From positions 37,050 through 101,049 of the forward strand of contig JAGXLL010000003.1 of NCBI GenBank assembly GCA_018334675.1: a stretch of DNA of 64,000 nucleotides, in the 5' to 3' direction. Below are positions 1 through 64,000 of the stretch, piece after piece. Each line of letters opens with the position of its first letter. The stretch's first letter is position 1. Source of the stretch: Bacteroidales bacterium (GTDB lineage: Bacteria > Bacteroidota > Bacteroidia > Bacteroidales > UBA12077). The notes beneath the pieces were generated by a model that did not search any database, had not been told where the DNA came from, and saw nothing but the letters and a program-made list of their open reading frames with translations. The translations under genes and the position numbers were made by a program.

Positions 1-932
1 CTCCGCGATGGCTGAACACGCGAGCGCAGCCCATAGCCATACAAAATGTCATCGAATATTTGATCGCGGTACTCCATAATGAGCAGGCCTTTAACCGCTC
101 CCTCGATATAGGCGGCCCTGAGGTGCTCAGCTACAAAGAGATGCTGTTACGCTTTGCCCGGGTGCGAAACTTAAAAAGGACTATATGGACCCTTCCTGTG
201 ATGACGCCCCGCTTATCCTCCTACTGGCTCTACTTTGTAACTTCTGTTTCCTACAACCTGGCAGTAAACCTGGTGGACAGCATGAAAGTCGAGGTCATTG
301 CTGATGACAGACCCGTCAGGGAGATCTCTCACGTAGAGCTCATCGGCTTTGATGAAGCCGTAAGGATGTCCTTCAGCAAACTGGAGAGCGACCATGTTTT
401 ATCGAGCTGGAAAGATTCTCTGATTTCAAGTATGGACCAGAATGACCTGCATGGGTCTTTTCATGTGCCCACCCAGGGCTGCCTGATCGATCACCGCAGC
501 CTGATACTGCACCATTCGCCTGCGACTGTCCTGGAAAACATATGGTCGATCGGTGGAAGCCAGGGATGGTACTATGCCAATCTGCTCTGGAAAATCCGGG
601 GTTTTATAGACAAACTAGTAGGAGGTACCGGGTTGCGCAGGGGCCGAACCCATCTGCATCATCTGTATCCCGGCGATGCACTGGATTTCTGGCGGGTTCT
701 GCTGGCCGACAAACAATCCATGAGACTCCTGCTTTACTCCGAGATGAAGCTGCCCGGAGAAGCCTGGCTCGAATTCAGGATTGACCATGAAGATAACCAT
801 TACAGGCTCCATCAGATAGCTACCTTTCGTCCACAAGGCATCCTGGGACGCGTGTACTGGTACTTCCTGCTCCCCTGGCACCAGATCATCTTTAGAGGCA
901 TGATCCGACAGATGGCTGCCAAAAGATCCTGA
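1..932 (+). CDS. C-terminal part of an NAD(P)-binding SDR-like / DUF2867-type protein (5' end outside window)
   Basis: Frame 3 is open from the window edge (PRWLNTRAQPIAIQNVIEYLIAVLHNE...) into ORF 60..932, so the listed start is not the real one. The C-terminal half (GWYYANLLWKIRGFIDKLVGG...DALDFWRV...EAWLEFRI) fits my recollection of DUF2867 fused to NmrA/SDR-like domains. Confidence 0.6.
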   Translation, partial: PRWLNTRAQPIAIQNVIEYLIAVLHNEQAFNRSLDIGGPEVLSYKEMLLRFARVRNLKRTIWTLPVMTPRLSSYWLYFVTSVSYNLAVNLVDSMKVEVIADDRPVREISHVELIGFDEAVRMSFSKLESDHVLSSWKDSLISSMDQNDLHGSFHVPTQGCLIDHRSLILHHSPATVLENIWSIGGSQGWYYANLLWKIRGFIDKLVGGTGLRRGRTHLHHLYPGDALDFWRVLLADKQSMRLLLYSEMKLPGEAWLEFRIDHEDNHYRLHQIATFRPQGILGRVYWYFLLPWHQIIFRGMIRQMAAKRS

Positions 933-986
933 TATGGTTTTACCCGAATTTTGCACTAAATTGTCACACTCCATCCCAACCCATCC

Positions 987-2141
987 ATGATCATGGCGGA
1001 AGATAATCAGTATATAGCGAAGACGTTCCCGGGCCTGGAAGAAGTGCTGGCTGGAGAGATCCGGGCGCTGGGAGCAGATCAGGCAGAAGTGCTCAAACGT
1101 GCAGTAAAGTTTCGGGGCAACAAAGCCATGCTTTATCGCTCGAACCTCCATCTGCACACGGCACTCAAAGTGCTGGTGCCCATAAAAAAATTTTCATGCG
1201 AAAACGAAGATCAACTCTATCAGGCCCTATATGAACATCCCTGGGAAGAGCTTTTCAACCTCTATAACACCTTCGTGATTGACGGGGTGGTTAATTCCCA
1301 CCTGTTCAAACACTCGCATTACGCCGCCCTGAAAGCCAAAGATGCCATTGTTGACCGCTTCAGGAATAAATACAACAAAAGACCCTCCATCGACAAAAAC
1401 AAACCCGATTTTCGGATCAATCTCCACATTTACAGGGATCAATGCACCCTCTCACTCGACAGCTCCGGTGAATCCCTGCACAAAAGGGGATATAAAGCAA
1501 AAAATGTTAAAGCTCCCTTAAACGAGGTGTTGGCAGCCGGCTTGATCTTGCTTTCCGGATGGGACAAATCCTCATCTTTTGTCGATCCTATGTGTGGATC
1601 CGGAACACTGCCCATTGAAGCCGCCCTGATGGCCCATAATATTGCCCCCGGATGGTACCGCCAACAATTCGGTTTTGAAACCTGGCACGATTTTGATCAT
1701 CTGCTTTTTCAGGAATTGAAAAACAAAAGCAGGCCCCAACCCGGAAAACACCCCCCTATCCATGGATGCGACATATCGCAGCAAGCCATTGAAACATCAA
1801 AGAATAACCTTCAGCAAGCCGGGTTAAGCAAACAAGTCATGCTCTTCGAACAATCACTGGCTCAATATACCCCGCCCAACACAGATAAGGGCGTGGTGAT
1901 CATGAACCCTCCCTACGACCAAAAACTTAAGGAAAAAGACATACTTGCCTTCTACAAAAGCATCGGGGATATCCTGAAAAAAAAGTATGAGGGATATGAT
2001 GTATGGATTTTCAGCCACCATATGAAGGCACTGAAAAATATCGGTCTGCATCCTTCCAGCAAGTGCACCCTCTACAACGGCCCCCTGGAGTGTAAATTCC
2101 AAAAATATTCCATCTACAAAGGCAGCTTGAAGAAAAAGTAA
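987..2141 (+). CDS. THUMP-domain class I SAM-dependent methyltransferase (RlmL/UPF0020-like)
   Basis: 384-aa ORF with an N-terminal THUMP-like region. It has a SAM-binding DPMCGSGT motif and the catalytic NPPY motif (VVIMNPPYDQKL). Confidence 0.75.
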   Translation: MIMAEDNQYIAKTFPGLEEVLAGEIRALGADQAEVLKRAVKFRGNKAMLYRSNLHLHTALKVLVPIKKFSCENEDQLYQALYEHPWEELFNLYNTFVIDGVVNSHLFKHSHYAALKAKDAIVDRFRNKYNKRPSIDKNKPDFRINLHIYRDQCTLSLDSSGESLHKRGYKAKNVKAPLNEVLAAGLILLSGWDKSSSFVDPMCGSGTLPIEAALMAHNIAPGWYRQQFGFETWHDFDHLLFQELKNKSRPQPGKHPPIHGCDISQQAIETSKNNLQQAGLSKQVMLFEQSLAQYTPPNTDKGVVIMNPPYDQKLKEKDILAFYKSIGDILKKKYEGYDVWIFSHHMKALKNIGLHPSSKCTLYNGPLECKFQKYSIYKGSLKKK

Positions 2142-2223
2142 ACCTGTGAAATTTTTTGTGTATCTTTATCCCCTGCTCGTGGAAAAATTATGTCCGCTTA
2201 CATATTTTGTAGTGCAAAATTCC

Positions 2224-2231
2224 TATATTTG
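2224..2231 (+). promoter_or_regulatory. Bacteroidota-type -7 promoter box candidate (TATATTTG = TAnnTTTG)
   Basis: Exact TAnnTTTG match about 42 nt upstream of ATG 2274, with a TTTG at 2206-2209. The motif is short and is expected many times by chance in 64 kb, so only its position supports the call. Confidence 0.3.
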
Positions 2232-2273
2232 CTCTGCAGGTAGTCAAAAATCCCTAATAATTTGAAGGCTTGT

Positions 2274-2819
2274 ATGCATTTTGACATCGACCAGTATTAT
2301 TCCAGGCTAAATTCAGGTGAGGTTATACTGGCCTATAAGGGTAGCATATCTTCGGAACTGATAACCAATGTTCTGGAAGTGTTAGATGCCAAACTGGAAG
2401 ATCTGGTCATTGAAAAAAGCATAAAAAAGAAACTCTATAATGTACTGGTCGAAAGCCTTCAGAATCTATATCATCACATCGATGACCTTCCCGAGACCTC
2501 CAGTGGTAAATTCGACGTACATTTCGGAATATTCGTCATTACTAAAGAAGGGGAACGATATAAAGTTTCGACCGGCAACTTCATTAAAAACAACAAAATC
2601 AAACCCCTTCAGGAGCGGCTCGACCGGGTAAAATCGATGTCGAAAGATGAATTGAAGACCCTTTACAAACAAATATTAAACAATCAGGATTTTACCAAAA
2701 AGGGAGGTGTCGGCCTTGGCCTCATTGACATGGCCAAGCGTACCGACGGCCAGTTGGATTATAAATTCAGCGAATACAACCAGGAGTATTCTTTTTTTAA
2801 CCTGGACATTTACGTTTAA
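2274..2819 (+). CDS. SiaB-like small HATPase-fold protein kinase (partner-switch kinase)
   Basis: About 181 aa from ATG 2274; the listed ORF starts at TTG 2262. G-rich ATP-lid motif KKGGVGLGLIDMAKR near the C-terminus. Size and adjacency to a DUF1987/SiaC-like gene match the SiaB-SiaC pair described in Pseudomonas. Confidence 0.6.
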   Translation: MHFDIDQYYSRLNSGEVILAYKGSISSELITNVLEVLDAKLEDLVIEKSIKKKLYNVLVESLQNLYHHIDDLPETSSGKFDVHFGIFVITKEGERYKVSTGNFIKNNKIKPLQERLDRVKSMSKDELKTLYKQILNNQDFTKKGGVGLGLIDMAKRTDGQLDYKFSEYNQEYSFFNLDIYV

Positions 2820-2847
2820 AAAAAAAATAAAAAAACAACGACCCATT

Positions 2848-3228
2848 ATGGAATCTATTGCAATTGAAGGCACGACCAAAACCCCGGAAGTTAGGCTCAA
2901 TCCGGAAAATGGGGTTATTGAGATCAAGGGACGTTCGATACCAGAGAATTCCATAGAATTTTACAGACCGATTATCGAATGGTTGGATGAGTATGCAAAA
3001 AACCCGAATAAAAAAACCACCGTCAACGTCCAATTGGAATATTTTAACACCAGCTCCTCCAAATGCATCCTGGACATCTTCAAAAAACTCGAATCCCTGA
3101 AAAAAGCCCGCAACGAAGTAATGATCAACTGGTATTATGAAGAGGATGATGAGGACATGCTGGAATCGGGTGAGGATTATGAATCCATTATCCGTGTACC
3201 CTTCAAGATGATTGAAATTGTAGACTGA
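2848..3228 (+). CDS. SiaC-like DUF1987 regulatory phosphoprotein
   Basis: 126 aa from ATG 2848. The listed ORF 2707.. extends 5' into the previous gene and is unlikely. MESIAIEGTTKTPEV...GRSIPENSIEFY...EYFNTSSSK matches the DUF1987 pattern, including the (L/F)NTSS threonine region recalled as the SiaC phosphosite. Confidence 0.65.
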   Translation: MESIAIEGTTKTPEVRLNPENGVIEIKGRSIPENSIEFYRPIIEWLDEYAKNPNKKTTVNVQLEYFNTSSSKCILDIFKKLESLKKARNEVMINWYYEEDDEDMLESGEDYESIIRVPFKMIEIVD

Positions 3229-3272
3229 AAAATACATCTCGAAACTGTTCAACAGGAGCTAACTAACCAAAC

Positions 3273-3308
3273 AAAAAACCACGCTGATGCTTTTCAGCGT
3301 GGTTTTTT
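3273..3308. terminator. Bidirectional rho-independent terminator between convergent genes
   Basis: Perfect 9-bp stem ccacgctga (3279-3287) / tcagcgtgg (3294-3302) with a 6-nt loop. It is flanked by A6 (3273-3278) and T6 (3303-3308). The TGA stop of the minus-strand ABC gene (3294-3296) lies inside the right arm. Confidence 0.75.
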
Positions 3309-6300
3309 GTTTGAGGCATAGCGCTTATCTTCTGAATAATCCAACAGTTTTCTCAACAGCCTGAAGTACAGGATAAAATAAAGAATGATACTCATGCCCC
3401 ATATAACCAAGAGGTTAACCAGGAAGGTAGGGTAGTATTTTCCAAACAACTGTTTTCTTGGGGCGTAAAAATGGGCCTTGATAAATGAATGTTCAGGATC
3501 TTTAAAAACGGGATCGATCTTTTGAACCAGCTCTCCCTTGTATTCTATGATCCGGTGAATCTCATTGCTGTTTCTTACAAAATCTTCCAGTTTTTCATTG
3601 TAATGATTTCTTCTAATACCCAGCAATTGTTGCTTACCTTCAGGCGATTGCTGCATGTCGGTCATGATCTGGTCCTTCTTGCTGTTGGCTTTGTTATATA
3701 GTTTGATATAATATCTTTTCAGAAGAGACAGATAATCATGAAGAGCTTTAAAGGTAGCCTCTCCGACCTTGTCAGGATAAAGCTCATCCCGTTTCTTGAA
3801 TTTGACCAACCGGGAAGAGGCGGTATGCATCTCTGCTGAGAGCTCCCTGCGGATCAGGGCCAGATTCTCCCTAACCTGCCGGCTTTTCTTTTCATTCTCC
3901 AGGTTCCGCTTACAATAGGACACCTTATTTTGCAGGGTGGTAATCCAGTAGTTTTTCTTGAAATCGGCCCTGCTCATGGCTTTATCATAGGGGTAGAGGG
4001 GCTTTTCGTACTCATTGTTCTTGAATTGATACACGGCCAATGCCTCATAAGCCCACCGCGCTGTTATAACCTCCCCATAGAAGGGGATGGTTTTGGGATT
4101 GGAGATACTGGGATTAAGCTTTTCATATTTAACGATCACTCCGCTAAGGATCAACTGAGGAATGATCAGGAAGGGGATCAAAATATATATGGTGATCACC
4201 GTATTGAAGCTGTCGGAAATCAATAATCCCAGCATGTTTGAAAAACACCAGGCACTGAACAGGATCAGCCAGTATTGCAGGTACATGCCCTGGATCTCCA
4301 TGATGGAATTGCCAATCAGTACAAAAAACCAGGCTTGTATGGCAGATATGAAAAACTGCACCCCGATCTTGGAAAACAGGTAACTGTTCCAGCTTAGATT
4401 AAGAAAAGCCTCGCGTTTGAGGATTTTCCGGTCTTTGATGATCTCCTCCGAACTAACCGTTAGTCCGATGAACATGGCAACAATGACCGAAATGAAAATA
4501 TATACGGGCAGGTTGGAATTAGAGGCCAGGGTATATCCATAAGGGCTGTTGATATCATAATACTTGACAATATATGACAAGATAAAAGCCAGCAATGGAG
4601 CTTCCACCAGGTTAATAAACAGGTACTGGCTGTTGGCCAGCTTGGAGAGCACATCCCGCTGAAGAAAAATGGAAAATTGTTTGAGTTTGTGAGGTACTTT
4701 GAAATGGATCTTAGGCAGCTTATCGCCCGGTTGGGGATGATTTTGCTTTTGCCTGACCGGGGAATACTCAAACTTTTCCTGCCATTCCGGAGGCGAGATC
4801 TTTCTTTCATTGGTGAAATTGCCATACTCATCGAGTACCTTGGTCTCCACAATGTTGAAGATCTGTTCGGGATTTACATTGCCACAAACCGGGCATTCAC
4901 TCTCATTCCAGTTGGCATGCTGAATGCTGGACTTGAAATATATAAGCGATTCGATGGGCTCTCCGTCATAGATCAAATATCCTCCCTGATCCAGTATCAA
5001 TAATTTGTCGAACATTTTGAAGATATCGGAAGAAGGCTGGTGGATCACGGCAAAGACCACCTTTCCTTTGAGGGTGAGCTCCTTCATCAAATCAAGTATA
5101 TTCTCCGAATCGCGGGAAGAAAGGCCAGAAGTGGGTTCATCCAGAAAAAGGACGGCGGGTTCCCGAATAAGCTCCAGGGCAATATTCAGTCTTTTCCTTT
5201 GTCCCCCGCTTATTTTCTTGTCCAGTGGAGTACCTACGTTCATGTCCCTGATGTCATAGAGCCCCAGATCCTCCAGGGTGTTGTTGACCACCTGCACCAG
5301 CTCTTGTTTTGAATAGTGGGCAAAACACAGCCGGGCATTAAAATAGAGGTTTTGAAAAACGGTCAGTTCTTCAATCAGCAGATCATCCTGGGAGACATAC
5401 CCGATCAACCCTTCTACTTTTTCCTTTTCCTGATGGATGTTGATGCCGTTGATCAATACCTCCCCGTCCGTTGGCTGATAGGAGCCGTTTAATACGTTAA
5501 GCAGGGTAGATTTACCGGCCCCGCTGGCTCCCATGATACCAACAAGCTTGGCCGACTCTCCATAAAAACTCATGGGCCGAAGCCCGACATCGCCGGTTTT
5601 GAAATGGAATTCAATGTTTCGGGCTTCAAAGGTGATCCTCGATTCGATCCGGTCGATGTTAAAGCGGGTAATGATGTCACCGTAATAGATCGGCTGTATC
5701 TTCGAGCTTCGGATAGAAGCCCCGACGTTCAGAACATAAACCTTATCCTGCTCCAGAAGCTGCCCGTTGAGATAAATCTCGCTGCCACCGATATAGCGTA
5801 TAAAATACATGCTTGCCGAGTCCAGCTCTATCACGCGCAATTCACCATCCAAATTGGACGAACGCATGTGCCGGATATTGGACAGTGCAATATCCTTCTT
5901 GTTGTCTATGATGAGTATGTTCTTGCTGTCGGGCAGCTCCGGGAAAGGCTTTAAAACAAAACTGCGGATCAGGGAAAACTCCTCCTGAGGGATATGAAAG
6001 GTATCTGCCACCGTTGTGATAAAAGCCATCTGCTGCTCGGTGACGTCCCCTCCAGACTTCACGAATTCCAACAACCGAACCAGTACTACGTTTTTCTGTT
6101 TCTGAGTGAGTTCCTCGTTTATCTCTGTGCAAATCTTCAATACCCGCACCGAGCTTGAAGAAGTTCGCTTCTGGCGCTTGCTTTTTTCCTTTAGCTTCTC
6201 ATGGTGTAGGGCAAAATAATGGTCGAAAACACGGAGGTATTCCTGGGCGGCCTGCTGATTGATCTGCCTGCGTAAAAAGTATTCAACGATCTTCCTCCGA

Positions 6301-6374
6301 TCCCCGCCTGAACTGGTAGGATAGGCAATAATCGCGAAAAGCTGCATGAGGGCTTTCAGGATGGGTTCACTCAT
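3294..6374 (-). CDS. Fused ABC transporter: about 270-aa N-terminal extension + ATPase + ABC-2-type permease + C-terminal coiled region with a final TM helix
   Basis: 1026 aa. Walker A GASGAGKST, signature LSGGQRKRL and Walker B VLFLDEPTSGLS, followed by multiple hydrophobic segments (ABCG/White-like order ATPase->TMD). The start overlaps the upstream stop by 4 nt (6371-6374). Confidence 0.85.
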   Translation of the reverse strand: MSEPILKALMQLFAIIAYPTSSGGDRRKIVEYFLRRQINQQAAQEYLRVFDHYFALHHEKLKEKSKRQKRTSSSSVRVLKICTEINEELTQKQKNVVLVRLLEFVKSGGDVTEQQMAFITTVADTFHIPQEEFSLIRSFVLKPFPELPDSKNILIIDNKKDIALSNIRHMRSSNLDGELRVIELDSASMYFIRYIGGSEIYLNGQLLEQDKVYVLNVGASIRSSKIQPIYYGDIITRFNIDRIESRITFEARNIEFHFKTGDVGLRPMSFYGESAKLVGIMGASGAGKSTLLNVLNGSYQPTDGEVLINGINIHQEKEKVEGLIGYVSQDDLLIEELTVFQNLYFNARLCFAHYSKQELVQVVNNTLEDLGLYDIRDMNVGTPLDKKISGGQRKRLNIALELIREPAVLFLDEPTSGLSSRDSENILDLMKELTLKGKVVFAVIHQPSSDIFKMFDKLLILDQGGYLIYDGEPIESLIYFKSSIQHANWNESECPVCGNVNPEQIFNIVETKVLDEYGNFTNERKISPPEWQEKFEYSPVRQKQNHPQPGDKLPKIHFKVPHKLKQFSIFLQRDVLSKLANSQYLFINLVEAPLLAFILSYIVKYYDINSPYGYTLASNSNLPVYIFISVIVAMFIGLTVSSEEIIKDRKILKREAFLNLSWNSYLFSKIGVQFFISAIQAWFFVLIGNSIMEIQGMYLQYWLILFSAWCFSNMLGLLISDSFNTVITIYILIPFLIIPQLILSGVIVKYEKLNPSISNPKTIPFYGEVITARWAYEALAVYQFKNNEYEKPLYPYDKAMSRADFKKNYWITTLQNKVSYCKRNLENEKKSRQVRENLALIRRELSAEMHTASSRLVKFKKRDELYPDKVGEATFKALHDYLSLLKRYYIKLYNKANSKKDQIMTDMQQSPEGKQQLLGIRRNHYNEKLEDFVRNSNEIHRIIEYKGELVQKIDPVFKDPEHSFIKAHFYAPRKQLFGKYYPTFLVNLLVIWGMSIILYFILYFRLLRKLLDYSEDKRYASNKKPR

Positions 6375-6835
6375 TGTTCAGGCACTTGTTGGGTGGGATG
6401 AGGCTTCTTGAAACCGATCACCAGTTTAACCAGTTCATCGATGTGCTCCTGGGCATCCACCTGTATTTCAACGACGCACGACACCGTGGAGGCAAAATCC
6501 AAATGCCACTTGGGTGTATACCCATGCCTGGTGTTGTCGAATAAAAGATTCCGCTCGGAATCATATACTTTCATGATCAGCGGGGAATCTTCTATATTGC
6601 TGCAAGCCACCAGGCAATAACGATTATCCGCATAGAAAATGGTATGGAACCGGGCCCGGTTGTTCTTGTTTAAGCGGGCCTTATAGGTCTGACCATCGGA
6701 TACATATCCTTCACTCATCAGCGAAGCACATTGCTTCAGGCTATTATTAGGCTCCTTTTGCCCAAAACTATGGGCCGGCAGACTAAGGCCTGTTAAAAGT
6801 AAAATCCAGAATGCTTTGTGAGCCATCCGCATCAT
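6371..6835 (-). CDS. Small secreted protein of unknown function
   Basis: 154 aa with an N-terminal signal peptide (MMRMAHKAFWILLLTGLSLPAHSFGQ). 4-nt overlaps with both neighbours imply an operon with translational coupling. Confidence 0.6.
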   Translation of the reverse strand: MMRMAHKAFWILLLTGLSLPAHSFGQKEPNNSLKQCASLMSEGYVSDGQTYKARLNKNNRARFHTIFYADNRYCLVACSNIEDSPLIMKVYDSERNLLFDNTRHGYTPKWHLDFASTVSCVVEIQVDAQEHIDELVKLVIGFKKPHPTQQVPEQ

Positions 6836-7737
6836 GAAATGATCTTGTCTCTTAGTTTACTCAGTTTTTCTGCTATCGTGCGCAAATGGTATTCGGATAT
6901 TACCACGTTTGAATTACTACGGATGATGGTTAGTTTTTGTTTCTCTTTAACCACCGGTTCTTCATAATAATAATTATAGATCACGCCGTCAAATTCATAG
7001 GCAATATCCACCAGATCATCGATCAGCTGAGTATATTTCTCCGCCTCATAATAGTAAGAGGAGAGCAATTCAATGAGGTTATCCAGGGCATGTTTCTGTT
7101 CCCCCAGGCGATTAACAAGCGGACGCTCTTGTGATTGCAGCACGGTCTGGGCAAGTATATAATTGCTTTCAATCCAACCGCCGGCCAGGATCAGGGCCCC
7201 GATCTTTTTCCGGTTGTTTTCCTTCAGGTAGGCATCAAATTGTTGATAGGAACGGGTCAGATAATAAAGCATGGAATCCTGCTTAACCAGACTGTTTTTG
7301 AACCTCTCCAACTCTTCTGGAGCCAGGGCATTATGCAGCCCCAGATCATCCGTGAGGTTTTTGATCACGTTGAAATAAGAAAGCGACTCTTTCTCTCCGT
7401 TGAAAATGTTCAGATAACCCAAATCTGTCCCATAGACTCCAATATTTAAGGCTTGCTTGAAGCTGGTGTTATATTGAGTATAACGACCGGGATCATTCAG
7501 CAGATCTTTGTTGAACGAAACCTCATGTCTGCGGATGATATAAGCCGCCTGATAAGGAGAGGGAAGAGAAAAAAGGTTGTCGTTGTATTTTAGCAGAAGG
7601 CTGGTGGTATCAATATCCTTTTCCATCATCTCTTCCTGCTGCGTCTCCCTGCTTTGATCTCCCTGTTTGCATCCCCATACGATCAGCAAAAGAAAAAATA
7701 TCCACAGGCAGTATACAAGACGAGGAGGTTGATTCAT
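6832..7737 (-). CDS. Probable lipoprotein of unknown function (mostly helical)
   Basis: 301 aa. The hydrophobic leader ends in ...LLLIVWGC followed by KQGDQ, which is lipobox-like. It is the first gene of the three-gene minus-strand operon. Confidence 0.6.
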   Translation of the reverse strand: MNQPPRLVYCLWIFFLLLIVWGCKQGDQSRETQQEEMMEKDIDTTSLLLKYNDNLFSLPSPYQAAYIIRRHEVSFNKDLLNDPGRYTQYNTSFKQALNIGVYGTDLGYLNIFNGEKESLSYFNVIKNLTDDLGLHNALAPEELERFKNSLVKQDSMLYYLTRSYQQFDAYLKENNRKKIGALILAGGWIESNYILAQTVLQSQERPLVNRLGEQKHALDNLIELLSSYYYEAEKYTQLIDDLVDIAYEFDGVIYNYYYEEPVVKEKQKLTIIRSNSNVVISEYHLRTIAEKLSKLRDKIIS

Positions 7738-7807
7738 GTAAAACGATTTATCTTTTGCTAATTAATAAAAAACTCACGAGATATCAAAGTTTTTTCCACT
7801 CTTAGCC

Positions 7808-7834
7808 CAGCGCTTAGCGCTGCGCTAAGCGCTG
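7808..7834. repeat. Perfect 27-nt palindrome (13-bp arms, 1-nt centre) built from AGCGCT/GCGCTA units
   Basis: cagcgcttagcgc-t-gcgctaagcgctg read directly from the sequence. It sits between the 3' end of the symporter gene (7856) and the start of the lipoprotein operon (7737). No U-tract follows on either strand. Confidence 0.9.
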
Positions 7835-7855
7835 ATAGGTGTCCGCAGTCGAACA

Positions 7856-9607
7856 TCAGAACAATTTTTTGATGTTGCGCCGGAAAATCAAAAAGCCGGT
7901 CAGAGCCAGGGCAAACCACATCAGGCTCCACCCCCATTCCAAAAAGATGATCTTACCGATCATAAAAAGGATGGAATAGGTAAACAGGATTGAGCTAAGC
8001 CAGGAAGTGACCAGCAGGGGTATGCGCTTATTCTTTTCTTTGGTCAGGGGTCGATCGATGGTCCAGAGCCCCGGTGGGTGCACCCGCCGGTAGAATTCAT
8101 GTAACACCTGCGGATCGGTACGTGGGGTGATCCATGTAACCATCAGCCAGGCTATGGTTGTGATGCCAACGGTAATAAAGAAGCTTTCGGGGAAGTGCAG
8201 GCCATAACCAAACTTAGCCACGGCAAAAACGATAAAGGGCACGATGGTAGCTGTTATCTCACTCCAGGCGTTCACACGCTGCCAGTACCACCGGAGTATC
8301 AAAACCAGGCCCAGGCCGGCCCCACATTCCAGAACGAAGTGCCACACCTGGGTGATAGAAGTAACGATGGTAGTCACATAGAGCGAGAGCAGCATGATCA
8401 GAATCGTGACCAACCGGCTGATCATCACATAATGGCTTTCTTCTTTTCCGGAGCGGGTTCGCTTATGCAGGAACCGCTTATAAAAATCATTGACAATGAA
8501 GCTAGCCCCCCAGTTCAGCTGGGTGGATATCGTGCTCATGTATGCTGCCAGCATGGCCACGAGCAACAGACCCGTCAGCCCGGGTGGCAGGTAATCGCGG
8601 ATGGCCATCACATAGCCCAGACGCTCCTCTCCTTCTCCCAATCCCGGATAAAGCACCAGCGTAGCCAGGGCAACCAGGATCCAGGGCCATGGACGAATAG
8701 CATAATGGGCAATCTGGAAGAAGAGGGTTGCACCGGTGGCGTGTTTCTCATTTTTGGTGCTCATCATCCGCTGGGCTACATAACCACCGCCTCCCGGTTC
8801 GGCTCCCGGATACCAGCTAGCCCACCATTGCACCCCGATGTAAGCCAGGAAGGCCCCGAGGCTGATGCTTAATGTGGAGGCTATATCCCCCTCTCCCTGC
8901 CCCGATCCGATGCGCGGGAAAAACTGAAAAGCCCAGGAAGGCACTTGCTCCTTCAGGCCGGTGATACCTCCCACCTGTTCTGTGGACAGCACGATGATTG
9001 CCAGGATGATGGACCCTGCCATGGCTATGACAAACTGAATGGCATCGGTAATGGCTACACCCAGCAATCCGGCCAGCGTTGAATAAAACGAGGCTACCAG
9101 CATGGCACCTGCTACGTACCATATCAGATATCCCTGAGGTATATCAAAGAAGACCTGCAGGATACTCTCCAGGGCCAGGTTCACCCAGCTGATGATCAGA
9201 ATATTCAGAAAAAGTCCCAGGTACACCGATTTGAACCCCCGTAAAAAAGCGGCTGCCTTGCCACTATAGCGAAACTCAATGAATTCCAGCTCGGTCAATA
9301 CGTTGGCCCGCCTCCACAGATCGGCAAAAAAGAAGGTAGTCAACATCCCCCCTATCAGCATATTCCACCATAGCCAGTTACCTGATATTCCGTGCTGACT
9401 AACCATCTCGGTTACCGCCAGGGGCGTATCGGCCGCAAAGGTGGTGGCAACCATGGATATGCCGGCTATAAACCAGGGCAGTTTGCGCCCCCCCAGAAAA
9501 AAATCAGACAAACTGCGGCTGGCACGGTTTCGGTAACGAAAACCTATATATATGGCCACGGCAATATACAAGAGAATGATAAGCCAATCGAGGAAGGTTA
9601 ATTCCAT
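7856..9607 (-). CDS. Sodium:solute symporter family (SSF) transporter
   Basis: 583 aa, with at least 12 hydrophobic segments. The N-terminus LIILLYIAVAIYIGFRYRNRASRSLSDFFLGGRKLPWFIAGISMVATTFAADTPLAV is typical of SSF proteins. Confidence 0.8.
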   Translation of the reverse strand: MELTFLDWLIILLYIAVAIYIGFRYRNRASRSLSDFFLGGRKLPWFIAGISMVATTFAADTPLAVTEMVSQHGISGNWLWWNMLIGGMLTTFFFADLWRRANVLTELEFIEFRYSGKAAAFLRGFKSVYLGLFLNILIISWVNLALESILQVFFDIPQGYLIWYVAGAMLVASFYSTLAGLLGVAITDAIQFVIAMAGSIILAIIVLSTEQVGGITGLKEQVPSWAFQFFPRIGSGQGEGDIASTLSISLGAFLAYIGVQWWASWYPGAEPGGGGYVAQRMMSTKNEKHATGATLFFQIAHYAIRPWPWILVALATLVLYPGLGEGEERLGYVMAIRDYLPPGLTGLLLVAMLAAYMSTISTQLNWGASFIVNDFYKRFLHKRTRSGKEESHYVMISRLVTILIMLLSLYVTTIVTSITQVWHFVLECGAGLGLVLILRWYWQRVNAWSEITATIVPFIVFAVAKFGYGLHFPESFFITVGITTIAWLMVTWITPRTDPQVLHEFYRRVHPPGLWTIDRPLTKEKNKRIPLLVTSWLSSILFTYSILFMIGKIIFLEWGWSLMWFALALTGFLIFRRNIKKLF

Positions 9608-9822
9608 AGGGGTTGATTTGAATGTTGACCATTGCTTGAAAGGGAGTGAAATTAAAAAATTTCAGCTTACAAAATGCAAAAATCCCGCACAAACCAATCA
9701 AAAGACCTTCTAATGAGAGCAGGCCTTCATTCTGAATTTTAAGAAAAAATTTATATGTTTAAATGTTCAAATCGTTTATTAATCCAGCTATTAAGTAACC
9801 ATAGAATTCAAAAACTGAAATT

Positions 9823-11982
9823 ATGAAGAAGAGGATCTTCACCCTGCTCCTGCTTTCCCTTATTGCAGGGCCATGGAGCTATTCACAGCAAAAACAACTC
9901 ACCCTTGAACAGGCCGTCATCGGAAGATGGCAGGCATTGGCACCGGAGAACATACAGCAATTGAAATGGATACCCAAGACCGGCCGTTTCTCTTTCCTTG
10001 AAAACAAACAATTGATAGAAAATCAAGCGCGAAAGGACAAAAAAAAGACCATCACATCGCTCGAGCAACTGAACCAGGCTTTGCCCGACAGTATGGAGGC
10101 GATGAAACAATTTCCGCGTTTTAGCTGGGCCGGAACCCAGAAGATGCTCTTTCAGCACAACCACCATTGGTTTTTGGTCGATCCCTACCAGAAACAAATG
10201 ATCGGGTCGATGCGGCTGAATAAGGCTGCATCAAACAGCGATTATTGCCATTCCAGCCGCCATATTGCTTACACAATTGATAACAACCTTTTTATAAAAT
10301 CTTTCTCTGGAAATGCCGTGCAGATCACCCACGATCAGGACAAAGGTATTGTCAACGGGCAGGAAGTGCACCGGCGGGAATTTGGTATTCATACCGGCAC
10401 TTTCTGGTCGCCCGGGGGAAAGAAACTGGCTTATTACCGGAAGGATGAAAGGATGGTTAGCGATTATCCCCTGGTGAACATCGATAAAAGGGTAGCCGGA
10501 AAAAAACCAGTAAAATATCCCATGGCAGGTATGAAAAGCCATCACGTGCGCCTGGGGATTTATGATCTGAGAAGCAGGGATACCGTTTATCTGAAAACAG
10601 GAACACCTCGTGATCATTATCTTACCAATGTACAATGGGGACCTGATGGAAAATACATCTATATTGCTCTTCTGAACCGGGACCAGGACCATATGAAGCT
10701 GAACCGCTATGATGCTGCCACTGGTGATCTGGACCAAACCCTATTTGAGGAGACCCATGACAGATATGTGGAACCTCTCCATCCGGTCACTTTTCTGCCC
10801 GCAGACAAAGACCGTTTCATCTGGATGAGCCGGCGCGACGGCTACAACCACATTTATTTATACAATACCGAAGGAGAACTCTTGCGCCAGTTAACTCAAG
10901 GCAAATGGGAAGTTACGGCTATGGAAGGATTCGATTCGCAAGGTAAGAACCTGTTTTTTACTGCCACCAAAGTATCTCCACTTGAGAGGCATCTATACCG
11001 GCTGCGTCTTTCTTCCGGAAAAATCAGCAAACTTACCCGGGAACCCGGTTACCATCGGTGCGAGGTCAATCCTTACGGACCCTGGGTGATGGATCGCTTT
11101 TCCAGCCGCACCAAGCCCAACACCATTCAGGTTCTGAATCAAGATGGCCGCAATCAGCGGATCCTGCTCGAATCGAAAGATCCTCTGAAGGAATATGACC
11201 TGGGCGAAACGGAAATCTCAACCCTACAAGCCGGCGATGGAAAGACCGATCTCTACTATCGCCTGATCAAACCAGCCGATTTTGATCCGCAAAAAAAGTA
11301 TCCGGCCATCATTTATGTCTATGGCGGACCCCATGCTCAGCTCATTCAGAACCGTTGGCTGGGCGCAGCCCGCCTGTGGCAATACTATATGGCACAGAAA
11401 GGCTATGTAATGCTTACCCTGGATAACCGGGGATCGGCCAACAGGGGCCTCGCATTCGAAAACGTGGTACACCGTCAACTGGGAAAACACGAATTGGCGG
11501 ATCAGATGAAAGGAGTAGACCTACTCAAAGACCTCGATTATGTGGACGCATCAAGGATCGGGGTGCACGGATGGAGCTACGGAGGCTTTATGACCGCCTC
11601 CATGATGCTCAAAAAACCGGATGTCTTTCAAGTTGGGGTCGCTGGTGGACCGGTCATCGACTGGAAATATTATGAGGTGATGTACGGAGAAAGGTACATG
11701 GATAGCCCCCAGGATAACCCTGAAGGCTACCGGAATGCCAACCTGAAAAATTTTGTCTCCAACCTGGAGGGTGATCTCATGCTGATACAAGGCTATATAG
11801 ACGACGTGGTGGTGCCACAGCACAGTCTGAGCTTCATTCACGAATCTGTTAAACAAAACGTACAAGTCGATTATTCTATCTATCCCAGGCATCAACACAA
11901 TGTTCGGGGCAAAGACAGGGTACACCTGATGCGAAAAATCACTCAATACTTCGACGACCATCTTAAACATCCAAAGCCTTAA
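9823..11982 (+). CDS. Dipeptidyl-peptidase IV-type S9B serine peptidase
   Basis: 719 aa with a signal peptide and a DPPIV-type N-terminal propeller region. The C-terminal alpha/beta hydrolase carries the nucleophile motif GWSYGGF, then a later Asp (GYIDDVV) and His (HQHNV). Confidence 0.8.
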   Translation: MKKRIFTLLLLSLIAGPWSYSQQKQLTLEQAVIGRWQALAPENIQQLKWIPKTGRFSFLENKQLIENQARKDKKKTITSLEQLNQALPDSMEAMKQFPRFSWAGTQKMLFQHNHHWFLVDPYQKQMIGSMRLNKAASNSDYCHSSRHIAYTIDNNLFIKSFSGNAVQITHDQDKGIVNGQEVHRREFGIHTGTFWSPGGKKLAYYRKDERMVSDYPLVNIDKRVAGKKPVKYPMAGMKSHHVRLGIYDLRSRDTVYLKTGTPRDHYLTNVQWGPDGKYIYIALLNRDQDHMKLNRYDAATGDLDQTLFEETHDRYVEPLHPVTFLPADKDRFIWMSRRDGYNHIYLYNTEGELLRQLTQGKWEVTAMEGFDSQGKNLFFTATKVSPLERHLYRLRLSSGKISKLTREPGYHRCEVNPYGPWVMDRFSSRTKPNTIQVLNQDGRNQRILLESKDPLKEYDLGETEISTLQAGDGKTDLYYRLIKPADFDPQKKYPAIIYVYGGPHAQLIQNRWLGAARLWQYYMAQKGYVMLTLDNRGSANRGLAFENVVHRQLGKHELADQMKGVDLLKDLDYVDASRIGVHGWSYGGFMTASMMLKKPDVFQVGVAGGPVIDWKYYEVMYGERYMDSPQDNPEGYRNANLKNFVSNLEGDLMLIQGYIDDVVVPQHSLSFIHESVKQNVQVDYSIYPRHQHNVRGKDRVHLMRKITQYFDDHLKHPKP

Positions 11983-12109
11983 TTGGTTGTAGAGATCATC
12001 TACCCTTCCATGCTTTGTTTAAATTTTGAATAAAACAGTTTAAACAAAAAGGGTTGTATGAGCGTTTAACAAAACAAATTCAAGCAACATTCAAATACAC
12101 AGGAAAATT

Positions 12110-13717
12110 TTGGAAAGACTGGAATCAAAAATCGACACCACATCGCACTCCTTCGGGGAGCAAGTGGATCAATACCGCCAAATACTGGAAACCTTTCACG
12201 GAAAGATGGACCGCGTTCTATCGGGAGGTGGAGAAAAGGCAATAAAAAAGCACCGGGAAAGGGGCAAGCTTTTGGTGCGGGAGCGCATTGAACAATTGAC
12301 GGATGAGCAGACTCCCTTTCTGGAGCTGTCGCCCCTGGCTGCCAATGATCAATATGAAGATGCTTTTCCTTCGGCGGGCATTGTTACCGGGATAGGCCTG
12401 ATCGAGGGACGCGAGGCAGTGATCGTGGCCAATGACGCCACGGTCAAAGGCGGCACCTACATTCGTGAAACCATCCGCAAGCATGTAAGAGCCCAGGAGG
12501 TAGCCATGGAAAATCATCTGCCAGTGGTGTACATGGTTGACAGTGGAGGGGTCTTTCTGCCGGAACAATCCAGGGTTTTTCCTGACAAGGAAGATTTTGG
12601 CAGGCTGTTTCGCAACCAGGCTCAGATGTCGGCCCGGGGTATACCCCAGATCTCTATAGTAATGGGATCCTGTACGGCAGGAGGTGCCTATGTCCCGGCC
12701 ATGAGTGATGAAACGATCATCGTGCGCAATCAGGGAACCATTTTCATTGGGGGTCCGCCACTGGTCAAGGCGGCCACAGGGGAGGAAGTGACTGACGAAG
12801 AGCTGGGAGGTGCCGAAGTACATACTCGTATATCAGGTGTGGCCGATCATATGGCTGAAGATGATCAGGATGCCCTGCGCATATGCCGGGACATCTTTAA
12901 GGGCCTCCCCCGGCCCTACAAAGAGCCTATGGACATCCAACCAGCCAGGGAGCCCCGCTATGATGCCAGGGAGCTTTACGGGCTGGCGCCCATCGACCTG
13001 AAAAAGCCCATCGATGCCCGAGAGATCATTATGCGCATCGTGGATGACAGCAGCATTCAGGAATTCAAGAAAGACTACGGCACCACCCTTGTCACTGCTT
13101 TCTCCAGGATCATGGGTTATCCCGTCGGGATACTGGCCAACAATGGGGTCATCCACGGGGAGACGGCCAGAAAGGGGGCCCATTTCATTGAGTTGTGCCA
13201 ATACAGGAAAATACCGCTGATCTTTCTCCAAAACATCAGCGGCTTTATAGTAGGGAAAAAATATGAACAGGAAGGGATCGCACGCGATGGGGCCAAGCTG
13301 ATCCACGCCGTGGCCAATGCCAATGTCCCCAAGTTCACCGTCATCTTTGGCGGTTCATTCGGTGCCGGCAACTATGCCATGGCCGGCCGGGCTTATGATC
13401 CCCGGTTGTTGCTGATGTGGCCCAATGCCAAAATATCGGTCATGGGCGGTGAACAGGCGGCCAGTGTGCTGACCAGCATCCGGGAAGCTCAGCTAAAAAA
13501 AGCCGGCAAAACGCCTGAAGATAAGGAGATACAGGATTTCAGACAAAAGATGCTGGAGCGATATGAATACGAGGGTTCAGCTTATTACAGCACCTCCCGT
13601 GTATGGGACGACGGCATCATCGATCCGGTCGATACCCGGAAAGTTCTGGCTATGGGAATCGCCCTGGCGAGGAATGCCCCCTTTGAAGAACCACGAAATG
13701 GTATATTTAGAATGTAA
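12110..13717 (+). CDS. mccB: Methylcrotonyl-CoA carboxylase, carboxyltransferase (beta) subunit
   Basis: 535 aa with a TTG start. GGGEKAIKKHRERGKLLVRERIEQL...PFLELSPLAA and the length are characteristic of MCCase beta / acyl-CoA carboxyltransferases. The context includes the biotin carboxylase subunit. Confidence 0.8.
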   Translation: MERLESKIDTTSHSFGEQVDQYRQILETFHGKMDRVLSGGGEKAIKKHRERGKLLVRERIEQLTDEQTPFLELSPLAANDQYEDAFPSAGIVTGIGLIEGREAVIVANDATVKGGTYIRETIRKHVRAQEVAMENHLPVVYMVDSGGVFLPEQSRVFPDKEDFGRLFRNQAQMSARGIPQISIVMGSCTAGGAYVPAMSDETIIVRNQGTIFIGGPPLVKAATGEEVTDEELGGAEVHTRISGVADHMAEDDQDALRICRDIFKGLPRPYKEPMDIQPAREPRYDARELYGLAPIDLKKPIDAREIIMRIVDDSSIQEFKKDYGTTLVTAFSRIMGYPVGILANNGVIHGETARKGAHFIELCQYRKIPLIFLQNISGFIVGKKYEQEGIARDGAKLIHAVANANVPKFTVIFGGSFGAGNYAMAGRAYDPRLLLMWPNAKISVMGGEQAASVLTSIREAQLKKAGKTPEDKEIQDFRQKMLERYEYEGSAYYSTSRVWDDGIIDPVDTRKVLAMGIALARNAPFEEPRNGIFRM

Positions 13718-13728
13718 ATCTTTCAGTC

Positions 13729-14520
13729 ATGAATCATTTCAGTACCCTACAATTTCATATCCGGGACCGGGTTGCTTACCTGACCCTCAACAGACCTGAG
13801 GTGCGCAATGCCTTCAACGATCAGATGATGGGTGAGCTGAGAGAGGCCTTCTCGTTGGTCAATGATAACAGGGAGCTCATTGCGGTGATTCTCAGAGGTA
13901 ACGGACCGGTATTCAGCGCTGGTGCCGACCTGAACTGGATGAAAAGCACCCTGCACAACTCCTATGAACAGAACCGGACAGACAGCAGCCAGCTGCAGGA
14001 ACTCTTTGAAGCCTTCTTCCACATCGGGCCACCTGCCATTACCATCCTACACGGTGCCTGCATCGGAGGTGCCAATGGCCTGGCCGCGGCATCAGATATT
14101 GTGCTGGCCGAAGAACAAACCCAGTTTCGGTTCAGCGAAGTGCGGCTGGGTCTGATCCCGGCCACAATCGCTCCTTTTGTCATTCACCGTATGGGACCCC
14201 AGGCCGCCAAATACTACATGCTCTCAGGAAAGGCATTCAGGGGGGAAGAGGCCCTTCGCAACGGTCTGGTTAATGCAATTGGAGACCAGGAAAAACTGGA
14301 CACCGAACTGGACATCCTGCTCAAAGAACTGCCCAATAACAGTGCTCAGGCTATGTGGGAAACCAAACGACTGATCAACCAAATCGGTATGCTCACGGAT
14401 GAGCAGAAGATCAGGGAGCATACAGTCGATGCCATTGCCACAGCCAGGGTTAGTGAAGATGGTCAGGAAGGCATGCAGGCTTTCCTGGAGAAAAGAAAAC
14501 CCCGGTGGGTTCACCGGTAA
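13729..14520 (+). CDS. Enoyl-CoA hydratase/isomerase family (methylglutaconyl-CoA hydratase-like by context)
   Basis: 263 aa with crotonase-fold motifs (LTLNRPEVRNAF, FSAGADL, GGANGLA). It is sandwiched between the two MCCase subunits, as in Liu-type clusters. Confidence 0.75.
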   Translation: MNHFSTLQFHIRDRVAYLTLNRPEVRNAFNDQMMGELREAFSLVNDNRELIAVILRGNGPVFSAGADLNWMKSTLHNSYEQNRTDSSQLQELFEAFFHIGPPAITILHGACIGGANGLAAASDIVLAEEQTQFRFSEVRLGLIPATIAPFVIHRMGPQAAKYYMLSGKAFRGEEALRNGLVNAIGDQEKLDTELDILLKELPNNSAQAMWETKRLINQIGMLTDEQKIREHTVDAIATARVSEDGQEGMQAFLEKRKPRWVHR

Positions 14521-14611
14521 CAAAACGAACAAAAGATGTGCCAGGAATCAGACGATAATAACAGAACAGAAAATATCAAATAAGGGAAACAGGTATCAAA
14601 CAACATACAAA

Positions 14612-16591
14612 GTGAAAAAGATACAGAAAATACTGGTAGCCAACCGAGGTGAGATTGCCGTTAGAATCATACAAACGGCAAAACGGATGAACATCACCAC
14701 GGTTGCCGTTTATACAGAGCATGAGGGAAACCCTATGCACCGTGAAGTAGCTGATGAATCCTGGTCGCTGGGAGCAGGTAATCTAACGCAAACATACCTG
14801 GATATCCCATTGATCATGGACATCGCCCAAAAAAGCGGGGCCGACGCCATTCACCCCGGTTATGGTTTTCTGGCTGAAAACCCCGGACTGGCCAAAGCAT
14901 GTGAGCTAAACGGTATCCTGTTCATTGGTCCCCCCGAAAATGCCATACATACCATGGGCAACAAGCTGGAGGCCGCCCGCTTCGTGGAATCCCTTCATAT
15001 ACCCCTGCTCAACTTAAAAACCGGTACCCATGCTGAACTGATGGATCAGGTGACGCCTGGCGATTTTCCCCTGATGATCAAAGCAGCGGCAGGAGGGGGC
15101 GGCAAAGGCATGCGCATCATCCATGATCCGGATAAGCTAAGCGAAGCCCTTACTGCTACTGCCAGAGAAGCCAACAATTATTTCCGCAATCCGGATGTTT
15201 ACATCGAAAAATATGTAGCCGAGCCCAAACACGTGGAGATCCAGGTTCTGGCAGATGAGCACGGCAATTGTGTTCATCTTTTTGAGCGGGAATGCTCCAT
15301 TCAAAGAAGACACCAAAAGATCATAGAAGAGGCTCCCTCCCCTTCCCTGGATGAGACCACCCGTGAAAAGATGGGAGCCACTGCCGTTACTATTGCCAGG
15401 GAAATTGGATATACCGGTGCAGGGACAGTGGAATTTCTGCTCGATGAACAACAACGCTTTTTTTTCCTGGAGATGAATACCCGAATCCAGGTAGAACATC
15501 CCATAACCGAGATGATCACCGGTAAAGACCTGGTACACGAACAGATCCGCATCGCCCAGGGATACCCCCTATCCTTTAAACAAAGTGACCTGATCATTCA
15601 TGGACATGCCGTGGAGGCACGTATCTATGCCGAAGATCCCCATAACGATTTTATGCCCTCCCCCGGGGTTATTACCCGTTTCACTGCACCTGAGGGCACC
15701 GGCATCAGAACCGATACAGGGGTACGCTCGAGGGATGAGATATCTTCCGAGTACGACCCCATGATAGCCAAGGTAGTTGCCTGGGACGAAAAACGCACCT
15801 CAGCCATTGATCGCTTACGAATGGCTCTGGATAAAACTATAATCACCGGTATTCGAAACAACCGTTCCTATTTGGATCAAATTTTGAATCACCCTTATTT
15901 TACTGATAATAAGTTCACAACACGTTTTATCGAGCGGCACCATGAAGAACTGACAGAAAATCTTGAATGGCAAAAGGCAAATCAGGATAAGGCTTCATTA
16001 CTGGCTGCCTATATCTTTATCCGAAGCATGCCCAGGCAAAAGCAAAACGATGAACCCGCCTGGAAAGAAATTGGATACTGGAGGCCTCATATGCATTGGG
16101 ACATTCAGCTGGATGGACAACCCTTCGGGTGCCGGTTTAAAAGATACAATCATCAATTAACCTTGCAATTTGATCAAACCCCCCATCACTTCGAGCTTAA
16201 AAATACCGGTGGAGATTGGGTTACCCTTGAGTCGAAGGGGAGCCGAATAAGGGTATATTATTCTGAAAAGCGACATGAGACAGAAATTTCGGCGGAAGGG
16301 ATAACCCATCTTGCAGGGCATCATGGTTACCTCAGGACACTACAAAACAAAAAGGCCATCCATGCCCATCAGGAAATATCGCATACCATCAGCTCTCCAA
16401 TGTTTGGCAAAGTGCTGAGCATTGAGGTCAATGAACAAATGACAGTCAAAAAAGGACAAACCCTAATGATTCTGGAAGCCATGAAAATGGAAAACAACAT
16501 TCAGGCTCCGCAGGATACCACCATAAAACATATAGCGGTAAAAGAAGGGGATCAGGTCGAAGACGGACAACTCCTTTTAGAAACGTTATAG
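14612..16591 (+). CDS. mccA: Methylcrotonyl-CoA carboxylase, biotin carboxylase + BCCP (alpha) subunit
   Basis: I place the start at GTG 14612 (VKKIQKILVANRGEIAVRII, a canonical biotin-carboxylase N-terminus). The listed ORF start 14399 overlaps the previous gene. The C-terminal biotinyl motif EAMKMEN is present. Confidence 0.85.
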   Translation: MKKIQKILVANRGEIAVRIIQTAKRMNITTVAVYTEHEGNPMHREVADESWSLGAGNLTQTYLDIPLIMDIAQKSGADAIHPGYGFLAENPGLAKACELNGILFIGPPENAIHTMGNKLEAARFVESLHIPLLNLKTGTHAELMDQVTPGDFPLMIKAAAGGGGKGMRIIHDPDKLSEALTATAREANNYFRNPDVYIEKYVAEPKHVEIQVLADEHGNCVHLFERECSIQRRHQKIIEEAPSPSLDETTREKMGATAVTIAREIGYTGAGTVEFLLDEQQRFFFLEMNTRIQVEHPITEMITGKDLVHEQIRIAQGYPLSFKQSDLIIHGHAVEARIYAEDPHNDFMPSPGVITRFTAPEGTGIRTDTGVRSRDEISSEYDPMIAKVVAWDEKRTSAIDRLRMALDKTIITGIRNNRSYLDQILNHPYFTDNKFTTRFIERHHEELTENLEWQKANQDKASLLAAYIFIRSMPRQKQNDEPAWKEIGYWRPHMHWDIQLDGQPFGCRFKRYNHQLTLQFDQTPHHFELKNTGGDWVTLESKGSRIRVYYSEKRHETEISAEGITHLAGHHGYLRTLQNKKAIHAHQEISHTISSPMFGKVLSIEVNEQMTVKKGQTLMILEAMKMENNIQAPQDTTIKHIAVKEGDQVEDGQLLLETL

Positions 16592-16627
16592 CAAATCGAA
16601 CATGAACCATTTTCAAACTATACAACG

Positions 16628-17773
16628 ATGAATCCTTTTACAACAGACAAACATGAAGCATTCAGGAATAAAATACGGGAATTTGCGGAGCAGGAGATCC
16701 GGCCCGAAGCAAGGAAGCTGGACCAGGAAGAGCGCTTCTCCCCTGAACTGACTCAAAAGATGGCCGGACAGGGCCTGTTCGGAGTAGCCATTCCCGGGCA
16801 ATATGGTGGACAGGGACTGGATTACATGGCCCTTGTCATTGCCGTGGAAGAGATTGCCCGAATCGACGGATCACAGGCAGCCACCATCACCGCGGTCAAT
16901 TCCCTGGGCCTCGGACCCATATATAAATATGGCACGGAAAAACAAAGGCAACGGTTCCTGCCTCCCATCACCCGGGATGGCAAGACCTGGGCCTTTGGCC
17001 TTACCGAAAGAGATGCCGGCTCCGACAGCGGATCAACCCGCACCCATGCCGAACTCATTGATGGCCTTTGGCACATCAACGGATCCAAGATGTTCATATC
17101 CAACAGCACCAGTGATATCTCGGCCGGCATCACCGTTCAGGCCATAACCGGCAAGCAAGGTGACCGCGATGAGTTTTCCACCATCCTGGTGGAAGCGGAC
17201 CGGGAAGGTTACATCCGCCGGCCTATCCATAACAAAATGGTATGGCGTGCCGCCGACACCGGCGAGCTCCAGTTCCGGGATGTGACGGTTCCCGAGGAAA
17301 ACCTGCTGGGAGAAAGGGGCAAGGGACACCGCATCATGCTGGAAACCCTGGACTCCGGTCGTTTAACCGTGGGTGCCATGGGACTTGGTTTGGCCCGCGG
17401 AGCCTATGAGATGGCCCTTGACTATGCCCAGAAGCGCGTGCAGTTTGGCCGCCCCATCAGCAAATTCCAGTCCATCTCATTCAAACTGGCCGAGATGGCT
17501 ACAAAAATAGAAACTGCTAAAAACATGCTTTATCAAGCTGCCTGGTTAAAGATCCACGATCAGCCCTTTGGTAAGGAAGCGGCTATGGCCAAGCTTTATA
17601 CATCCGAGGTGGCCAAGGAGGTTGCTGATGAAGCCGTTCAGATTCATGGCGGTTATGGCTTGATCCAGGAGTACGACATCGAACGTTTCTTCCGCGACCA
17701 GCGCATCCTTCAGATTGGAGAGGGTACTTCCGAAGTGCTTAAGCTGGTGATCGCCAGAAAAATCGGGCTATGA
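16628..17773 (+). CDS. Acyl-CoA dehydrogenase (short/branched-chain type; an isovaleryl-CoA role is inferred from context only)
   Basis: 381 aa with ACAD architecture. The C-terminal motif is QIGEGTSEV, so the Glu sits at the MCAD/SCAD catalytic-base position rather than the GAGT I recall for canonical isovaleryl-CoA dehydrogenases. Confidence 0.8.
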   Translation: MNPFTTDKHEAFRNKIREFAEQEIRPEARKLDQEERFSPELTQKMAGQGLFGVAIPGQYGGQGLDYMALVIAVEEIARIDGSQAATITAVNSLGLGPIYKYGTEKQRQRFLPPITRDGKTWAFGLTERDAGSDSGSTRTHAELIDGLWHINGSKMFISNSTSDISAGITVQAITGKQGDRDEFSTILVEADREGYIRRPIHNKMVWRAADTGELQFRDVTVPEENLLGERGKGHRIMLETLDSGRLTVGAMGLGLARGAYEMALDYAQKRVQFGRPISKFQSISFKLAEMATKIETAKNMLYQAAWLKIHDQPFGKEAAMAKLYTSEVAKEVADEAVQIHGGYGLIQEYDIERFFRDQRILQIGEGTSEVLKLVIARKIGL

Positions 17774-17859
17774 TGCATGGCTGTATCGCAATAGTACGTT
17801 TATTATAGTATTACCAATAAAATTTCACCTTTGTCCAAAAAATAAATGACCGCAATCTA

Positions 17860-18852
17860 ATGGAACAAAGAAAATCCGATCATATCAACCTGGCACTGCA
17901 AACACAAACATCGGGCATAGAAAAAGACACCCGTTTTGCCTATGAACCCATGCTCCATGCCCATCCTTCAGATGAACTTCCACAAATACCCATTGGCAAT
18001 AAAAAGCTCAGGGCTCCATTATGGATATCAAGTATGACCGGAGGCACCAAGATGGCAGGTATGATAAACCGCAATCTGGCCACCCTGGCCGGTGAATTCG
18101 GGTTTGGCATGGGTTTGGGCTCTTGTCATGTGCTTTTGAGGAATGAAAAGCATTTGCCCGACTTTGATCTGAGGCATATAATCGGAGATGACCAGCCTTT
18201 TTATGCCAACATGGGCATCGCTCAGATAGAACAACTCCTCGGCAAGGGCGATGTGAAAACGATCCGGGATCTGGTTGGGCTTTTAAAGACAGACGGGTTG
18301 ATTGTCCATGTCAATCCCCTGCAGGAATGGCTGCAACCTGAAGGCGACCGCATCCAGCATCCCCCGGTCGAAATCATCAGCGAATTGGTAAGACAGGTGG
18401 ATGTCCCCATCATTGTCAAAGAGGTAGGTCAAGGCATGGGCAAGGAGAGCCTGCGGGCCCTTCTGGATCTGCCGCTGGCCGGAATCGAATTCGGAGCTTT
18501 CGGTGGAACCAATTTTGCCAAACTGGAGCTTCTGCGTGATGAAAGCGGCCGTAAAGGCCTGCTGGAACCCTTATCCTATATCGGAGAAACAGCCGGTGAC
18601 ATGACACGGCACATCAACCAGCTTATCGACGAAGGAGCTTCTGTCAAACCACAGAGCCTGATCATCTCGGGAGGGATAAAAAATTTTCTCGACGGATACC
18701 ACCTGATCAACACCAGCCAGCTTCCTGCTGCCTATGGAATGGCTTCCACCTTTTTGAAATATGCACGGGAAGATTATCAAACCCTGAAAAGATTTACCCA
18801 GGGACAACTGGAAGGATTAAAAGTGGCCTATGCCTATTTAAGAGTACTGTAA
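17860..18852 (+). CDS. fni: Type 2 isopentenyl-diphosphate delta-isomerase (FMN-dependent)
   Basis: 330 aa. RKSDHINLAL..., SSMTGGT and the overall TIM-barrel-type pattern are typical of Idi-2. It is adjacent to mevalonate-pathway genes. Confidence 0.8.
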   Translation: MEQRKSDHINLALQTQTSGIEKDTRFAYEPMLHAHPSDELPQIPIGNKKLRAPLWISSMTGGTKMAGMINRNLATLAGEFGFGMGLGSCHVLLRNEKHLPDFDLRHIIGDDQPFYANMGIAQIEQLLGKGDVKTIRDLVGLLKTDGLIVHVNPLQEWLQPEGDRIQHPPVEIISELVRQVDVPIIVKEVGQGMGKESLRALLDLPLAGIEFGAFGGTNFAKLELLRDESGRKGLLEPLSYIGETAGDMTRHINQLIDEGASVKPQSLIISGGIKNFLDGYHLINTSQLPAAYGMASTFLKYAREDYQTLKRFTQGQLEGLKVAYAYLRVL

Positions 18853-18864
18853 CCTCAAAAGATC

Positions 18865-20169
18865 ATGAAAAAAAACAACTATTTAGAAGGATTCAGCAAA
18901 ATGAGCAGGGAACAGAAGCTCTCCACCATGGCCCGGCTCGCGGATGATCCCCAATCATTCACTAAGGAACTGAAAAGCTTTCGCTACGCTGACGACCCTA
19001 TTCAACAGCGCTTTGAGCAATTCAGCGAGAATATCCTGTCCAATTATCACCTGCCTTTTGGCATTGCTCCCAATTTCCTGATTGATGGCAAACTTTACCA
19101 CATCCCCATGGTAACCGAAGAGAGTTCCGTAATTGCAGCCGCCTCCAAGGCAGCCAAATTCTGGTATAAACATGGGGGGATCCAAACCGAGAAAATATCC
19201 ACCCGCAAAAGGGGCCATATCCATTTCAGCTGGTATGGCACACCGGGTGAATTGGAGAAGCTTTACAAGGAATTTGAAAAAAAACTGCCCTCCTATATCT
19301 CCGAATTAACGGGCAACATGGAAAAAAGAGGCGGAGGTATTACAGAGGTATGGTTATCCGATCAGCATGAGGAGCTGCCGGATTACTACCAGATTGGCCT
19401 GTCCTTTGAAACGGTGGATTCCATGGGCGCCAATTTCATCAACTCTGTGCTGGAAAAAGCAGCAGAATTGCTGAAAACAGAGAGTGAAAAGGATCATCCC
19501 GGTAAGCTGGAGGTGATCATGGCTATCCTGTCCAATTATACCCCGGGTTCTTATGTTCAGATGAAAGCAGAATGTGCGGTGGAAGCGTTGAACGAGTTGG
19601 ACGGGAACACAAACGGAGCCGAACTGGCCGAGAAGTTCCATAAAGCCATTGAAATAGCTGATCACAGTGTCTCCAGAGCTGTAACCAACAACAAAGGGAT
19701 CATGAATGGAGTGGATGCAGTGGTAATAGCCACCGGCAATGATTTTAGAGCCATTGAGGCCGGTGTGCATGCCTATTCTGTTGACCGGGGAAGAACCACT
19801 TCGCTTTCCCAATGTGAGGTGAATGGAGGTGTTTTCACGTTCCGCCTGAGGATCCCCCTGGCATTGGGGACAGTTGGCGGGTTGACCAACCTGCATCCGT
19901 TGGCATCAAGAGCACTGGAAATCCTTGGAAAACCTTCAGCCAAAGAGCTCATGAGAATTGCCGGGGCCGTGGGCCTGGCCAGTAACTTCAGTGCCCTGCA
20001 TTCACTCATTACAACCGGCATTCAAAAAGGCCATATGAAACTGCATCTTGAAAACATTCTCATGGCTCTTGATGTTGATGAAACCATGAAGGAGAAGATA
20101 AAAGCCCGCTTCAAAAACCAATCTGTTTCCTATTCACAAGTAAAAGCTTTTATTGAAGGAGAATTATGA
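18865..20169 (+). CDS. Class II hydroxymethylglutaryl-CoA reductase
   Basis: 434 aa with EESSVIAAAS, DSMGANFIN, LGTVGG and a C-terminal KGHMKLH, which are class II HMGR hallmarks. Confidence 0.85.
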   Translation: MKKNNYLEGFSKMSREQKLSTMARLADDPQSFTKELKSFRYADDPIQQRFEQFSENILSNYHLPFGIAPNFLIDGKLYHIPMVTEESSVIAAASKAAKFWYKHGGIQTEKISTRKRGHIHFSWYGTPGELEKLYKEFEKKLPSYISELTGNMEKRGGGITEVWLSDQHEELPDYYQIGLSFETVDSMGANFINSVLEKAAELLKTESEKDHPGKLEVIMAILSNYTPGSYVQMKAECAVEALNELDGNTNGAELAEKFHKAIEIADHSVSRAVTNNKGIMNGVDAVVIATGNDFRAIEAGVHAYSVDRGRTTSLSQCEVNGGVFTFRLRIPLALGTVGGLTNLHPLASRALEILGKPSAKELMRIAGAVGLASNFSALHSLITTGIQKGHMKLHLENILMALDVDETMKEKIKARFKNQSVSYSQVKAFIEGEL

Positions 20170-21098
20170 TCCGCCAATACCATTCCAACGGAAAACTCTT
20201 ACTTACAGGAGAATACCTTGTGCTCAAAGGAGCCGAAGCCCTTGCCCTTCCCCTTAAGAAGGGTCAAACACTAAGGGTTAAGCCCTTGGAGGATCAGAAC
20301 CGGCTTATATGGAGAAGCATATATGAGGGGCAAATATTTTTCCAGGCGGTTTTCTCTATCGATGATTTCCGTATATTACAAACCAACAACCAGGAGCGGG
20401 CCGGCTTTTTGCAAAAACTTCTGCAAAGAGCCCTGAGCTACATTCCATCTTTTATAAGAAAAACCGGTTATTTCATTGAGACCTTCCTGAGTTTCCCTTT
20501 GGAATGGGGATTGGGCAGCAGTTCCACCCTCATATCCAACCTGGCCCAGTGGCTGGATATCAATCCATTTGAACTGAACCAGGATATCACAAGGGGCTCG
20601 GGATACGACATCGCCTGTGCGCGCAGCAACGGCCCGATCTTATACCAATACTCAAATATTGCTCCTCAATATCGGGAAATCGATCTCTCCCTGCCTTTCC
20701 AGGACTACATCTATTTTGTATATACCGGGAAAAAACAGAGATCAGCAAAAGAAGTACAGCGTTTCCTGACCCAACCCGAATCGCATGAACACCTTTTCAG
20801 TCAGGTAGATGAGATCAACGAACAGATCATAAACAGCAGCCAGCTTACCGATTTCGAACAAGCCCTGCGCGATCATGAAGCCATTCTTTCGCGGGTGCTT
20901 GATGCTCCCACCATTCAACAAAAATATTTTAAGGACTTTCCCGGAACCATCAAGTCATTAGGAGCCTGGGGCGGGGACTTTATTCTGGTCACCTGGACCG
21001 AAACCCGCTCACAATTAAAAGATTATTTTAATGCCCATGACATGGATGTCATTTTTTCCTGGAATGAACTGATAAAAGACAAGAAACATGCTGGATAA
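20166..21098 (+). CDS. GYDIA-type GHMP-family kinase (candidate phosphomevalonate kinase analogue)
   Basis: 310 aa with the GHMP motif WGLGSSSTLISNLA and the eponymous GSGYDIACA. The start overlaps the HMGR stop (ATGA at 20166-20169), and the 3' end overlaps the next gene by 11 nt. Confidence 0.7.
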   Translation: MIRQYHSNGKLLLTGEYLVLKGAEALALPLKKGQTLRVKPLEDQNRLIWRSIYEGQIFFQAVFSIDDFRILQTNNQERAGFLQKLLQRALSYIPSFIRKTGYFIETFLSFPLEWGLGSSSTLISNLAQWLDINPFELNQDITRGSGYDIACARSNGPILYQYSNIAPQYREIDLSLPFQDYIYFVYTGKKQRSAKEVQRFLTQPESHEHLFSQVDEINEQIINSSQLTDFEQALRDHEAILSRVLDAPTIQQKYFKDFPGTIKSLGAWGGDFILVTWTETRSQLKDYFNAHDMDVIFSWNELIKDKKHAG

Positions 21099-22188
21099 AA
21101 AGTACAGAGATGAGGCAATAGCAATAAGCAAACACGATCTTTCCAGCCTTCCCCGGACTGTAGGATGGGAATCCCCTTCCAATATTGCCCTGGTAAAATA
21201 CTGGGGCAAGAAGGGCTTTCAGGAACCCATCAACCCCTCAATTAGCATGACCCTGAGCAACATGCATACTCAAACCCGGATCCATTACGCCCGGGCCAGG
21301 AATGATCAAGGCAGGATGTGGCTGAGGTTCAACGGCATGGATAACCATCCCTTCGGGCAACGCATACAAAAATACATAAACTCGCTTGCTACGTATTTTC
21401 CCTTTCTTAAAAAACTGGACCTGCATATCGATACCCGCAACAGCTTCCCCCATTCTGCCGGTATGGCCTCATCGGCTTCAGCAATGAGTTCGCTTGCCCT
21501 TGCCATATGCTCCATTGAGCAGGGTTTACGGGAAGACCCCCTTACCACGGAACATTTCTCTCAAAAAGCTTCCTACATGGCCCGGTTGGGCTCGGGAAGT
21601 GCAGCCCGGTCGATATACGGCAATTATGTTGAGTGGGGACAGCACGCATACGGATCCGACGAGTTCGCACACCCCTATGCCAAAAAGATCCGGGAACCCC
21701 TGTCCTTTTTACATGATTCGGTTTTGATCACATCCACCGAACCCAAAAAAATGAAAAGTTCGTCTGGCCATGAGTTGATGGATCAGCATCCTTACCGACA
21801 AGCCAGGATAGGACAGGCATTGAGCAACATGGAGAAGATCAGCCGCTCACTAAGAGATGGGGATTTTCACTCCTTCAGTGAGGTGGCCGAAGAAGAAGCC
21901 CTCAGCCTGCATGCCCTGATGCTGGCGTCCAGACCGGGTTATACCCTCCTCAGGCAAGCCACCATCGAAATCATTGATGAGTTGAGGTCTTTCCGTCAAG
22001 AAACAGGAGCCGAGGTTACTTTCACACTGGATGCCGGACCCAATGTCCACGTGCTCTATCCCACCCGGGAAAAGGAGAGAATCAGGGAGTGGATGAATCA
22101 AAAGCTTAAACCCCTGTGTGAACATGGTAAGATGCTCCATGATTTTACCGGGACCGGACCGGAAAGACTTCATAATGGCCCCAGCTGA
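21088..22188 (+). CDS. mvaD: Diphosphomevalonate decarboxylase
   Basis: 366 aa with SPSNIALVKYWGKK and HSAGMASSASA, which are typical MVD motifs. Confidence 0.85.
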   Translation: MLDKKYRDEAIAISKHDLSSLPRTVGWESPSNIALVKYWGKKGFQEPINPSISMTLSNMHTQTRIHYARARNDQGRMWLRFNGMDNHPFGQRIQKYINSLATYFPFLKKLDLHIDTRNSFPHSAGMASSASAMSSLALAICSIEQGLREDPLTTEHFSQKASYMARLGSGSAARSIYGNYVEWGQHAYGSDEFAHPYAKKIREPLSFLHDSVLITSTEPKKMKSSSGHELMDQHPYRQARIGQALSNMEKISRSLRDGDFHSFSEVAEEEALSLHALMLASRPGYTLLRQATIEIIDELRSFRQETGAEVTFTLDAGPNVHVLYPTREKERIREWMNQKLKPLCEHGKMLHDFTGTGPERLHNGPS

Positions 22189-22271
22189 TGCCATAGATTA
22201 ACAAATTCTTACCGACAGCTAACGTAATATCATTATATAAAAGCAAAGATGAAACGACAAAACAAAGAGGA

Positions 22272-23240
22272 ATGAGCAAAGAGTTCAATAACAATAAAAT
22301 ATACTATGCCAAGATCATGTTATTCGGGGAGTATTCGGTAATCAAGAATAGCATGGCCCTTACTGTTCCCTACAGACATTTCAATGGTGAACTGAGGTTC
22401 ATTCACCGCGACAACTATACAGACTATGATTTCGCCCAGCGATCCAATCTGAACCTTTATAATTTGCTGGGTTATATCAAGGAAGTGTCCGGTCAGAACA
22501 GGCTGCTCAGCGCTTTTGACCTGGATGCCTTTGCCGGTGATCTTAAGCATGGTCTGTATTTTGAAAGCTCCATCCCCGAAGGCTATGGTGTGGGGAGTTC
22601 CGGAGCCTTAATTGCCGCCATATACAACCGATATGTAAAGGACCGCCCCGATCCCACCACACTGGACAGCAAAGGCATGGCATCGCTTAAAAATAAACTT
22701 GCCCAGCTCGAATCCTTTTACCATGGCACCAGTTCCGGCATCGACCCCTTAAACGCTTATATGAAACATCCCCTTTTATTCAGCGGCAAAGGAGAAGTAG
22801 ATAAAGCCAGCATTCACCTGCCGGCCAAAAACCCTGAGTTTGCTGTATTCCTGCTTAACACAGGATTAAAAAGAGAAACAGGTCCCCTGGTCAATATTTT
22901 TCTTGAGAGAGCAAAAAACAAGGAAGCGGGAGGCGTAGATGCAGAACACCTGATCGGGCTGACCAATCAGGCCATTCATTCGATCATGAAGGGAGCAAAC
23001 GGAGATTTTTTTCAATCGCTGCAAGGGCTTTCCAATTATCAGTTCAGACATTTTGAGCCTATGATCCCCCAGGGATACCGTCATCTCTGGAAAGAAGGCA
23101 TAGATAACAACCATTATTACCTGAAACTTTGCGGATCGGGAGGCGGTGGCTTTCTGCTGGGATTTACCGATGACTTCCCCGGGGTCAGGCATAAGCTGGG
23201 GAAGAAGGGGCTGGAGCTTATACCTGTTTACATGCCTTAA
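22272..23240 (+). CDS. mvk: Mevalonate kinase (GHMP family)
   Basis: 322 aa with the N-terminal KIMLFGEYSV and GHMP motif PEGYGVGSSGALIAAI. The context is the mevalonate block. Confidence 0.75.
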   Translation: MSKEFNNNKIYYAKIMLFGEYSVIKNSMALTVPYRHFNGELRFIHRDNYTDYDFAQRSNLNLYNLLGYIKEVSGQNRLLSAFDLDAFAGDLKHGLYFESSIPEGYGVGSSGALIAAIYNRYVKDRPDPTTLDSKGMASLKNKLAQLESFYHGTSSGIDPLNAYMKHPLLFSGKGEVDKASIHLPAKNPEFAVFLLNTGLKRETGPLVNIFLERAKNKEAGGVDAEHLIGLTNQAIHSIMKGANGDFFQSLQGLSNYQFRHFEPMIPQGYRHLWKEGIDNNHYYLKLCGSGGGGFLLGFTDDFPGVRHKLGKKGLELIPVYMP

Positions 23241-23327
23241 TGGTATGAGCCAGGCTTTTTCAATTGGCCGAAATGAAATGATCAAGAGATAAAAAAATCA
23301 CACATAGCCACACAAACATTATTTTAA

Positions 23328-23335
23328 TACATTTG
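23328..23335 (+). promoter_or_regulatory. Bacteroidota-type -7 box candidate (TACATTTG)
   Basis: Exact TAnnTTTG match in the 193-nt gap, about 99 nt upstream of ATG 23434. Low information content, so the support is positional only. Confidence 0.25.
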
Positions 23336-23433
23336 TTGGTATTTTATAAACCATTATTTTTACAAAAACTTTGAGGCTCCTGAAGCTTAAAAGGGAGCCA
23401 TTTTAAATCCTCATACGAAAAAACATCCGAATC

Positions 23434-24372
23434 ATGAGAAACACAGAAAAATTGAAGTTATGGCTGGCTGAGATGCGAGCCCCTTTTCTTATTCTGGCCG
23501 TATTACTGGTTGCCATAGGTTTGGCATTTGGTTGGAAATATCATCCGGAAGGAACCACCTTCAATCCCTTGCATGCCTTTCTTTTATTAGTAGGGGTGGT
23601 ATCCTCACATATCTCAGTCAACCTGTTCAACGAATATTCCGACAACAAGACCAAGATAGATCACAATACAAAAAGAACGCCTTTCAGCGGAGGAAGTGGT
23701 GTTCTAAGCTCTGGTAAGCTAAGCGAGCGCAGTGTTTTGCAGGCCGCAGTGGGAACATTGACTTTGGCCCTGGCCATAGGCATCTATTTTGCCGTTACAA
23801 TACATTGGATCATCTTGTTGCTGGCCGGCATCGGTGCTTTCAGCATCCTTTTCTACACCACAGTACTGACAAAGTTCCAGCTTGGCGAGCTTTTTTCGGG
23901 TCTGGCCCTCGGCACTTTTGTGGTGTTGGGTTCCTATGTTGTGATGACCGGAAGCCCGGAAATGGCCATAAAAGATCTCTTCCCGTTGGATGTCATTTTA
24001 ATGTCCATACCACCGGGTATTCTAACAGCTCTGTTGCTCCTGATCAATGAATTCCCGGATGTGGAAGCAGATAAGATGGGAGGAAGAAAGCACCTTGTGA
24101 TATGGCTGGGTCGGAAGAAAGCGGCATATGTATACACTTTAGGAATGGTGGCTTCTTTTGGCGTGATTATCGGAGCGGCGCTTTTCAATATAGTCACTCC
24201 CTGGTTTATGCTGGCCCTGCTACCCATGCCCCTGGCCTATAAGGCATCGCTGGGTGCCATACGTTACGGACATGACATGCCCAAACTTGTCCCGGCACTG
24301 GGCATGAACGTGCTTACCGTTTTGGGTACAGATTTGTTCATTGCAGTGGCAGTGATGATGGAAACCCTATAG
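23434..24372 (+). CDS. UbiA-family aromatic prenyltransferase (MenA-like)
   Basis: 312 aa, polytopic. First Asp-rich motif NEYSDNKTKID and second NEFPDVEADKMGGRKHL, as in UbiA/MenA enzymes. Confidence 0.7.
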   Translation: MRNTEKLKLWLAEMRAPFLILAVLLVAIGLAFGWKYHPEGTTFNPLHAFLLLVGVVSSHISVNLFNEYSDNKTKIDHNTKRTPFSGGSGVLSSGKLSERSVLQAAVGTLTLALAIGIYFAVTIHWIILLLAGIGAFSILFYTTVLTKFQLGELFSGLALGTFVVLGSYVVMTGSPEMAIKDLFPLDVILMSIPPGILTALLLLINEFPDVEADKMGGRKHLVIWLGRKKAAYVYTLGMVASFGVIIGAALFNIVTPWFMLALLPMPLAYKASLGAIRYGHDMPKLVPALGMNVLTVLGTDLFIAVAVMMETL

Positions 24373-24627
24373 ATAGGTCCTTACGGTTTACTGCTCTTCG
24401 CATAGAGTTTTATCCCGTCTTTGGACAGGATGAAAGCCTTCTTTTGAAGTATTTAGAAGAACAGGGAAACCTAAAGTGTTGCATTTCGAAAAACAACATG
24501 CTATAGCGTACTGTGAAATTCTCAGGTTTAAATTGCCTAAAAGATTTGTTTAATTCCACAATAATCTATTTTTTTGTCTTTTTAAGTTTCCCGAATATTA
24601 AATAAGTTCCCTATAACAGATCAGTTT

Positions 24628-25713
24628 ATGCAAGCGAATTACCAAACGGTTATAACAGGCTCTGGCCGATGCATACCCAATAATATTGTAAAGAATTCCG
24701 ACTTCATCAACAACGAATTCTACGATGAATCAGGGGTTAAGATGGATAAACCCAACGAAGAGATCATCCAGAAATTTAAGGAGATCACCGGCATTGAAGA
24801 GCGCAGGTATCTGGAAGACCATCAGGTTAATTCGGATCTTGCCTTTAATGCAGGGAAAGTGGCCATTGAAGATGCCGGGATCGACCCCGAAGAGCTCGAT
24901 TATATTATTGTGGCGCATAATTTTGGAGATGTAAAGAAATCAACTGGAAGTGTGGACACCATTCCCAGCGTTGCATCGCGAGTCAAACACCAACTGGGTA
25001 TTAACAATCCCGAGGCCATTGCCTACGACATCATATTTGGTTGTCCTGGTTGGATACAGGGACTGATCCAGGCCAACTATTACATCAAATCGGGTGATGC
25101 CTCCAAGATCCTTGTCATTGGCACAGAAGCCCTTTCCAGGGTATCCGATCCGCACGACCGGGATGGGATGATATTCGCCGATGGTGCGGGAGCAACGATT
25201 CTGGAGGCCAAAACCAGTGAACAGCCGGCAGGTATACTCTCCCATGCCGCTCGCTCAGATGCGCTCAATGAAGCTTATCTGATGTGGATGGAACGATCCA
25301 ATAACCCCAATTATCCTGGCGATGAGATCTTTATCAAGATGAATGGCAGAAAGCAATTCGAATACGCCCTGAACACCGTTCCACCTTTGCTGAAAAAGGC
25401 CGTGGAAAAATCGGGTGTGGATATAACAAAGATCAAAAAGGTACTGATCCATCAAGCCAACGAAAAGATGGACAATGCCATGCTCAAGAATTTTTTCAAA
25501 CTGTATGGCATCCGTGACATTCCCAAAGACATCATGCCCATGACCATCTCGAAATTGGGCAACAACTCAGTGGGTACCATACCTGTGATGCTGGATATGA
25601 TCCTGCGCGGAGAAATGGAAAACCAACACATAGGTCCGGGCGATCACTTTGTATTTGTATCGGTGGGGGCAGGTATGAACATCAATGCCATCGTCTACAA
25701 GATGCCTGAATAG
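24628..25713 (+). CDS. 3-oxoacyl-ACP synthase III (KAS III / FabH-like) family protein
   Basis: 361 aa thiolase-fold protein with an active-site Cys in IIFGCPGW, His in LIHQAN and Asn region GNNSVGTIP (Cys-His-Asn triad pattern). Confidence 0.7.
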   Translation: MQANYQTVITGSGRCIPNNIVKNSDFINNEFYDESGVKMDKPNEEIIQKFKEITGIEERRYLEDHQVNSDLAFNAGKVAIEDAGIDPEELDYIIVAHNFGDVKKSTGSVDTIPSVASRVKHQLGINNPEAIAYDIIFGCPGWIQGLIQANYYIKSGDASKILVIGTEALSRVSDPHDRDGMIFADGAGATILEAKTSEQPAGILSHAARSDALNEAYLMWMERSNNPNYPGDEIFIKMNGRKQFEYALNTVPPLLKKAVEKSGVDITKIKKVLIHQANEKMDNAMLKNFFKLYGIRDIPKDIMPMTISKLGNNSVGTIPVMLDMILRGEMENQHIGPGDHFVFVSVGAGMNINAIVYKMPE

Positions 25714-25720
25714 AACAAGG

Positions 25721-26236
25721 TCAAAGCTCGATCAGGAACCGCCTTACATAGAGGCGGGTTCTGCGGTCATAGGTCCTTTCCAGGAATTTACCTCCATTTT
25801 TCTCAATGATCCTGACGGAAGCCGTATTCTTTTCATCACAGGTGATCTTCAAACGTTCCAGTTTCAGATCTCTGGCCCTTTGCAGTCCCAGGCTCAGCAT
25901 AAGGGTTCCCAGGCCCCTGCCACGAAAGGAGGGCCGGATGTCATAGCCTACATTGCCATATACCGGTAGGCTCTCATAACGAATACGCAGGTTGCCGTAT
26001 ATGTTTCCATCCTCATCGGCCAGCCAGTAGGTGGAGTAAGGTACTTCATGGTATGGAAGTTCCTTGCCATCACGGTGCTGGCCAAGCTTCCGTATATACT
26101 GTTGAAAGTCCTTCAGGGCCGGGCGGTAAAGGTTGATGTAGATGGCCTCCCGGTACTCTATGTAATCCCTGACCAGGTCCTGAAAACCTTGACGGTACCC
26201 GGGGAGGGGTTCGGTTAAAAAAAGCTGCTGTTCCAT
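25721..26236 (-). CDS. GNAT-family N-acetyltransferase
   Basis: 171 aa with acetyl-CoA binding motif A, RPSFRGRGLGTLML. It converges on the KAS III gene with a 7-nt gap. Confidence 0.7.
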   Translation of the reverse strand: MEQQLFLTEPLPGYRQGFQDLVRDYIEYREAIYINLYRPALKDFQQYIRKLGQHRDGKELPYHEVPYSTYWLADEDGNIYGNLRIRYESLPVYGNVGYDIRPSFRGRGLGTLMLSLGLQRARDLKLERLKITCDEKNTASVRIIEKNGGKFLERTYDRRTRLYVRRFLIEL

Positions 26237-26240
26237 GTTT

Positions 26241-27803
26241 TTACACCCTTGCCGATTCCCGCTCCTTCAGAGCTTTTTCCTGAATGATCTCCTGAACAGG
26301 CCTTTCCTGGATCTTGCTTTCCAGCCATGAGATGATGTCCAGATAAAGAAAAGAGCGTTTCTCAAATGGATTGGTCTCCAAACTCACCAGCTTATCATGA
26401 AGTCTGACAAATTCTGATTTGAGATCCTCTATCTGAATATGACTCAGCCGCCTCAGAAAATCGAGTATACAGCGCTGCACCTCCTGCAGGTTTTCCATCT
26501 TAGAGAGAAAACGATAGGTGGATTTTACCTGATACTCCACCAGCTCATCATTACCCAGTTCGAAATGGGTTACCAGGTTGAGCAGACGGGCAAAACTGTG
26601 AATATCTCCCCTTAAGGAGATGTCTCTGTAATTAAGCACATAATTTACATATCTCAGGGCAGACTTAAAATCCCCACTTCCAAAATAGAGCGAAGCCAAC
26701 TTATAGTAAAAGACCAGTATGCGATGATTGTCCAGATTACGTGAGTAATCACCGATGAAACGGTTGATATTGTCTACCAGGTCAAGCCCTTCAGTGAAAG
26801 TACCCTCCAAAAAATGGTGGTTGATGCTGTGGGTATAAAAGAACATGTAATACAGCATCTTATTGTTGTCGTTAAAGGGAATGGTCTTATCATGGATCAG
26901 CTGTTCCAAATGCTTCAACTCTTGCTCGAATTTGCTGTGGTAACGCAACATATGAAGGGCCCCCAACAAGTTGTTCATGCCCTTGAGATACATATCCGTT
27001 TGCAGAGCGATCATCTCCTGATTCTCACGGAAAAGCTCCACCCATCTCAAAGCATATTTATAACACATCAAAAAATCCTGGATGATGTAATAATACCACA
27101 CATAGGACTGGTATATGTAGAGTTTTTCATAAAAATTGCAGCTGGCAAGGTCCTTGGGAAAATCAAAGTGGGAATTAAAAAAACTGCTGACCATCAACAT
27201 GTCTTTCTTATTTCTGGCTGAACCAACCCTCAAATAAAGGCTATAGAGCTTCAGGGCCAGATTGGAATACTTCTGGGCCGAACTGATCCGGCGGGCCACT
27301 TCCCCGGCTTCATCGATCAGTTCATCCGCACGATCCTCCAGACTCCGTGTGATATATTGCACCTCTATGTTCTTCTCAAACTCTATAATTTCCATCTGCA
27401 AGATATTCTTTCGGTTACTGGCGGCCTGGGCCTTGGCTTTCTCGAGTATCTTAAGCGCTTGTTTGTAAAGACCTTTGCTATATAAAACCCGGGCATAATC
27501 AATTGATTCCCGGATGCTGATCTCTTTATCGAAAACTGCATACTTCAGGCGCAAACTCTTGAGAAGCTGTTTATAAAGATGGGCCTTCAGGTTAGAGAGT
27601 TGCTGCGGTTTGATGCTTCGGGCCTTTTTAAGAATGGCCGACTCATCGTATTCTTCCTGTTTATCCAGGATATCGAAAAGCTGAAGAAATTTGGTCCCCT
27701 CTCCACTCCTCATACGGTTTACATAAAGCTTAAAATTCCGTTTTTCCGATTTGGACAACGACTTTATCAGTTGAAATAAATGATCGGTTTGTTGTTTGGG
27801 CAT
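26241..27803 (-). CDS. Conserved-looking all-helical (TPR-like) protein of unknown function
   Basis: 520 aa uninterrupted ORF with no shadow competitor. It has repeated helical hairpin-like segments (e.g. ARVLYSKGLYKQALKILEKAKAQA, SLYFGSGDFKSALRYVNYVL). Only 4 nt separate it from the downstream GNAT gene. Confidence 0.55.
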   Translation of the reverse strand: MPKQQTDHLFQLIKSLSKSEKRNFKLYVNRMRSGEGTKFLQLFDILDKQEEYDESAILKKARSIKPQQLSNLKAHLYKQLLKSLRLKYAVFDKEISIRESIDYARVLYSKGLYKQALKILEKAKAQAASNRKNILQMEIIEFEKNIEVQYITRSLEDRADELIDEAGEVARRISSAQKYSNLALKLYSLYLRVGSARNKKDMLMVSSFFNSHFDFPKDLASCNFYEKLYIYQSYVWYYYIIQDFLMCYKYALRWVELFRENQEMIALQTDMYLKGMNNLLGALHMLRYHSKFEQELKHLEQLIHDKTIPFNDNNKMLYYMFFYTHSINHHFLEGTFTEGLDLVDNINRFIGDYSRNLDNHRILVFYYKLASLYFGSGDFKSALRYVNYVLNYRDISLRGDIHSFARLLNLVTHFELGNDELVEYQVKSTYRFLSKMENLQEVQRCILDFLRRLSHIQIEDLKSEFVRLHDKLVSLETNPFEKRSFLYLDIISWLESKIQERPVQEIIQEKALKERESARV

Positions 27804-28066
27804 TGTAATTCTGGCTTGAGGGTTTTAACAATACGTTACTTAAATCCAGCATTTTAGCAAATCAAATAATGGATGTAACCATCGTAATATAATTTGATTT
27901 TGATTTTACCAATTGCAGGGATGCCATTAGTTTTGGACCCTTTGAATAAAACAAAAACGGGTTAAAATTAAGAATTCTTTTCGAATGTTGTCAAAATCAA
28001 CAAAGAATTCAGCAAACCCTGTGAGATGAAGGAAAATGAAGTGAAAACAACAAAACCAGAGCGAAC

Positions 28067-28279
28067 ATGTTTTTAATTATCAATGAGTCAGGATTCGTTT
28101 ATGATGATCAGGGAAAGGTCAACGGAAGGGAGTATATGAATCCGGAAACCGGAGAGATGCTGGGAACGGATGAAAACAATAACCATCAGGTATCGGAATA
28201 TCTTCAGCGCTGCAGCGTGAATTATACAGATGAAAATCAAAAAAACAGACATTTGAACCTGGAAGACATGAATCCTTAA
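28067..28279 (+). CDS. Small acidic hypothetical protein (70 aa)
   Basis: Stand-alone ORF in a gene-free gap, followed 65 nt downstream by a strong terminator. No recognisable family. Confidence 0.35.
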   Translation: MFLIINESGFVYDDQGKVNGREYMNPETGEMLGTDENNNHQVSEYLQRCSVNYTDENQKNRHLNLEDMNP

Positions 28280-28343
28280 TTTCAGAACAGCTTTTACTCA
28301 AGTGGATCCCTAATATTTTCAAGTGTTATCTCCTTTTATCTTT

Positions 28344-28385
28344 CCCCGCCAGGGCCTTGTAAGGCATGATCCTGGCGGGGTTTTT
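28344..28385 (+). terminator. Rho-independent terminator
   Basis: Perfect 10-bp GC-rich stem ccccgccagg (28344-28353) / cctggcgggg (28371-28380) followed by T5. Confidence 0.75.
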
Positions 28386-28405
28386 AAGATATCTTCTTAA
28401 TTTTA

Positions 28406-28413
28406 TATCTTTG
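28406..28413 (+). promoter_or_regulatory. Bacteroidota-type -7 box candidate (TATCTTTG)
   Basis: Exact TAnnTTTG match just after the terminator and about 53 nt upstream of ATG 28466. Confidence 0.3.
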
Positions 28414-28465
28414 CAATATGACCCGGTTATAAGCGTTATAAACAGTCCAACAAATAACCCACTTC

Positions 28466-28945
28466 ATGCTGCAGGATCTTATACGCATCAAACCACAAAC
28501 CCAACGCAACTATCACACCCGGTGGTATGAACTGGCAACGCCGGTTCGCAATCCTAAAGCAAAAGCCCGGCATTATTTTCAGTGGGCTCTGATCCATCAT
28601 GCCAGAAAAAAACCTGCCGAGGCTTATAAATATTATGAAAAAGCGATCGTTCATCACCGGCATCCTTTATATCTGCGGCAAATGGCATTGCTGCACCATG
28701 AGATGGGTTACTTCAGGGACGCGTTGAGATATATGCGTACGGCATTCCATCTGGAGGAGGAAGCTTTGAGGAGGAAGCAACAGGAGATACAGGAGCAGAA
28801 GGCTCACAGAGATACACGCACCCTGGAAGGTTCTGTATTTTATACTGCAAACCATACCGGGCATGTAAACGGCCTGTATATTCAGGACCATACCTTTGCC
28901 TCCGGAAGGGATTCTTTGCATGTTGAGGCCAAGGCAAAGGAATGA
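28466..28945 (+). CDS. Hypothetical protein (159 aa, His/Arg-rich, one TPR-like helix pair)
   Basis: ORF with a candidate promoter box upstream. AEAYKYYEKAIVHHRHPLYLRQMALLHHEMGYFRDALRYMRTAF resembles a TPR unit. No family recognised. Confidence 0.4.
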   Translation: MLQDLIRIKPQTQRNYHTRWYELATPVRNPKAKARHYFQWALIHHARKKPAEAYKYYEKAIVHHRHPLYLRQMALLHHEMGYFRDALRYMRTAFHLEEEALRRKQQEIQEQKAHRDTRTLEGSVFYTANHTGHVNGLYIQDHTFASGRDSLHVEAKAKE

Positions 28946-28982
28946 TCTCTACTCAGCCCTTTGTCCGGGGATACCCTTTGTT

Positions 28983-31541
28983 TCAGGAAGAAGCTTTGGG
29001 CAGGGTAAAAGAAAAAGTACTTCCAGCCCCATGGCGGCTGTATGCCTGTATCTCTCCCCCGTTTTTAGCAACGAATTCCTTGCACAGCAACAGGCCCAGG
29101 CCGGTTCCCTTTTCTTTATCGGTGCCCTCAGCACTGTGGGCTTTTCCAGGTTGAAATATCTGGTTGATTTGTTCCTTTGAGAGACCCATCCCGGTGTCGC
29201 GCACCTGGAACTCCCAAAACCGGCCCTGGTCTCTCACGTCAATTTCTACTGAACCCCCTTTACCCGTAAACTTAATGGCATTGGACAACAAATTTCTGAC
29301 CACCGAGGTAATCATATTGTAATCGGCATAAACGGGAATATTATCCCTGATATGGTTGACCAGCTCAATTCCCTTTTCTTTTGCTCTTTGCTGATGCATG
29401 GAAAGAGTTTCATCCACCAGCTCCGACATTTCAAATTCCCTGGAATTGATGGAGATCTGCTGAAGTTGGCTCCTGGACCATTGCAACAAATTCGACAGCA
29501 ATTCATATGCATCTCGTGTAGTGGTGTAAATCGACTGATGAAAGGTACGGATCTTTTCGGGATCCATGCGGTCGGCTTTCCTGACCAGCAGATCCGACAA
29601 GCCAAGCAGCGAATTAAAGGGATTTTTCAGGTCGTGGGAAATGATGGAAAAGAACTTATCCTTTGTGGCATTGGCCTGCTCCAGTTCTTTTTGCTTCTGA
29701 ATCAAATCCTGCTCCACTTCTTTTATCCGTGTGATATCAGAATCTACGGCAATAATCCGTTCAATATTACCCTCTTGATCAGTAATGGGAGTGAGCGTGG
29801 TTTGAAAACTATATAGTTCACCATCCATGCCCTTAAGGGAAGATTCATAATTGATGGATCGCTTCTTTTCATAGAAGTTTTTTACCAGCTCGTTTCTTGA
29901 TTCACAAGAACTCAAACTAAAGAGATCTTCACCGGCAAAATCCTCCGGCTTTTTACCATAAAACCGGGAAACAGCCTGGTTCACCCACTCAATGCTACCC
30001 CGGGCATCAGCCAGAAAGATCAGGTTGTCTGTTTCACTGGCGACAATAGATAATTTTTTGAGTTCTTCATTGGCTTTCGCCAGTTCGTTTGACTGGGCTG
30101 CAATTTCGCGGTTCTGTTCGGCCAGTTGATGGTTTGTCCTCCTCTTGATCCGGTACAGCCGGTAGATGATGAAAGAGAAACCAAGTGTGAATACTGCTCC
30201 GATGATCAGCACCCCAAGCATCAGATTCTGTCTCTTGATGCGTGCATCCTGCAATTTCCCCTGGGTCTCAAGCAAAGTAATCCGTTGCTCCTTTTTATCG
30301 GTGCGGTAACGAATCTGCCATTTGGCAATGTTGTCAGCACTTTTACGTGAAAAAATCGAATCGGCATACCTGTCATATATTTTATAATATGCCAGGGCCT
30401 GCCCGGGCTGCCCCTTCTTCTCATACATCTTATACAACTCATAATAACAATCGCGAAGGATGGCTTTATCTCCCAGTCTTTGAGCCTGAGCTTTTGCTTC
30501 TTGAAGAAATTTCCCGGCCGGTTTCATTTCATCAATCATGCGATAGCATCTGCCTATCCGGTATAAGCTGTGGGCCTGCCCATCCCGGTCGTTGATACGC
30601 GAGTAAATATCCAATGCATGCCGATACATCTGCAAAGCCCGGGAACAATTTCCCTTTTGGTTTTCCAGGTTGGCCAGATTCAGGAAATTAGAGGCAACTC
30701 CGTTTTGACGGTTTAATTGCCTGGAAAGATACATCGCTTTTTGATAATACATCCGCGCGCTATCCAATGATTCCTGTTTCTCAAACACAGTCCCGATGTT
30801 GGAATAGATATTCGATAAACTGACCCGGTCGTTCGCTTCCTTTGAAACTTCGGCCGCCCGGAATAAATGCTGAAGGGCCTTGTCAAGACTATCAATCTCC
30901 CTGTATATCAATGCAATATTACTTAAGGCAGCAGAGATCCCATCCTTTTTGAGATGAAGCTTTTCGCTGATGCGGAGAAACTCCATATAATTTTCCAGTG
31001 CACTGTCATAATCACTAAGATGCAGGTAGGTATTGCCCAGATTATTATATCCCATACCCATATGATGCTTTCGGCCAAGTTGTTTGGAAAGTTCAATATA
31101 ACGCCGGATATGGGTGAGTGCCTCGGGATAGTTGCCCAGATTTTTGTGGGTGATGCCTATATAATTATGGGCGTTGGCAATCAGAAAAGTATCTTTTGCT
31201 GCCCGGGATGTATCATGGAACAGATTGGCATAATGTAAGGCAGAATCATATGAGCCGGTTATCTGGTGTATACGGGATATCCGTCCCAGCGTTTTTGCTT
31301 TTAACCTCTGATCGGGAAAGGAATTCAACACCTTATGGGCTTTTTCAGCATATTGCATCGCTAGCTGAGGATCCTCATATTTAAGTTCCCGGGCAAGCTC
31401 CTGCAATACGGCTGCTCTTTCACTTCCGCTGACAGATTTCAGCCGCTCTTTAAGGCTGTCGATTGGGAGGTCTTGTGCATAGAGGGCCAAATTGAAAAAC
31501 AAAAAGACCAAAGAAAACAATACCCTGTTCAATAAATACAT
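28983..31541 (-). CDS. TPR-repeat sensor histidine kinase (signal peptide, TPR array, TM, PAS, HisKA, HATPase_c)
   Basis: 852 aa with many TPR-like repeats in the N-terminal half and one TM (LMLGVLIIGAVFTLGFSFIIY). A PAS-like segment is followed by H-box FSIISHDLKNP, N-box LLSNAIKFT and the G-boxes DTGMGL / GTGLGL. No response regulator is adjacent. Confidence 0.85.
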   Translation of the reverse strand: MYLLNRVLFSLVFLFFNLALYAQDLPIDSLKERLKSVSGSERAAVLQELARELKYEDPQLAMQYAEKAHKVLNSFPDQRLKAKTLGRISRIHQITGSYDSALHYANLFHDTSRAAKDTFLIANAHNYIGITHKNLGNYPEALTHIRRYIELSKQLGRKHHMGMGYNNLGNTYLHLSDYDSALENYMEFLRISEKLHLKKDGISAALSNIALIYREIDSLDKALQHLFRAAEVSKEANDRVSLSNIYSNIGTVFEKQESLDSARMYYQKAMYLSRQLNRQNGVASNFLNLANLENQKGNCSRALQMYRHALDIYSRINDRDGQAHSLYRIGRCYRMIDEMKPAGKFLQEAKAQAQRLGDKAILRDCYYELYKMYEKKGQPGQALAYYKIYDRYADSIFSRKSADNIAKWQIRYRTDKKEQRITLLETQGKLQDARIKRQNLMLGVLIIGAVFTLGFSFIIYRLYRIKRRTNHQLAEQNREIAAQSNELAKANEELKKLSIVASETDNLIFLADARGSIEWVNQAVSRFYGKKPEDFAGEDLFSLSSCESRNELVKNFYEKKRSINYESSLKGMDGELYSFQTTLTPITDQEGNIERIIAVDSDITRIKEVEQDLIQKQKELEQANATKDKFFSIISHDLKNPFNSLLGLSDLLVRKADRMDPEKIRTFHQSIYTTTRDAYELLSNLLQWSRSQLQQISINSREFEMSELVDETLSMHQQRAKEKGIELVNHIRDNIPVYADYNMITSVVRNLLSNAIKFTGKGGSVEIDVRDQGRFWEFQVRDTGMGLSKEQINQIFQPGKAHSAEGTDKEKGTGLGLLLCKEFVAKNGGEIQAYSRHGAGSTFSFTLPKASS

Positions 31542-32111
31542 ATTCCGCGAGTTTAAACTTTTCGTACGTAAGTAACCTCATCGTTTAAATGGTTTGGGTT
31601 TGTTTGTGCGGAACAATATAGTTTTTTTAATTATTTTTACAAAAACCATGGGTGTATTGTTACAGACACATTGGCGTTATTCTTACGTAGAATCACTTAT
31701 TTTACCTGAGTGTTTTTCCGCTATTTCTGCCCCCGTATCATAAAACAATGAACCGCCCGTACAACAAGTACCTCAATATAAATAAGTTAATATCATGTTA
31801 AATTGTCATATATCTGGTGCATTTTTTTTTGATTTCAGAGAAAAAATATCATAGCCCTTCGATCCGTTACCTCTTACTTTCGGGTTAACCGGGGAAGACA
31901 CCACAAACTGGCTCTTAATAGGTTGAAAGCTAGTAGCCTGGAACAGCCAGATGGGTTCTTTTGAGTTTACATGGATAATTCAGGAAAATTCAATAATTTT
32001 AACCTTTTCAGACCTTAAATATAAAGATGCCGGTCATAGAATTGCTGAAATCACAAGCAGGAAAACCCCAACCGGCTTAAGGAAAAATCATCACCTTAAA
32101 ATCCAGATAAA

Positions 32112-33017
32112 ATGAAAAATAAACAATTAATTTTGTATGTGCTGTTATTGATGGTATTGTTAACAGGCTTCAAGTATGCTGCGAATGCTCAGGTTACCCG
32201 GGGAAAAGTAATCGAAGGATTGACCGTTGACAGCAAATTACTCAATAAAGAGGTAAGATATAGCCTATATCTTCCTTTCGATTACGAGACCTCCCAAAGA
32301 TATTATCCGGTCGTTTATTTGCTGCATGGATATACCGATAACGACATGGGATGGATTCAATTCGGAGAGGCACATCTGAAAACCGACCAAGCCATCGCCC
32401 AGGGGAAAATTCCACCCATGATCCTTGTGATGCCGGATGCAGGTGTTTCCTGGTACATCAATAATTACGACCATTCTCTGCCCTATGAGGATTTTTTCTT
32501 TGAGGAATTTATGCCTCATGTGGAATCGAAGTACCGCATCCGTCGGAAGAAGAGATACCGGGGAGTGGCGGGTCTTTCTATGGGGGGCTTTGGTGCAGTT
32601 GTTTATTCCCTGAAGCATCCCGGTCAATTTGCCGCATGCGCGGCCTTCAGTGCAGCCATATATACTCCGGAACAATTCAGGGAGTTTCCTCAGGAGCGCT
32701 GGAAAAACACCGAGGGTGTGGTTTATGGACCGGGATTAAAGGGTGAAGACCGCATCACCCAGCATTTTCTCAACAACAATGCTTTCCATATCGTGAAAAA
32801 CACCGATAAAAAGAAACTGAAATCGGTACGTTATTATATTGACTGCGGAGACGATGACGGACTATCCATTGCGAACAACAGTTTCCACAACCTGCTGATG
32901 AAGAAGGAAATTCCCCATGAGTACAGGGTTCGGGATGGCAGGCATCATTGGCCCTATTGGCGAAGCGGCCTGATCGACGGGCTTCAGTTCATCGGCGAAA
33001 GCTTTCATCAATTCTGA
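32112..33017 (+). CDS. Secreted esterase-family alpha/beta hydrolase (esterase D / enterochelin-esterase-like)
   Basis: 301 aa with a signal peptide, YPVVYLLHG and the nucleophile elbow GLSMGGFGA. Confidence 0.7.
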   Translation: MKNKQLILYVLLLMVLLTGFKYAANAQVTRGKVIEGLTVDSKLLNKEVRYSLYLPFDYETSQRYYPVVYLLHGYTDNDMGWIQFGEAHLKTDQAIAQGKIPPMILVMPDAGVSWYINNYDHSLPYEDFFFEEFMPHVESKYRIRRKKRYRGVAGLSMGGFGAVVYSLKHPGQFAACAAFSAAIYTPEQFREFPQERWKNTEGVVYGPGLKGEDRITQHFLNNNAFHIVKNTDKKKLKSVRYYIDCGDDDGLSIANNSFHNLLMKKEIPHEYRVRDGRHHWPYWRSGLIDGLQFIGESFHQF

Positions 33018-33026
33018 GGCGGAAGA

Positions 33027-34229
33027 TCAATCTTTTCGTCTTAACTTCACACGTTTGTAGTCGCCATCTTGGTCCTGATAGATTATCTCGAGGGTTTCGG
33101 AATCCTTCAGCACATTGTTCAGAAATGATTTACAGAATGCCTGCTCAAGGGAATCGGCATAATTATACTGATTGATGCGCAGGATAGGGTTGCCAGGCTC
33201 AAGTCCGAGGCTGTCGACCAGGGAATTTTTCCAAACCAGACCCACCCGAAAAGTATCTTGCTTGATCACCGGAGAAAAACCAAATCCCCTTGAATGGGGT
33301 ATCTGATACTCCATGGGCTTGCGATAGGGATCCAGGCAAAATCTTTTATCCTTATAATCGAGGGTTACTTTTCCATATTGAAACAACTGACTTCCTATGC
33401 TTGATACATTGGGGGTAACCTCGAGGTGGGGGTTGTGTATATTCTGACCGCAAATCAGGATCGAATCCAGTTCAATGCGGTATACGCGGTTATTTTCTCC
33501 AGGCCCGATCATACCCATCTGCTCCGATCCATATCCCTGTCGCTTCAACTCAAGAGATATCCGGTCTTTCATGATGTAATACTCCTCTCTGTGTATATTG
33601 ATCAAGCCTTCACGGCCGCTGTCAAAAAGAAAAAAGCCTTCGTGATTGGCGTCAAACCGGACGTGCACATGTGGGGAGCTTTGCCTGTCAAGGCGCATCT
33701 CTCTTGCTCCCTGCATATTATTGCTCAATCTCCGGGCATCATGGGCCAGGATAAACAAACTGTCGCGCAGATCAACCCGGACTGCAGCATCGCGGAGCAT
33801 GTTGCTCCCTATGATCCCATCTACCTGAAAACAGCTCCATGGGGGAGATTTCATATCATAAACAATGGCCGGGACCTGGTTAAAAGTGATGTCTCCCAGA
33901 TGCATGGCACCTGTACGAACCAAAAGGGAAGTATCCCGATTCTTATGGATGTCGTAAAAGTGATCTTCACCCATCACTGCGTAATCCATCTCCCGAAAAA
34001 GGGATTCGGAAATAACCGTTATGGCTCCGGTATCAAATATAAATCGCCGTATCTTCCCATTTATGCGAACCGGTAAGATGATCTTATCCTTTACATATTC
34101 TATGGGAAGGGTATCCTGATAGGCAGAGCCCTCCGCTCCGCCTTGATTCACCTTAACACTCTTCCTCAAAAAGTTACAGGAGAATAACATCAAAAACAAA
34201 ACCGTCATAACGATCGCTGCTCTCATCAA
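33027..34229 (-). CDS. Tandem retropepsin-like aspartic protease with C-terminal PDZ-like domain
   Basis: 400 aa with a signal peptide. It has two halves, each with a D(T/S)G motif (FIFDTGA; FLFDSGR) and a later hydrophobic-Gly motif (GIIGSN; SSIGSQ). The C-terminal GLEPGNPILRIN segment is PDZ-like. Confidence 0.65.
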   Translation of the reverse strand: MMRAAIVMTVLFLMLFSCNFLRKSVKVNQGGAEGSAYQDTLPIEYVKDKIILPVRINGKIRRFIFDTGAITVISESLFREMDYAVMGEDHFYDIHKNRDTSLLVRTGAMHLGDITFNQVPAIVYDMKSPPWSCFQVDGIIGSNMLRDAAVRVDLRDSLFILAHDARRLSNNMQGAREMRLDRQSSPHVHVRFDANHEGFFLFDSGREGLINIHREEYYIMKDRISLELKRQGYGSEQMGMIGPGENNRVYRIELDSILICGQNIHNPHLEVTPNVSSIGSQLFQYGKVTLDYKDKRFCLDPYRKPMEYQIPHSRGFGFSPVIKQDTFRVGLVWKNSLVDSLGLEPGNPILRINQYNYADSLEQAFCKSFLNNVLKDSETLEIIYQDQDGDYKRVKLRRKD

Positions 34230-34398
34230 AAAACAGATTATTCTAATCCCACATACGGATAACCCAGCCTCAGGTTATAAAACACAGGAGCTGGCTTAGT
34301 GTTGAAAGATATCATTTTTTATGGGATGTATTGAGATCACTCCCCGGAGAATGCGTAAATTTGCCAAATCTATATTCCCTTGTATCCCGGATGTACAA

Positions 34399-35640
34399 AT
34401 GAAGAAGAATACAAGAAGCAGCACATTAACCAAAGGAATCTCACGATCCAACTATTATTCCTTTCTATGGCACGCTGTTTTTCTTGCCCTGGCAAAAAAT
34501 TTCATGGATGTGGATACGATCATCCCGGCGATGATGATCGATTCAGGCGGCACCTCATTGCATGTTGGTTTGACGACAGCCATATTATTGGGAGGCTCCA
34601 AATTTGCCCAGTTATTTTTTGCCTCATTCATTAACAATGCCCGTTACAAAAAAGGTTACCTGCTTGTCGGCATCAATTCAAGGGTTTTTTCCCTACTGGC
34701 CCTGGCCATTCTTTTTTGGTTTTCAGGTATGATGGAGGGCGGCTTTGTTATCGGCATCATTTTCCTGTTCATCACCATTTTTTCAGTAAGCGGTGCTTTT
34801 GCCAATATCAGCTATACCGATATACTGGGCAAATCGGTGAGACCAGAAAGCCGCAAATCCTATTTTTCCATTCGCCAGGTGATCTCGAGCATTGGCATGT
34901 TTGTTTCTGCTTTTCTGGCAGCCAGGCTGTTGGCTGATACGGATTACCCGGTCAACTATGCCACATTATTTGGCATTGCAGCCTTAGCCCTGGGGATCTC
35001 CTCGCTGGGTTTTTGGAATCTGAGGGAGGTAGCGGCTTCCCAAACCCGCATTAGCAGTCCCGGACGTTTTGTGGCAGTGATACGTCAGGAGATACGGCGA
35101 AACAAACGCTTCCGGCATTACCTGATGCTGGTCAATACCCAGGGGGTAGTGCTGTCACTGATGCCTTTCCTGCTACTTTATGCCAAGGAACACTTTGATT
35201 CCGGCAATGATGTGGTAGGACACTTCCTGTTATTTAAGGTAACCGGAGGGGTGATCATCGGCAGCCTTTTGTTTTGGTTCTCCCGGCGGGTCCGGTATCA
35301 GAACATGCTGTATATAACCTCTTTGCTGGCACTTATCATCCCGGTTTACGTGATGCTGGAGCCCGGGCCTTCTCTTTTTGCCTTATCCTTTCTGGCAGGA
35401 GGGATTGTTTTCACCCTGCACAACATCTCCATCAACGGGGTATTGCTGGAAGTCTCCAACAATGAGAACAGAGCCCTTTACACGGGTTTGAGCGGAGCCG
35501 GCAATATCCTGCCGGCCGTATTTCCCTTGCTGGGAGGCTGGATCATTCAGCAATTTGGTTTTACTTTGTTTTTCAGTCTATTTATGGCCGTAACGGCCGG
35601 ATCGGTTTATTTTATCTACCGCCTGCAATGCCGGATTTAA
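34399..35640 (+). CDS. MFS-type transporter
   Basis: About 413 aa from ATG 34399 (MKKNTRSS...). The listed start 34321 adds a non-membrane leader. There are about 12 hydrophobic segments. Confidence 0.65.
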   Translation: MKKNTRSSTLTKGISRSNYYSFLWHAVFLALAKNFMDVDTIIPAMMIDSGGTSLHVGLTTAILLGGSKFAQLFFASFINNARYKKGYLLVGINSRVFSLLALAILFWFSGMMEGGFVIGIIFLFITIFSVSGAFANISYTDILGKSVRPESRKSYFSIRQVISSIGMFVSAFLAARLLADTDYPVNYATLFGIAALALGISSLGFWNLREVAASQTRISSPGRFVAVIRQEIRRNKRFRHYLMLVNTQGVVLSLMPFLLLYAKEHFDSGNDVVGHFLLFKVTGGVIIGSLLFWFSRRVRYQNMLYITSLLALIIPVYVMLEPGPSLFALSFLAGGIVFTLHNISINGVLLEVSNNENRALYTGLSGAGNILPAVFPLLGGWIIQQFGFTLFFSLFMAVTAGSVYFIYRLQCRI

Positions 35641-35658
35641 ACCTGCCGGGTGCGGAAT

Positions 35659-36828
35659 TCAGGAAGCATCATATGCTTGCTGTGCCGATTGCAGGCAAGC
35701 TCCAGGCTTCAGGTCATACCCGTTTTTCTGCAGGGCCGATTCTATAGCTCCTACCGTTGCCAACAAATCATTGCGGGTGGTAGCCCCCATATGTCCCACA
35801 CGAAAATACCGGGGTTTAATATCTGCCAGCAATCCTCCGGCCAGTATGACCCCCTCCGCAGAGGCGGCAGCGAGAAAATCACCGGCAGCGATACCCTCCG
35901 GATAGAAGGGGGCCGAGAGGGTATTGGCCGCGGAATCCTCACTGGCAGGTATCATATCCAGGCCGGCGGCTTTCATCGCGGCACGAAAAGCCCGGCCAAT
36001 TTTCCTGTGTCTGTTGAAACGCTGATCCATCCCCTCTTCCAGGATAATCCGCAGGCTGGTCTCCAGGGCAAGGATCAGATTCACTGCAGGGGTACCGAAA
36101 TAAGCGGGTTTTCGGTTGGCATAAGCCTCCATAATGGGCAGCCAATTCTCCCAGTCGGCATAATAATTGGCCACGGGTTTGATTCTATTCTTCCATACAT
36201 CCATGGCCCTTGGCGAGGCCATCAGCAGGGCCAGTCCGGGCGGTACACCAATGGCTTTCTGGGAAGCGGTAAAGGCCACGTCGATGCCCCATTCATCCTG
36301 TTTCATCTCTTCTCCTGCCACCGAGCAAACACCGTCCAGCACCGTAAGCACACCATATTTCTTCCCCAATTCACCAATGGGACGAGGATCCATAAGAACC
36401 GCTGTGGATGTATCTACATGTGTAAAGGTCATGAGCTTATAGTCCTTTTCTTTCAGATAGGCTTCTATCTGTTCAGGCGAAACCTGCTCGCCCCGGCTGG
36501 CCCGCAAAACATCGACCTGATCGGTATAACGCGCCAGGAGATTGGCATAACGCTCGCCGAAATATCCGGTTGAGATGACCAACACCCGGTCGCCTGGTTC
36601 CACCAGGTTGGCGGCAGCCATATCCATGGCAAGGGTACCGGAGCCGGCAACAACAAAGGGTTGGCCGGAAGGGCTCAACCACACCTCCTTCATCATATCC
36701 AGGGCATGACCAAAAGATTCAACAAAATCAGGGGCCACGTGGCTGGTGGTAGGTATAGCCATGGCCTGTATCACTTCCGGCTCAAATTCTATAGGGCCCG
36801 GTATCATGAGTAACTTTCGTGCTTTCAT
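35659..36828 (-). CDS. Class-V aminotransferase (alanine-glyoxylate / serine-pyruvate aminotransferase type)
   Basis: 389 aa. The N-terminal LLMIPGPIEF and PLP-lysine motif TASQKAIGVPPG match AGXT-type enzymes. Confidence 0.8.
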   Translation of the reverse strand: MKARKLLMIPGPIEFEPEVIQAMAIPTTSHVAPDFVESFGHALDMMKEVWLSPSGQPFVVAGSGTLAMDMAAANLVEPGDRVLVISTGYFGERYANLLARYTDQVDVLRASRGEQVSPEQIEAYLKEKDYKLMTFTHVDTSTAVLMDPRPIGELGKKYGVLTVLDGVCSVAGEEMKQDEWGIDVAFTASQKAIGVPPGLALLMASPRAMDVWKNRIKPVANYYADWENWLPIMEAYANRKPAYFGTPAVNLILALETSLRIILEEGMDQRFNRHRKIGRAFRAAMKAAGLDMIPASEDSAANTLSAPFYPEGIAAGDFLAAASAEGVILAGGLLADIKPRYFRVGHMGATTRNDLLATVGAIESALQKNGYDLKPGACLQSAQQAYDAS

Positions 36829-36840
36829 AGATAGTTGCTT

Positions 36841-37731
36841 TTAAAGATGAATGTCCAGTTCAGATATCAATCGATGGAGTGTACTTTGAACTTCAGAGTC
36901 CACCGGCAGAAGGGGGCGGCGTGGAGGCCCGCCATAAAGACCCAGATGATCCATTGCCTCTTTCAGGGCCGGTACGCCCCACTGGCGTGTTACCGATGTA
37001 TTCAGGGGTATCGCATTCAGCTGTTCCTTACGTGCCGCCTCTAAATGGCCATCCATAAAGTAGCGGTAGATATCCAGACAAAGACCGGGAGCAATGTTGG
37101 CCAGTGCCAATATGCCTCCACGGGCTCCCAGCGACAATCCGGGAAGCAGGAAGCCTGCTGATCCAGCCAGAACCTGAAAGTCACCCTGCACCCGGTCGAT
37201 GATCGTTCCCATCTTCACCATATTGCCACCGGAATCCTTTAACCCGATCACATTCTCGTGGGTGGATAGCTCGCAAATGGTATCCGCGTCCATATCCAAC
37301 CCCGAATTGGCAGGCATATTATAGATAATCAGCGGCACCGGTGAAGCATCTGCCACCGCCCAATAATGTTGGGTCAAAGCTTTTCGGTCCATCAAGCCTT
37401 TATAATAAGAGGGATTCAAAACAAGTACGGCATCGGCTCCGGCACGGGCGGCATCCTGGCAGGCCTGAATCGTCTCATAGGTCGACTGATGGCCTGTTCC
37501 CGCCAGCATGAGCTTATCCCCCGGTATGGCTTCCCGGCACTTCTGATAGACCCGGCACTTCTCCTGGTAAGTGAGGTTTACCAGTTCCCCGTTGGAACCA
37601 AGAACCAAGAAACCCGTCAGATCATAACGGCTCAGATACCTTATATTCTCCTGCATCTTATCAGTGGACAACGCCTGGCGGGAGTCAAATGCGGTAGGCA
37701 AAGGGGGGAATATTCCTTGTAATGAAATCAT
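36841..37731 (-). CDS. DapA-family aldolase, HOGA1-like (4-hydroxy-2-oxoglutarate aldolase candidate)
   Basis: 296 aa. GSNGE (instead of the GTTGE of DHDPS), YNMPANSGLD, GLKDSGGN (Schiff-base Lys), DFQVLAGSAGFL and LYGGPPRRPL closely parallel my recollection of human HOGA1. Confidence 0.7.
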   Translation of the reverse strand: MISLQGIFPPLPTAFDSRQALSTDKMQENIRYLSRYDLTGFLVLGSNGELVNLTYQEKCRVYQKCREAIPGDKLMLAGTGHQSTYETIQACQDAARAGADAVLVLNPSYYKGLMDRKALTQHYWAVADASPVPLIIYNMPANSGLDMDADTICELSTHENVIGLKDSGGNMVKMGTIIDRVQGDFQVLAGSAGFLLPGLSLGARGGILALANIAPGLCLDIYRYFMDGHLEAARKEQLNAIPLNTSVTRQWGVPALKEAMDHLGLYGGPPRRPLLPVDSEVQSTLHRLISELDIHL

Positions 37732-37848
37732 ATATGAAATTTTTGTATGATAAACATATGATCAAATCCTACTTCTAACGACTTCTTTTCCCGGAAAAGG
37801 TTTAGGGGCCATATTTATAATCCCCATTCCATCCCGGTGGAGACACCT

Positions 37849-38196
37849 TCAAAATGGCATCACCCGACCCATCCAAAGACAATCGGTATAATCAGCAAAC
37901 ATATGCAGAAGAAGCCCTGTGGCAATAATTCTTAGCTTAGGCCACAGAGTCATGGCGCCATATCCGGCGATGGCATAACCTGAATGGAGCGGATGAAAGC
38001 CAATGCTGCAACGGCCCGCACTAAAAACCGGATCAGCCAACAGATGATCCAGGTCAACCACCATAGTGGCCACCATGATCAGCCAGGCCCGCTTCCAGTT
38101 AGAGCGAAAAAACAACCAGGCCACCAAACCCGGAAACAACAAATGCAGCCCGTAATGAACAATGTACCGCAGTATTTCAGAACTTCCTTCCATCAC
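37849..38196 (-). CDS. Small integral membrane protein (DUF6122-like)
   Basis: 115 aa with 3-4 hydrophobic helices and conserved-looking His/Asp (VVDLDHLLADP, FHPLHS). The family name is from memory only. Confidence 0.5.
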   Translation of the reverse strand: MMEGSSEILRYIVHYGLHLLFPGLVAWLFFRSNWKRAWLIMVATMVVDLDHLLADPVFSAGRCSIGFHPLHSGYAIAGYGAMTLWPKLRIIATGLLLHMFADYTDCLWMGRVMPF

Positions 38197-38326
38197 CTCA
38201 AATTAAGTGAAAAACAGATCCTTTAGCAACCTAATCGGGGGAAATTAGATCGGAAATTTTTTGTATCTTCACTACCTGATCATACAAACGCAAATAAGAA
38301 GGTATTTTCCACGTTTAAACTTACAA

Positions 38327-38779
38327 ATGAAGCTCACCCAATTGGGATCGTTTATGAAAGATTTGATTCACATCGTATATGTAAGTTTTGCCCAAAACAA
38401 TCTCTCAGAAAAGGAACTGAAGCACCTCCTGAGGGAAATTCGGAAAAAAAATGCAGAACAGGGTATTACCGGTATGTTGCTTTATAATGAAGGCTCTTTT
38501 ATACAGGTGATCGAAGGAAGTGAAGAAGTCATTCATCGTGTCTTTACAAGCATCAGCAAGGATAACCGCCACACCAATGTGGTCAAACTTTTGGAAGAGT
38601 CTATTGATCACAGGGCTTTCCCCGATTGGTCCATGGGCTTTCGTCAGATCAGCGACAAACAATCCTCCTCCATACCCGGATTTTCAGATTTCATGCATCG
38701 TGAAAATCCTGCTCAGACGATCCGCAACAGTTCTGAGCAAGTAATTTACCTGTTGAACAGTTTCAGAAAATATACCTGA
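38327..38779 (+). CDS. Short BLUF-domain blue-light FAD photoreceptor
   Basis: The start is ATG 38327 or 38354. The BLUF signature residues are in order: Tyr (IVYVSFA), Gln (SFIQVIEG), DNRH, and Trp-x-Met (FPDWSMGF). It has about 50 aa of C-terminal helices and no effector domain. Confidence 0.85.
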   Translation: MKLTQLGSFMKDLIHIVYVSFAQNNLSEKELKHLLREIRKKNAEQGITGMLLYNEGSFIQVIEGSEEVIHRVFTSISKDNRHTNVVKLLEESIDHRAFPDWSMGFRQISDKQSSSIPGFSDFMHRENPAQTIRNSSEQVIYLLNSFRKYT

Positions 38780-38781
38780 GA

Positions 38782-39222
38782 TCAATCCTCTTTCTCCTGC
38801 TGCGAGGCGCCGGTGGAACCAAAACGGTACCTGATGCCCCAGCTGGCCCGAAGTATAGAACCTTCCCCAAACATCCCAGCCGCCTCCAGGTGAAAGCCAA
38901 AATGCTTGTCTTCAAAAGGATACAGATTCAACCCTGCCGGAATCACCAGTCCGGAAAAGTGGGAGGTACGACCACCAATACCTCCATACAAATCAAAGTT
39001 GGAATTCTTCACAAAGATATAGTTGGCCGTCAACTCAAAGGTAATATCCTCAAAATAATGGTTTGTTCCTACCCGCAATTCGCCAAAAAACTGATCATCC
39101 AATTCATAATTAAATCCCAGAAAAGGCATGCTCGATTCGTGATAACTCACACCAAACTGAGCAGAAGCGGTTATGGCAAAAAGACTGAAAGCAAAAAATA
39201 ACAATGACTTTTTCTTAAGCAT
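38782..39222 (-). CDS. Small outer-membrane beta-barrel-type protein
   Basis: 146 aa with signal peptide MLKKKSLLFFAFSLFAITASAQ, alternating beta-strand pattern and an aromatic-rich C-terminal strand region. Confidence 0.55.
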   Translation of the reverse strand: MLKKKSLLFFAFSLFAITASAQFGVSYHESSMPFLGFNYELDDQFFGELRVGTNHYFEDITFELTANYIFVKNSNFDLYGGIGGRTSHFSGLVIPAGLNLYPFEDKHFGFHLEAAGMFGEGSILRASWGIRYRFGSTGASQQEKED

Positions 39223-39421
39223 GGCTTGAAATTTTTTAGTGATTGTTTTTTAATAATAGTCCCTACCTAATATGGGCATATGAGGGCAAAAATGAACCCA
39301 AAGGGCTTAATCCCTGATAAAGGTAATGAATTTTTACGTGCTCCCAACATCTTCGCCGGCGACTCCCTCAAATGCTTGTCTCCTTATGCACAAATTTATC
39401 CGTCAGCTTTTGTATTAATGA

Positions 39422-39463
39422 GGCGAAGGCTAAGGCTAAGGCTAAGGCTGAGGCTGAGGCGAG
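39422..39463. repeat. Imperfect hexanucleotide tandem repeat, 7 units (GGCGAA-GGCTAA x3-GGCTGA x2-GGCGAG)
   Basis: Read directly from the sequence. It is intergenic, in the divergent promoter region between the OMP gene (39222) and the cyclase gene (39587). Confidence 0.9.
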
Positions 39464-39586
39464 GAAAGAAAATCCCGGATGGAAGGATTATAAGGAAGGT
39501 ACCGCTATTAGGGAAGGGGTAAAATTCGGATTGAAATCTATCCCTGAACCAGAATTTTGTTTATATTCAACCCGAATAACCGTAAT

Positions 39587-40657
39587 ATGACCAGCAATAA
39601 AAATCATCCGGTCACCCCTGAAACCAGAAAATGGTTAAACACCGTCTATGATGGGGTTTGTATTGTAGACAAAAACCATAAAGTCATTTTCTGGAACAAA
39701 GGGGCTGAACATATAACCGGCTACACGGATGAAGAAGTAGCGAATAGCCAGAAGGAGACCGATTTTCTGGAGATAACCGATGAAAACGGGCACGCCGTTT
39801 ACATCAACAACCGCCATCTTTCAGATTTGATCGGTAATGGAGACCCTCATGAACTCAAGGTATATTTTACCCATAAGTTGGGTTACCGCTTTCCTGTCGC
39901 GCTTTACCTTCATCCCATCTCCGAGAGGGAAGATCAGCAAATCGGGGCCATAGAGGTCTTCCGCGATATATCTATTGAGGAAAAGGTGCAGCATATTGAA
40001 GAGCGGTATAAAAAGGTTATCCGTCAATATGTATCAGAAACCACCTATAAAGAGGTTATCCGGGCAGTTAACAGCAAGGATTACGGAATCACGGCCTATA
40101 ACCGGAATTTAACCATATTGTTCATGGACATTGTAGGTTTCACGGGTCTTTCTGAACAACTGGCACCGGAAAAAGTAGTCGACATGCTGAATGCCTATTT
40201 TACCCAGACTTCAAGGATTATAGAAAAAAACAAGGGCGACATCGACAAGTTTCTGGGGGATGGGGTTATGGCCATATTTAAGGATCCGGAGCAAGCGGTT
40301 CGGGCATCTCTGGACATGTTGCCGGAAGGCTTAAAAACCCTCAACCGCGAGTTGAAAGCCAAAAAGCTTCCGGTCATCAACCTGCGCATCGGCATCAACA
40401 CGGGCAATTTGATCCAGGGGAATATTGGATCTAAAGACCGCAAAGACTGGACCGTGGTGGGGGACGTAGTCAACACCGCTTACCGCATTGAGGAATCGGC
40501 AGAGCCAGGGCATATCCTGATCAGCAGGAACACCATCGACCGGCTTTCCCATCCTGAAAAATATCGGTTCGTTAAAAAACTCTATCTCAAAGGAAAATCC
40601 AATATCATCAAGGTATATAGCCCCCTGGATCCGGGAAAAACCAATAATAAAACATAA
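39587..40657 (+). CDS. PAS-domain class III adenylate cyclase
   Basis: 356 aa from ATG 39587; the listed ORF starts at TTG 39557. The PAS segment is VYDGVCIVDKNHKVIFWNKGAEHITGY. The cyclase domain has metal Asps in FMDIVGFT and GDGVMAIF, a substrate Lys (IDKFLGDG) and Thr at the paired position (WTVVGDVVNTAYR). I recall this pattern as typical of bacterial adenylate rather than guanylate cyclases. Confidence 0.8.
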   Translation: MTSNKNHPVTPETRKWLNTVYDGVCIVDKNHKVIFWNKGAEHITGYTDEEVANSQKETDFLEITDENGHAVYINNRHLSDLIGNGDPHELKVYFTHKLGYRFPVALYLHPISEREDQQIGAIEVFRDISIEEKVQHIEERYKKVIRQYVSETTYKEVIRAVNSKDYGITAYNRNLTILFMDIVGFTGLSEQLAPEKVVDMLNAYFTQTSRIIEKNKGDIDKFLGDGVMAIFKDPEQAVRASLDMLPEGLKTLNRELKAKKLPVINLRIGINTGNLIQGNIGSKDRKDWTVVGDVVNTAYRIEESAEPGHILISRNTIDRLSHPEKYRFVKKLYLKGKSNIIKVYSPLDPGKTNNKT

Positions 40658-40706
40658 CCCGTCAGACAGACGGTTTGCTTTTTTATCGATATCTTTCAGG
40701 AACGTC

Positions 40707-41141
40707 TTACTCCATTTGCTTTACCCTGAACCTTCCACAGGTATACATACCCTCGTCCAGATCCCAGGATGCTTCAATAACAGAAGGAACGCGAACTCCC
40801 TGGATCTCTGTATATTCACTTACCTTCCCCACCCAGGGCTTGAGGCCCTTATCGCCCGGTTTCGGTGATGCCGTGTTTTGATGCTTAAATAACAGCTGTT
40901 TTCACAAGGCGATGATGCAATAGCTTGATCCGGGCATCTCAAAGCGGCTTTGAATGTAAAGATCCTTATAGATCTGTGTGCCTCTGTACAGCTCACAGGA
41001 ACATGAAGTAATTTTTTCCGGATTTACTCGCCAGGAAGGTGGAAAAAAACGAAAAAAAATCCCATGTGGGGAATTTCGCCCCGGGGTAATTGCTGTTGAT
41101 TTTCCAGGGCCAATTTGGTCGTTTTTCCAGGCAACCCACAT
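40707..41141 (-). pseudogene. Possible gene remnant with an in-frame stop (C-terminal fragment of an uncharacterised family)
   Basis: The minus-strand ORF 40902..41141 ends at a TGA. The same frame continues for 64 codons: KQLLFKHQNTASPKPGDKGLKPWVGKVSEYTEIQGVRVPSVIEASWDLDEGMYTCGRFRVKQME*. The tail resembles the conserved C-terminus of about 280-aa DUF-type proteins (I think DUF6544, unverified). There is no start codon for the tail. Confidence 0.3.
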
Positions 41142-41244
41142 TTTATCCGAAAGTAAAACCGGGTGGTCAACCTTTGGGGTCCCTTTATTGTATAGAATGC
41201 AGTTATCAATATATATTTATACATCAACAAAAACAACCAAAATT

Positions 41245-41640
41245 ATGGAAATGGAAGTTTATTTTGCCGGCAATAAAAAGGTGAATGCCAGATGGAACGG
41301 CCACGATATACCCACGGATCAACCAGCTCGTGGGGGTGGTGATGGTTCAGCGCCTGCCCCTTTCGATTTGTTTCTTGCTTCGATTGGTACATGCGCAGGA
41401 ATTTATGTAAAAAATTTCTGTGATCAGCGGGGTCTTTCTGCCGACAACATCAAGATCATCCAGAAACATCGTTTCAATCAGAAAACAAGGTTGATTGACC
41501 GTATTACCCTGGAGGTGCAGTTGCCAGAAGATTTTCCGGAGAAATACAAAGAAGCGGTCATCAAGTCGGCCAATCTGTGTGCCGTAAAAAGGCATCTGCA
41601 GGAATCACCCGAACTGGAGGTAACAACGGCAACCAATTAA
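41245..41640 (+). CDS. OsmC/Ohr-family peroxiredoxin-like protein
   Basis: 131 aa from ATG 41245; the listed ORF start 40978 adds an implausible leader. GGGDGSAPAPFDLFLASIGTCAG and ANLCAVKRHL carry the two conserved Cys of OsmC-like proteins. Confidence 0.7.
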   Translation: MEMEVYFAGNKKVNARWNGHDIPTDQPARGGGDGSAPAPFDLFLASIGTCAGIYVKNFCDQRGLSADNIKIIQKHRFNQKTRLIDRITLEVQLPEDFPEKYKEAVIKSANLCAVKRHLQESPELEVTTATN

Positions 41641-41666
41641 CATCGATTCTTCGAGCCAGGCCAAAT

Positions 41667-41694
41667 AAAAACCGGTCCCATCGCCGGTTTTTTT
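41667..41694. terminator. Candidate bidirectional terminator between convergent genes
   Basis: aaaaaccgg (41667-41675) / ccggttttt (41684-41692) with an 8-nt loop. The A/T flanks serve as U-tracts for both strands, but the GC core is only 4 bp. Confidence 0.4.
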
Positions 41695-41710
41695 ATGGTT
41701 TGGGTATGGA

Positions 41711-42607
41711 TCAGATCAGTATACCTTCCTTCCAGCCCAGCCGGATCAGCTTTATGTTACGTGGATTGGCATGACCCAGGTGATGGCGGGTATCGGCAAG
41801 TCGGATATGATGGGGAGAAGGGCTGACCGGCCTTTCTTCTCCGAAAAATTCTTTCCTTCTGGCTTCAATGATGCGCAATCCGGTAGCATCTGCGGCCACG
41901 GGATCGAAGCTCACAATCAATCCATTATAACGCCAGGTATATTTTTCATTGAAATGATGGGGACCGACACCGTGGAACAAGGGCGTGATCATGACCAGGA
42001 TGTTGAGCCGGGTTTTGCCTTTTGCCATGGGCTTATCCCATACTTTGGCCAGGTCGGCACACGTATCCGGATGATAATCCCAGGGCCGGGGGTGAAACAT
42101 GATGTAGTTCTTGATCAGGGATCCCACACCAGCCCAATCGTGTGTACGCATAGGACGGGTATTGATCAGGGCGGTGGCTCTTTTAAAAACCTCATTGCGA
42201 AGGATGTCCCGGTCATCAATGCTGATGTCCTTCTCATGAATGCCAACCTCCATGGCCCGCCTTTTAATCTGTTGCTCCAGTTCATCCGGTGTAGGTAAAT
42301 TGCTCCAGACATTGGATTTGATGCCCAACACATCTTCCGGCTGAAGGATCTTACTCCAGGCGCTTTTATTATCGGTATCCCCCGTAAGGGTTGTTACCGC
42401 CCGATCAAACATCCCGGTGAGCACATCCTTATTCAGGGATCCCGAATCATTGAGTAGGTTTTTATCCCGGATCAGCACCACCCTGGATGGTTCATCTCTC
42501 TTTTGTCCCCGGGCATGCCAGGGAAGATGCCCCAGGACGAAGGTCCCGGCCGCAGCAAGACCCATACGTTTTAAAGCCTCCCGGCGGGTGAGTTGCTTGA
42601 TGGTCAT
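41711..42607 (-). CDS. Tat-signal DUF362-like protein
   Basis: 298 aa. The twin-arginine leader is MTIKQLTRREALKRMGLAAAGTFVLG. The body resembles DUF362 (VLGIKSN..., DPVAADATGLRI). The family name is from memory. Confidence 0.55.
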   Translation of the reverse strand: MTIKQLTRREALKRMGLAAAGTFVLGHLPWHARGQKRDEPSRVVLIRDKNLLNDSGSLNKDVLTGMFDRAVTTLTGDTDNKSAWSKILQPEDVLGIKSNVWSNLPTPDELEQQIKRRAMEVGIHEKDISIDDRDILRNEVFKRATALINTRPMRTHDWAGVGSLIKNYIMFHPRPWDYHPDTCADLAKVWDKPMAKGKTRLNILVMITPLFHGVGPHHFNEKYTWRYNGLIVSFDPVAADATGLRIIEARRKEFFGEERPVSPSPHHIRLADTRHHLGHANPRNIKLIRLGWKEGILI

Positions 42608-42641
42608 AATTGATGAGTTTTAATGATACATGATATACATT

Positions 42642-43568
42642 TCACTTAGTCAGACGCAGATAGTTCTCTGCCGTTTGTTCAAGCAGGTAGGTTGCCTTTT
42701 GACGCGAAGGAGCATCCAAAACAAACATCAAAAGTTTATCTTTCACTTCACACCCCATCCATTCTCCCCTATCGTTCTCGACTGTCCGGTGGCGCCTGAG
42801 ATAGGGCAATATCCGGCCGGTAGCTTTTTTATATGCTTTCCTGGCTGATTGAACACTGGGATATTCCACCATCAGGAAAAAATACCTGTTCCCAGGATCG
42901 CCATATTGATTCAGCAAGGCATGAACATGTTCATCGATGTTAAACACGTTGTCATTGGAGATGTAGCGATACTTATTCTGCCAGGCATGGTGATGAAAAT
43001 AAAAAGTACTGCCTGAAACAAGTGATTCTTCAGGAATGATTTTAAATACAGGAGGCAAAGCCCCCTCCTTTCCAATGGCCTTACTGATAGATCGGCCCAT
43101 TCGGATCATTTGGTCTTTTATTTCATCCCGCTCCTGATGGGCAAAGATGGAGACAAAATACCGGTCCTGCCAGAATATCAGGGAACTGCCCATCTGCTGA
43201 CCTCCCTGACCCAAATCGATGTTGGCCGTATCTTTGGAATAAGAGAACACTCCAAAAGCATTGGCGGGTGAACCCATATCAAAAACTTCTGCCTTCAGTT
43301 CGTAAGTCTCCTCAAACAGGTAGTTCCTCTTGGCTAACTTGTGGAACCCGTAATTCAAGTAGAGTTCTGCCCCGCCGTTGATGTAAGCGTAGAAATCTTC
43401 CCGGGCCTGAATGATCTGTTCCGATTCCAACTTAAGTGAATGGGTTTCACCGGGCAGCAAACCCATCAAGGAGGTATCATCTTTCATAGAAAAGGTTTCT
43501 GGTGAGATCAAAAAAGACAACAACAAAAAAAGGATGCACGACTTGGTTATATAAACAGAACGATCCAT
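42642..43568 (-). CDS. Secreted protein of unknown function
   Basis: 308 aa with a signal peptide (CILFLLLSFLISPETFS). FYAYINGGAELYLNYGFHKL...NAFGVFSYS looks like a conserved DUF. It lies 34 nt upstream of the DUF362-like gene on the same strand. Confidence 0.55.
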   Translation of the reverse strand: MDRSVYITKSCILFLLLSFLISPETFSMKDDTSLMGLLPGETHSLKLESEQIIQAREDFYAYINGGAELYLNYGFHKLAKRNYLFEETYELKAEVFDMGSPANAFGVFSYSKDTANIDLGQGGQQMGSSLIFWQDRYFVSIFAHQERDEIKDQMIRMGRSISKAIGKEGALPPVFKIIPEESLVSGSTFYFHHHAWQNKYRYISNDNVFNIDEHVHALLNQYGDPGNRYFFLMVEYPSVQSARKAYKKATGRILPYLRRHRTVENDRGEWMGCEVKDKLLMFVLDAPSRQKATYLLEQTAENYLRLTK

Positions 43569-43807
43569 GTATGTGAATATTTATAAGGCAATGATATCCA
43601 AATAAAAATACTAAAAAACCAATGCTTTGTCAATAATAAAAGACCTCTTTGTCCTGAGATCTTCTATTATTGACAGGGAGCAAATACAATTCGGAATGAT
43701 TATAAATATCCCTGCCCATAAGAACAGATAAACTCATTTATCAAACCATTTTGCCATTCAATTGTTAGGGTAATATGATAATATATAAACCTTAAAAATA
43801 GCATGCT

Positions 43808-44287
43808 ATGAAGACGCAAAACATTTTATTTTCCATTTTACTCTCGGCCATCCTATTCATGGCTCAAGGCAAACCTGCACAGGCCCATTGCGAGATACCC
43901 TGTGGTATATATGGCGATTCGCTGAGAATTGAACAGATCGAAGAGCACATCACAACCCTTGAGAAGTCCATGAACCAGATCAAGGAGCTTTCAGCCGAAA
44001 GCGATAAAAACTACAACCAGTTGGTGCGCTGGATCACCAACAAGGAAGATCACGCCAATAAAATTCAGGACATTGTAAGTCAATATTTTCTGCATCAAAG
44101 GATTAAACCTGTAGATCCTGAGAATGAGGAAATGCACAAGAAGTATGTCACCCATCTCACCCTGTTGCATGAGATCCTGGTCTATGCCATGAAGGCCAAA
44201 CAAACCACCGACCTGCAATACATCGAAAAGCTCAGGGACACGGTGGACAAGTTTGAGGATGCCTATTTCCATTCCCACGACCATTAG
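43808..44287 (+). CDS. sodN: Nickel superoxide dismutase precursor with a Sec-type leader
   Basis: 159 aa. The Ni-hook HCEIPCGIY (consensus H-C-x-x-P-C-G-x-Y) begins at codon 27 (His = 43886-43888). It is preceded by MKTQNILFSILLSAILFMAQGKPAQA, which has an n-region, an h-region and an A-x-A site. The remainder aligns in pattern with actinobacterial NiSOD four-helix-bundle sequences. Confidence 0.85.
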   Translation: MKTQNILFSILLSAILFMAQGKPAQAHCEIPCGIYGDSLRIEQIEEHITTLEKSMNQIKELSAESDKNYNQLVRWITNKEDHANKIQDIVSQYFLHQRIKPVDPENEEMHKKYVTHLTLLHEILVYAMKAKQTTDLQYIEKLRDTVDKFEDAYFHSHDH

Positions 44288-44366
44288 AATCCATAGGTAT
44301 GAATTTTATGATTTCCCCTAATCGGTTTTCAGCAAAGTACATATAAGCAAAAAATCCGATTGAAAG

Positions 44367-44391
44367 CCCCGCCCAAAAGGCGGGGTTTTTT
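44367..44391 (+). terminator. Rho-independent terminator downstream of sodN
   Basis: Stem ccccgcc (44367-44373) / ggcgggg (44379-44385), 5-nt loop, then T6. Confidence 0.75.
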
Positions 44392-44606
44392 GTCATATCA
44401 ACCCGTTCCCCAGGCTGAATGCATTTTTTTCCATACCCCGCTCATGGGGTTAACGGGATCCTCAGGTCAATGGCTGCCTCTATGACTGAAAAAAACTGAC
44501 AGGTTCAAAAAGTTTACCCCATCCTGTAATAAATGAATGGACATGGTGTCATATATTCGAATTTACATATTTAGACATTAAAATACATAACAAAAAAAAT
44601 GAAACC

Positions 44607-45431
44607 ATGAAAACACCAACAAAATGGATCTTACTGGCTGTCATTGGATTGGGTTTGTTTACCGGCCTGTCCTCATGCGAAAAATCAGCCAATGAGGTAA
44701 ATGAACAAGCACAGGCCGGGTTTTTCCTGGTAAACAATGAAGGGCTCACAGATATCGTAGCCTCCGGCATCAGTGATTACTTTGTAACCGATTCAGGGAG
44801 TCTCACAGAATCCGAGAAAGAAGGTCTGAAGTTGATGCGTGAAGAGGAAAAACTGGCCCGTGATGTCTATGAACAACTCTCCTATCAGCACGATCTGCCT
44901 ATCTTTGGAAACATCTCCAACAGTGAGGCCACCCATTTCGAGGCGGTCGGGAAATTGCTGGATTATTTCGCAATAGAAGATCCGGCAATGGAAGAAGCAG
45001 GATCTTTCAACAACTCCGAGTTGCAATCGCTCTATGATTCTCTGGTAACAAAAGGCAATGAATCATTGATAGCAGCTCTTGAGGTTGGAGCGACGGTAGA
45101 GGAGATCGACATCCTGGACCTGGGATCTTTGATTCAGGAGACAGGTAATGAAGACATCGTGATGGTTTACGAAAACCTGCTCCGGGGCTCCCGCAACCAT
45201 CTGCGAGCCTTCAACCGGCTGCTGGAGCGCAATGGGGTGGATTATTCACCCGCCTACCTGGATGAGGAAAGTTTTGATGCCATCGTCAGCAGTGAAATGG
45301 AACGCGGCGGATACGGAGGCTGTTACGCCAATGGTAACGGTAACAAGAACGGGAACAGAAACGGGAAAGGCAATGGTCAGGGAAGTGGCCAGGGTCAAGG
45401 TAAAGGCCGAGGTTACCGGGGAGGCAACTAG
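44607..45431 (+). CDS. Ferritin-like DUF2202-type lipoprotein with a Gly/Asn/Gln-rich C-terminal tail
   Basis: 274 aa with lipobox LFTGLSSC. EKEGLKLMREEEKLARDVYE...SEATHFEAV and a second EE..RGSRNHLRAF half fit the ferritin-like DUF2202 pattern. The tail is GNGNKNGNRNGKGNGQGSGQGQGKGRGYRGGN. Confidence 0.65.
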   Translation: MKTPTKWILLAVIGLGLFTGLSSCEKSANEVNEQAQAGFFLVNNEGLTDIVASGISDYFVTDSGSLTESEKEGLKLMREEEKLARDVYEQLSYQHDLPIFGNISNSEATHFEAVGKLLDYFAIEDPAMEEAGSFNNSELQSLYDSLVTKGNESLIAALEVGATVEEIDILDLGSLIQETGNEDIVMVYENLLRGSRNHLRAFNRLLERNGVDYSPAYLDEESFDAIVSSEMERGGYGGCYANGNGNKNGNRNGKGNGQGSGQGQGKGRGYRGGN

Positions 45432-45985
45432 CTCATTTTCCATCCATGATCTGTCCCGGAATCCTGGCAAATATACGGCAAGGGAACCGGGACAGTTCTT
45501 TTCATTCCCCCCTTATCCTGGTTTGGGTAATCTCTCCCGCCAGGTCTGTAGCTTCCCGAACCACTTCTTCAGGATAACCATTGATCTACAGGATGCACAG
45601 AGCATTGCGGGTATGAAGCTTTCCTTTTTTCAGTTTATAACCACAATCCTCCGCAGAGGTCCTTCCATCGTATACGGCAACAAGCCATGCAAGAGATGAT
45701 GTAAAACCATGCTTTCTTCAACTTAGCTGGTACCGGAACCCGATACCAACTTTTTTATCACCAGCCCTATTATTGGATGATGGAAGAAAATGGACCATCT
45801 AAACATTTCACATTCAAGCATCAAACTTGGAAACGGGAACCCAGGAACCTTTATCCAACATGAAATCAGGAACCTTTTAAACCAAACATTCCCGCTGAAT
45901 TTTTGTAGTTAGTACCCGGATCCATAAAACGGTGCTCATGAATCCGGCTCTTTTATTGAAACAATGTGTATAAAAAGCTGATAGA

Positions 45986-47446
45986 ATGGATTCGCTATTC
46001 AACGCGCTCTCTTTTCTGCCCATTCTGACACTTTTGGTGCTCAGTCTCTGGAAGGGTGTAAGAACCGGAATATATGTGGGGTTTATCGTTACAACCATCC
46101 TGTTTTTCTTGATGGGAAGCAGGTTTGTCACCTTTCTTGCCTCCCTGTCCAGTGCTTTTGTCGGCACAATCAACATCATGATGATCATCTTTGGGGCGGT
46201 CTTTTTATACCATATCATGGAGCAAAAGGGATACCTCGATGGCATCAAGGATTCCCTGTCGCGCATCCATCCGGACCGGAATTTTCGGTTCTTTTTCCTG
46301 GCCCTTTTTCTGACGGCCTTTTTTGAAAGTGTGGCCGGGTTCGGAACACCCGGTGCTATTGTACCGCTCATCCTCATATCCATTGGATTTTCCCCGGTGC
46401 TATCGATTGCTGCGGTATTGCTGATCGATGGGTTTTTTGCCATTTCCGGGGCAGTGGGCACCCCGGTTATCGCCGGGCTGGAGATCCCACTTGGTCTCTC
46501 CCCTGCAGCCGTAGGGAATATATACCTGTATGCCTCTATGGCTATCCTGGTTTCGGGATTCGTGGTGATCCTATTCATATACAAGTATCTCAGGCAGGAG
46601 ACGGGATCAAAGGTAACCCCGGCGGGCTGGGTTCTCTACCTGGCCATCCTGCTGCCCTATGTCCTGGCTTCCTATTTCCTGCGTGAGCTCACCGGCATCA
46701 TAGCTGCCGTGTTCATGGCGGTTTTTGCCTATACCTTCCTTTTCAGGGACAAATCCTTCCAATGGAAACCCTGGTTGCCCTACTTGTTGCTTGTGGTGCT
46801 GTTGCTGCTCCCCAAACTCTTTCCGGCCTTTGGCGATTTGCTGGCTTACGAGGTCAATTTTACCTCCATCTATGGCACCGGAGTGAACGCTTCCCTCCAG
46901 CCCTTCCGATCACCCCTGATCCCCTTTATCATAGCTGCAGCTTTCGCCCTATACCGGGTAAAAGATTTCCGGGTGAATCTGAAACCGGTAGTGTCGAAAA
47001 CGGTAGCCGTCTTCCTGGTGCTTTTCCCTTCACTGGCCATCACACAAATGATGCTCAACAGCGGAGGCAGCGTGCCATCCATGATCGAATCCCTTGCCGG
47101 GGTTTTTGTAAGAACAGGGGATACCTACCCGGTTTTCAGTCCGCTGATCGGGGTCATCGGGGCATTTGTCACCGGCAGCACCACCGTCTCCAACATCATT
47201 TTCGGGTCGGTCCAGTACAACACCGCCATGATCCTGGGCATCCAGCCTGAGATCATCCTGGGTCTCCAGCTGGCCGGTGCCTCCCTGGGCAACGCCGTAT
47301 GCCTGTTCAACATCATTGCCGCCGCGGCCGTGGCTGGGATCAGCAATTTTAAGGGGGTACTGAAAAAGAATCTGGTGCCCGTGCTACTTGCATCCCTGGT
47401 CATCACCGGGGTCGGATATGGCCTGATCTACTTGATGGGAAGCTAA
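45986..47446 (+). CDS. L-lactate permease (LctP) family transporter
   Basis: 486 aa polytopic protein. The N-terminal LSFLPILTLLVLSLWKG and overall pattern resemble LctP/glycolate permeases. The antisense ORF 45877..46584 is rejected. Confidence 0.65.
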   Translation: MDSLFNALSFLPILTLLVLSLWKGVRTGIYVGFIVTTILFFLMGSRFVTFLASLSSAFVGTINIMMIIFGAVFLYHIMEQKGYLDGIKDSLSRIHPDRNFRFFFLALFLTAFFESVAGFGTPGAIVPLILISIGFSPVLSIAAVLLIDGFFAISGAVGTPVIAGLEIPLGLSPAAVGNIYLYASMAILVSGFVVILFIYKYLRQETGSKVTPAGWVLYLAILLPYVLASYFLRELTGIIAAVFMAVFAYTFLFRDKSFQWKPWLPYLLLVVLLLLPKLFPAFGDLLAYEVNFTSIYGTGVNASLQPFRSPLIPFIIAAAFALYRVKDFRVNLKPVVSKTVAVFLVLFPSLAITQMMLNSGGSVPSMIESLAGVFVRTGDTYPVFSPLIGVIGAFVTGSTTVSNIIFGSVQYNTAMILGIQPEIILGLQLAGASLGNAVCLFNIIAAAAVAGISNFKGVLKKNLVPVLLASLVITGVGYGLIYLMGS

Positions 47447-47587
47447 AATCCCCAAGGCACTCAAATTAAACCCAAAACCATTTATTCCATCTAATCGTAA
47501 ATCAACTATTGCCTATGTTGAGCGGTTTGAATAGCGCTTTTAAGAAAATCCCCACATGTAGGGAGGCGCTGGAATGAAAAAGATTTC

Positions 47588-47595
47588 TATATTTG
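47588..47595 (+). promoter_or_regulatory. Bacteroidota-type -7 box candidate (TATATTTG) immediately upstream of the His-rich ORF
   Basis: Exact TAnnTTTG match ending 6 nt before ATG 47602. If it is functional, the mRNA would be leaderless or nearly so. Confidence 0.25.
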
Positions 47596-47601
47596 CCATC
47601 G

Positions 47602-47958
47602 ATGGACTATGTTAAAAATATAACAAAACAAACTTTTGCCTTCCTGCTGATCGGGTTTGCATGCATGCTGGTGGCCAACGAGGCTATGTACAAGCATACC
47701 CATCAGATCAACGGGCGGCTTATCACGCATTCCCACCCCTACAAGACCCCGGCTGATTCATCCTCCTCACCGGAGCACCAGCACAACAAAGCCCAATTCG
47801 TGTTCTGGGAGAACCTGCAAGTATTGTTTCCATTTATTGCCCTGTCGTTTTTTATTCTGAATTGTTCCCAACCCGTTTTCAGAGAAATTCAGTCCATCCT
47901 GTTTGTTTATACAGCCCCACAGGTCCATTACCCGGGACGCGCACCTCCTGCTTCATAA
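47602..47958 (+). CDS. Small His-rich membrane protein of unknown function
   Basis: 118 aa from ATG 47602 with two hydrophobic helices flanking HTHQINGRLITHSHPYKTPADSSSSPEHQHN. It is directly upstream and co-directional with a TonB-dependent receptor. Confidence 0.5.
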   Translation: MDYVKNITKQTFAFLLIGFACMLVANEAMYKHTHQINGRLITHSHPYKTPADSSSSPEHQHNKAQFVFWENLQVLFPFIALSFFILNCSQPVFREIQSILFVYTAPQVHYPGRAPPAS

Positions 47959-48095
47959 TTTGTCTTACCGGCCGGATCATCCCGGCTCTTATCCACCATT
48001 TTTCAGGTCTACCGTATGATCCTGGCGATCATCCTTAAAAAATACAACCCGTACCTGAATTCGTGAATCCATTCCGAATTAAGAAAGCAACCACT

Positions 48096-50480
48096 ATGAA
48101 ACGCTTACAGATCCTTTTTGCACTCATCCTGCTTTTTGCAACCCAAATAAGCATCGCCAACGGCGACAAGACCAAGACACAAATCAAGGGACATATTATA
48201 AACAGTAAGGGTGAACATATCCCTTACGCCTCGGTGATCGTTGAAGGAACCACATTAGGGACCATCACAAATGAATCGGGTCATTTTAGTATGTCCGGTT
48301 TACAGCAGGGCGAGTACATTGTACAGGCCAACTCCATGGGATACAAGCCCCAAAGCGTAAAAATTAAAATAGACAAGGGCGAAACAAAAGAGCTCACCTT
48401 TCGACTGACTGAAGACGTGCTGAACATGGAAGAAGTGGTGGTTACAGGCGACCGTACAGGTACTCCCCGTAAAGAATCGTCGGTAATCGTCAATTCCCTG
48501 AAACCTAAACTATTCAAATCCACCCAGTCGGTGACCCTCAGCGAAGGGCTGAACTTTTCACCGGGCCTAAGGGTTGAGAACAGTTGCCAGAATTGCGGCT
48601 TTACCCAGGTAAGGATGAACGGGATGGATGGGCCCTATTCGCAAATCCTGATCAACAGCCGACCCATCTTTAGCGGCCTGGCCGGGGTGTATGGACTGGA
48701 GTTGATCCCCTCGAACATGATCGAACGCGTGGAAGTGATCCGCGGAGGCGGTTCAGCTCTGTATGGCAGCAACGCCATAGCCGGCACCATCAACCTGATC
48801 CTGAAGGATCCCATCAACAACAGCTACCAGTTCGGCGTCAACGGTGGTTCTACCGGCGTTGGTCTGGAAGGATCCGGAAATCCCGCTTCTGATTACAGCG
48901 CCAATTTCAATACCTCCCTTGTATCCTCCGACAGCAAATCGGGAATGGCTTTGTATGGTTTCTTCCGGGACCGGCAGCCGTTTGATGCCAACGGCGACAA
49001 TTTTTCGGAAATCACTTCCCTGGGAAACATCACAGCCGGAACCCGGCTTTTTCACCGCTTTGGAGACCGGCAAAAGCTGACGGCCGATTTCTTCCACATC
49101 AATGAAAAGCGTCGGGGTGGTAATCAACACGAACGCTTGCCTCACATGGCCGGAATAGCCGAAGCCCTTACCCACAACATCACCACCGGTGCCCTCACCT
49201 ACGACCGTTTTTTTCGAACCACCGACAAGCTCTCCCTTTATGCCTCCGGCCAGAGGGTAAAAAGGGATTCCTATTACGGGGCCAACCAGTCGTTGAGTGA
49301 TTACGGATATACCGAAGATTTCTCCTTCAGCCTGGGCGCACAGTATCACGCCACAATTGGAGAATCCAACCTCATTGTGGGCATCGAGGATAAAGGAGCC
49401 TGGCTAAAGGATAAAAAACTGGGCTATCCCGACATCGATGGCGCACAAATTGATTACTCAGACTCCACGGTAACCATCCCCTATACAGGTGACCGAACCA
49501 TTGCCGATCAGGCCACCAACACCCTGGGGATGTTTGCCCAGTATAAGATCGAATGGAATCAATGGAAAATCTCGGCCGGTCTCCGGTATGATCACTACCG
49601 GGTGAGGGATGAACAGCATGATGGTGGGGATGTATCAGGAGATGTGCTAAGCCCGAGGCTTACCCTCAAATACGACATCAAAGAAAACCTGCAAGCCCGC
49701 CTTAGCTATTCACAGGGTTACCGGACACCGCAAATCTACGACGAAGACCTGCACATAGAAACATCAGGAGCCCGAAAGGTGATCCATGAAAACGCCGCCG
49801 ACCTCAAACAGGAAACCAGCCACAGCTACATGGCATCACTGGATTACAACGGGCAGCTTGGAAATACTTACGTCGGTTTGCTGGTGGAAGGATTCTATAC
49901 CCAACTGCAGGATGCTTTCGTCAATGAGTTTGGAGCGCCCAACGAAAACGGAACGGTTGTCTATACGCGGATCAATGCCGAAAATGGCGCACTGGTCCAG
50001 GGGATCAACCTGGAGATGAACCTGGTGCCGGCCGAAGAGATCTCCTTCACCGGCGGATTTACAGTACAAACCAGTAAATACCAGGATCCGCACGAATTCA
50101 ACAAACAAACCTTTTTCCGCACCCCGGATGATTATGGTTATATAAACCTGAACTACAATCCCACCGAGCGTTTTACCATATCCACCTCGGGGAAATATAC
50201 CGGCCGCATGCTGGTGCCCTACTTTGGCAACGAACTGGCCAACCCGGAAGAAGGAAAATTGAACCAGACCCCCACATTCTATGACCTGGGCATAAAGCTA
50301 TCGTACAGCTTGCCCATCAACGAGGAATCCAGCATGGAGCTTTCTGGAGGGGTAAAAAACATCTTCAACTCCTATCAAAGCGATTTCGACCGGGGCATCG
50401 ACCGCGATCCGGGCTACATCTACGGCCCCTCCAACCCCAGGATGATCTACTTCGGGATCAAGGTAGGCAATATGCTTTAA
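48096..50480 (+). CDS. TonB-dependent receptor with N-terminal CarboxypepD_reg-like domain
   Basis: 794 aa from ATG 48096 (MKRLQILFALILLFATQISIANG signal). The CarboxypepD_reg pattern is IKGHIINSKGEHIPYASVIVEGT. The plug contains SCQNCGFTQVRMNG...ILINSRPIF, followed by a long beta-barrel. Confidence 0.85.
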   Translation: MKRLQILFALILLFATQISIANGDKTKTQIKGHIINSKGEHIPYASVIVEGTTLGTITNESGHFSMSGLQQGEYIVQANSMGYKPQSVKIKIDKGETKELTFRLTEDVLNMEEVVVTGDRTGTPRKESSVIVNSLKPKLFKSTQSVTLSEGLNFSPGLRVENSCQNCGFTQVRMNGMDGPYSQILINSRPIFSGLAGVYGLELIPSNMIERVEVIRGGGSALYGSNAIAGTINLILKDPINNSYQFGVNGGSTGVGLEGSGNPASDYSANFNTSLVSSDSKSGMALYGFFRDRQPFDANGDNFSEITSLGNITAGTRLFHRFGDRQKLTADFFHINEKRRGGNQHERLPHMAGIAEALTHNITTGALTYDRFFRTTDKLSLYASGQRVKRDSYYGANQSLSDYGYTEDFSFSLGAQYHATIGESNLIVGIEDKGAWLKDKKLGYPDIDGAQIDYSDSTVTIPYTGDRTIADQATNTLGMFAQYKIEWNQWKISAGLRYDHYRVRDEQHDGGDVSGDVLSPRLTLKYDIKENLQARLSYSQGYRTPQIYDEDLHIETSGARKVIHENAADLKQETSHSYMASLDYNGQLGNTYVGLLVEGFYTQLQDAFVNEFGAPNENGTVVYTRINAENGALVQGINLEMNLVPAEEISFTGGFTVQTSKYQDPHEFNKQTFFRTPDDYGYINLNYNPTERFTISTSGKYTGRMLVPYFGNELANPEEGKLNQTPTFYDLGIKLSYSLPINEESSMELSGGVKNIFNSYQSDFDRGIDRDPGYIYGPSNPRMIYFGIKVGNML

Positions 50481-50490
50481 TAAACATCAA

Positions 50491-50523
50491 GAAGTCGACC
50501 CAAACGCCGGCTTCTTTGTTTCT
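50491..50523 (+). terminator. Candidate rho-independent terminator after the TonB receptor gene
   Basis: gaagtcgac / gccggcttc forms an imperfect stem (one G-U pair, one mismatch) followed by the T-rich tttgtttct. Confidence 0.4.
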
Positions 50524-50781
50524 GGTTCCCATCAGTAATTTTTCATACCTTTTCCGCCAAATGCTTTTCACCCATATCACAGGCTGCAGTCAATAATGAT
50601 GGGCTTCTATCAGCACCTTGTGGCAGCCATGGGATTAAATACGCAGGCGGAGGTTACCTATAAATCTAATCCCTCACTGCATTCAGGGGAATGGAGGTCT
50701 TCTCGGCCACCTGCTCGGGTGTTCTGCCCTGAAATTTTTCGATCTAAGTGAATTCTTCTGTATTCTCCTGCAAAACGGGGT

Positions 50782-50868
50782 TGATTTATTCGAAAAATTT
50801 GCCGGATTTATACATTTTTCGTCTTATTTACCGAATTTAATATTTTTTCGGCCTAAAAACCGAATTAT
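50782..50868 (+). repeat. Three tandem imperfect 29-bp direct repeats (core TTCG-N9-CCGRATT) in a promoter region
   Basis: CCGGATTTA at 50802, CCGAATTTA at 50831 and CCGAATTA at 50860 are spaced exactly 29 bp apart, each preceded by TTCG about 10 nt upstream. Units match 18-19/29 pairwise by my hand alignment. The array ends about 32 nt before ATG 50900. Confidence 0.7.
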
Positions 50869-50899
50869 TTATATATTTTTTTGTATCTTTATAAATAGA

Positions 50900-51601
50900 A
50901 TGGAGACAATTATGATAAACAGGGGAACCATATCGGGAGACATCATCTCCTACACTTCATTGTCAGTTGCTGACAAAAGAAGACTTGAAGGAGCCATTCA
51001 AGGGTTGTTATCTGAATTAAGCCATCAGCTTGGAAAAAAAAACTTCCTTGGGAGACTGGTACAGGGCGATCATATTGAATGTGCCCTCATGTCGGCCTGG
51101 CAGGTATTGCGAACTGTTCTGGTGCTAAAAACTTACATCAAATCACTCGACATACCGGAAGGATCAGGCAGGAACAAACGCCTGCGACTCTTCAAGGAAC
51201 ATGGTGTTCGGCTGGCGGCTGCCGTGGCCCCGCTTGATGCTTTCGATCCCAGGGCAGGGATCATTGACGGAGAAGCCATTCAACTATCGGGGCGGACCAT
51301 ACAAAACCAGGATACTTCCGGGAAACAAAACATCATCATAAAAAAGACGCTTTTTTTCCGGGCGTCCGACCCGGAAACCGAAGAACATTTCGAACCGGTA
51401 TTTGCCTTGTTGGATACCTTGCTCTCCAAATGCACCGCCAAGCAATGCCAGGTAGTTTATCTTAAGCTGATGGGGTTGGATGAGGGAGCAATTGCTGATA
51501 AGCTCAATAAATACCGTTCGACCATCAATGAGCACTCGACTGCTGCCGGGTGGCATGCTATCAAAACAGCTGTGGAACATTTTGAAAACCGCATCCGATG
51601 A
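50900..51601 (+). CDS. SatD-like protein with a C-terminal sigma-70 region-4 / LuxR-type HTH
   Basis: 233 aa. The C-terminal CTAKQCQVVYLKLMGLDEGAIADKLNKYRSTINEHS fits an HTH pattern. Overall size and pairing with a DUF3307-like membrane protein match the SatD family as I recall it. Confidence 0.55.
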   Translation: METIMINRGTISGDIISYTSLSVADKRRLEGAIQGLLSELSHQLGKKNFLGRLVQGDHIECALMSAWQVLRTVLVLKTYIKSLDIPEGSGRNKRLRLFKEHGVRLAAAVAPLDAFDPRAGIIDGEAIQLSGRTIQNQDTSGKQNIIIKKTLFFRASDPETEEHFEPVFALLDTLLSKCTAKQCQVVYLKLMGLDEGAIADKLNKYRSTINEHSTAAGWHAIKTAVEHFENRIR

Positions 51602-52326
51602 TTGCACTTTATCAACTGCTTATATTACAGTTCACCGCTCACGTACTGGCAGATTTCATGCTGCAGGGCCAGCGATGGAGTGAACGGAAGGCATCCGGTC
51701 CCTTCACCCGTCATCACTTTTGGCATACACTCATTGTCTTTGCAGTTTCCTATCTACTGTCCTTTGATCCGGGCTTCTGGATCGCCGCCCTTTTGATCGC
51801 CTTCCTGCATTTGGGCCAGGATATTCTGAAAAGTGCCATAAAGGTAAGAAAAGCTAAGAATCTGTTTTTCACCGATCAGTTGATACACCTGGTCATATTG
51901 GGTGCCGTCAGTATCGGATACAATCATCATGCCACCTACCAAATGCCCTTTGATATGAGCCTGCGAACCCTTGCAATTGCCTCATCCATTGTCATATGCC
52001 TGAAACCAGCCAACATCATCATCAAAAACATACTGGATGTCTTTGATATTGAAGCCCCTGGTGAACCCTCCCAAAATATGACTCAAGAAGGCCGGGAAGA
52101 AGACTCCAGAGGATTGCCCAATGCCGGCAAACTCATCGGTATCGTCGAACGGCTGCTGGCCTTTGTATTGGTTCTTTTTGGTCAGTTTAGTGCGGTGGGC
52201 CTGATCATAGCAGCCAAATCCATCCTTCGGTTCCGCAATACCAAACATTCGGAATATGTGCTGGTGGGCACCCTGTTGAGCTTTGGCATCGCCATATTTC
52301 TGGCACTGATAGTTTCCAAATTATAA
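51598..52326 (+). CDS. DUF3307-like integral membrane protein
   Basis: 242 aa. The N-terminal motif is AHVLADFMLQ (H-x-x-x-DF-x-x-Q), with several TM helices. The start overlaps the upstream stop (ATGA at 51598-51601). Confidence 0.6.
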   Translation: MIALYQLLILQFTAHVLADFMLQGQRWSERKASGPFTRHHFWHTLIVFAVSYLLSFDPGFWIAALLIAFLHLGQDILKSAIKVRKAKNLFFTDQLIHLVILGAVSIGYNHHATYQMPFDMSLRTLAIASSIVICLKPANIIIKNILDVFDIEAPGEPSQNMTQEGREEDSRGLPNAGKLIGIVERLLAFVLVLFGQFSAVGLIIAAKSILRFRNTKHSEYVLVGTLLSFGIAIFLALIVSKL

Positions 52327-52402
52327 TTCCATTCATCTGTTTGATAATACGGGTATTCTTTGTTAGTTTAGCCTGTTGAATAACCCGCTTATAGCCAACG
52401 AC

Positions 52403-53557
52403 ATGTTACATACTTCGTATATCGAACTGAGCAAACATGCCCTGAACCACAACCTGCAATTCCTGAAGCACAAGTTAAACCCCGCTGTGCGGTATTCCAT
52501 GGTCATTAAGGGAAACGCATACGGCCATGGCCTTGAAAGTATCCTGCCCATGGTTGAGGAAGCCGGCATCGATCATTTCGCCGTTTTTAGCGTCGACGAA
52601 GCCATGCGGGCCCATAAGATCAAACAAAAATACTGTGAGATAATGATCATGGGCTTCATTGATGATGAGTATATGGAGTGGGCCATCGAGCATGATGTCT
52701 CTTTTTACGTGTTCACCATGGAAAGGCTCCGCGCTGTAGTAAGGGTGGCCAGGAAAACCACCAGGCCGGCCCGTATTCATATCGAACTGGAGACCGGCAT
52801 GCACCGTACGGGTTTTCTGCCCCACGAACTGACCGAAGTAGCAGAGATCCTGACCAAAAATGACAAGATCCTTTTCCTGGAAGGCCTGTGCACCCATTTT
52901 GCCGGGGCCGAGCACATGGGCAATTTCGACCGGGTAACCCGGCAGTTGAAGCGTTTTCAGAGAACATGCCGTTGGTTTCACGATTTTGGTCTCAAGCCGA
53001 GGTTTCGGCACGTAGCCTGTTCTGCCGGCCTGCTCAATTTTCCCGATTCGGCCATGGACCTGGTGCGTATTGGCATAGCCAACTATGGCTTCTGGCCCAG
53101 TGAAGAGACCCGCATGCTGCACCTGAGGGAAAACGGCAACCTGCCCAGGGATCCCCTTCAAAGGGTACTTTCATGGAAAAGCAAAATCTTGAGCGTCAAT
53201 CATGTGCAGGAAGGGGAATATGTCAGCTATGGAAAAAGTTACATCACCAACCGCGACAGCCTGATCGCGGTTGTACCCGTTGGATATAGCTACGGGTTCA
53301 GTCGCAACCTCAGCAACCTGGGCCATGTGTTGGTACGGGGAAAGAGAGCTACAGTAGTGGGATCGGTGAACATGAATATGATGGTCATCGATGTCACGGA
53401 TATAGAGGATGTAAAGGTCAACGATGAAGTGGTATTGATTGGCCGGCAGGGCAACAACACCATCACAGTCAGCTCCTTCAGCGACATGAACAACAGCATG
53501 AACTATGAGCTGCTCACCCGCCTGCCGCAGGAGATACCGAGGTACCGGGTAGATTAA
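52403..53557 (+). CDS. alr: Alanine racemase
   Basis: About 384 aa from ATG 52403 (TTG 52376 is also possible). The PLP-lysine motif is VIKGNAYGHG, and the C-terminal beta domain is typical of Alr. Confidence 0.85.
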   Translation: MLHTSYIELSKHALNHNLQFLKHKLNPAVRYSMVIKGNAYGHGLESILPMVEEAGIDHFAVFSVDEAMRAHKIKQKYCEIMIMGFIDDEYMEWAIEHDVSFYVFTMERLRAVVRVARKTTRPARIHIELETGMHRTGFLPHELTEVAEILTKNDKILFLEGLCTHFAGAEHMGNFDRVTRQLKRFQRTCRWFHDFGLKPRFRHVACSAGLLNFPDSAMDLVRIGIANYGFWPSEETRMLHLRENGNLPRDPLQRVLSWKSKILSVNHVQEGEYVSYGKSYITNRDSLIAVVPVGYSYGFSRNLSNLGHVLVRGKRATVVGSVNMNMMVIDVTDIEDVKVNDEVVLIGRQGNNTITVSSFSDMNNSMNYELLTRLPQEIPRYRVD

Positions 53558-53888
53558 AACAGGATTAAAGTGTAAGGTTCAATCTAAAGTCCTGTACACC
53601 TCTCCTGAGGGATGAGCAACGATCACTCCCTCAGCCTCAGCCTGTCGGTAATCCACAGTGCCATGCCCACCGGCGATTTCACCCAGTCAAGGGGCAACCT
53701 GGGGTATAACATCAGCTTCTGGCAAAAGCTCCCGCATATGTTCAAATATGAACACCTGTGTATCAAAACAGAACGTTTTACCATAGAGATATGCAGACCG
53801 TTTTGCGCAACCTATTAATTGACAAAAGATTATCAGATCTGGCACACATTGTGTTATCCTATCTCCATCTCACTTAAACTTTTGTGTT

Positions 53889-55347
53889 ATGATCCGCAAT
53901 TACATCAAGATTGCCCTGCGCAACATCTCGCGCCAAAAAGGTTATGCATTTATCAACATCTTCGGGCTGGCCATTGGCTTCACCTGTGCCTTGCTCATTT
54001 TTTCTTGGGTTTACGACGAGCTCACCTATGACCGCTTCCATGAAAATCTGGACCGGATATACAGAGTTGAACAGGATCAGTTCTACAGCGGGCGGGCTTG
54101 TGGTGATCACCCTGATCACCGGCATCCTCGCCGGCAGCTATCCGGCCGTGTATCTCTCCCGGTTCTCACCTGTGGCTGTGATGAAAGGTGAATTTGGCAT
54201 CTCCTCGAAAGCCTGGCTGAGGAAAACACTGGTGGTGGTGCAGTTCACACTTTCTGTTTTTCTGGTGGTGGGTACACTGCTGGTATATAAGCAGCTCAAT
54301 TACATGCAACAACGCAAACTGGGATATGATAAGGAACATGTACTGTACACCCGGTTGCACGGGGACATCCGCAACTCATATGAGGTGATCCGGGAGGCCT
54401 TTGCCGGGGCACCGGAAGTGCAACATGTGACGGCTGCAGGCCATTTGCCATCTCATATAGGAAGCAGCTCCGGAAGCGTCGACTGGGACGGCAAAGACCC
54501 GGAGCAATCCGTACTGGTGAGTCAGAGCATCGTGGATTTTGATTATATAGAAACGCTGAAGATCCCTATCGCCCAGGGGAGAAGTTTTTCGCGGGATTAT
54601 TCCACCGACAGGGCCACCGACTCCACAGGAGCTTTCATCATCAACGAAGAGATGGCCCGTATTATGGAAAAAGACAATCTCATAGGGGAAAGATTCTCTT
54701 TTATGGGGATGGAACAGGGGCAGATCATTGGTGTGATGAAAAATTTCCATTTCCATTCCATGCGCAAGGCCATTGAACCCCTGGCTATTGCTGTGGCTTA
54801 CCCGCAATTCCTGAATTACATGATGGTGCGCCTCCGTCCCGGTAATGTGAAAAATAGCATCGATAAGCTGAAAGCCATCTGGCAGGAGGTGATGCCACAA
54901 TATCCCTTTGAACACCATTTTCTTGACGAGCAATATGACGACATGTATCGTGCAGAAACCCGTATGGGTGCACTTTTGAAGTATTTTGCCATTATGGCTG
55001 TTCTGATCGCTTGCCTGGGATTGCTTGGCCTGGCCGCATTTATGGCTGAAAACCGTACAAAAGAAATTGGTATCCGCAAGGCCCTGGGCTCTACCTCCCA
55101 ACAAATCGTCGTGCTGCTGAGCCGGGAATTTTCCAGGCTGGTGGCAATAGCTACACTTATCGCCATTCCTGCTTCCTGGGTTTACCTGGATCACTGGTTG
55201 CAGGATTATGCCTATAAAACCTCACTGAGCTGGTGGATCTTCGCCCTGGCTGCGGTGCTGGCTTTTGTTATTGCCCTGCTTACTGTAAGCTACCAGGCCA
55301 TCAAGGCTGCCAGGGCCAATCCCTCAAACTCACTCAGGTATGAATGA
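53889..55347 (+). pseudogene. FtsX/MacB-type tandem ABC permease disrupted by an internal deletion plus frameshift
   Basis: ORF 53889.. gives the canonical N-terminus MIRNYIKIALRNISRQKGYAFINIFGLAIGFTCALLIFSWVYDELTYDRFHENLDRIYRVEQDQFYSG, then runs into nonsense. From about 54090 a different frame (ORF 53911..55347) reads GLVVITLITGILAGSYPAVYLSRFSPVAVMKG..., which is the end of a first FtsX domain, followed by a complete second module ending ...QAIKAARANPSNSLRYE. The first periplasmic domain and most of the first FtsX domain are absent. Confidence 0.6.
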
Positions 55348-55398
55348 CTCAGTGGGTCCACATTATCAGGTGTATCAATTGGGATGCGGTTATTGCTG

Positions 55399-55821
55399 TT
55401 AAAGCAGCTCCTTGATCTTCTGCATTTTGGAATGCCGGTTAAAAGAAAAAGCAGAACCGGCTTCGTCCACATATTCATACAATACCAGAGCTCTTTGATA
55501 CAAGGCCTTTGACTTTTCCAGGCTGCCTTGCTGTTGGTATCCTTCAGCGACCTCCACCAGTAGATCAGCCAATTGCTCAAAATTTTCCGCAAACATATGT
55601 TCTTTTTCCATCAGCGCATGGATCAACTGATCAAGCCGAATACCGGTCAAATTTTCTATACTCAGATTCAGTTCATCCCGGAGGCTTTGTTCGGCCTGTT
55701 CAATTCCCTCGTATAGCTTTCCCTGATTTTTCAGCCCGGTTAAATCAGCCATAACCTTAGCCAGGACCTTTCCAGCCTGCTCAATCTGCCGCATCAGATA
55801 ATCTCTTTGTTCCATATCCAA
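55399..55821 (-). CDS. Small helical hypothetical protein
   Basis: 140-aa ORF with no competing ORF and a helical, TPR-like C-terminal part (SLEKSKALYQRALVLYEYV). No family recognised. Confidence 0.45.
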   Translation of the reverse strand: MDMEQRDYLMRQIEQAGKVLAKVMADLTGLKNQGKLYEGIEQAEQSLRDELNLSIENLTGIRLDQLIHALMEKEHMFAENFEQLADLLVEVAEGYQQQGSLEKSKALYQRALVLYEYVDEAGSAFSFNRHSKMQKIKELL

Positions 55822-55934
55822 AATAAAATGTTGAACGTTTAAAGTTCAATGTTGAACCCCCTCCGAAAAGTAATTTGTTGGAGAATAAGGCTGTTTATTG
55901 TTTTGTAATAGACTGATAAAGAGAATTTTAATTT

Positions 55935-58697
55935 TTAATCCTCTTCTGGCTCCTTCTGCTCTAATTCAGAAACAACAGTAACGCCACCCATATTCGCGGG
56001 CAATTCATTAATGGCTTTCACCAGCTGATGGGGTTGATCGATGGTAAAGAACAAGGTTTGCGTTGGGGTCCCTCCTTCAGAAGAGGAAACTTTCACCTTA
56101 TAGGTTTCAAACTGACCTGCAGGCACTTCTATTGTCTCCTGGCTCTGAACTTCCATGGAATACTCCTGAACCTTCTGCTGCATCATATTCAACATGCTGA
56201 ATCCAGCTTTAAAGTCCCGGCCCAGGTCCATTGCCCGGGTAACAATCTCTGGAACACCCAATAATTTCTTGTCATTCTCTATATTTACATCCATTGTCCT
56301 TCCCCGAACCTGCATGGACCCCATGATTTTGCCGGGCTTAAAATGCAGGTTCATATTCATCTGGGGTTGGTGAACGAGGTGTTTGACCGGCAGCAGGGTT
56401 TGTTTGTCAAGATAAAAGGAATCTACCGAGGTGCCCCGCGGTGATTCGGATTTGCTTGTCACCAGCCAGGCTGGCTGATCATCTATACGAGCTGAAGCAA
56501 GCTCCCGGGTGACACCCACCTGGATTTCCCTGCTGCCCGCCTTCACAGTTTGTGTATAATGGGCGGTGTAGGGTTTCATCTTTCCGGGATCGAGCACAGG
56601 AAAGGTTGCTTTCGATGTCGCCATTGCTGTGGTATCGGGCAGGGTGACCTTACTTACTTCCCGCTTGAGTTTATTCCAGGTCTCTTGTATGGTATCCGAC
56701 ACGGACTTCTGATACCTGCCGCCCAGGTGCCTGGCAAAGAATTCCTCCATGGCCGCTGCTACCACCAGGCGATTGTTCTCCTGGCGGAATCCATGCCCCT
56801 CATTCTCTGCCACCAGGTAATTGACATCCACGTTGTTCTCCCTGGCAGCCACCACAATCTGATCCGATTCCTGCTTCTTGACCCTGGGGTCATTGGCTCC
56901 CTGGATCACCAGCAGGGGATCATCAATATTATCGGCATAGAACAGGGGTGAATCCTCTTTGAGCTCTTTACGGCCTTCCTCGGTATTGGGATCACCCACC
57001 CGTTTATAAAACATCTTCTTAATGGGTTCCCAGTACGGAGGCAGGGAGTTCAGCAGGGTCAGCAGGTTAGACGGGCCCACATAGGAGACGCCGGCGTCAT
57101 ACAATTCGGGTGTAAAGGTAAGACCGGCCAGGGTGGCATAACCGCCGTAAGAACCGCCATAGATGCCAATGCGGTCTGGATCTGCATAACCCTGATCAAT
57201 CAAATACTTTACTCCATCGGAGATGTCGTGCTGCATCTTACCCCGTCCCCACTCTTTATTGCCAGCATTGAGAAATTGCTTACCGTAGCCGGTCGACCCC
57301 CGGAAGTTGGGCTGAAGCACTGCATAACCCCGGTTGGCCAGAAACTGGGCATAAGCATTATATCCCCAGGTGTCGCGTGCCCAGGGGCCGCCGTGAATAA
57401 GCATGATAACAGGAAGATCTCTATGCTCCAATCCTTTGGGCAACGTTAAATAGGCAGGTATCTCCATTCCGTCACGTGCGGTATACCTGATGGCTCTCAT
57501 CCGGGCCAGATGCCCGCTTTTCAGATCAGGCCTGGAATTATAAAGCAATTCAACCTTCTGCGCTTGTGTGTCGTAAAGATATACGGATCCGGGATCTACA
57601 TCGCGGGTAACACTTACTACGATATAGCGCATGTCCTCACTCGTTGAACGAAATGACAGCTCACCATCCGGCAGTTCATCCCTGAGGAAGGAAAGCATGC
57701 GTTCCATCTTATCCGTCCTGGGGTAAATGCGCTGCCGGTCGCCTCTGTAGATAGTGGCCTGGAGCTTTTCCGTCTGGTCATCGAAGAAGGCTCCCCCAAA
57801 ATCCACTTCCCCTTCAGGGTCCTTTTCCACCAGGTCGGTCTCACCCGTTTGGGGATCCATCAGGGTCAGGCGTGTCAAATCAACATCCTCGCCTTTGTTG
57901 GTGACAAAATAGACTTTCTCATTATTTTTATGAAACCGGTAAGTATAAATATTTTCTTCAAATCCGCATTTATAGATGCGTTTGAAAGTATCCTGTGTAT
58001 AACGCAATATCTCGGTACCCCCATCATCGGTTTGCCGGGAGGCAAGCCTGAGTTTACCCTTCCGGTCAAAGGTATAGCCGGAGAGCTGCTGGGTATTTTG
58101 GAATATCAACTCCCGATCTCCCGAAGAGATATTGATCTCATAGACATCGTGATAGGAAGCATCTCTTTCGTTCAGACCCACGAGAATTTTATCTGGTGTA
58201 TGCTCCGGAACAGAATAAATCTGGGCCCGGATGCCTTCCATAGGTGTAAGATCTTTGGCAGGCGGAACACCCGTTTCCTCTTTAGGGTCAGCTTTGGGAT
58301 CCACTGCATAGACATGAAAATTCTCATCTCCGCCTTTATCCTGCACATAGAGAATATACTGGCTGTCCTGGCTCCAGAAATAACCGGAAACAGGCCGATC
58401 ATCGGCAGTCACTGGAATGGCTTCCCCGAAAGGCTCACCGCGTTTTTTAACATAGATGTTGCGCACCCCTTTATAGGGTTTTAGAAAGGATATATATTCC
58501 CCATCAGGAGATATCTGGGCTCCCGAAATTTTGGGATCACCGAAAAACACCTCGCGGTCAATCAAAGGTGGAAGTTCATCTTCGTTTCCCAACTGGTTCC
58601 CTCCTTTTGACATGAAAAATACCAGCATGAGGAGCGAAAAAATCAGGGTTCTCTTCAGGTTGATTTTGTGCATAAAAAAATGGTTTTTGGTTTGCAT
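55935..58697 (-). CDS. S9-family serine peptidase (beta-propeller + prolyl-oligopeptidase catalytic domain) with an extra about 260-aa C-terminal domain
   Basis: 920 aa with a signal peptide. It has the nucleophile GGSYGGYATL, Asp in QGANDPRV and His in ENEGHGF. The additional C-terminal region after the catalytic domain has no motif I recognise. Confidence 0.8.
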   Translation of the reverse strand: MQTKNHFFMHKINLKRTLIFSLLMLVFFMSKGGNQLGNEDELPPLIDREVFFGDPKISGAQISPDGEYISFLKPYKGVRNIYVKKRGEPFGEAIPVTADDRPVSGYFWSQDSQYILYVQDKGGDENFHVYAVDPKADPKEETGVPPAKDLTPMEGIRAQIYSVPEHTPDKILVGLNERDASYHDVYEINISSGDRELIFQNTQQLSGYTFDRKGKLRLASRQTDDGGTEILRYTQDTFKRIYKCGFEENIYTYRFHKNNEKVYFVTNKGEDVDLTRLTLMDPQTGETDLVEKDPEGEVDFGGAFFDDQTEKLQATIYRGDRQRIYPRTDKMERMLSFLRDELPDGELSFRSTSEDMRYIVVSVTRDVDPGSVYLYDTQAQKVELLYNSRPDLKSGHLARMRAIRYTARDGMEIPAYLTLPKGLEHRDLPVIMLIHGGPWARDTWGYNAYAQFLANRGYAVLQPNFRGSTGYGKQFLNAGNKEWGRGKMQHDISDGVKYLIDQGYADPDRIGIYGGSYGGYATLAGLTFTPELYDAGVSYVGPSNLLTLLNSLPPYWEPIKKMFYKRVGDPNTEEGRKELKEDSPLFYADNIDDPLLVIQGANDPRVKKQESDQIVVAARENNVDVNYLVAENEGHGFRQENNRLVVAAAMEEFFARHLGGRYQKSVSDTIQETWNKLKREVSKVTLPDTTAMATSKATFPVLDPGKMKPYTAHYTQTVKAGSREIQVGVTRELASARIDDQPAWLVTSKSESPRGTSVDSFYLDKQTLLPVKHLVHQPQMNMNLHFKPGKIMGSMQVRGRTMDVNIENDKKLLGVPEIVTRAMDLGRDFKAGFSMLNMMQQKVQEYSMEVQSQETIEVPAGQFETYKVKVSSSEGGTPTQTLFFTIDQPHQLVKAINELPANMGGVTVVSELEQKEPEED

Positions 58698-58814
58698 TGA
58701 ATTGGGTTGTTTGGTTTAGGTAGTTTAGGAAAATGGTTCCCATGGATGTATTATCATTTGTCTCAAAAGAATCTAATATCTTACATACCTCATGGCTGAT
58801 TGTTGAGTTTACCC

Positions 58815-59099
58815 TTAATCCTCTACCCATTCCACACTTATATCTCCGATACCGTCTTTTACACCCAGGTAAAGTGTGTGGGGTGTTTTCCCACGAACCT
58901 GAAAAATACAATTGGTGGTACGGTCAGAAGTGGTTTTGACCCGGAAATTACCCGCCGGAAATTCTATCTCTGTGTTAAGAGCCCCTACACCGGCAGGTGG
59001 TATCGCCTTCTTCCTCTCTTTTTGCTGAGCCTCCACATTGAAGTTAAAAACCATAGCCAGGGGGATAATTGCTGTGATGGTAAGATATAGATTTTTCAT
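58815..59099 (-). CDS. Small secreted hypothetical protein
   Basis: 94 aa from the internal ATG at 59099 (MKNLYLTITAIIPLAMVFNFNVEAQ signal-like). The longer listed ORF (to 59225) would run through the secA terminator. Confidence 0.4.
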   Translation of the reverse strand: MKNLYLTITAIIPLAMVFNFNVEAQQKERKKAIPPAGVGALNTEIEFPAGNFRVKTTSDRTTNCIFQVRGKTPHTLYLGVKDGIGDISVEWVED

Positions 59100-59177
59100 G
59101 GCCTGAAGGATTCGTTTTAATATACAAATAGGATATTGAACACTATTTACCAAGGATGCCAGTAAAATTTGGGAATC

Positions 59178-59211
59178 AAAAAAAGAGACCCAGCCGTTGG
59201 CCAAGCCTCTT
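59178..59211 (-). terminator. Rho-independent terminator downstream of secA
   Basis: The minus-strand RNA aagaggcuuggcc-aac-ggcugggucucuu forms a 13-bp stem (including G-U pairs) followed by further U residues. It starts about 30 nt after the secA stop. Confidence 0.6.
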
Positions 59212-59240
59212 GTATGTATATTCAAAAACGAGTGGCTATT

Positions 59241-62200
59241 CTACTTTATGGGTTCTGCTCCCGGACGGCCGTGGCAGTTCTTGTATTTCTTGCCGCTGCC
59301 GCATGGACAGGGGTCGTTGCGGCCTACCTTCTTGCCCACCTTCACGGGTTCAGGCTTCTGGCCTCCCCCACTGCTTCCTCCGCTGGCCACGGCTTCGGGT
59401 CTTTTCGTCTCGTACTGGCTCATATCCAGCTGCCGTTTTCTCTGGGCTTCCTGGATCTCATCGGAGTCTTCTACAGGGATATGGCCTTTGATAAGGGTAG
59501 CCGCCACATCCTTGCTGATCTTCTCGAGCATGCTCTTGAACAGCTCGAAGGCCTCGAATTTGTATATCAGCAGGGGATCTTTCTGTTCATAGGTAGCGGT
59601 TTGCACCGACTGCTTCAGATCGTCCATCTCCCGCAGATGTTCCTTCCAGGCTTCATCGATGGTAGAGAGGATCACATTCTTCTGGTAAGCTTTTACCATT
59701 TCACGGCCTTCCGATTCGTAAGCATTCTTCAGGTTGGTAACCACCTGTATGGTACGTGTACCATCGGTGATGGGTACCACGATGTTCTCATACTGATGGG
59801 AATGCTTCTCGTATACCTCCCTGATCACCGGGTAAGCCTGGGAAGCGATGGCTTCTTCCTTGCGTTTGTAGCTATCCTTAGCGATGCTATAGATCTTATC
59901 GACAATCTCGTTGGCGTCTACCTTCAGAAATTCTTCTCCTGTTACGGGTGAATCGATGGAGAGGGTGCGAATCAGCTCGAACTTGAAACCTTCGAAGTCG
60001 GAACTGTACTGGTAATTACCTACCAACGCCTCACTCACATCGCGCATCATATTGGCAATGTCCACACTCAGCCTCTCTCCGAAGAGGGCATGTTTCCTTC
60101 TCTTATATATCACCTCGCGCTGGGAGTTCATCACATCATCATACTCCAGCAGTCTTTTCCGTATTCCGAAGTTGTTCTCCTCCACTTTCTTCTGAGCCCT
60201 TTCAATGGAGCGGGAGATCATCGAATGCTGGATCACCTCCCCTTCCTTCAGACCCATACGAGACATGATGTTGGCGATGCGATCGGAGCCAAACAGGCGC
60301 ATCAGGTCATCTTCCAGGGATACAAAGAACTGGGAAGACCCCGGATCACCCTGCCGTCCTGCACGACCTCTTAGCTGACGGTCGATCCTTCGTGATTCGT
60401 GTCGTTCGGTACCCACAATGGCCAAGCCACCTGCTTCGCGTGTCTCGGGGGATAGCTTGATGTCGGTACCCCTACCGGCCATATTGGTGGCGATGGTAAC
60501 CGTTTTGGATCTGCCGGCTTCGGCTATGATCTCTGCTTCTTTCTGGTGCAATTTGGCATTTAACACATTATGCTTAACACCGCGGATCTTAAGCATCTTA
60601 CTCAGCAGCTCGGACACATCCACCGAAGTGGTACCCACCAGAACCGGCCGTCCTATGCCGATCAGTCGCTGTATCTCTTCAATCACGGCATTGTACTTCT
60701 CACGCTTGGTGCGGTAAACCATATCATCTCTGTCATCCCGGATCACTGGTTCATTGGTGGGAACAACCACCACATCCAGTTCATAGATATCCATGAATTC
60801 GCCGGCCTCTGTTTCAGCAGTACCCGTCATACCCGCCAGCTTATGATACATCCGGAAATAGTTCTGCAGGGTGATGGTGGCAAAGGTCTGGGTAGCAGCC
60901 TCCACTTTCACATTTTCCTTAGCCTCGATGGCCTGGTGCAGTCCGTCGGAATACCGACGACCTTCCATAATACGGCCTGTCTGCTCATCCACGATCTTGA
61001 CCTTGTTGTCCATCACCACATACTCTTCATCCTTATCGAACAGAGTATAGGCCTTCAGCAACTGTTGCAGGGTATGAACCCGTTCCGATTTCACGGCGTA
61101 ATCCCTCAGCAGCTCATCTTTTCTGGACAGTTGTTCTTCTTCGCTGAGTCCCTCTTTCTCGAGGTCGGCCAATTCGCTTCCTATGTCGGGTAGGATGAAG
61201 AAGTTGGAATCGTCCGAATCGGAAGTGATGGTGTCAATGCCCTTATCGGTGAGCTCAATGGAATTATTCTTCTCATCGATAATGAAGTACAGGTCGTCGG
61301 TGACCTTGTGCATGTGTTTGCTGTTGTCCTGCATGTAGTAATTTTCCGTCTTCAGCATCAGGGCCTTATTGCCTTCTTCGCTGAGCAGCTTGATCAGGGC
61401 TTTGTTCTTGGGCAATCCTTTGTAAGCCTGAAGCAACAGAAAACCTCCTTTTTCGGTATTGCCGTTCTTGAGTTCACTGCGGGCATCGTGAATGATCTGG
61501 GTAACAAGCTTTTTCTGGGCGCTGACCAGGCGCTCCACCTTGGGTTTGAGTTCCTGGAATTGCTGGGTATCCTCCTGGGGCACCGGACCCGAGATGATCA
61601 AAGGTGTACGGGCATCGTCAATCAGCACCGAGTCCACCTCGTCGACAATGGAAAAATGGTGTTTGCGTTGCACCAGATCGGAAGGGTTGATGGCCATGTT
61701 GTCCCTCAGGTAATCGAAGCCAAACTCATTATTGGTACCGTAGGTGATATCAGCATAATAGGCATCTCTTCTCTCCTTGCTGTTGGGCTCGTGCTTGTCG
61801 ATACAATCTACCGACAATCCATGAAACTCATAGAGGGGGCCCATCCATTCCTGGTCACGCTTGGCCAGGTAATTGTTGACAGTTACCAGATGGGAGCCTT
61901 TTCCGGCCAGGGCATTGAGAAACAAAGGCAAAGTAGCGGCAAGTGTTTTACCTTCACCAGTGGCCATCTCCGCGATCCTTCCCTGATGCAGAACAATACC
62001 CCCAATAAGCTGGACATCATAGTGGATCATATCCCACACGATCTCGATGCCCCCTGCTTCCCAACTGTTATAGAATACTGCCGTTTTACCATCAATCTCA
62101 ACATACTCCTTCTTCGCGGCCAGTTCACGGTCGAAATCCGAGGCCGTGACCTCTATCTCCTTATTCTCCTTAAAGCGCCTGGCCGTTTCCCGCATGATGG

Positions 62201-62543
62201 CAAAGGCCCGTGGCATCACTTTTTCAAGGATCTCCTCCAGCTTCTCGTCAATCTCTTTCTCCATGTCATCCACCTTCTTATAAAGCTGCTCCTTCTCTTC
62301 TACATCAATGTCATCGCTTTCCGCCCTTTCCTGCATCTGTTCTTTATCCTGCTCCAATTGTCCGATATGATCGTGTATTTCCTGGCTAATTTCCCTGGCC
62401 TTCTGCCTCAGTTCATCATTGGTAATATCATGTAATTCTGAATATATGGCATTGATCTCATCCACATAGGGTGTGAGCTGCTTAATATCCCGCTCCGATT
62501 TACTGCCGAAAATTTTGGTCAGTGTCTTGGTTAAAAGATCCAT
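59241..62543 (-). CDS. secA: Preprotein translocase ATPase SecA
   Basis: 1100 aa with the N-terminal [17 protein letters not shown], Walker [29 protein letters not shown] and the C-terminal zinc-binding [14 protein letters not shown]. Confidence 0.95.
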
Positions 62544-62581
62544 GTTTAACCCCTTTTTTACAAATGTTATCTAATCTATGC

Positions 62582-62589
62582 AAAGTTAA
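62582..62589 (-). promoter_or_regulatory. Bacteroidota-type -7 box candidate for secA (TAACTTTG on the minus strand)
   Basis: The plus-strand caaagtta is the reverse complement of TAnnTTTG. It lies 39-46 nt upstream of the secA ATG. Confidence 0.3.
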
Positions 62590-62697
62590 TTCAAATAAAA
62601 GAAATTATTTAAAAAGTGCTCTTAAAATAATGGCATACATCGTTCAACACAAAAAAATGAAAAGAATGCCATTTTAGCCTGACTAAGACATAAAAGT

Positions 62698-62731
62698 AAG
62701 TCCCCAATCATATTCAGATGATCAGGGACTT
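62698..62731 (-). terminator. Candidate terminator hairpin downstream of the T9SS-cargo gene
   Basis: aagtccc-ca-atcat / atgat-ca-gggactt is a two-segment inverted repeat with a 6-nt loop. On the minus strand it is followed by ACTTTTATG, a short U-tract. Confidence 0.4.
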
Positions 62732-62774
62732 GGATATTTGTAATCAGGCATGATTTCACCTGAAGAGATATCTT

Positions 62775-64000
62775 CTATCTCAGAATGATTTTTTCGTGGA
62801 ACTGACCAGCGGTAGTTTCCACCATCATAATATAAACTCCGGCACCCAGTTCTTCCGTGGAGATGATGGTTCTTCGGGCATCTTCAACAGTTTTAACCCA
62901 GACTCTTTTACCGGTATAATCCACCAGGGTGGAACGATATTGTTTTAAATCCCCGGGGGCTTCCACTACTATCTGGTCGCCAGCCGGGTTGGGGTATATC
63001 CGGAATCCGGCTTCAGTAAGAGAAGAGATACCACTGGCCAGGGTGGAAGTTCCTCCCTTCAGGGCGGGTTTCAGATAACAGCTATCGATTACATTATATT
63101 CATAGAGGTTAAAGTAATAAACCTTGTCCCTATCCAATCCTTCGACCCTCACCGAGTCGCCTGATCCGTTGTATACCACATAAAGCTGGCCGGCAAAGCT
63201 CTCGCCCTGTCCAAAGGTATTATCAGCCTGATAGCCCACTCCGCTTTGCGGGTCCTTTTCAATGGCTGAGCCCTGTGAAGCGGTAACGAGTATGCCATCC
63301 CCGGAGCCCCGGTTCCAGCTCAGGGTAATGTGATTGAGCCCTACATTGGGATAGTCAAGTGATGATACCTGATTGCCCGGCACATCACAGGTAGTGGTAA
63401 CCTGCTTCTCCCGGGGATCACTGTATATCATGCCATCATACGACCACAACCGGTAATGATAGTCGGTCAGAGTGGTAAGGTGGCTGTGGGTATAAGCGGA
63501 TTGATCCTTACCCGTATAGAGCACTTCTCCTCCACCCTCCAGGAGATCACCGGCCAGGTATGTCTGCCCGTCTTGAGGGGCCCCTTCCAGGGTATCCTCA
63601 GCTCCGGCCAGTAAGAGAGAATCGCCAGATTTATTGGGTTCCCAGGACAAACCGACCGAGTCGGGAAATACCTCGGCATCGAAGGTGGCTGGCCGTGCCA
63701 CGAAATTCAGCGCAGGAAGGGCTGTTTCCCATAATCCCCTGCCGTAGGTGGCTGCCCGCAGCTTGTTGTTGCGTCTGTCCTGCTGATCATAGTAGATATC
63801 CAGCTCCGTCACCACTACATTGGGCAGGTTGCTGGAGAAAATCTCCCAGTTTTCCTCTCCCAGCTTCCGGAAAACGCCTATATCGGTGGCGGCATAGAGC
63901 TCGGTGGTTCTTTTGTTGCTGCGGTTCTGCACCACATCCATCACGGGTACGCTAGGAAGACCTGCACTGATGTCCTGCCAGGTCTTTCCACTGTCTGTTG
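62775..64000 (-). CDS. BNR/Asp-box repeat protein with FN3-like region and T9SS C-terminal sorting domain (N-terminus outside window)
   Basis: The reading frame stays open past the listed start to the window edge. The upstream codons read ...TDSGKTWQDISAGLPSVPV..., containing a D-x-G-x-T-W Asp-box (truncated at the window edge). The C-terminal FRIYPNPAGDQIVVEA...LGAGVYIMMVETTAGQFHEKIILR is a typical Por/T9SS CTD. Confidence 0.75.
   Translation of the reverse strand, partial: TDSGKTWQDISAGLPSVPVMDVVQNRSNKRTTELYAATDIGVFRKLGEENWEIFSSNLPNVVVTELDIYYDQQDRRNNKLRAATYGRGLWETALPALNFVARPATFDAEVFPDSVGLSWEPNKSGDSLLLAGAEDTLEGAPQDGQTYLAGDLLEGGGEVLYTGKDQSAYTHSHLTTLTDYHYRLWSYDGMIYSDPREKQVTTTCDVPGNQVSSLDYPNVGLNHITLSWNRGSGDGILVTASQGSAIEKDPQSGVGYQADNTFGQGESFAGQLYVVYNGSGDSVRVEGLDRDKVYYFNLYEYNVIDSCYLKPALKGGTSTLASGISSLTEAGFRIYPNPAGDQIVVEAPGDLKQYRSTLVDYTGKRVWVKTVEDARRTIISTEELGAGVYIMMVETTAGQFHEKIILR

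Follow-up and report, generated by a model that had tools for sequence, protein, structure and literature searches.

The leucine catabolic genes and the mevalonate (MVA) pathway genes found side by side in a 64-kb stretch of Bacteroidota DNA (the window) fairly probably represent a single conserved operon, which would connect the upper part of the leucine/isovalerate pathway with the lower part of the mevalonate pathway, HMG-CoA being the link. This organization suggests that bacteria of one branch of Bacteroidota may use leucine as a direct source of some or all of their isoprenoids. If the genes are co-expressed, the C5 skeleton of leucine would be channeled into isoprene units, and three acetyl-CoA would be spared per isoprene unit. 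The metabolic link from leucine to isoprenoids via HMG-CoA is itself known, and the predicted operon would be a new form of it.

Eleven intact open reading frames (ORFs) of the window, all on the + strand, make up the run at 12110–25713. The packing of the genes is operon-like: the recomputed intergenic gaps were, in gene order, 11, 91, 36, 86, 12, −4, −11, 83, 193, and 255 nt. A preliminary description of this DNA had reported eleven co-directional genes with gaps ranging from an 11-nt overlap to 255 nt; their coordinates and identities were borne out by ORF and family searches, and the recomputed gaps agreed with the reported range. The matches of the hydratase, type 2 isopentenyl-diphosphate isomerase (IDI-2), diphosphomevalonate decarboxylase (MVD), mevalonate kinase (MVK), and UbiA fell short of the curated NCBIfam cutoffs.

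The first gene of the unit (12110–13717) encodes the beta (carboxyltransferase) subunit of methylcrotonyl-CoA carboxylase (MCC; PF01039, 492 bits). In phmmer searches of the PDB, its product scored 668 bits against Pseudomonas aeruginosa MCC beta (3u9r), 656 bits against human MCCC2, and 690 bits against Mycobacterium tuberculosis AccD1, whereas geranyl-CoA carboxylase beta gave 447 bits and PCC-type chains gave at most 267 bits. By its sequence, this carboxyltransferase is clearly of the MCC-beta type, and it showed 62–99% identity across the loci that share the fused arrangement. A LiuC/AtuE-type crotonase gene (13729–14520; PF00378) lies between the MCC beta and MCC alpha genes. In Pseudomonas, liuC is likewise located between the MCC subunit genes, in the order liuB-C-D. 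The top NCBIfam matches of the crotonase were PRK05674 (219 bits) and PRK07468 (208 bits), both under cutoff, and its top PDB matches were 4kpk, 3i47, and AtuE (4zu2, 131 bits). The crotonase is therefore best described as a putative 3-methylglutaconyl-CoA hydratase, the enzyme of the HMG-CoA-forming step. The MCC alpha gene (14612–16591) codes for a biotin carboxylase (BC) and BCCP, with the Pfam domains Biotin_carb_N, CPSase_L_D2, Biotin_carb_C, and Biotin_lipoyl and the biotinylation motif EAMKM. Its ORF is open from 14399; because the family match starts at residue 72–75 of this long ORF (14399–16591) and the gene calls in relatives are shorter (659–671 aa), the true start is most likely the GTG at 14612. 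The leucine half ends at 16628–17773 with the gene of a SCAD/Bcd-like acyl-CoA dehydrogenase (ACAD) with four ACAD Pfam domains and the catalytic Glu in the motif IGEGTSEV. Its PDB matches were 7szv (358 bits), Clostridioides difficile Bcd (331 bits), and SCAD (284 bits), whereas structures of isovaleryl-CoA dehydrogenases (IVDs) scored merely 182–198 bits, and its classification as a canonical IVD was rejected on these scores. Within the unit, this enzyme would serve as the isovaleryl-CoA dehydrogenase.

The mevalonate half begins with the gene of IDI-2 (17860–18852; TIGR02151, E 7.8e-57, 193 bits, under the cutoff of 281), which is found immediately upstream of the HMG-CoA reductase (HMGR) gene in many Bacteroidota loci. 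The class II HMGR (18865–20169) exceeded its cutoff (TIGR00532, 264 bits against 260; PF00368, 287 bits). Acidic, Lys, Asp, and His positions, which we take to be the catalytic residues, are among the invariant columns of the HMGR alignment (A1), as expected of an active class II enzyme. A GYDIA-family GHMP kinase gene follows (20166–21098; NF040656, 339 bits, over the cutoff of 225) and is paired with HMGR in nearly all Bacteroidota loci. Divergent MVK and phosphomevalonate kinase (PMK) of Bacteroidetes are attributed to Hayakawa et al. 2017 where that work is cited in PMC6107057. Between the two kinases of the run, the GYDIA kinase is the presumed PMK of the Bacteroidota type. The next genes encode MVD (21088–22188; PF22700, PF18376), which scored 169.4 bits for TIGR01240 against a cutoff of 171.35, and a divergent MVK (22272–23240; TIGR00549, E 8e-18, 65 bits, under cutoff), whose orthologs gave a faint GHMP_kinases_N match. 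MVK is kept after MVD in all the fused loci reaching that far except L055. The usual tenth gene encodes a MenA-like prenyltransferase of the UbiA family (23434–24372; PF01040). All its top NCBIfam matches were models of DHNA polyprenyltransferases, all under cutoff, and its identity was 73–84% in L003, L004, L086, L088, and L092; no UbiA gene follows MVK in L094 and L055. Since an exact TAnnTTTG box occurs at 23328, inside the 193-nt gap ahead of it, the UbiA gene may have its own promoter.

With the nine enzymes from MCC beta to MVK, the series of reactions from isovaleryl-CoA to IPP and DMAPP is without a break, and no enzyme foreign to this line is present. Isovaleryl-CoA would either come from the activation of isovalerate or be derived from leucine by a transaminase and a keto-acid dehydrogenase or oxidoreductase whose genes lie elsewhere. 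ACAD would oxidize it to 3-methylcrotonyl-CoA, which MCC, a biotin enzyme of beta and alpha subunits, would carboxylate with ATP to 3-methylglutaconyl-CoA, and the LiuC-type crotonase would hydrate the latter to HMG-CoA. Instead of being cleaved by a lyase, HMG-CoA would be reduced to mevalonate by the class II HMGR, and MVK, the GYDIA kinase (as PMK), and MVD would convert mevalonate to IPP, from which IDI-2 would produce DMAPP. The polyprenyl product would then be used by the MenA-like UbiA enzyme, probably for menaquinone. Because every step from isovaleryl-CoA to IPP and DMAPP is encoded, the run is best read as an operon leading from leucine or isovalerate to isoprenoids. Genes for acquiring peptides or amino acids, located directly upstream of the unit in some lineages, also count in favor of this reading. 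The direction and size of the flux are predictions, and the leucine route may be either the sole or an additional source of HMG-CoA.

The opposite direction of flow, resembling that of myxobacteria, was also considered. HMG-CoA from an unlinked HMG-CoA synthase (HMGS) would in this case pass through the crotonase, MCC running backward, and the Bcd-like ACAD to isovaleryl-CoA, which would prime iso-fatty acids via a FabH-like enzyme. ACAD is indeed closest to enzymes of the Bcd/acryloyl-CoA reductase type, which are reductive in anaerobes, Myxococcus xanthus runs LiuC in the dehydrating direction (PMC5389471), and a FabH-like KAS III gene (24628–25713; NF006829, 210 bits, under the cutoff of 249; top PDB match, Staphylococcus aureus FabH, 131 bits) is the last gene of the run both in the window and in its closest relatives. 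However, KAS III is limited to these relatives (L001–L003, L099–L102), is absent from L004, L086, L088, and L094, and is lacking in most fused loci. Thus, the eleven-gene run of the preliminary description is present in the window, but its last gene is a local neighbor outside the conserved unit. Furthermore, the carboxylase has the BC and BCCP domains of a complete, ATP-dependent MCC; the run showed no decarboxylase of the AibA/B type, Etf genes were seen neither there nor in the window ORFs that were scanned, and HMGR in the same operon would compete for the substrate. The true MCC-type beta subunit and the biotin motif in alpha favor the carboxylating direction from leucine to HMG-CoA. Reverse flow, already judged the less likely direction in the preliminary description, is therefore improbable.

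The linkage of the MCC and hydratase genes to IDI-2 and the MVA genes would also fit a salvage loop (mevalonate shunt), in which these two enzymes return dimethylacrylyl-CoA, formed from DMAPP or prenol, to HMG-CoA and leucine is not processed. In animals, the trans-methylglutaconate shunt is carried out by MCC and the hydratase. This loop, however, leaves no role for the conserved ACAD, whose gene is the one most tightly joined to the MVA half, and the unit has no conserved prenol kinase, prenol dehydrogenase, or acyl-CoA ligase, which makes the loop very improbable.

The order MCC beta, hydratase, MCC alpha, ACAD, IDI-2, HMGR, GYDIA kinase, MVD, MVK, and usually UbiA was found in 34 loci (29 non-redundant), namely L001–L005, L014, L055, L086–L088, L090–L092, L094, and 20 metagenome contigs. 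The identity of HMGR to that of the window decreased from 95% to about 45% among these loci, and gene order and strand were unchanged; synteny across relatives, which the preliminary description had made a decisive test of the linkage, is thus deeply conserved. On the other hand, the flanks of the fused loci are unrelated: 164 Pfam families were found in 128 flank ORFs, and the commonest occurred only four times. This places the borders of the conserved unit, which consists of the first nine to ten genes, exactly at MCC beta on one side and at MVK or UbiA on the other. In a neighbor-joining tree of HMGR with a midpoint root and no support values, all nine fused loci included fell into one group, beside a group of the Bacteroidales type. 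This grouping suggests that the fused arrangement may have originated once and has since been maintained. The two halves also occur separately in relatives. The leucine half stands by itself in L096 (MCCb-ECH-MCCa-ACAD), and the MVA block does so in L016, L025, L037, and L042. An ACAD ortholog with about 60% identity comes after MCC in Marinifilum (L093; MCCb-ECH-MCCa-AtuA-ACAD) and directly before IDI2 in Ancylomarina (L009 and L021; ACAD-IDI2-HMGR-GYDIA-MVD-MVK).

The junction of the two halves in the window (17774–17859, + strand) is 86 nt long and could accommodate an internal promoter; this is the point in favor of two independent operons that happen to be adjacent in this one genome. No terminator-like hairpin was found on the + strand of the junction, and no exact Bacteroidetes −7 box (TAnnTTTG) was present in it when it was searched for this box along with a sigma-70-type scan. 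Among 57 loci, the median length of the homologous ACAD-to-IDI2 gap was 20 nt, and 30 loci had a gap of 20 nt or less; the gap shrinks to 4 nt in L055 and to 5 nt in L014, where the stop codon and ATG were read directly. Recurrence of the arrangement in 34 loci with unrelated flanks, together with junctions of 4–5 nt, indicates that it is not a chance adjacency, an explanation that is extremely improbable and already refuted by the comparative data. The unit is presumably co-transcribed as one operon.

The preliminary description had noted that HMGS and HMG-CoA lyase (HMGL) are missing from the run, and neither these nor a thiolase gene was found in the entire 64-kb window by tblastn or by Pfam scans of its other large ORFs except three at 55935–62543. 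The tblastn queries were S. aureus MvaS (validated against 1xpk with 872 bits), human HMGCL, and Escherichia coli AtoB. As an argument for a shunt, however, this absence carries little weight, because in a set of about 170 Bacteroidota loci no HMGS gene lay within 10 kb of the mevalonate genes, and the stand-alone leucine (Liu) module of the relative L096 also has no adjacent lyase. Throughout the Bacteroidota sample, neither HMGS nor HMGL was linked to the MVA and Liu genes. Flavobacteriaceae have thiolase, HMGS, and HMGL elsewhere in the genome, with HMGS and HMGL annotated in most of them, so that within the run HMG-CoA can come from the hydratase only, but not necessarily in the genome as a whole. 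Carriers of the operon may also make HMG-CoA from acetyl-CoA and cleave HMG-CoA. If both HMGS and HMGL are encoded, the operon would be an arrangement around a shared node and not a dedicated shunt. In one reading of this kind there would be no real channeling: the Liu half would serve ordinary catabolism, its HMG-CoA would mainly be cleaved by an unlinked lyase, the MVA pathway would mainly be fed by an unlinked thiolase and HMGS, and the linkage would reflect convenience of co-regulation or history. These three observations on HMGS, Flavobacteriaceae, and L096 speak for it. Yet history alone fails to explain junctions of 4–20 nt kept at about 45–50% HMGR identity while the flanks were reshuffled, and co-expression of a degradative and a biosynthetic route is most sensible if the former supplies the latter with its product. 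We consider the absence of channeling unlikely, though by no means negligible. The preference of the preliminary description for a leucine-to-isoprenoid route is thus retained for the genuine ATP-dependent MCC and the conservation of the two blocks as one unit, and not for the absence of HMGS and lyase.

The unit resembles Pseudomonas liuRABCDE in its MCC beta, LiuC/AtuE-type crotonase, and MCC alpha in B-C-D order, together with an acyl-CoA dehydrogenase. In contrast to that cluster, it contains neither HMG-CoA lyase (liuE) nor the LiuR regulator, its dehydrogenase gene comes after the carboxylase and is SCAD/Bcd-like instead of IVD-type, and a complete lower mevalonate pathway takes the place of the lyase. 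The class II HMGR, GYDIA kinase, MVD, divergent MVK, and IDI-2 correspond to the mevalonate pathway of the Flavobacterium johnsoniae type; in Flavobacteriaceae, however, only HMGR and GYDIA are adjacent, with no link to leucine genes, whereas the fused unit holds five MVA genes and a prenyltransferase in one predicted operon with MCC, the hydratase, and ACAD.

Three known systems were counted as flux precedents for the leucine-to-isoprenoid reading. The sequence proposed here, from leucine via isovaleryl-CoA, methylcrotonyl-CoA, methylglutaconyl-CoA, and HMG-CoA to mevalonate, is like that of trypanosomatids (Trypanosoma brucei, Leishmania). In T. brucei, leucine contributes only to sterols, via HMG-CoA, and lyase activity is apparently absent in vivo (PMC5993337). 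The trypanosomatid route is eukaryotic, with dispersed genes, and was proven by labeling and genetics, whereas the present one is bacterial, lies in an operon, and is derived from comparative genomics alone. For the archaeon Calditenuis ramacidaminiphagus, a proposal based on genome and proteome has leucine catabolism feeding HMG-CoA into isoprenoid lipids; it uses the alternative MVA pathway, and no operon fusion was reported (PMC12979851). In M. xanthus, LiuC acts at the HMG-CoA branch point, where a crotonase likewise interconverts HMG-CoA and methylglutaconyl-CoA and isovaleryl-CoA and mevalonate metabolism meet (PMC5389471). Its AIB operon (aibR-aibA-aibB-aibC-mvaS) leads from HMG-CoA to isovaleryl-CoA via the AibA/B decarboxylase, the AibC reductase, and MvaS, none of which was found in the run, and the Bacteroidota crotonase gave no match to M. 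xanthus LiuC or AUH within E 1e-20.

Among the genes bordering the unit, an S9 dipeptidyl peptidase gene lies just upstream in the window, L001, and L003, and an amino-acid permease gene occupies this place in L055. A UbiE-like methyltransferase gene adjoins UbiA in L003.

Eleven co-directional ORFs occupy positions 12110-25713 of the forward strand, separated by gaps of 11, 91, 36, 86, 12, −4, −11, 83, 193, and 255 nt. All of them were present as claimed in the preliminary description, and their identities were backed by NCBIfam, Pfam, and PDB-sequence searches. The first gene (12110-13717, +) was assigned to the carboxyltransferase MCC beta, of the MCC subtype, on the basis of PDB-sequence scores, Pfam, and NCBIfam. 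Its product scored 668 bits against PaMCC beta (3u9r) and 656 bits against human MCCC2, compared with 447 bits against the beta subunit of geranyl-CoA carboxylase (GCC) and at most 267 bits against PCC-type chains. The MCC and GCC scores of this subunit ruled out an Atu-type (geranyl-CoA) carboxylase. The second gene (13729-14520, +) encodes a crotonase whose NCBIfam and PDB-sequence matches were closest to the LiuC/AtuE group. The top families were LiuC/AtuE-like at scores below their cutoffs (PRK05674, 219 bits against a cutoff of 426; PRK07468, 208 bits against 350), and AtuE (4zu2) gave 131 bits. The position of this gene between both MCC subunits is consistent with LiuC, and its substrate role is a predicted one. 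MCC alpha is encoded by an ORF at 14399-16591 (+), with a likely GTG start at 14612 according to family matches and the gene calls of relatives. Its class was assigned at domain level from the Biotin_carb_N, CPSase_L_D2, Biotin_carb_C, and Biotin_lipoyl domains (biotin carboxylase and BCCP) and an intact EAMKM biotin motif. Another 71 codons free of stops precede the GTG (14399-14611) and overlap the end of the hydratase gene; the mechanical ORF call is thus too long (730 aa instead of 659 aa).

The fourth gene (16628-17773, +) encodes an acyl-CoA dehydrogenase (ACAD) that was classified by Pfam and PDB-sequence scores as SCAD/Bcd-like, with 284-358 bits against SCAD/Bcd-like enzymes versus 182-198 bits against isovaleryl-CoA dehydrogenase (IVD) structures. 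No canonical IVD-type (LiuA) dehydrogenase was found in the run. The catalytic-Glu site reads IGAGT in IVD and IYEGT in SCAD/Bcd enzymes; in this ACAD, the motif is IGEGT, with the catalytic Glu placed as in SCAD/MCAD. As a lead from the motif, its Gly may make the pocket wide enough to take a branched substrate. Judged from gene context alone, the enzyme may still oxidise isovaleryl-CoA.

In the mevalonate half, the class II HMG-CoA reductase (HMGR) gave 264 bits with TIGR00532, above the cutoff of 260, and 287 bits with PF00368. The type 2 IPP isomerase (IDI-2; TIGR02151, E = 7.8e-57), MVD (169.4 bits against a cutoff of 171.35), and the divergent MVK (65 bits against 163) were assigned from scores below their curated NCBIfam cutoffs, as were the hydratase and UbiA. 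The GYDIA GHMP kinase exceeds the cutoff of its own model, which belongs to the class 'hypothetical equivalog', and we infer that it is the phosphomevalonate kinase. This half corresponds to the Bacteroidota mevalonate pathway with divergent kinases (PMC6107057), and the kinase roles proposed here are based on the divergent Bacteroidetes kinases that the same paper cites from Hayakawa et al. (2017). The UbiA-family prenyltransferase is MenA-like. A UbiE/MenG-like methyltransferase gene lies between UbiA and KAS III in L003 (15334-16089, −), the locus of a 70%-identity relative, and its adjacency to UbiA supports a menaquinone role of UbiA. In one fused lineage (L086), an AMP-binding acyl-CoA synthetase of 553 aa is encoded downstream of UbiA on the same strand (15989-17650, +); it could be an activator of free isovalerate. 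KAS III is retained in the closest relatives of the window only and is outside the conserved unit. As an ordinary FabH homolog not conserved with the unit, it was rejected as a hidden HMG-CoA synthase (HMGS) or NphT7-type acetoacetyl-CoA synthase.

Taken together, the gene content reads as covering all steps from isovaleryl-CoA to IPP/DMAPP and nothing besides, and the run is probably a leucine/isovalerate-to-isoprenoid operon. In this scheme, 3-methylcrotonyl-CoA formed by ACAD would be carboxylated by MCC to 3-methylglutaconyl-CoA and hydrated by the crotonase to HMG-CoA. HMG-CoA would then be reduced to mevalonate by HMGR, mevalonate would be converted to IPP by MVK, the putative phosphomevalonate kinase GYDIA, and MVD, and IPP would be isomerized to DMAPP by IDI-2; the MenA-like prenyltransferase is the likely consumer of the product. 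The direction is suggested by the complete ATP-dependent MCC, which favours flow toward HMG-CoA. Flow in reverse, from HMG-CoA to isovaleryl-CoA, is known from the myxobacterial AIB route, in which the methylglutaconyl-CoA decarboxylase AibA/AibB, the reductase AibC, and MvaS are encoded in one operon (PMC5389471). None of these was found in the run, where the (de)carboxylation step belongs to a biotin-dependent MCC instead; Etf genes were not seen in the run or the scanned ORFs of the window, and KAS III does not travel with the unit. Reverse flow is accordingly an improbable explanation.

To assess the adjacency of the two halves, contigs were traced from homologs of the window HMGR. The order MCC beta, hydratase, MCC alpha, ACAD, IDI-2, HMGR, GYDIA, MVD, MVK, and UbiA recurred, and the fused arrangement was found in at least 34 loci, at least 29 of which are non-redundant. 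Fused loci were identified at HMGR identities to the window of 95% (L001), 70% (L003), 65% (L086), 64% (L094), 63% (L088), 58% (L090), 57% (L004, NCBI MAG GCA_964585385.1), and 53% (L092, GCA_046498195.1), and the neighbouring genes differ at each of these eight. A HMGR alignment scan of GTDB species representatives gave two further fused loci (L014 and L055) among the 80 listed, most of the others being Flavobacteriia and Saprospiria with HMGR-GYDIA or IDI-2-HMGR only; the GTDB homologs among the matches listed were all at most 53% identical, so that the fused clade, with at least 2 of 80 loci, is under-sampled there. Among metagenome contigs collected with the window IDI-2 as a query, 59 loci had enough upstream sequence; in 41 of these ACAD immediately preceded IDI-2, and the entire MCC block was upstream in 18 of 28. 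The fusion is therefore common in environmental Bacteroidota, including uncultured, sediment, and soda-lake members. In a quick neighbour-joining distance tree of HMGR, rooted at the midpoint and without support values, all nine fused loci sampled formed one group. These results bear out the view that the adjacency is meaningful, and chance neighbourhood, refuted by the comparative data, is scarcely credible.

The limits of the unit were sharp. A Pfam census of 128 ORFs beside fused loci gave 164 families, each with at most four occurrences, indicating that the conserved block is exactly MCC beta to MVK or UbiA. None of the accessory genes sought in these flanks (BCAT, BCKDH, Etf, acyl-CoA ligase, and polyprenyl synthase) was recurrent. 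A 57-aa ORF with no Pfam match lies between MCC alpha and ACAD in one fused lineage only (L090, 4923-5096; L091, 4773-4946). Upstream of MCC beta in the window, at a distance of 127 nt, is a gene for an S9 dipeptidyl peptidase (DPPIV_N and Peptidase_S9; 9823-11982, +), with a divergent sodium:solute symporter gene (7856-9607, −). Both are retained in L001 and L003 and decayed in L092, and an amino-acid permease gene takes their place in L055; the peptidase, symporter, and permease may constitute a leucine supply line. The window also encodes a 1026-aa protein in which an N-terminal TerB domain is combined with ABC ATPase and ABC-2 membrane domains (3294-6374, −). This gene is also located upstream of the operon in L092, and hence the wider neighbourhood is partly syntenic at 53% HMGR identity.

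The distance from the ACAD stop codon to the IDI-2 start codon had a median of 20 nt (57 loci), and distances of 4 nt and 5 nt were read from the sequences of L055 and L014, respectively, leaving no space for a terminator and a promoter. Neither a terminator-like hairpin nor an exact Bacteroidetes −7 box was found at this junction in the window. One −7-like box was located upstream of UbiA, and promoter and terminator counts were at background level. No riboswitch or other RNA family was detected in the window by an Rfam scan.

The preliminary description had also read a possible leucine-to-isoprenoid flow from the lack of HMGS and HMG-CoA lyase (HMGL) in the run. The lack itself held: no HMGS, HMGL, or thiolase gene was found across the 64-kb window by Pfam scans of large ORFs and tblastn searches (queries: S. 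aureus MvaS, which gave 872 bits with PDB 1xpk over its full length, human HMGCL, and E. coli AtoB). Moreover, no HMGL-like domain or HMGCL homolog, corresponding to the LiuE of Liu clusters, was found in the window or any fused locus. Such a lack carries little weight, because it is ordinary. HMGS was within 10 kb of the mevalonate genes in none of approximately 170 Bacteroidota loci, neither thiolase nor HMGS was found around these genes in any of the 176 loci, both being as a rule unlinked to them in Bacteroidota, and the Firmicutes MvaS query recovered no Bacteroidota HMGS from the collected loci or plasmids. Likewise, an unfused Liu module (L096) has no lyase alongside. A published table of 10 Flavobacteriaceae genomes lists thiolase for all 10 and HMGS for 8, and in Elizabethkingia the lyase is encoded elsewhere in the genome (PMC4026382). 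An arrangement in which HMG-CoA is a node shared by the two halves, with HMGS and HMGL carrying most of the work, is unlikely, though of appreciable weight. It is similarly doubtful, and slightly more so, that these genomes lack both HMGS and HMGL and have no source of HMG-CoA other than the fused operon, with essential isoprenoids (undecaprenyl phosphate and menaquinone) obligatorily derived from the leucine/isovalerate skeleton. If this were true, leucine 'catabolism' would have turned wholly anabolic; a lineage without HMGS would be the first bacterium known whose isoprenoids all depend on the skeleton of an amino acid.

The two halves also occur apart. L096, from a Bacteroidales MAG, carries MCC beta, hydratase, MCC alpha, and ACAD alone, followed by a TonB receptor gene. 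In Marinifilum fragile (L093), MCC beta, hydratase, MCC alpha, AtuA, and ACAD lie within a large acyl-CoA catabolic cluster. In Ancylomarina (L009, 7688-14370; L021), ACAD precedes IDI-2, HMGR, GYDIA, MVD, and MVK, with an unrelated MutS-like gene upstream; the 7.7 kb before ACAD contain neither MCC nor hydratase genes. The ACADs of Marinifilum and Ancylomarina are orthologous to that of the window at approximately 60% identity (59% in Ancylomarina). Since one ACAD ortholog is attached to either half, ACAD is the hinge between them. A salvage loop via dimethylacrylyl-CoA, which would leave the conserved ACAD without a role, is very improbable. The Ancylomarina and Marinifilum arrangements look as if an ancestral fused operon had been broken in two different ways, although that of Ancylomarina may instead be an intermediate stage in operon assembly.

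The Marinifilum cluster is co-directional (L093, 1-18100; chromosome 454046-475653). It begins with genes for 3-hydroxyacyl-CoA dehydrogenase, thiolase, ACAD, EtfB, EtfA, and a Fe-S/CCG oxidoreductase, continues with a fused IcmF-like B12 mutase (B12-binding, MeaB, and MM_CoA_mutase; 1116 aa), and ends with MCC beta, hydratase, MCC alpha, AtuA, ACAD, and an acetate/butyrate-kinase-like gene. The location of the mutase beside MCC is a hint that the pathway may be fed by an isovaleryl/pivalyl-CoA or isobutyryl/butyryl interconversion. On a Lentimicrobium sp. contig (L095, 8004-11671), a lone MCC-beta-like carboxyltransferase gene (70% identical, 556 aa) is directly downstream of the DXP synthase gene of the MEP pathway, with neither an alpha subunit nor a hydratase nearby; this adjacency of a carboxyltransferase to an isoprenoid gene is of another kind than that in the operon.

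The chemistry proposed for the operon is the same as that of the trypanosomatid leucine-to-sterol route, where leucine labels sterols only (PMC5993337), and also matches that of the M. xanthus branch point at HMG-CoA (PMC5389471) and that recently inferred for Calditenuis archaea (PMC12979851). The feeding of isoprenoids by leucine-derived HMG-CoA is known in trypanosomatids and myxobacteria and proposed for some archaea, but in these organisms the genes are scattered and labelling was needed to reveal the connection, whereas here the link takes the form of a compact operon in the genome. The Liu half is similar to liuB-C-D of Pseudomonas; it differs in the absence of liuE and liuR and in a dehydrogenase that is not of the IVD type. 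MCC was not detected in the phylum in a survey of 20 Bacteroidetes genomes (PMC3199775), and full-text literature searches found no prior description of the fused operon. What appears to be new is a conserved and widespread operon for this link in a bacterial phylum. A plausible rationale is economy in peptide-degrading bacteria, with one leucine skeleton taking the place of three acetyl-CoA per C5 unit. The operon yields a concrete, testable prediction for the source of isoprenoid carbon in its carriers and would matter for how isotope signatures in bacterial quinones and further isoprenoid lipids are read. For engineering, its nine genes would provide a ready cassette leading from isovaleryl-CoA to IPP/DMAPP.

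Elsewhere in the window, SusC-like receptors and a product with a T9SS sorting domain are encoded, which place the source of the window in the Bacteroidota. A BLUF blue-light sensor gene (172 aa) is followed approximately 800 nt downstream by a gene for a PAS-domain adenylate/guanylate cyclase (366 aa; 38261-40657 for both), a possible light-to-cyclic-nucleotide signalling pair. A nickel superoxide dismutase gene (Sod_Ni) is present at 43808-44287 in this Bacteroidota genome.
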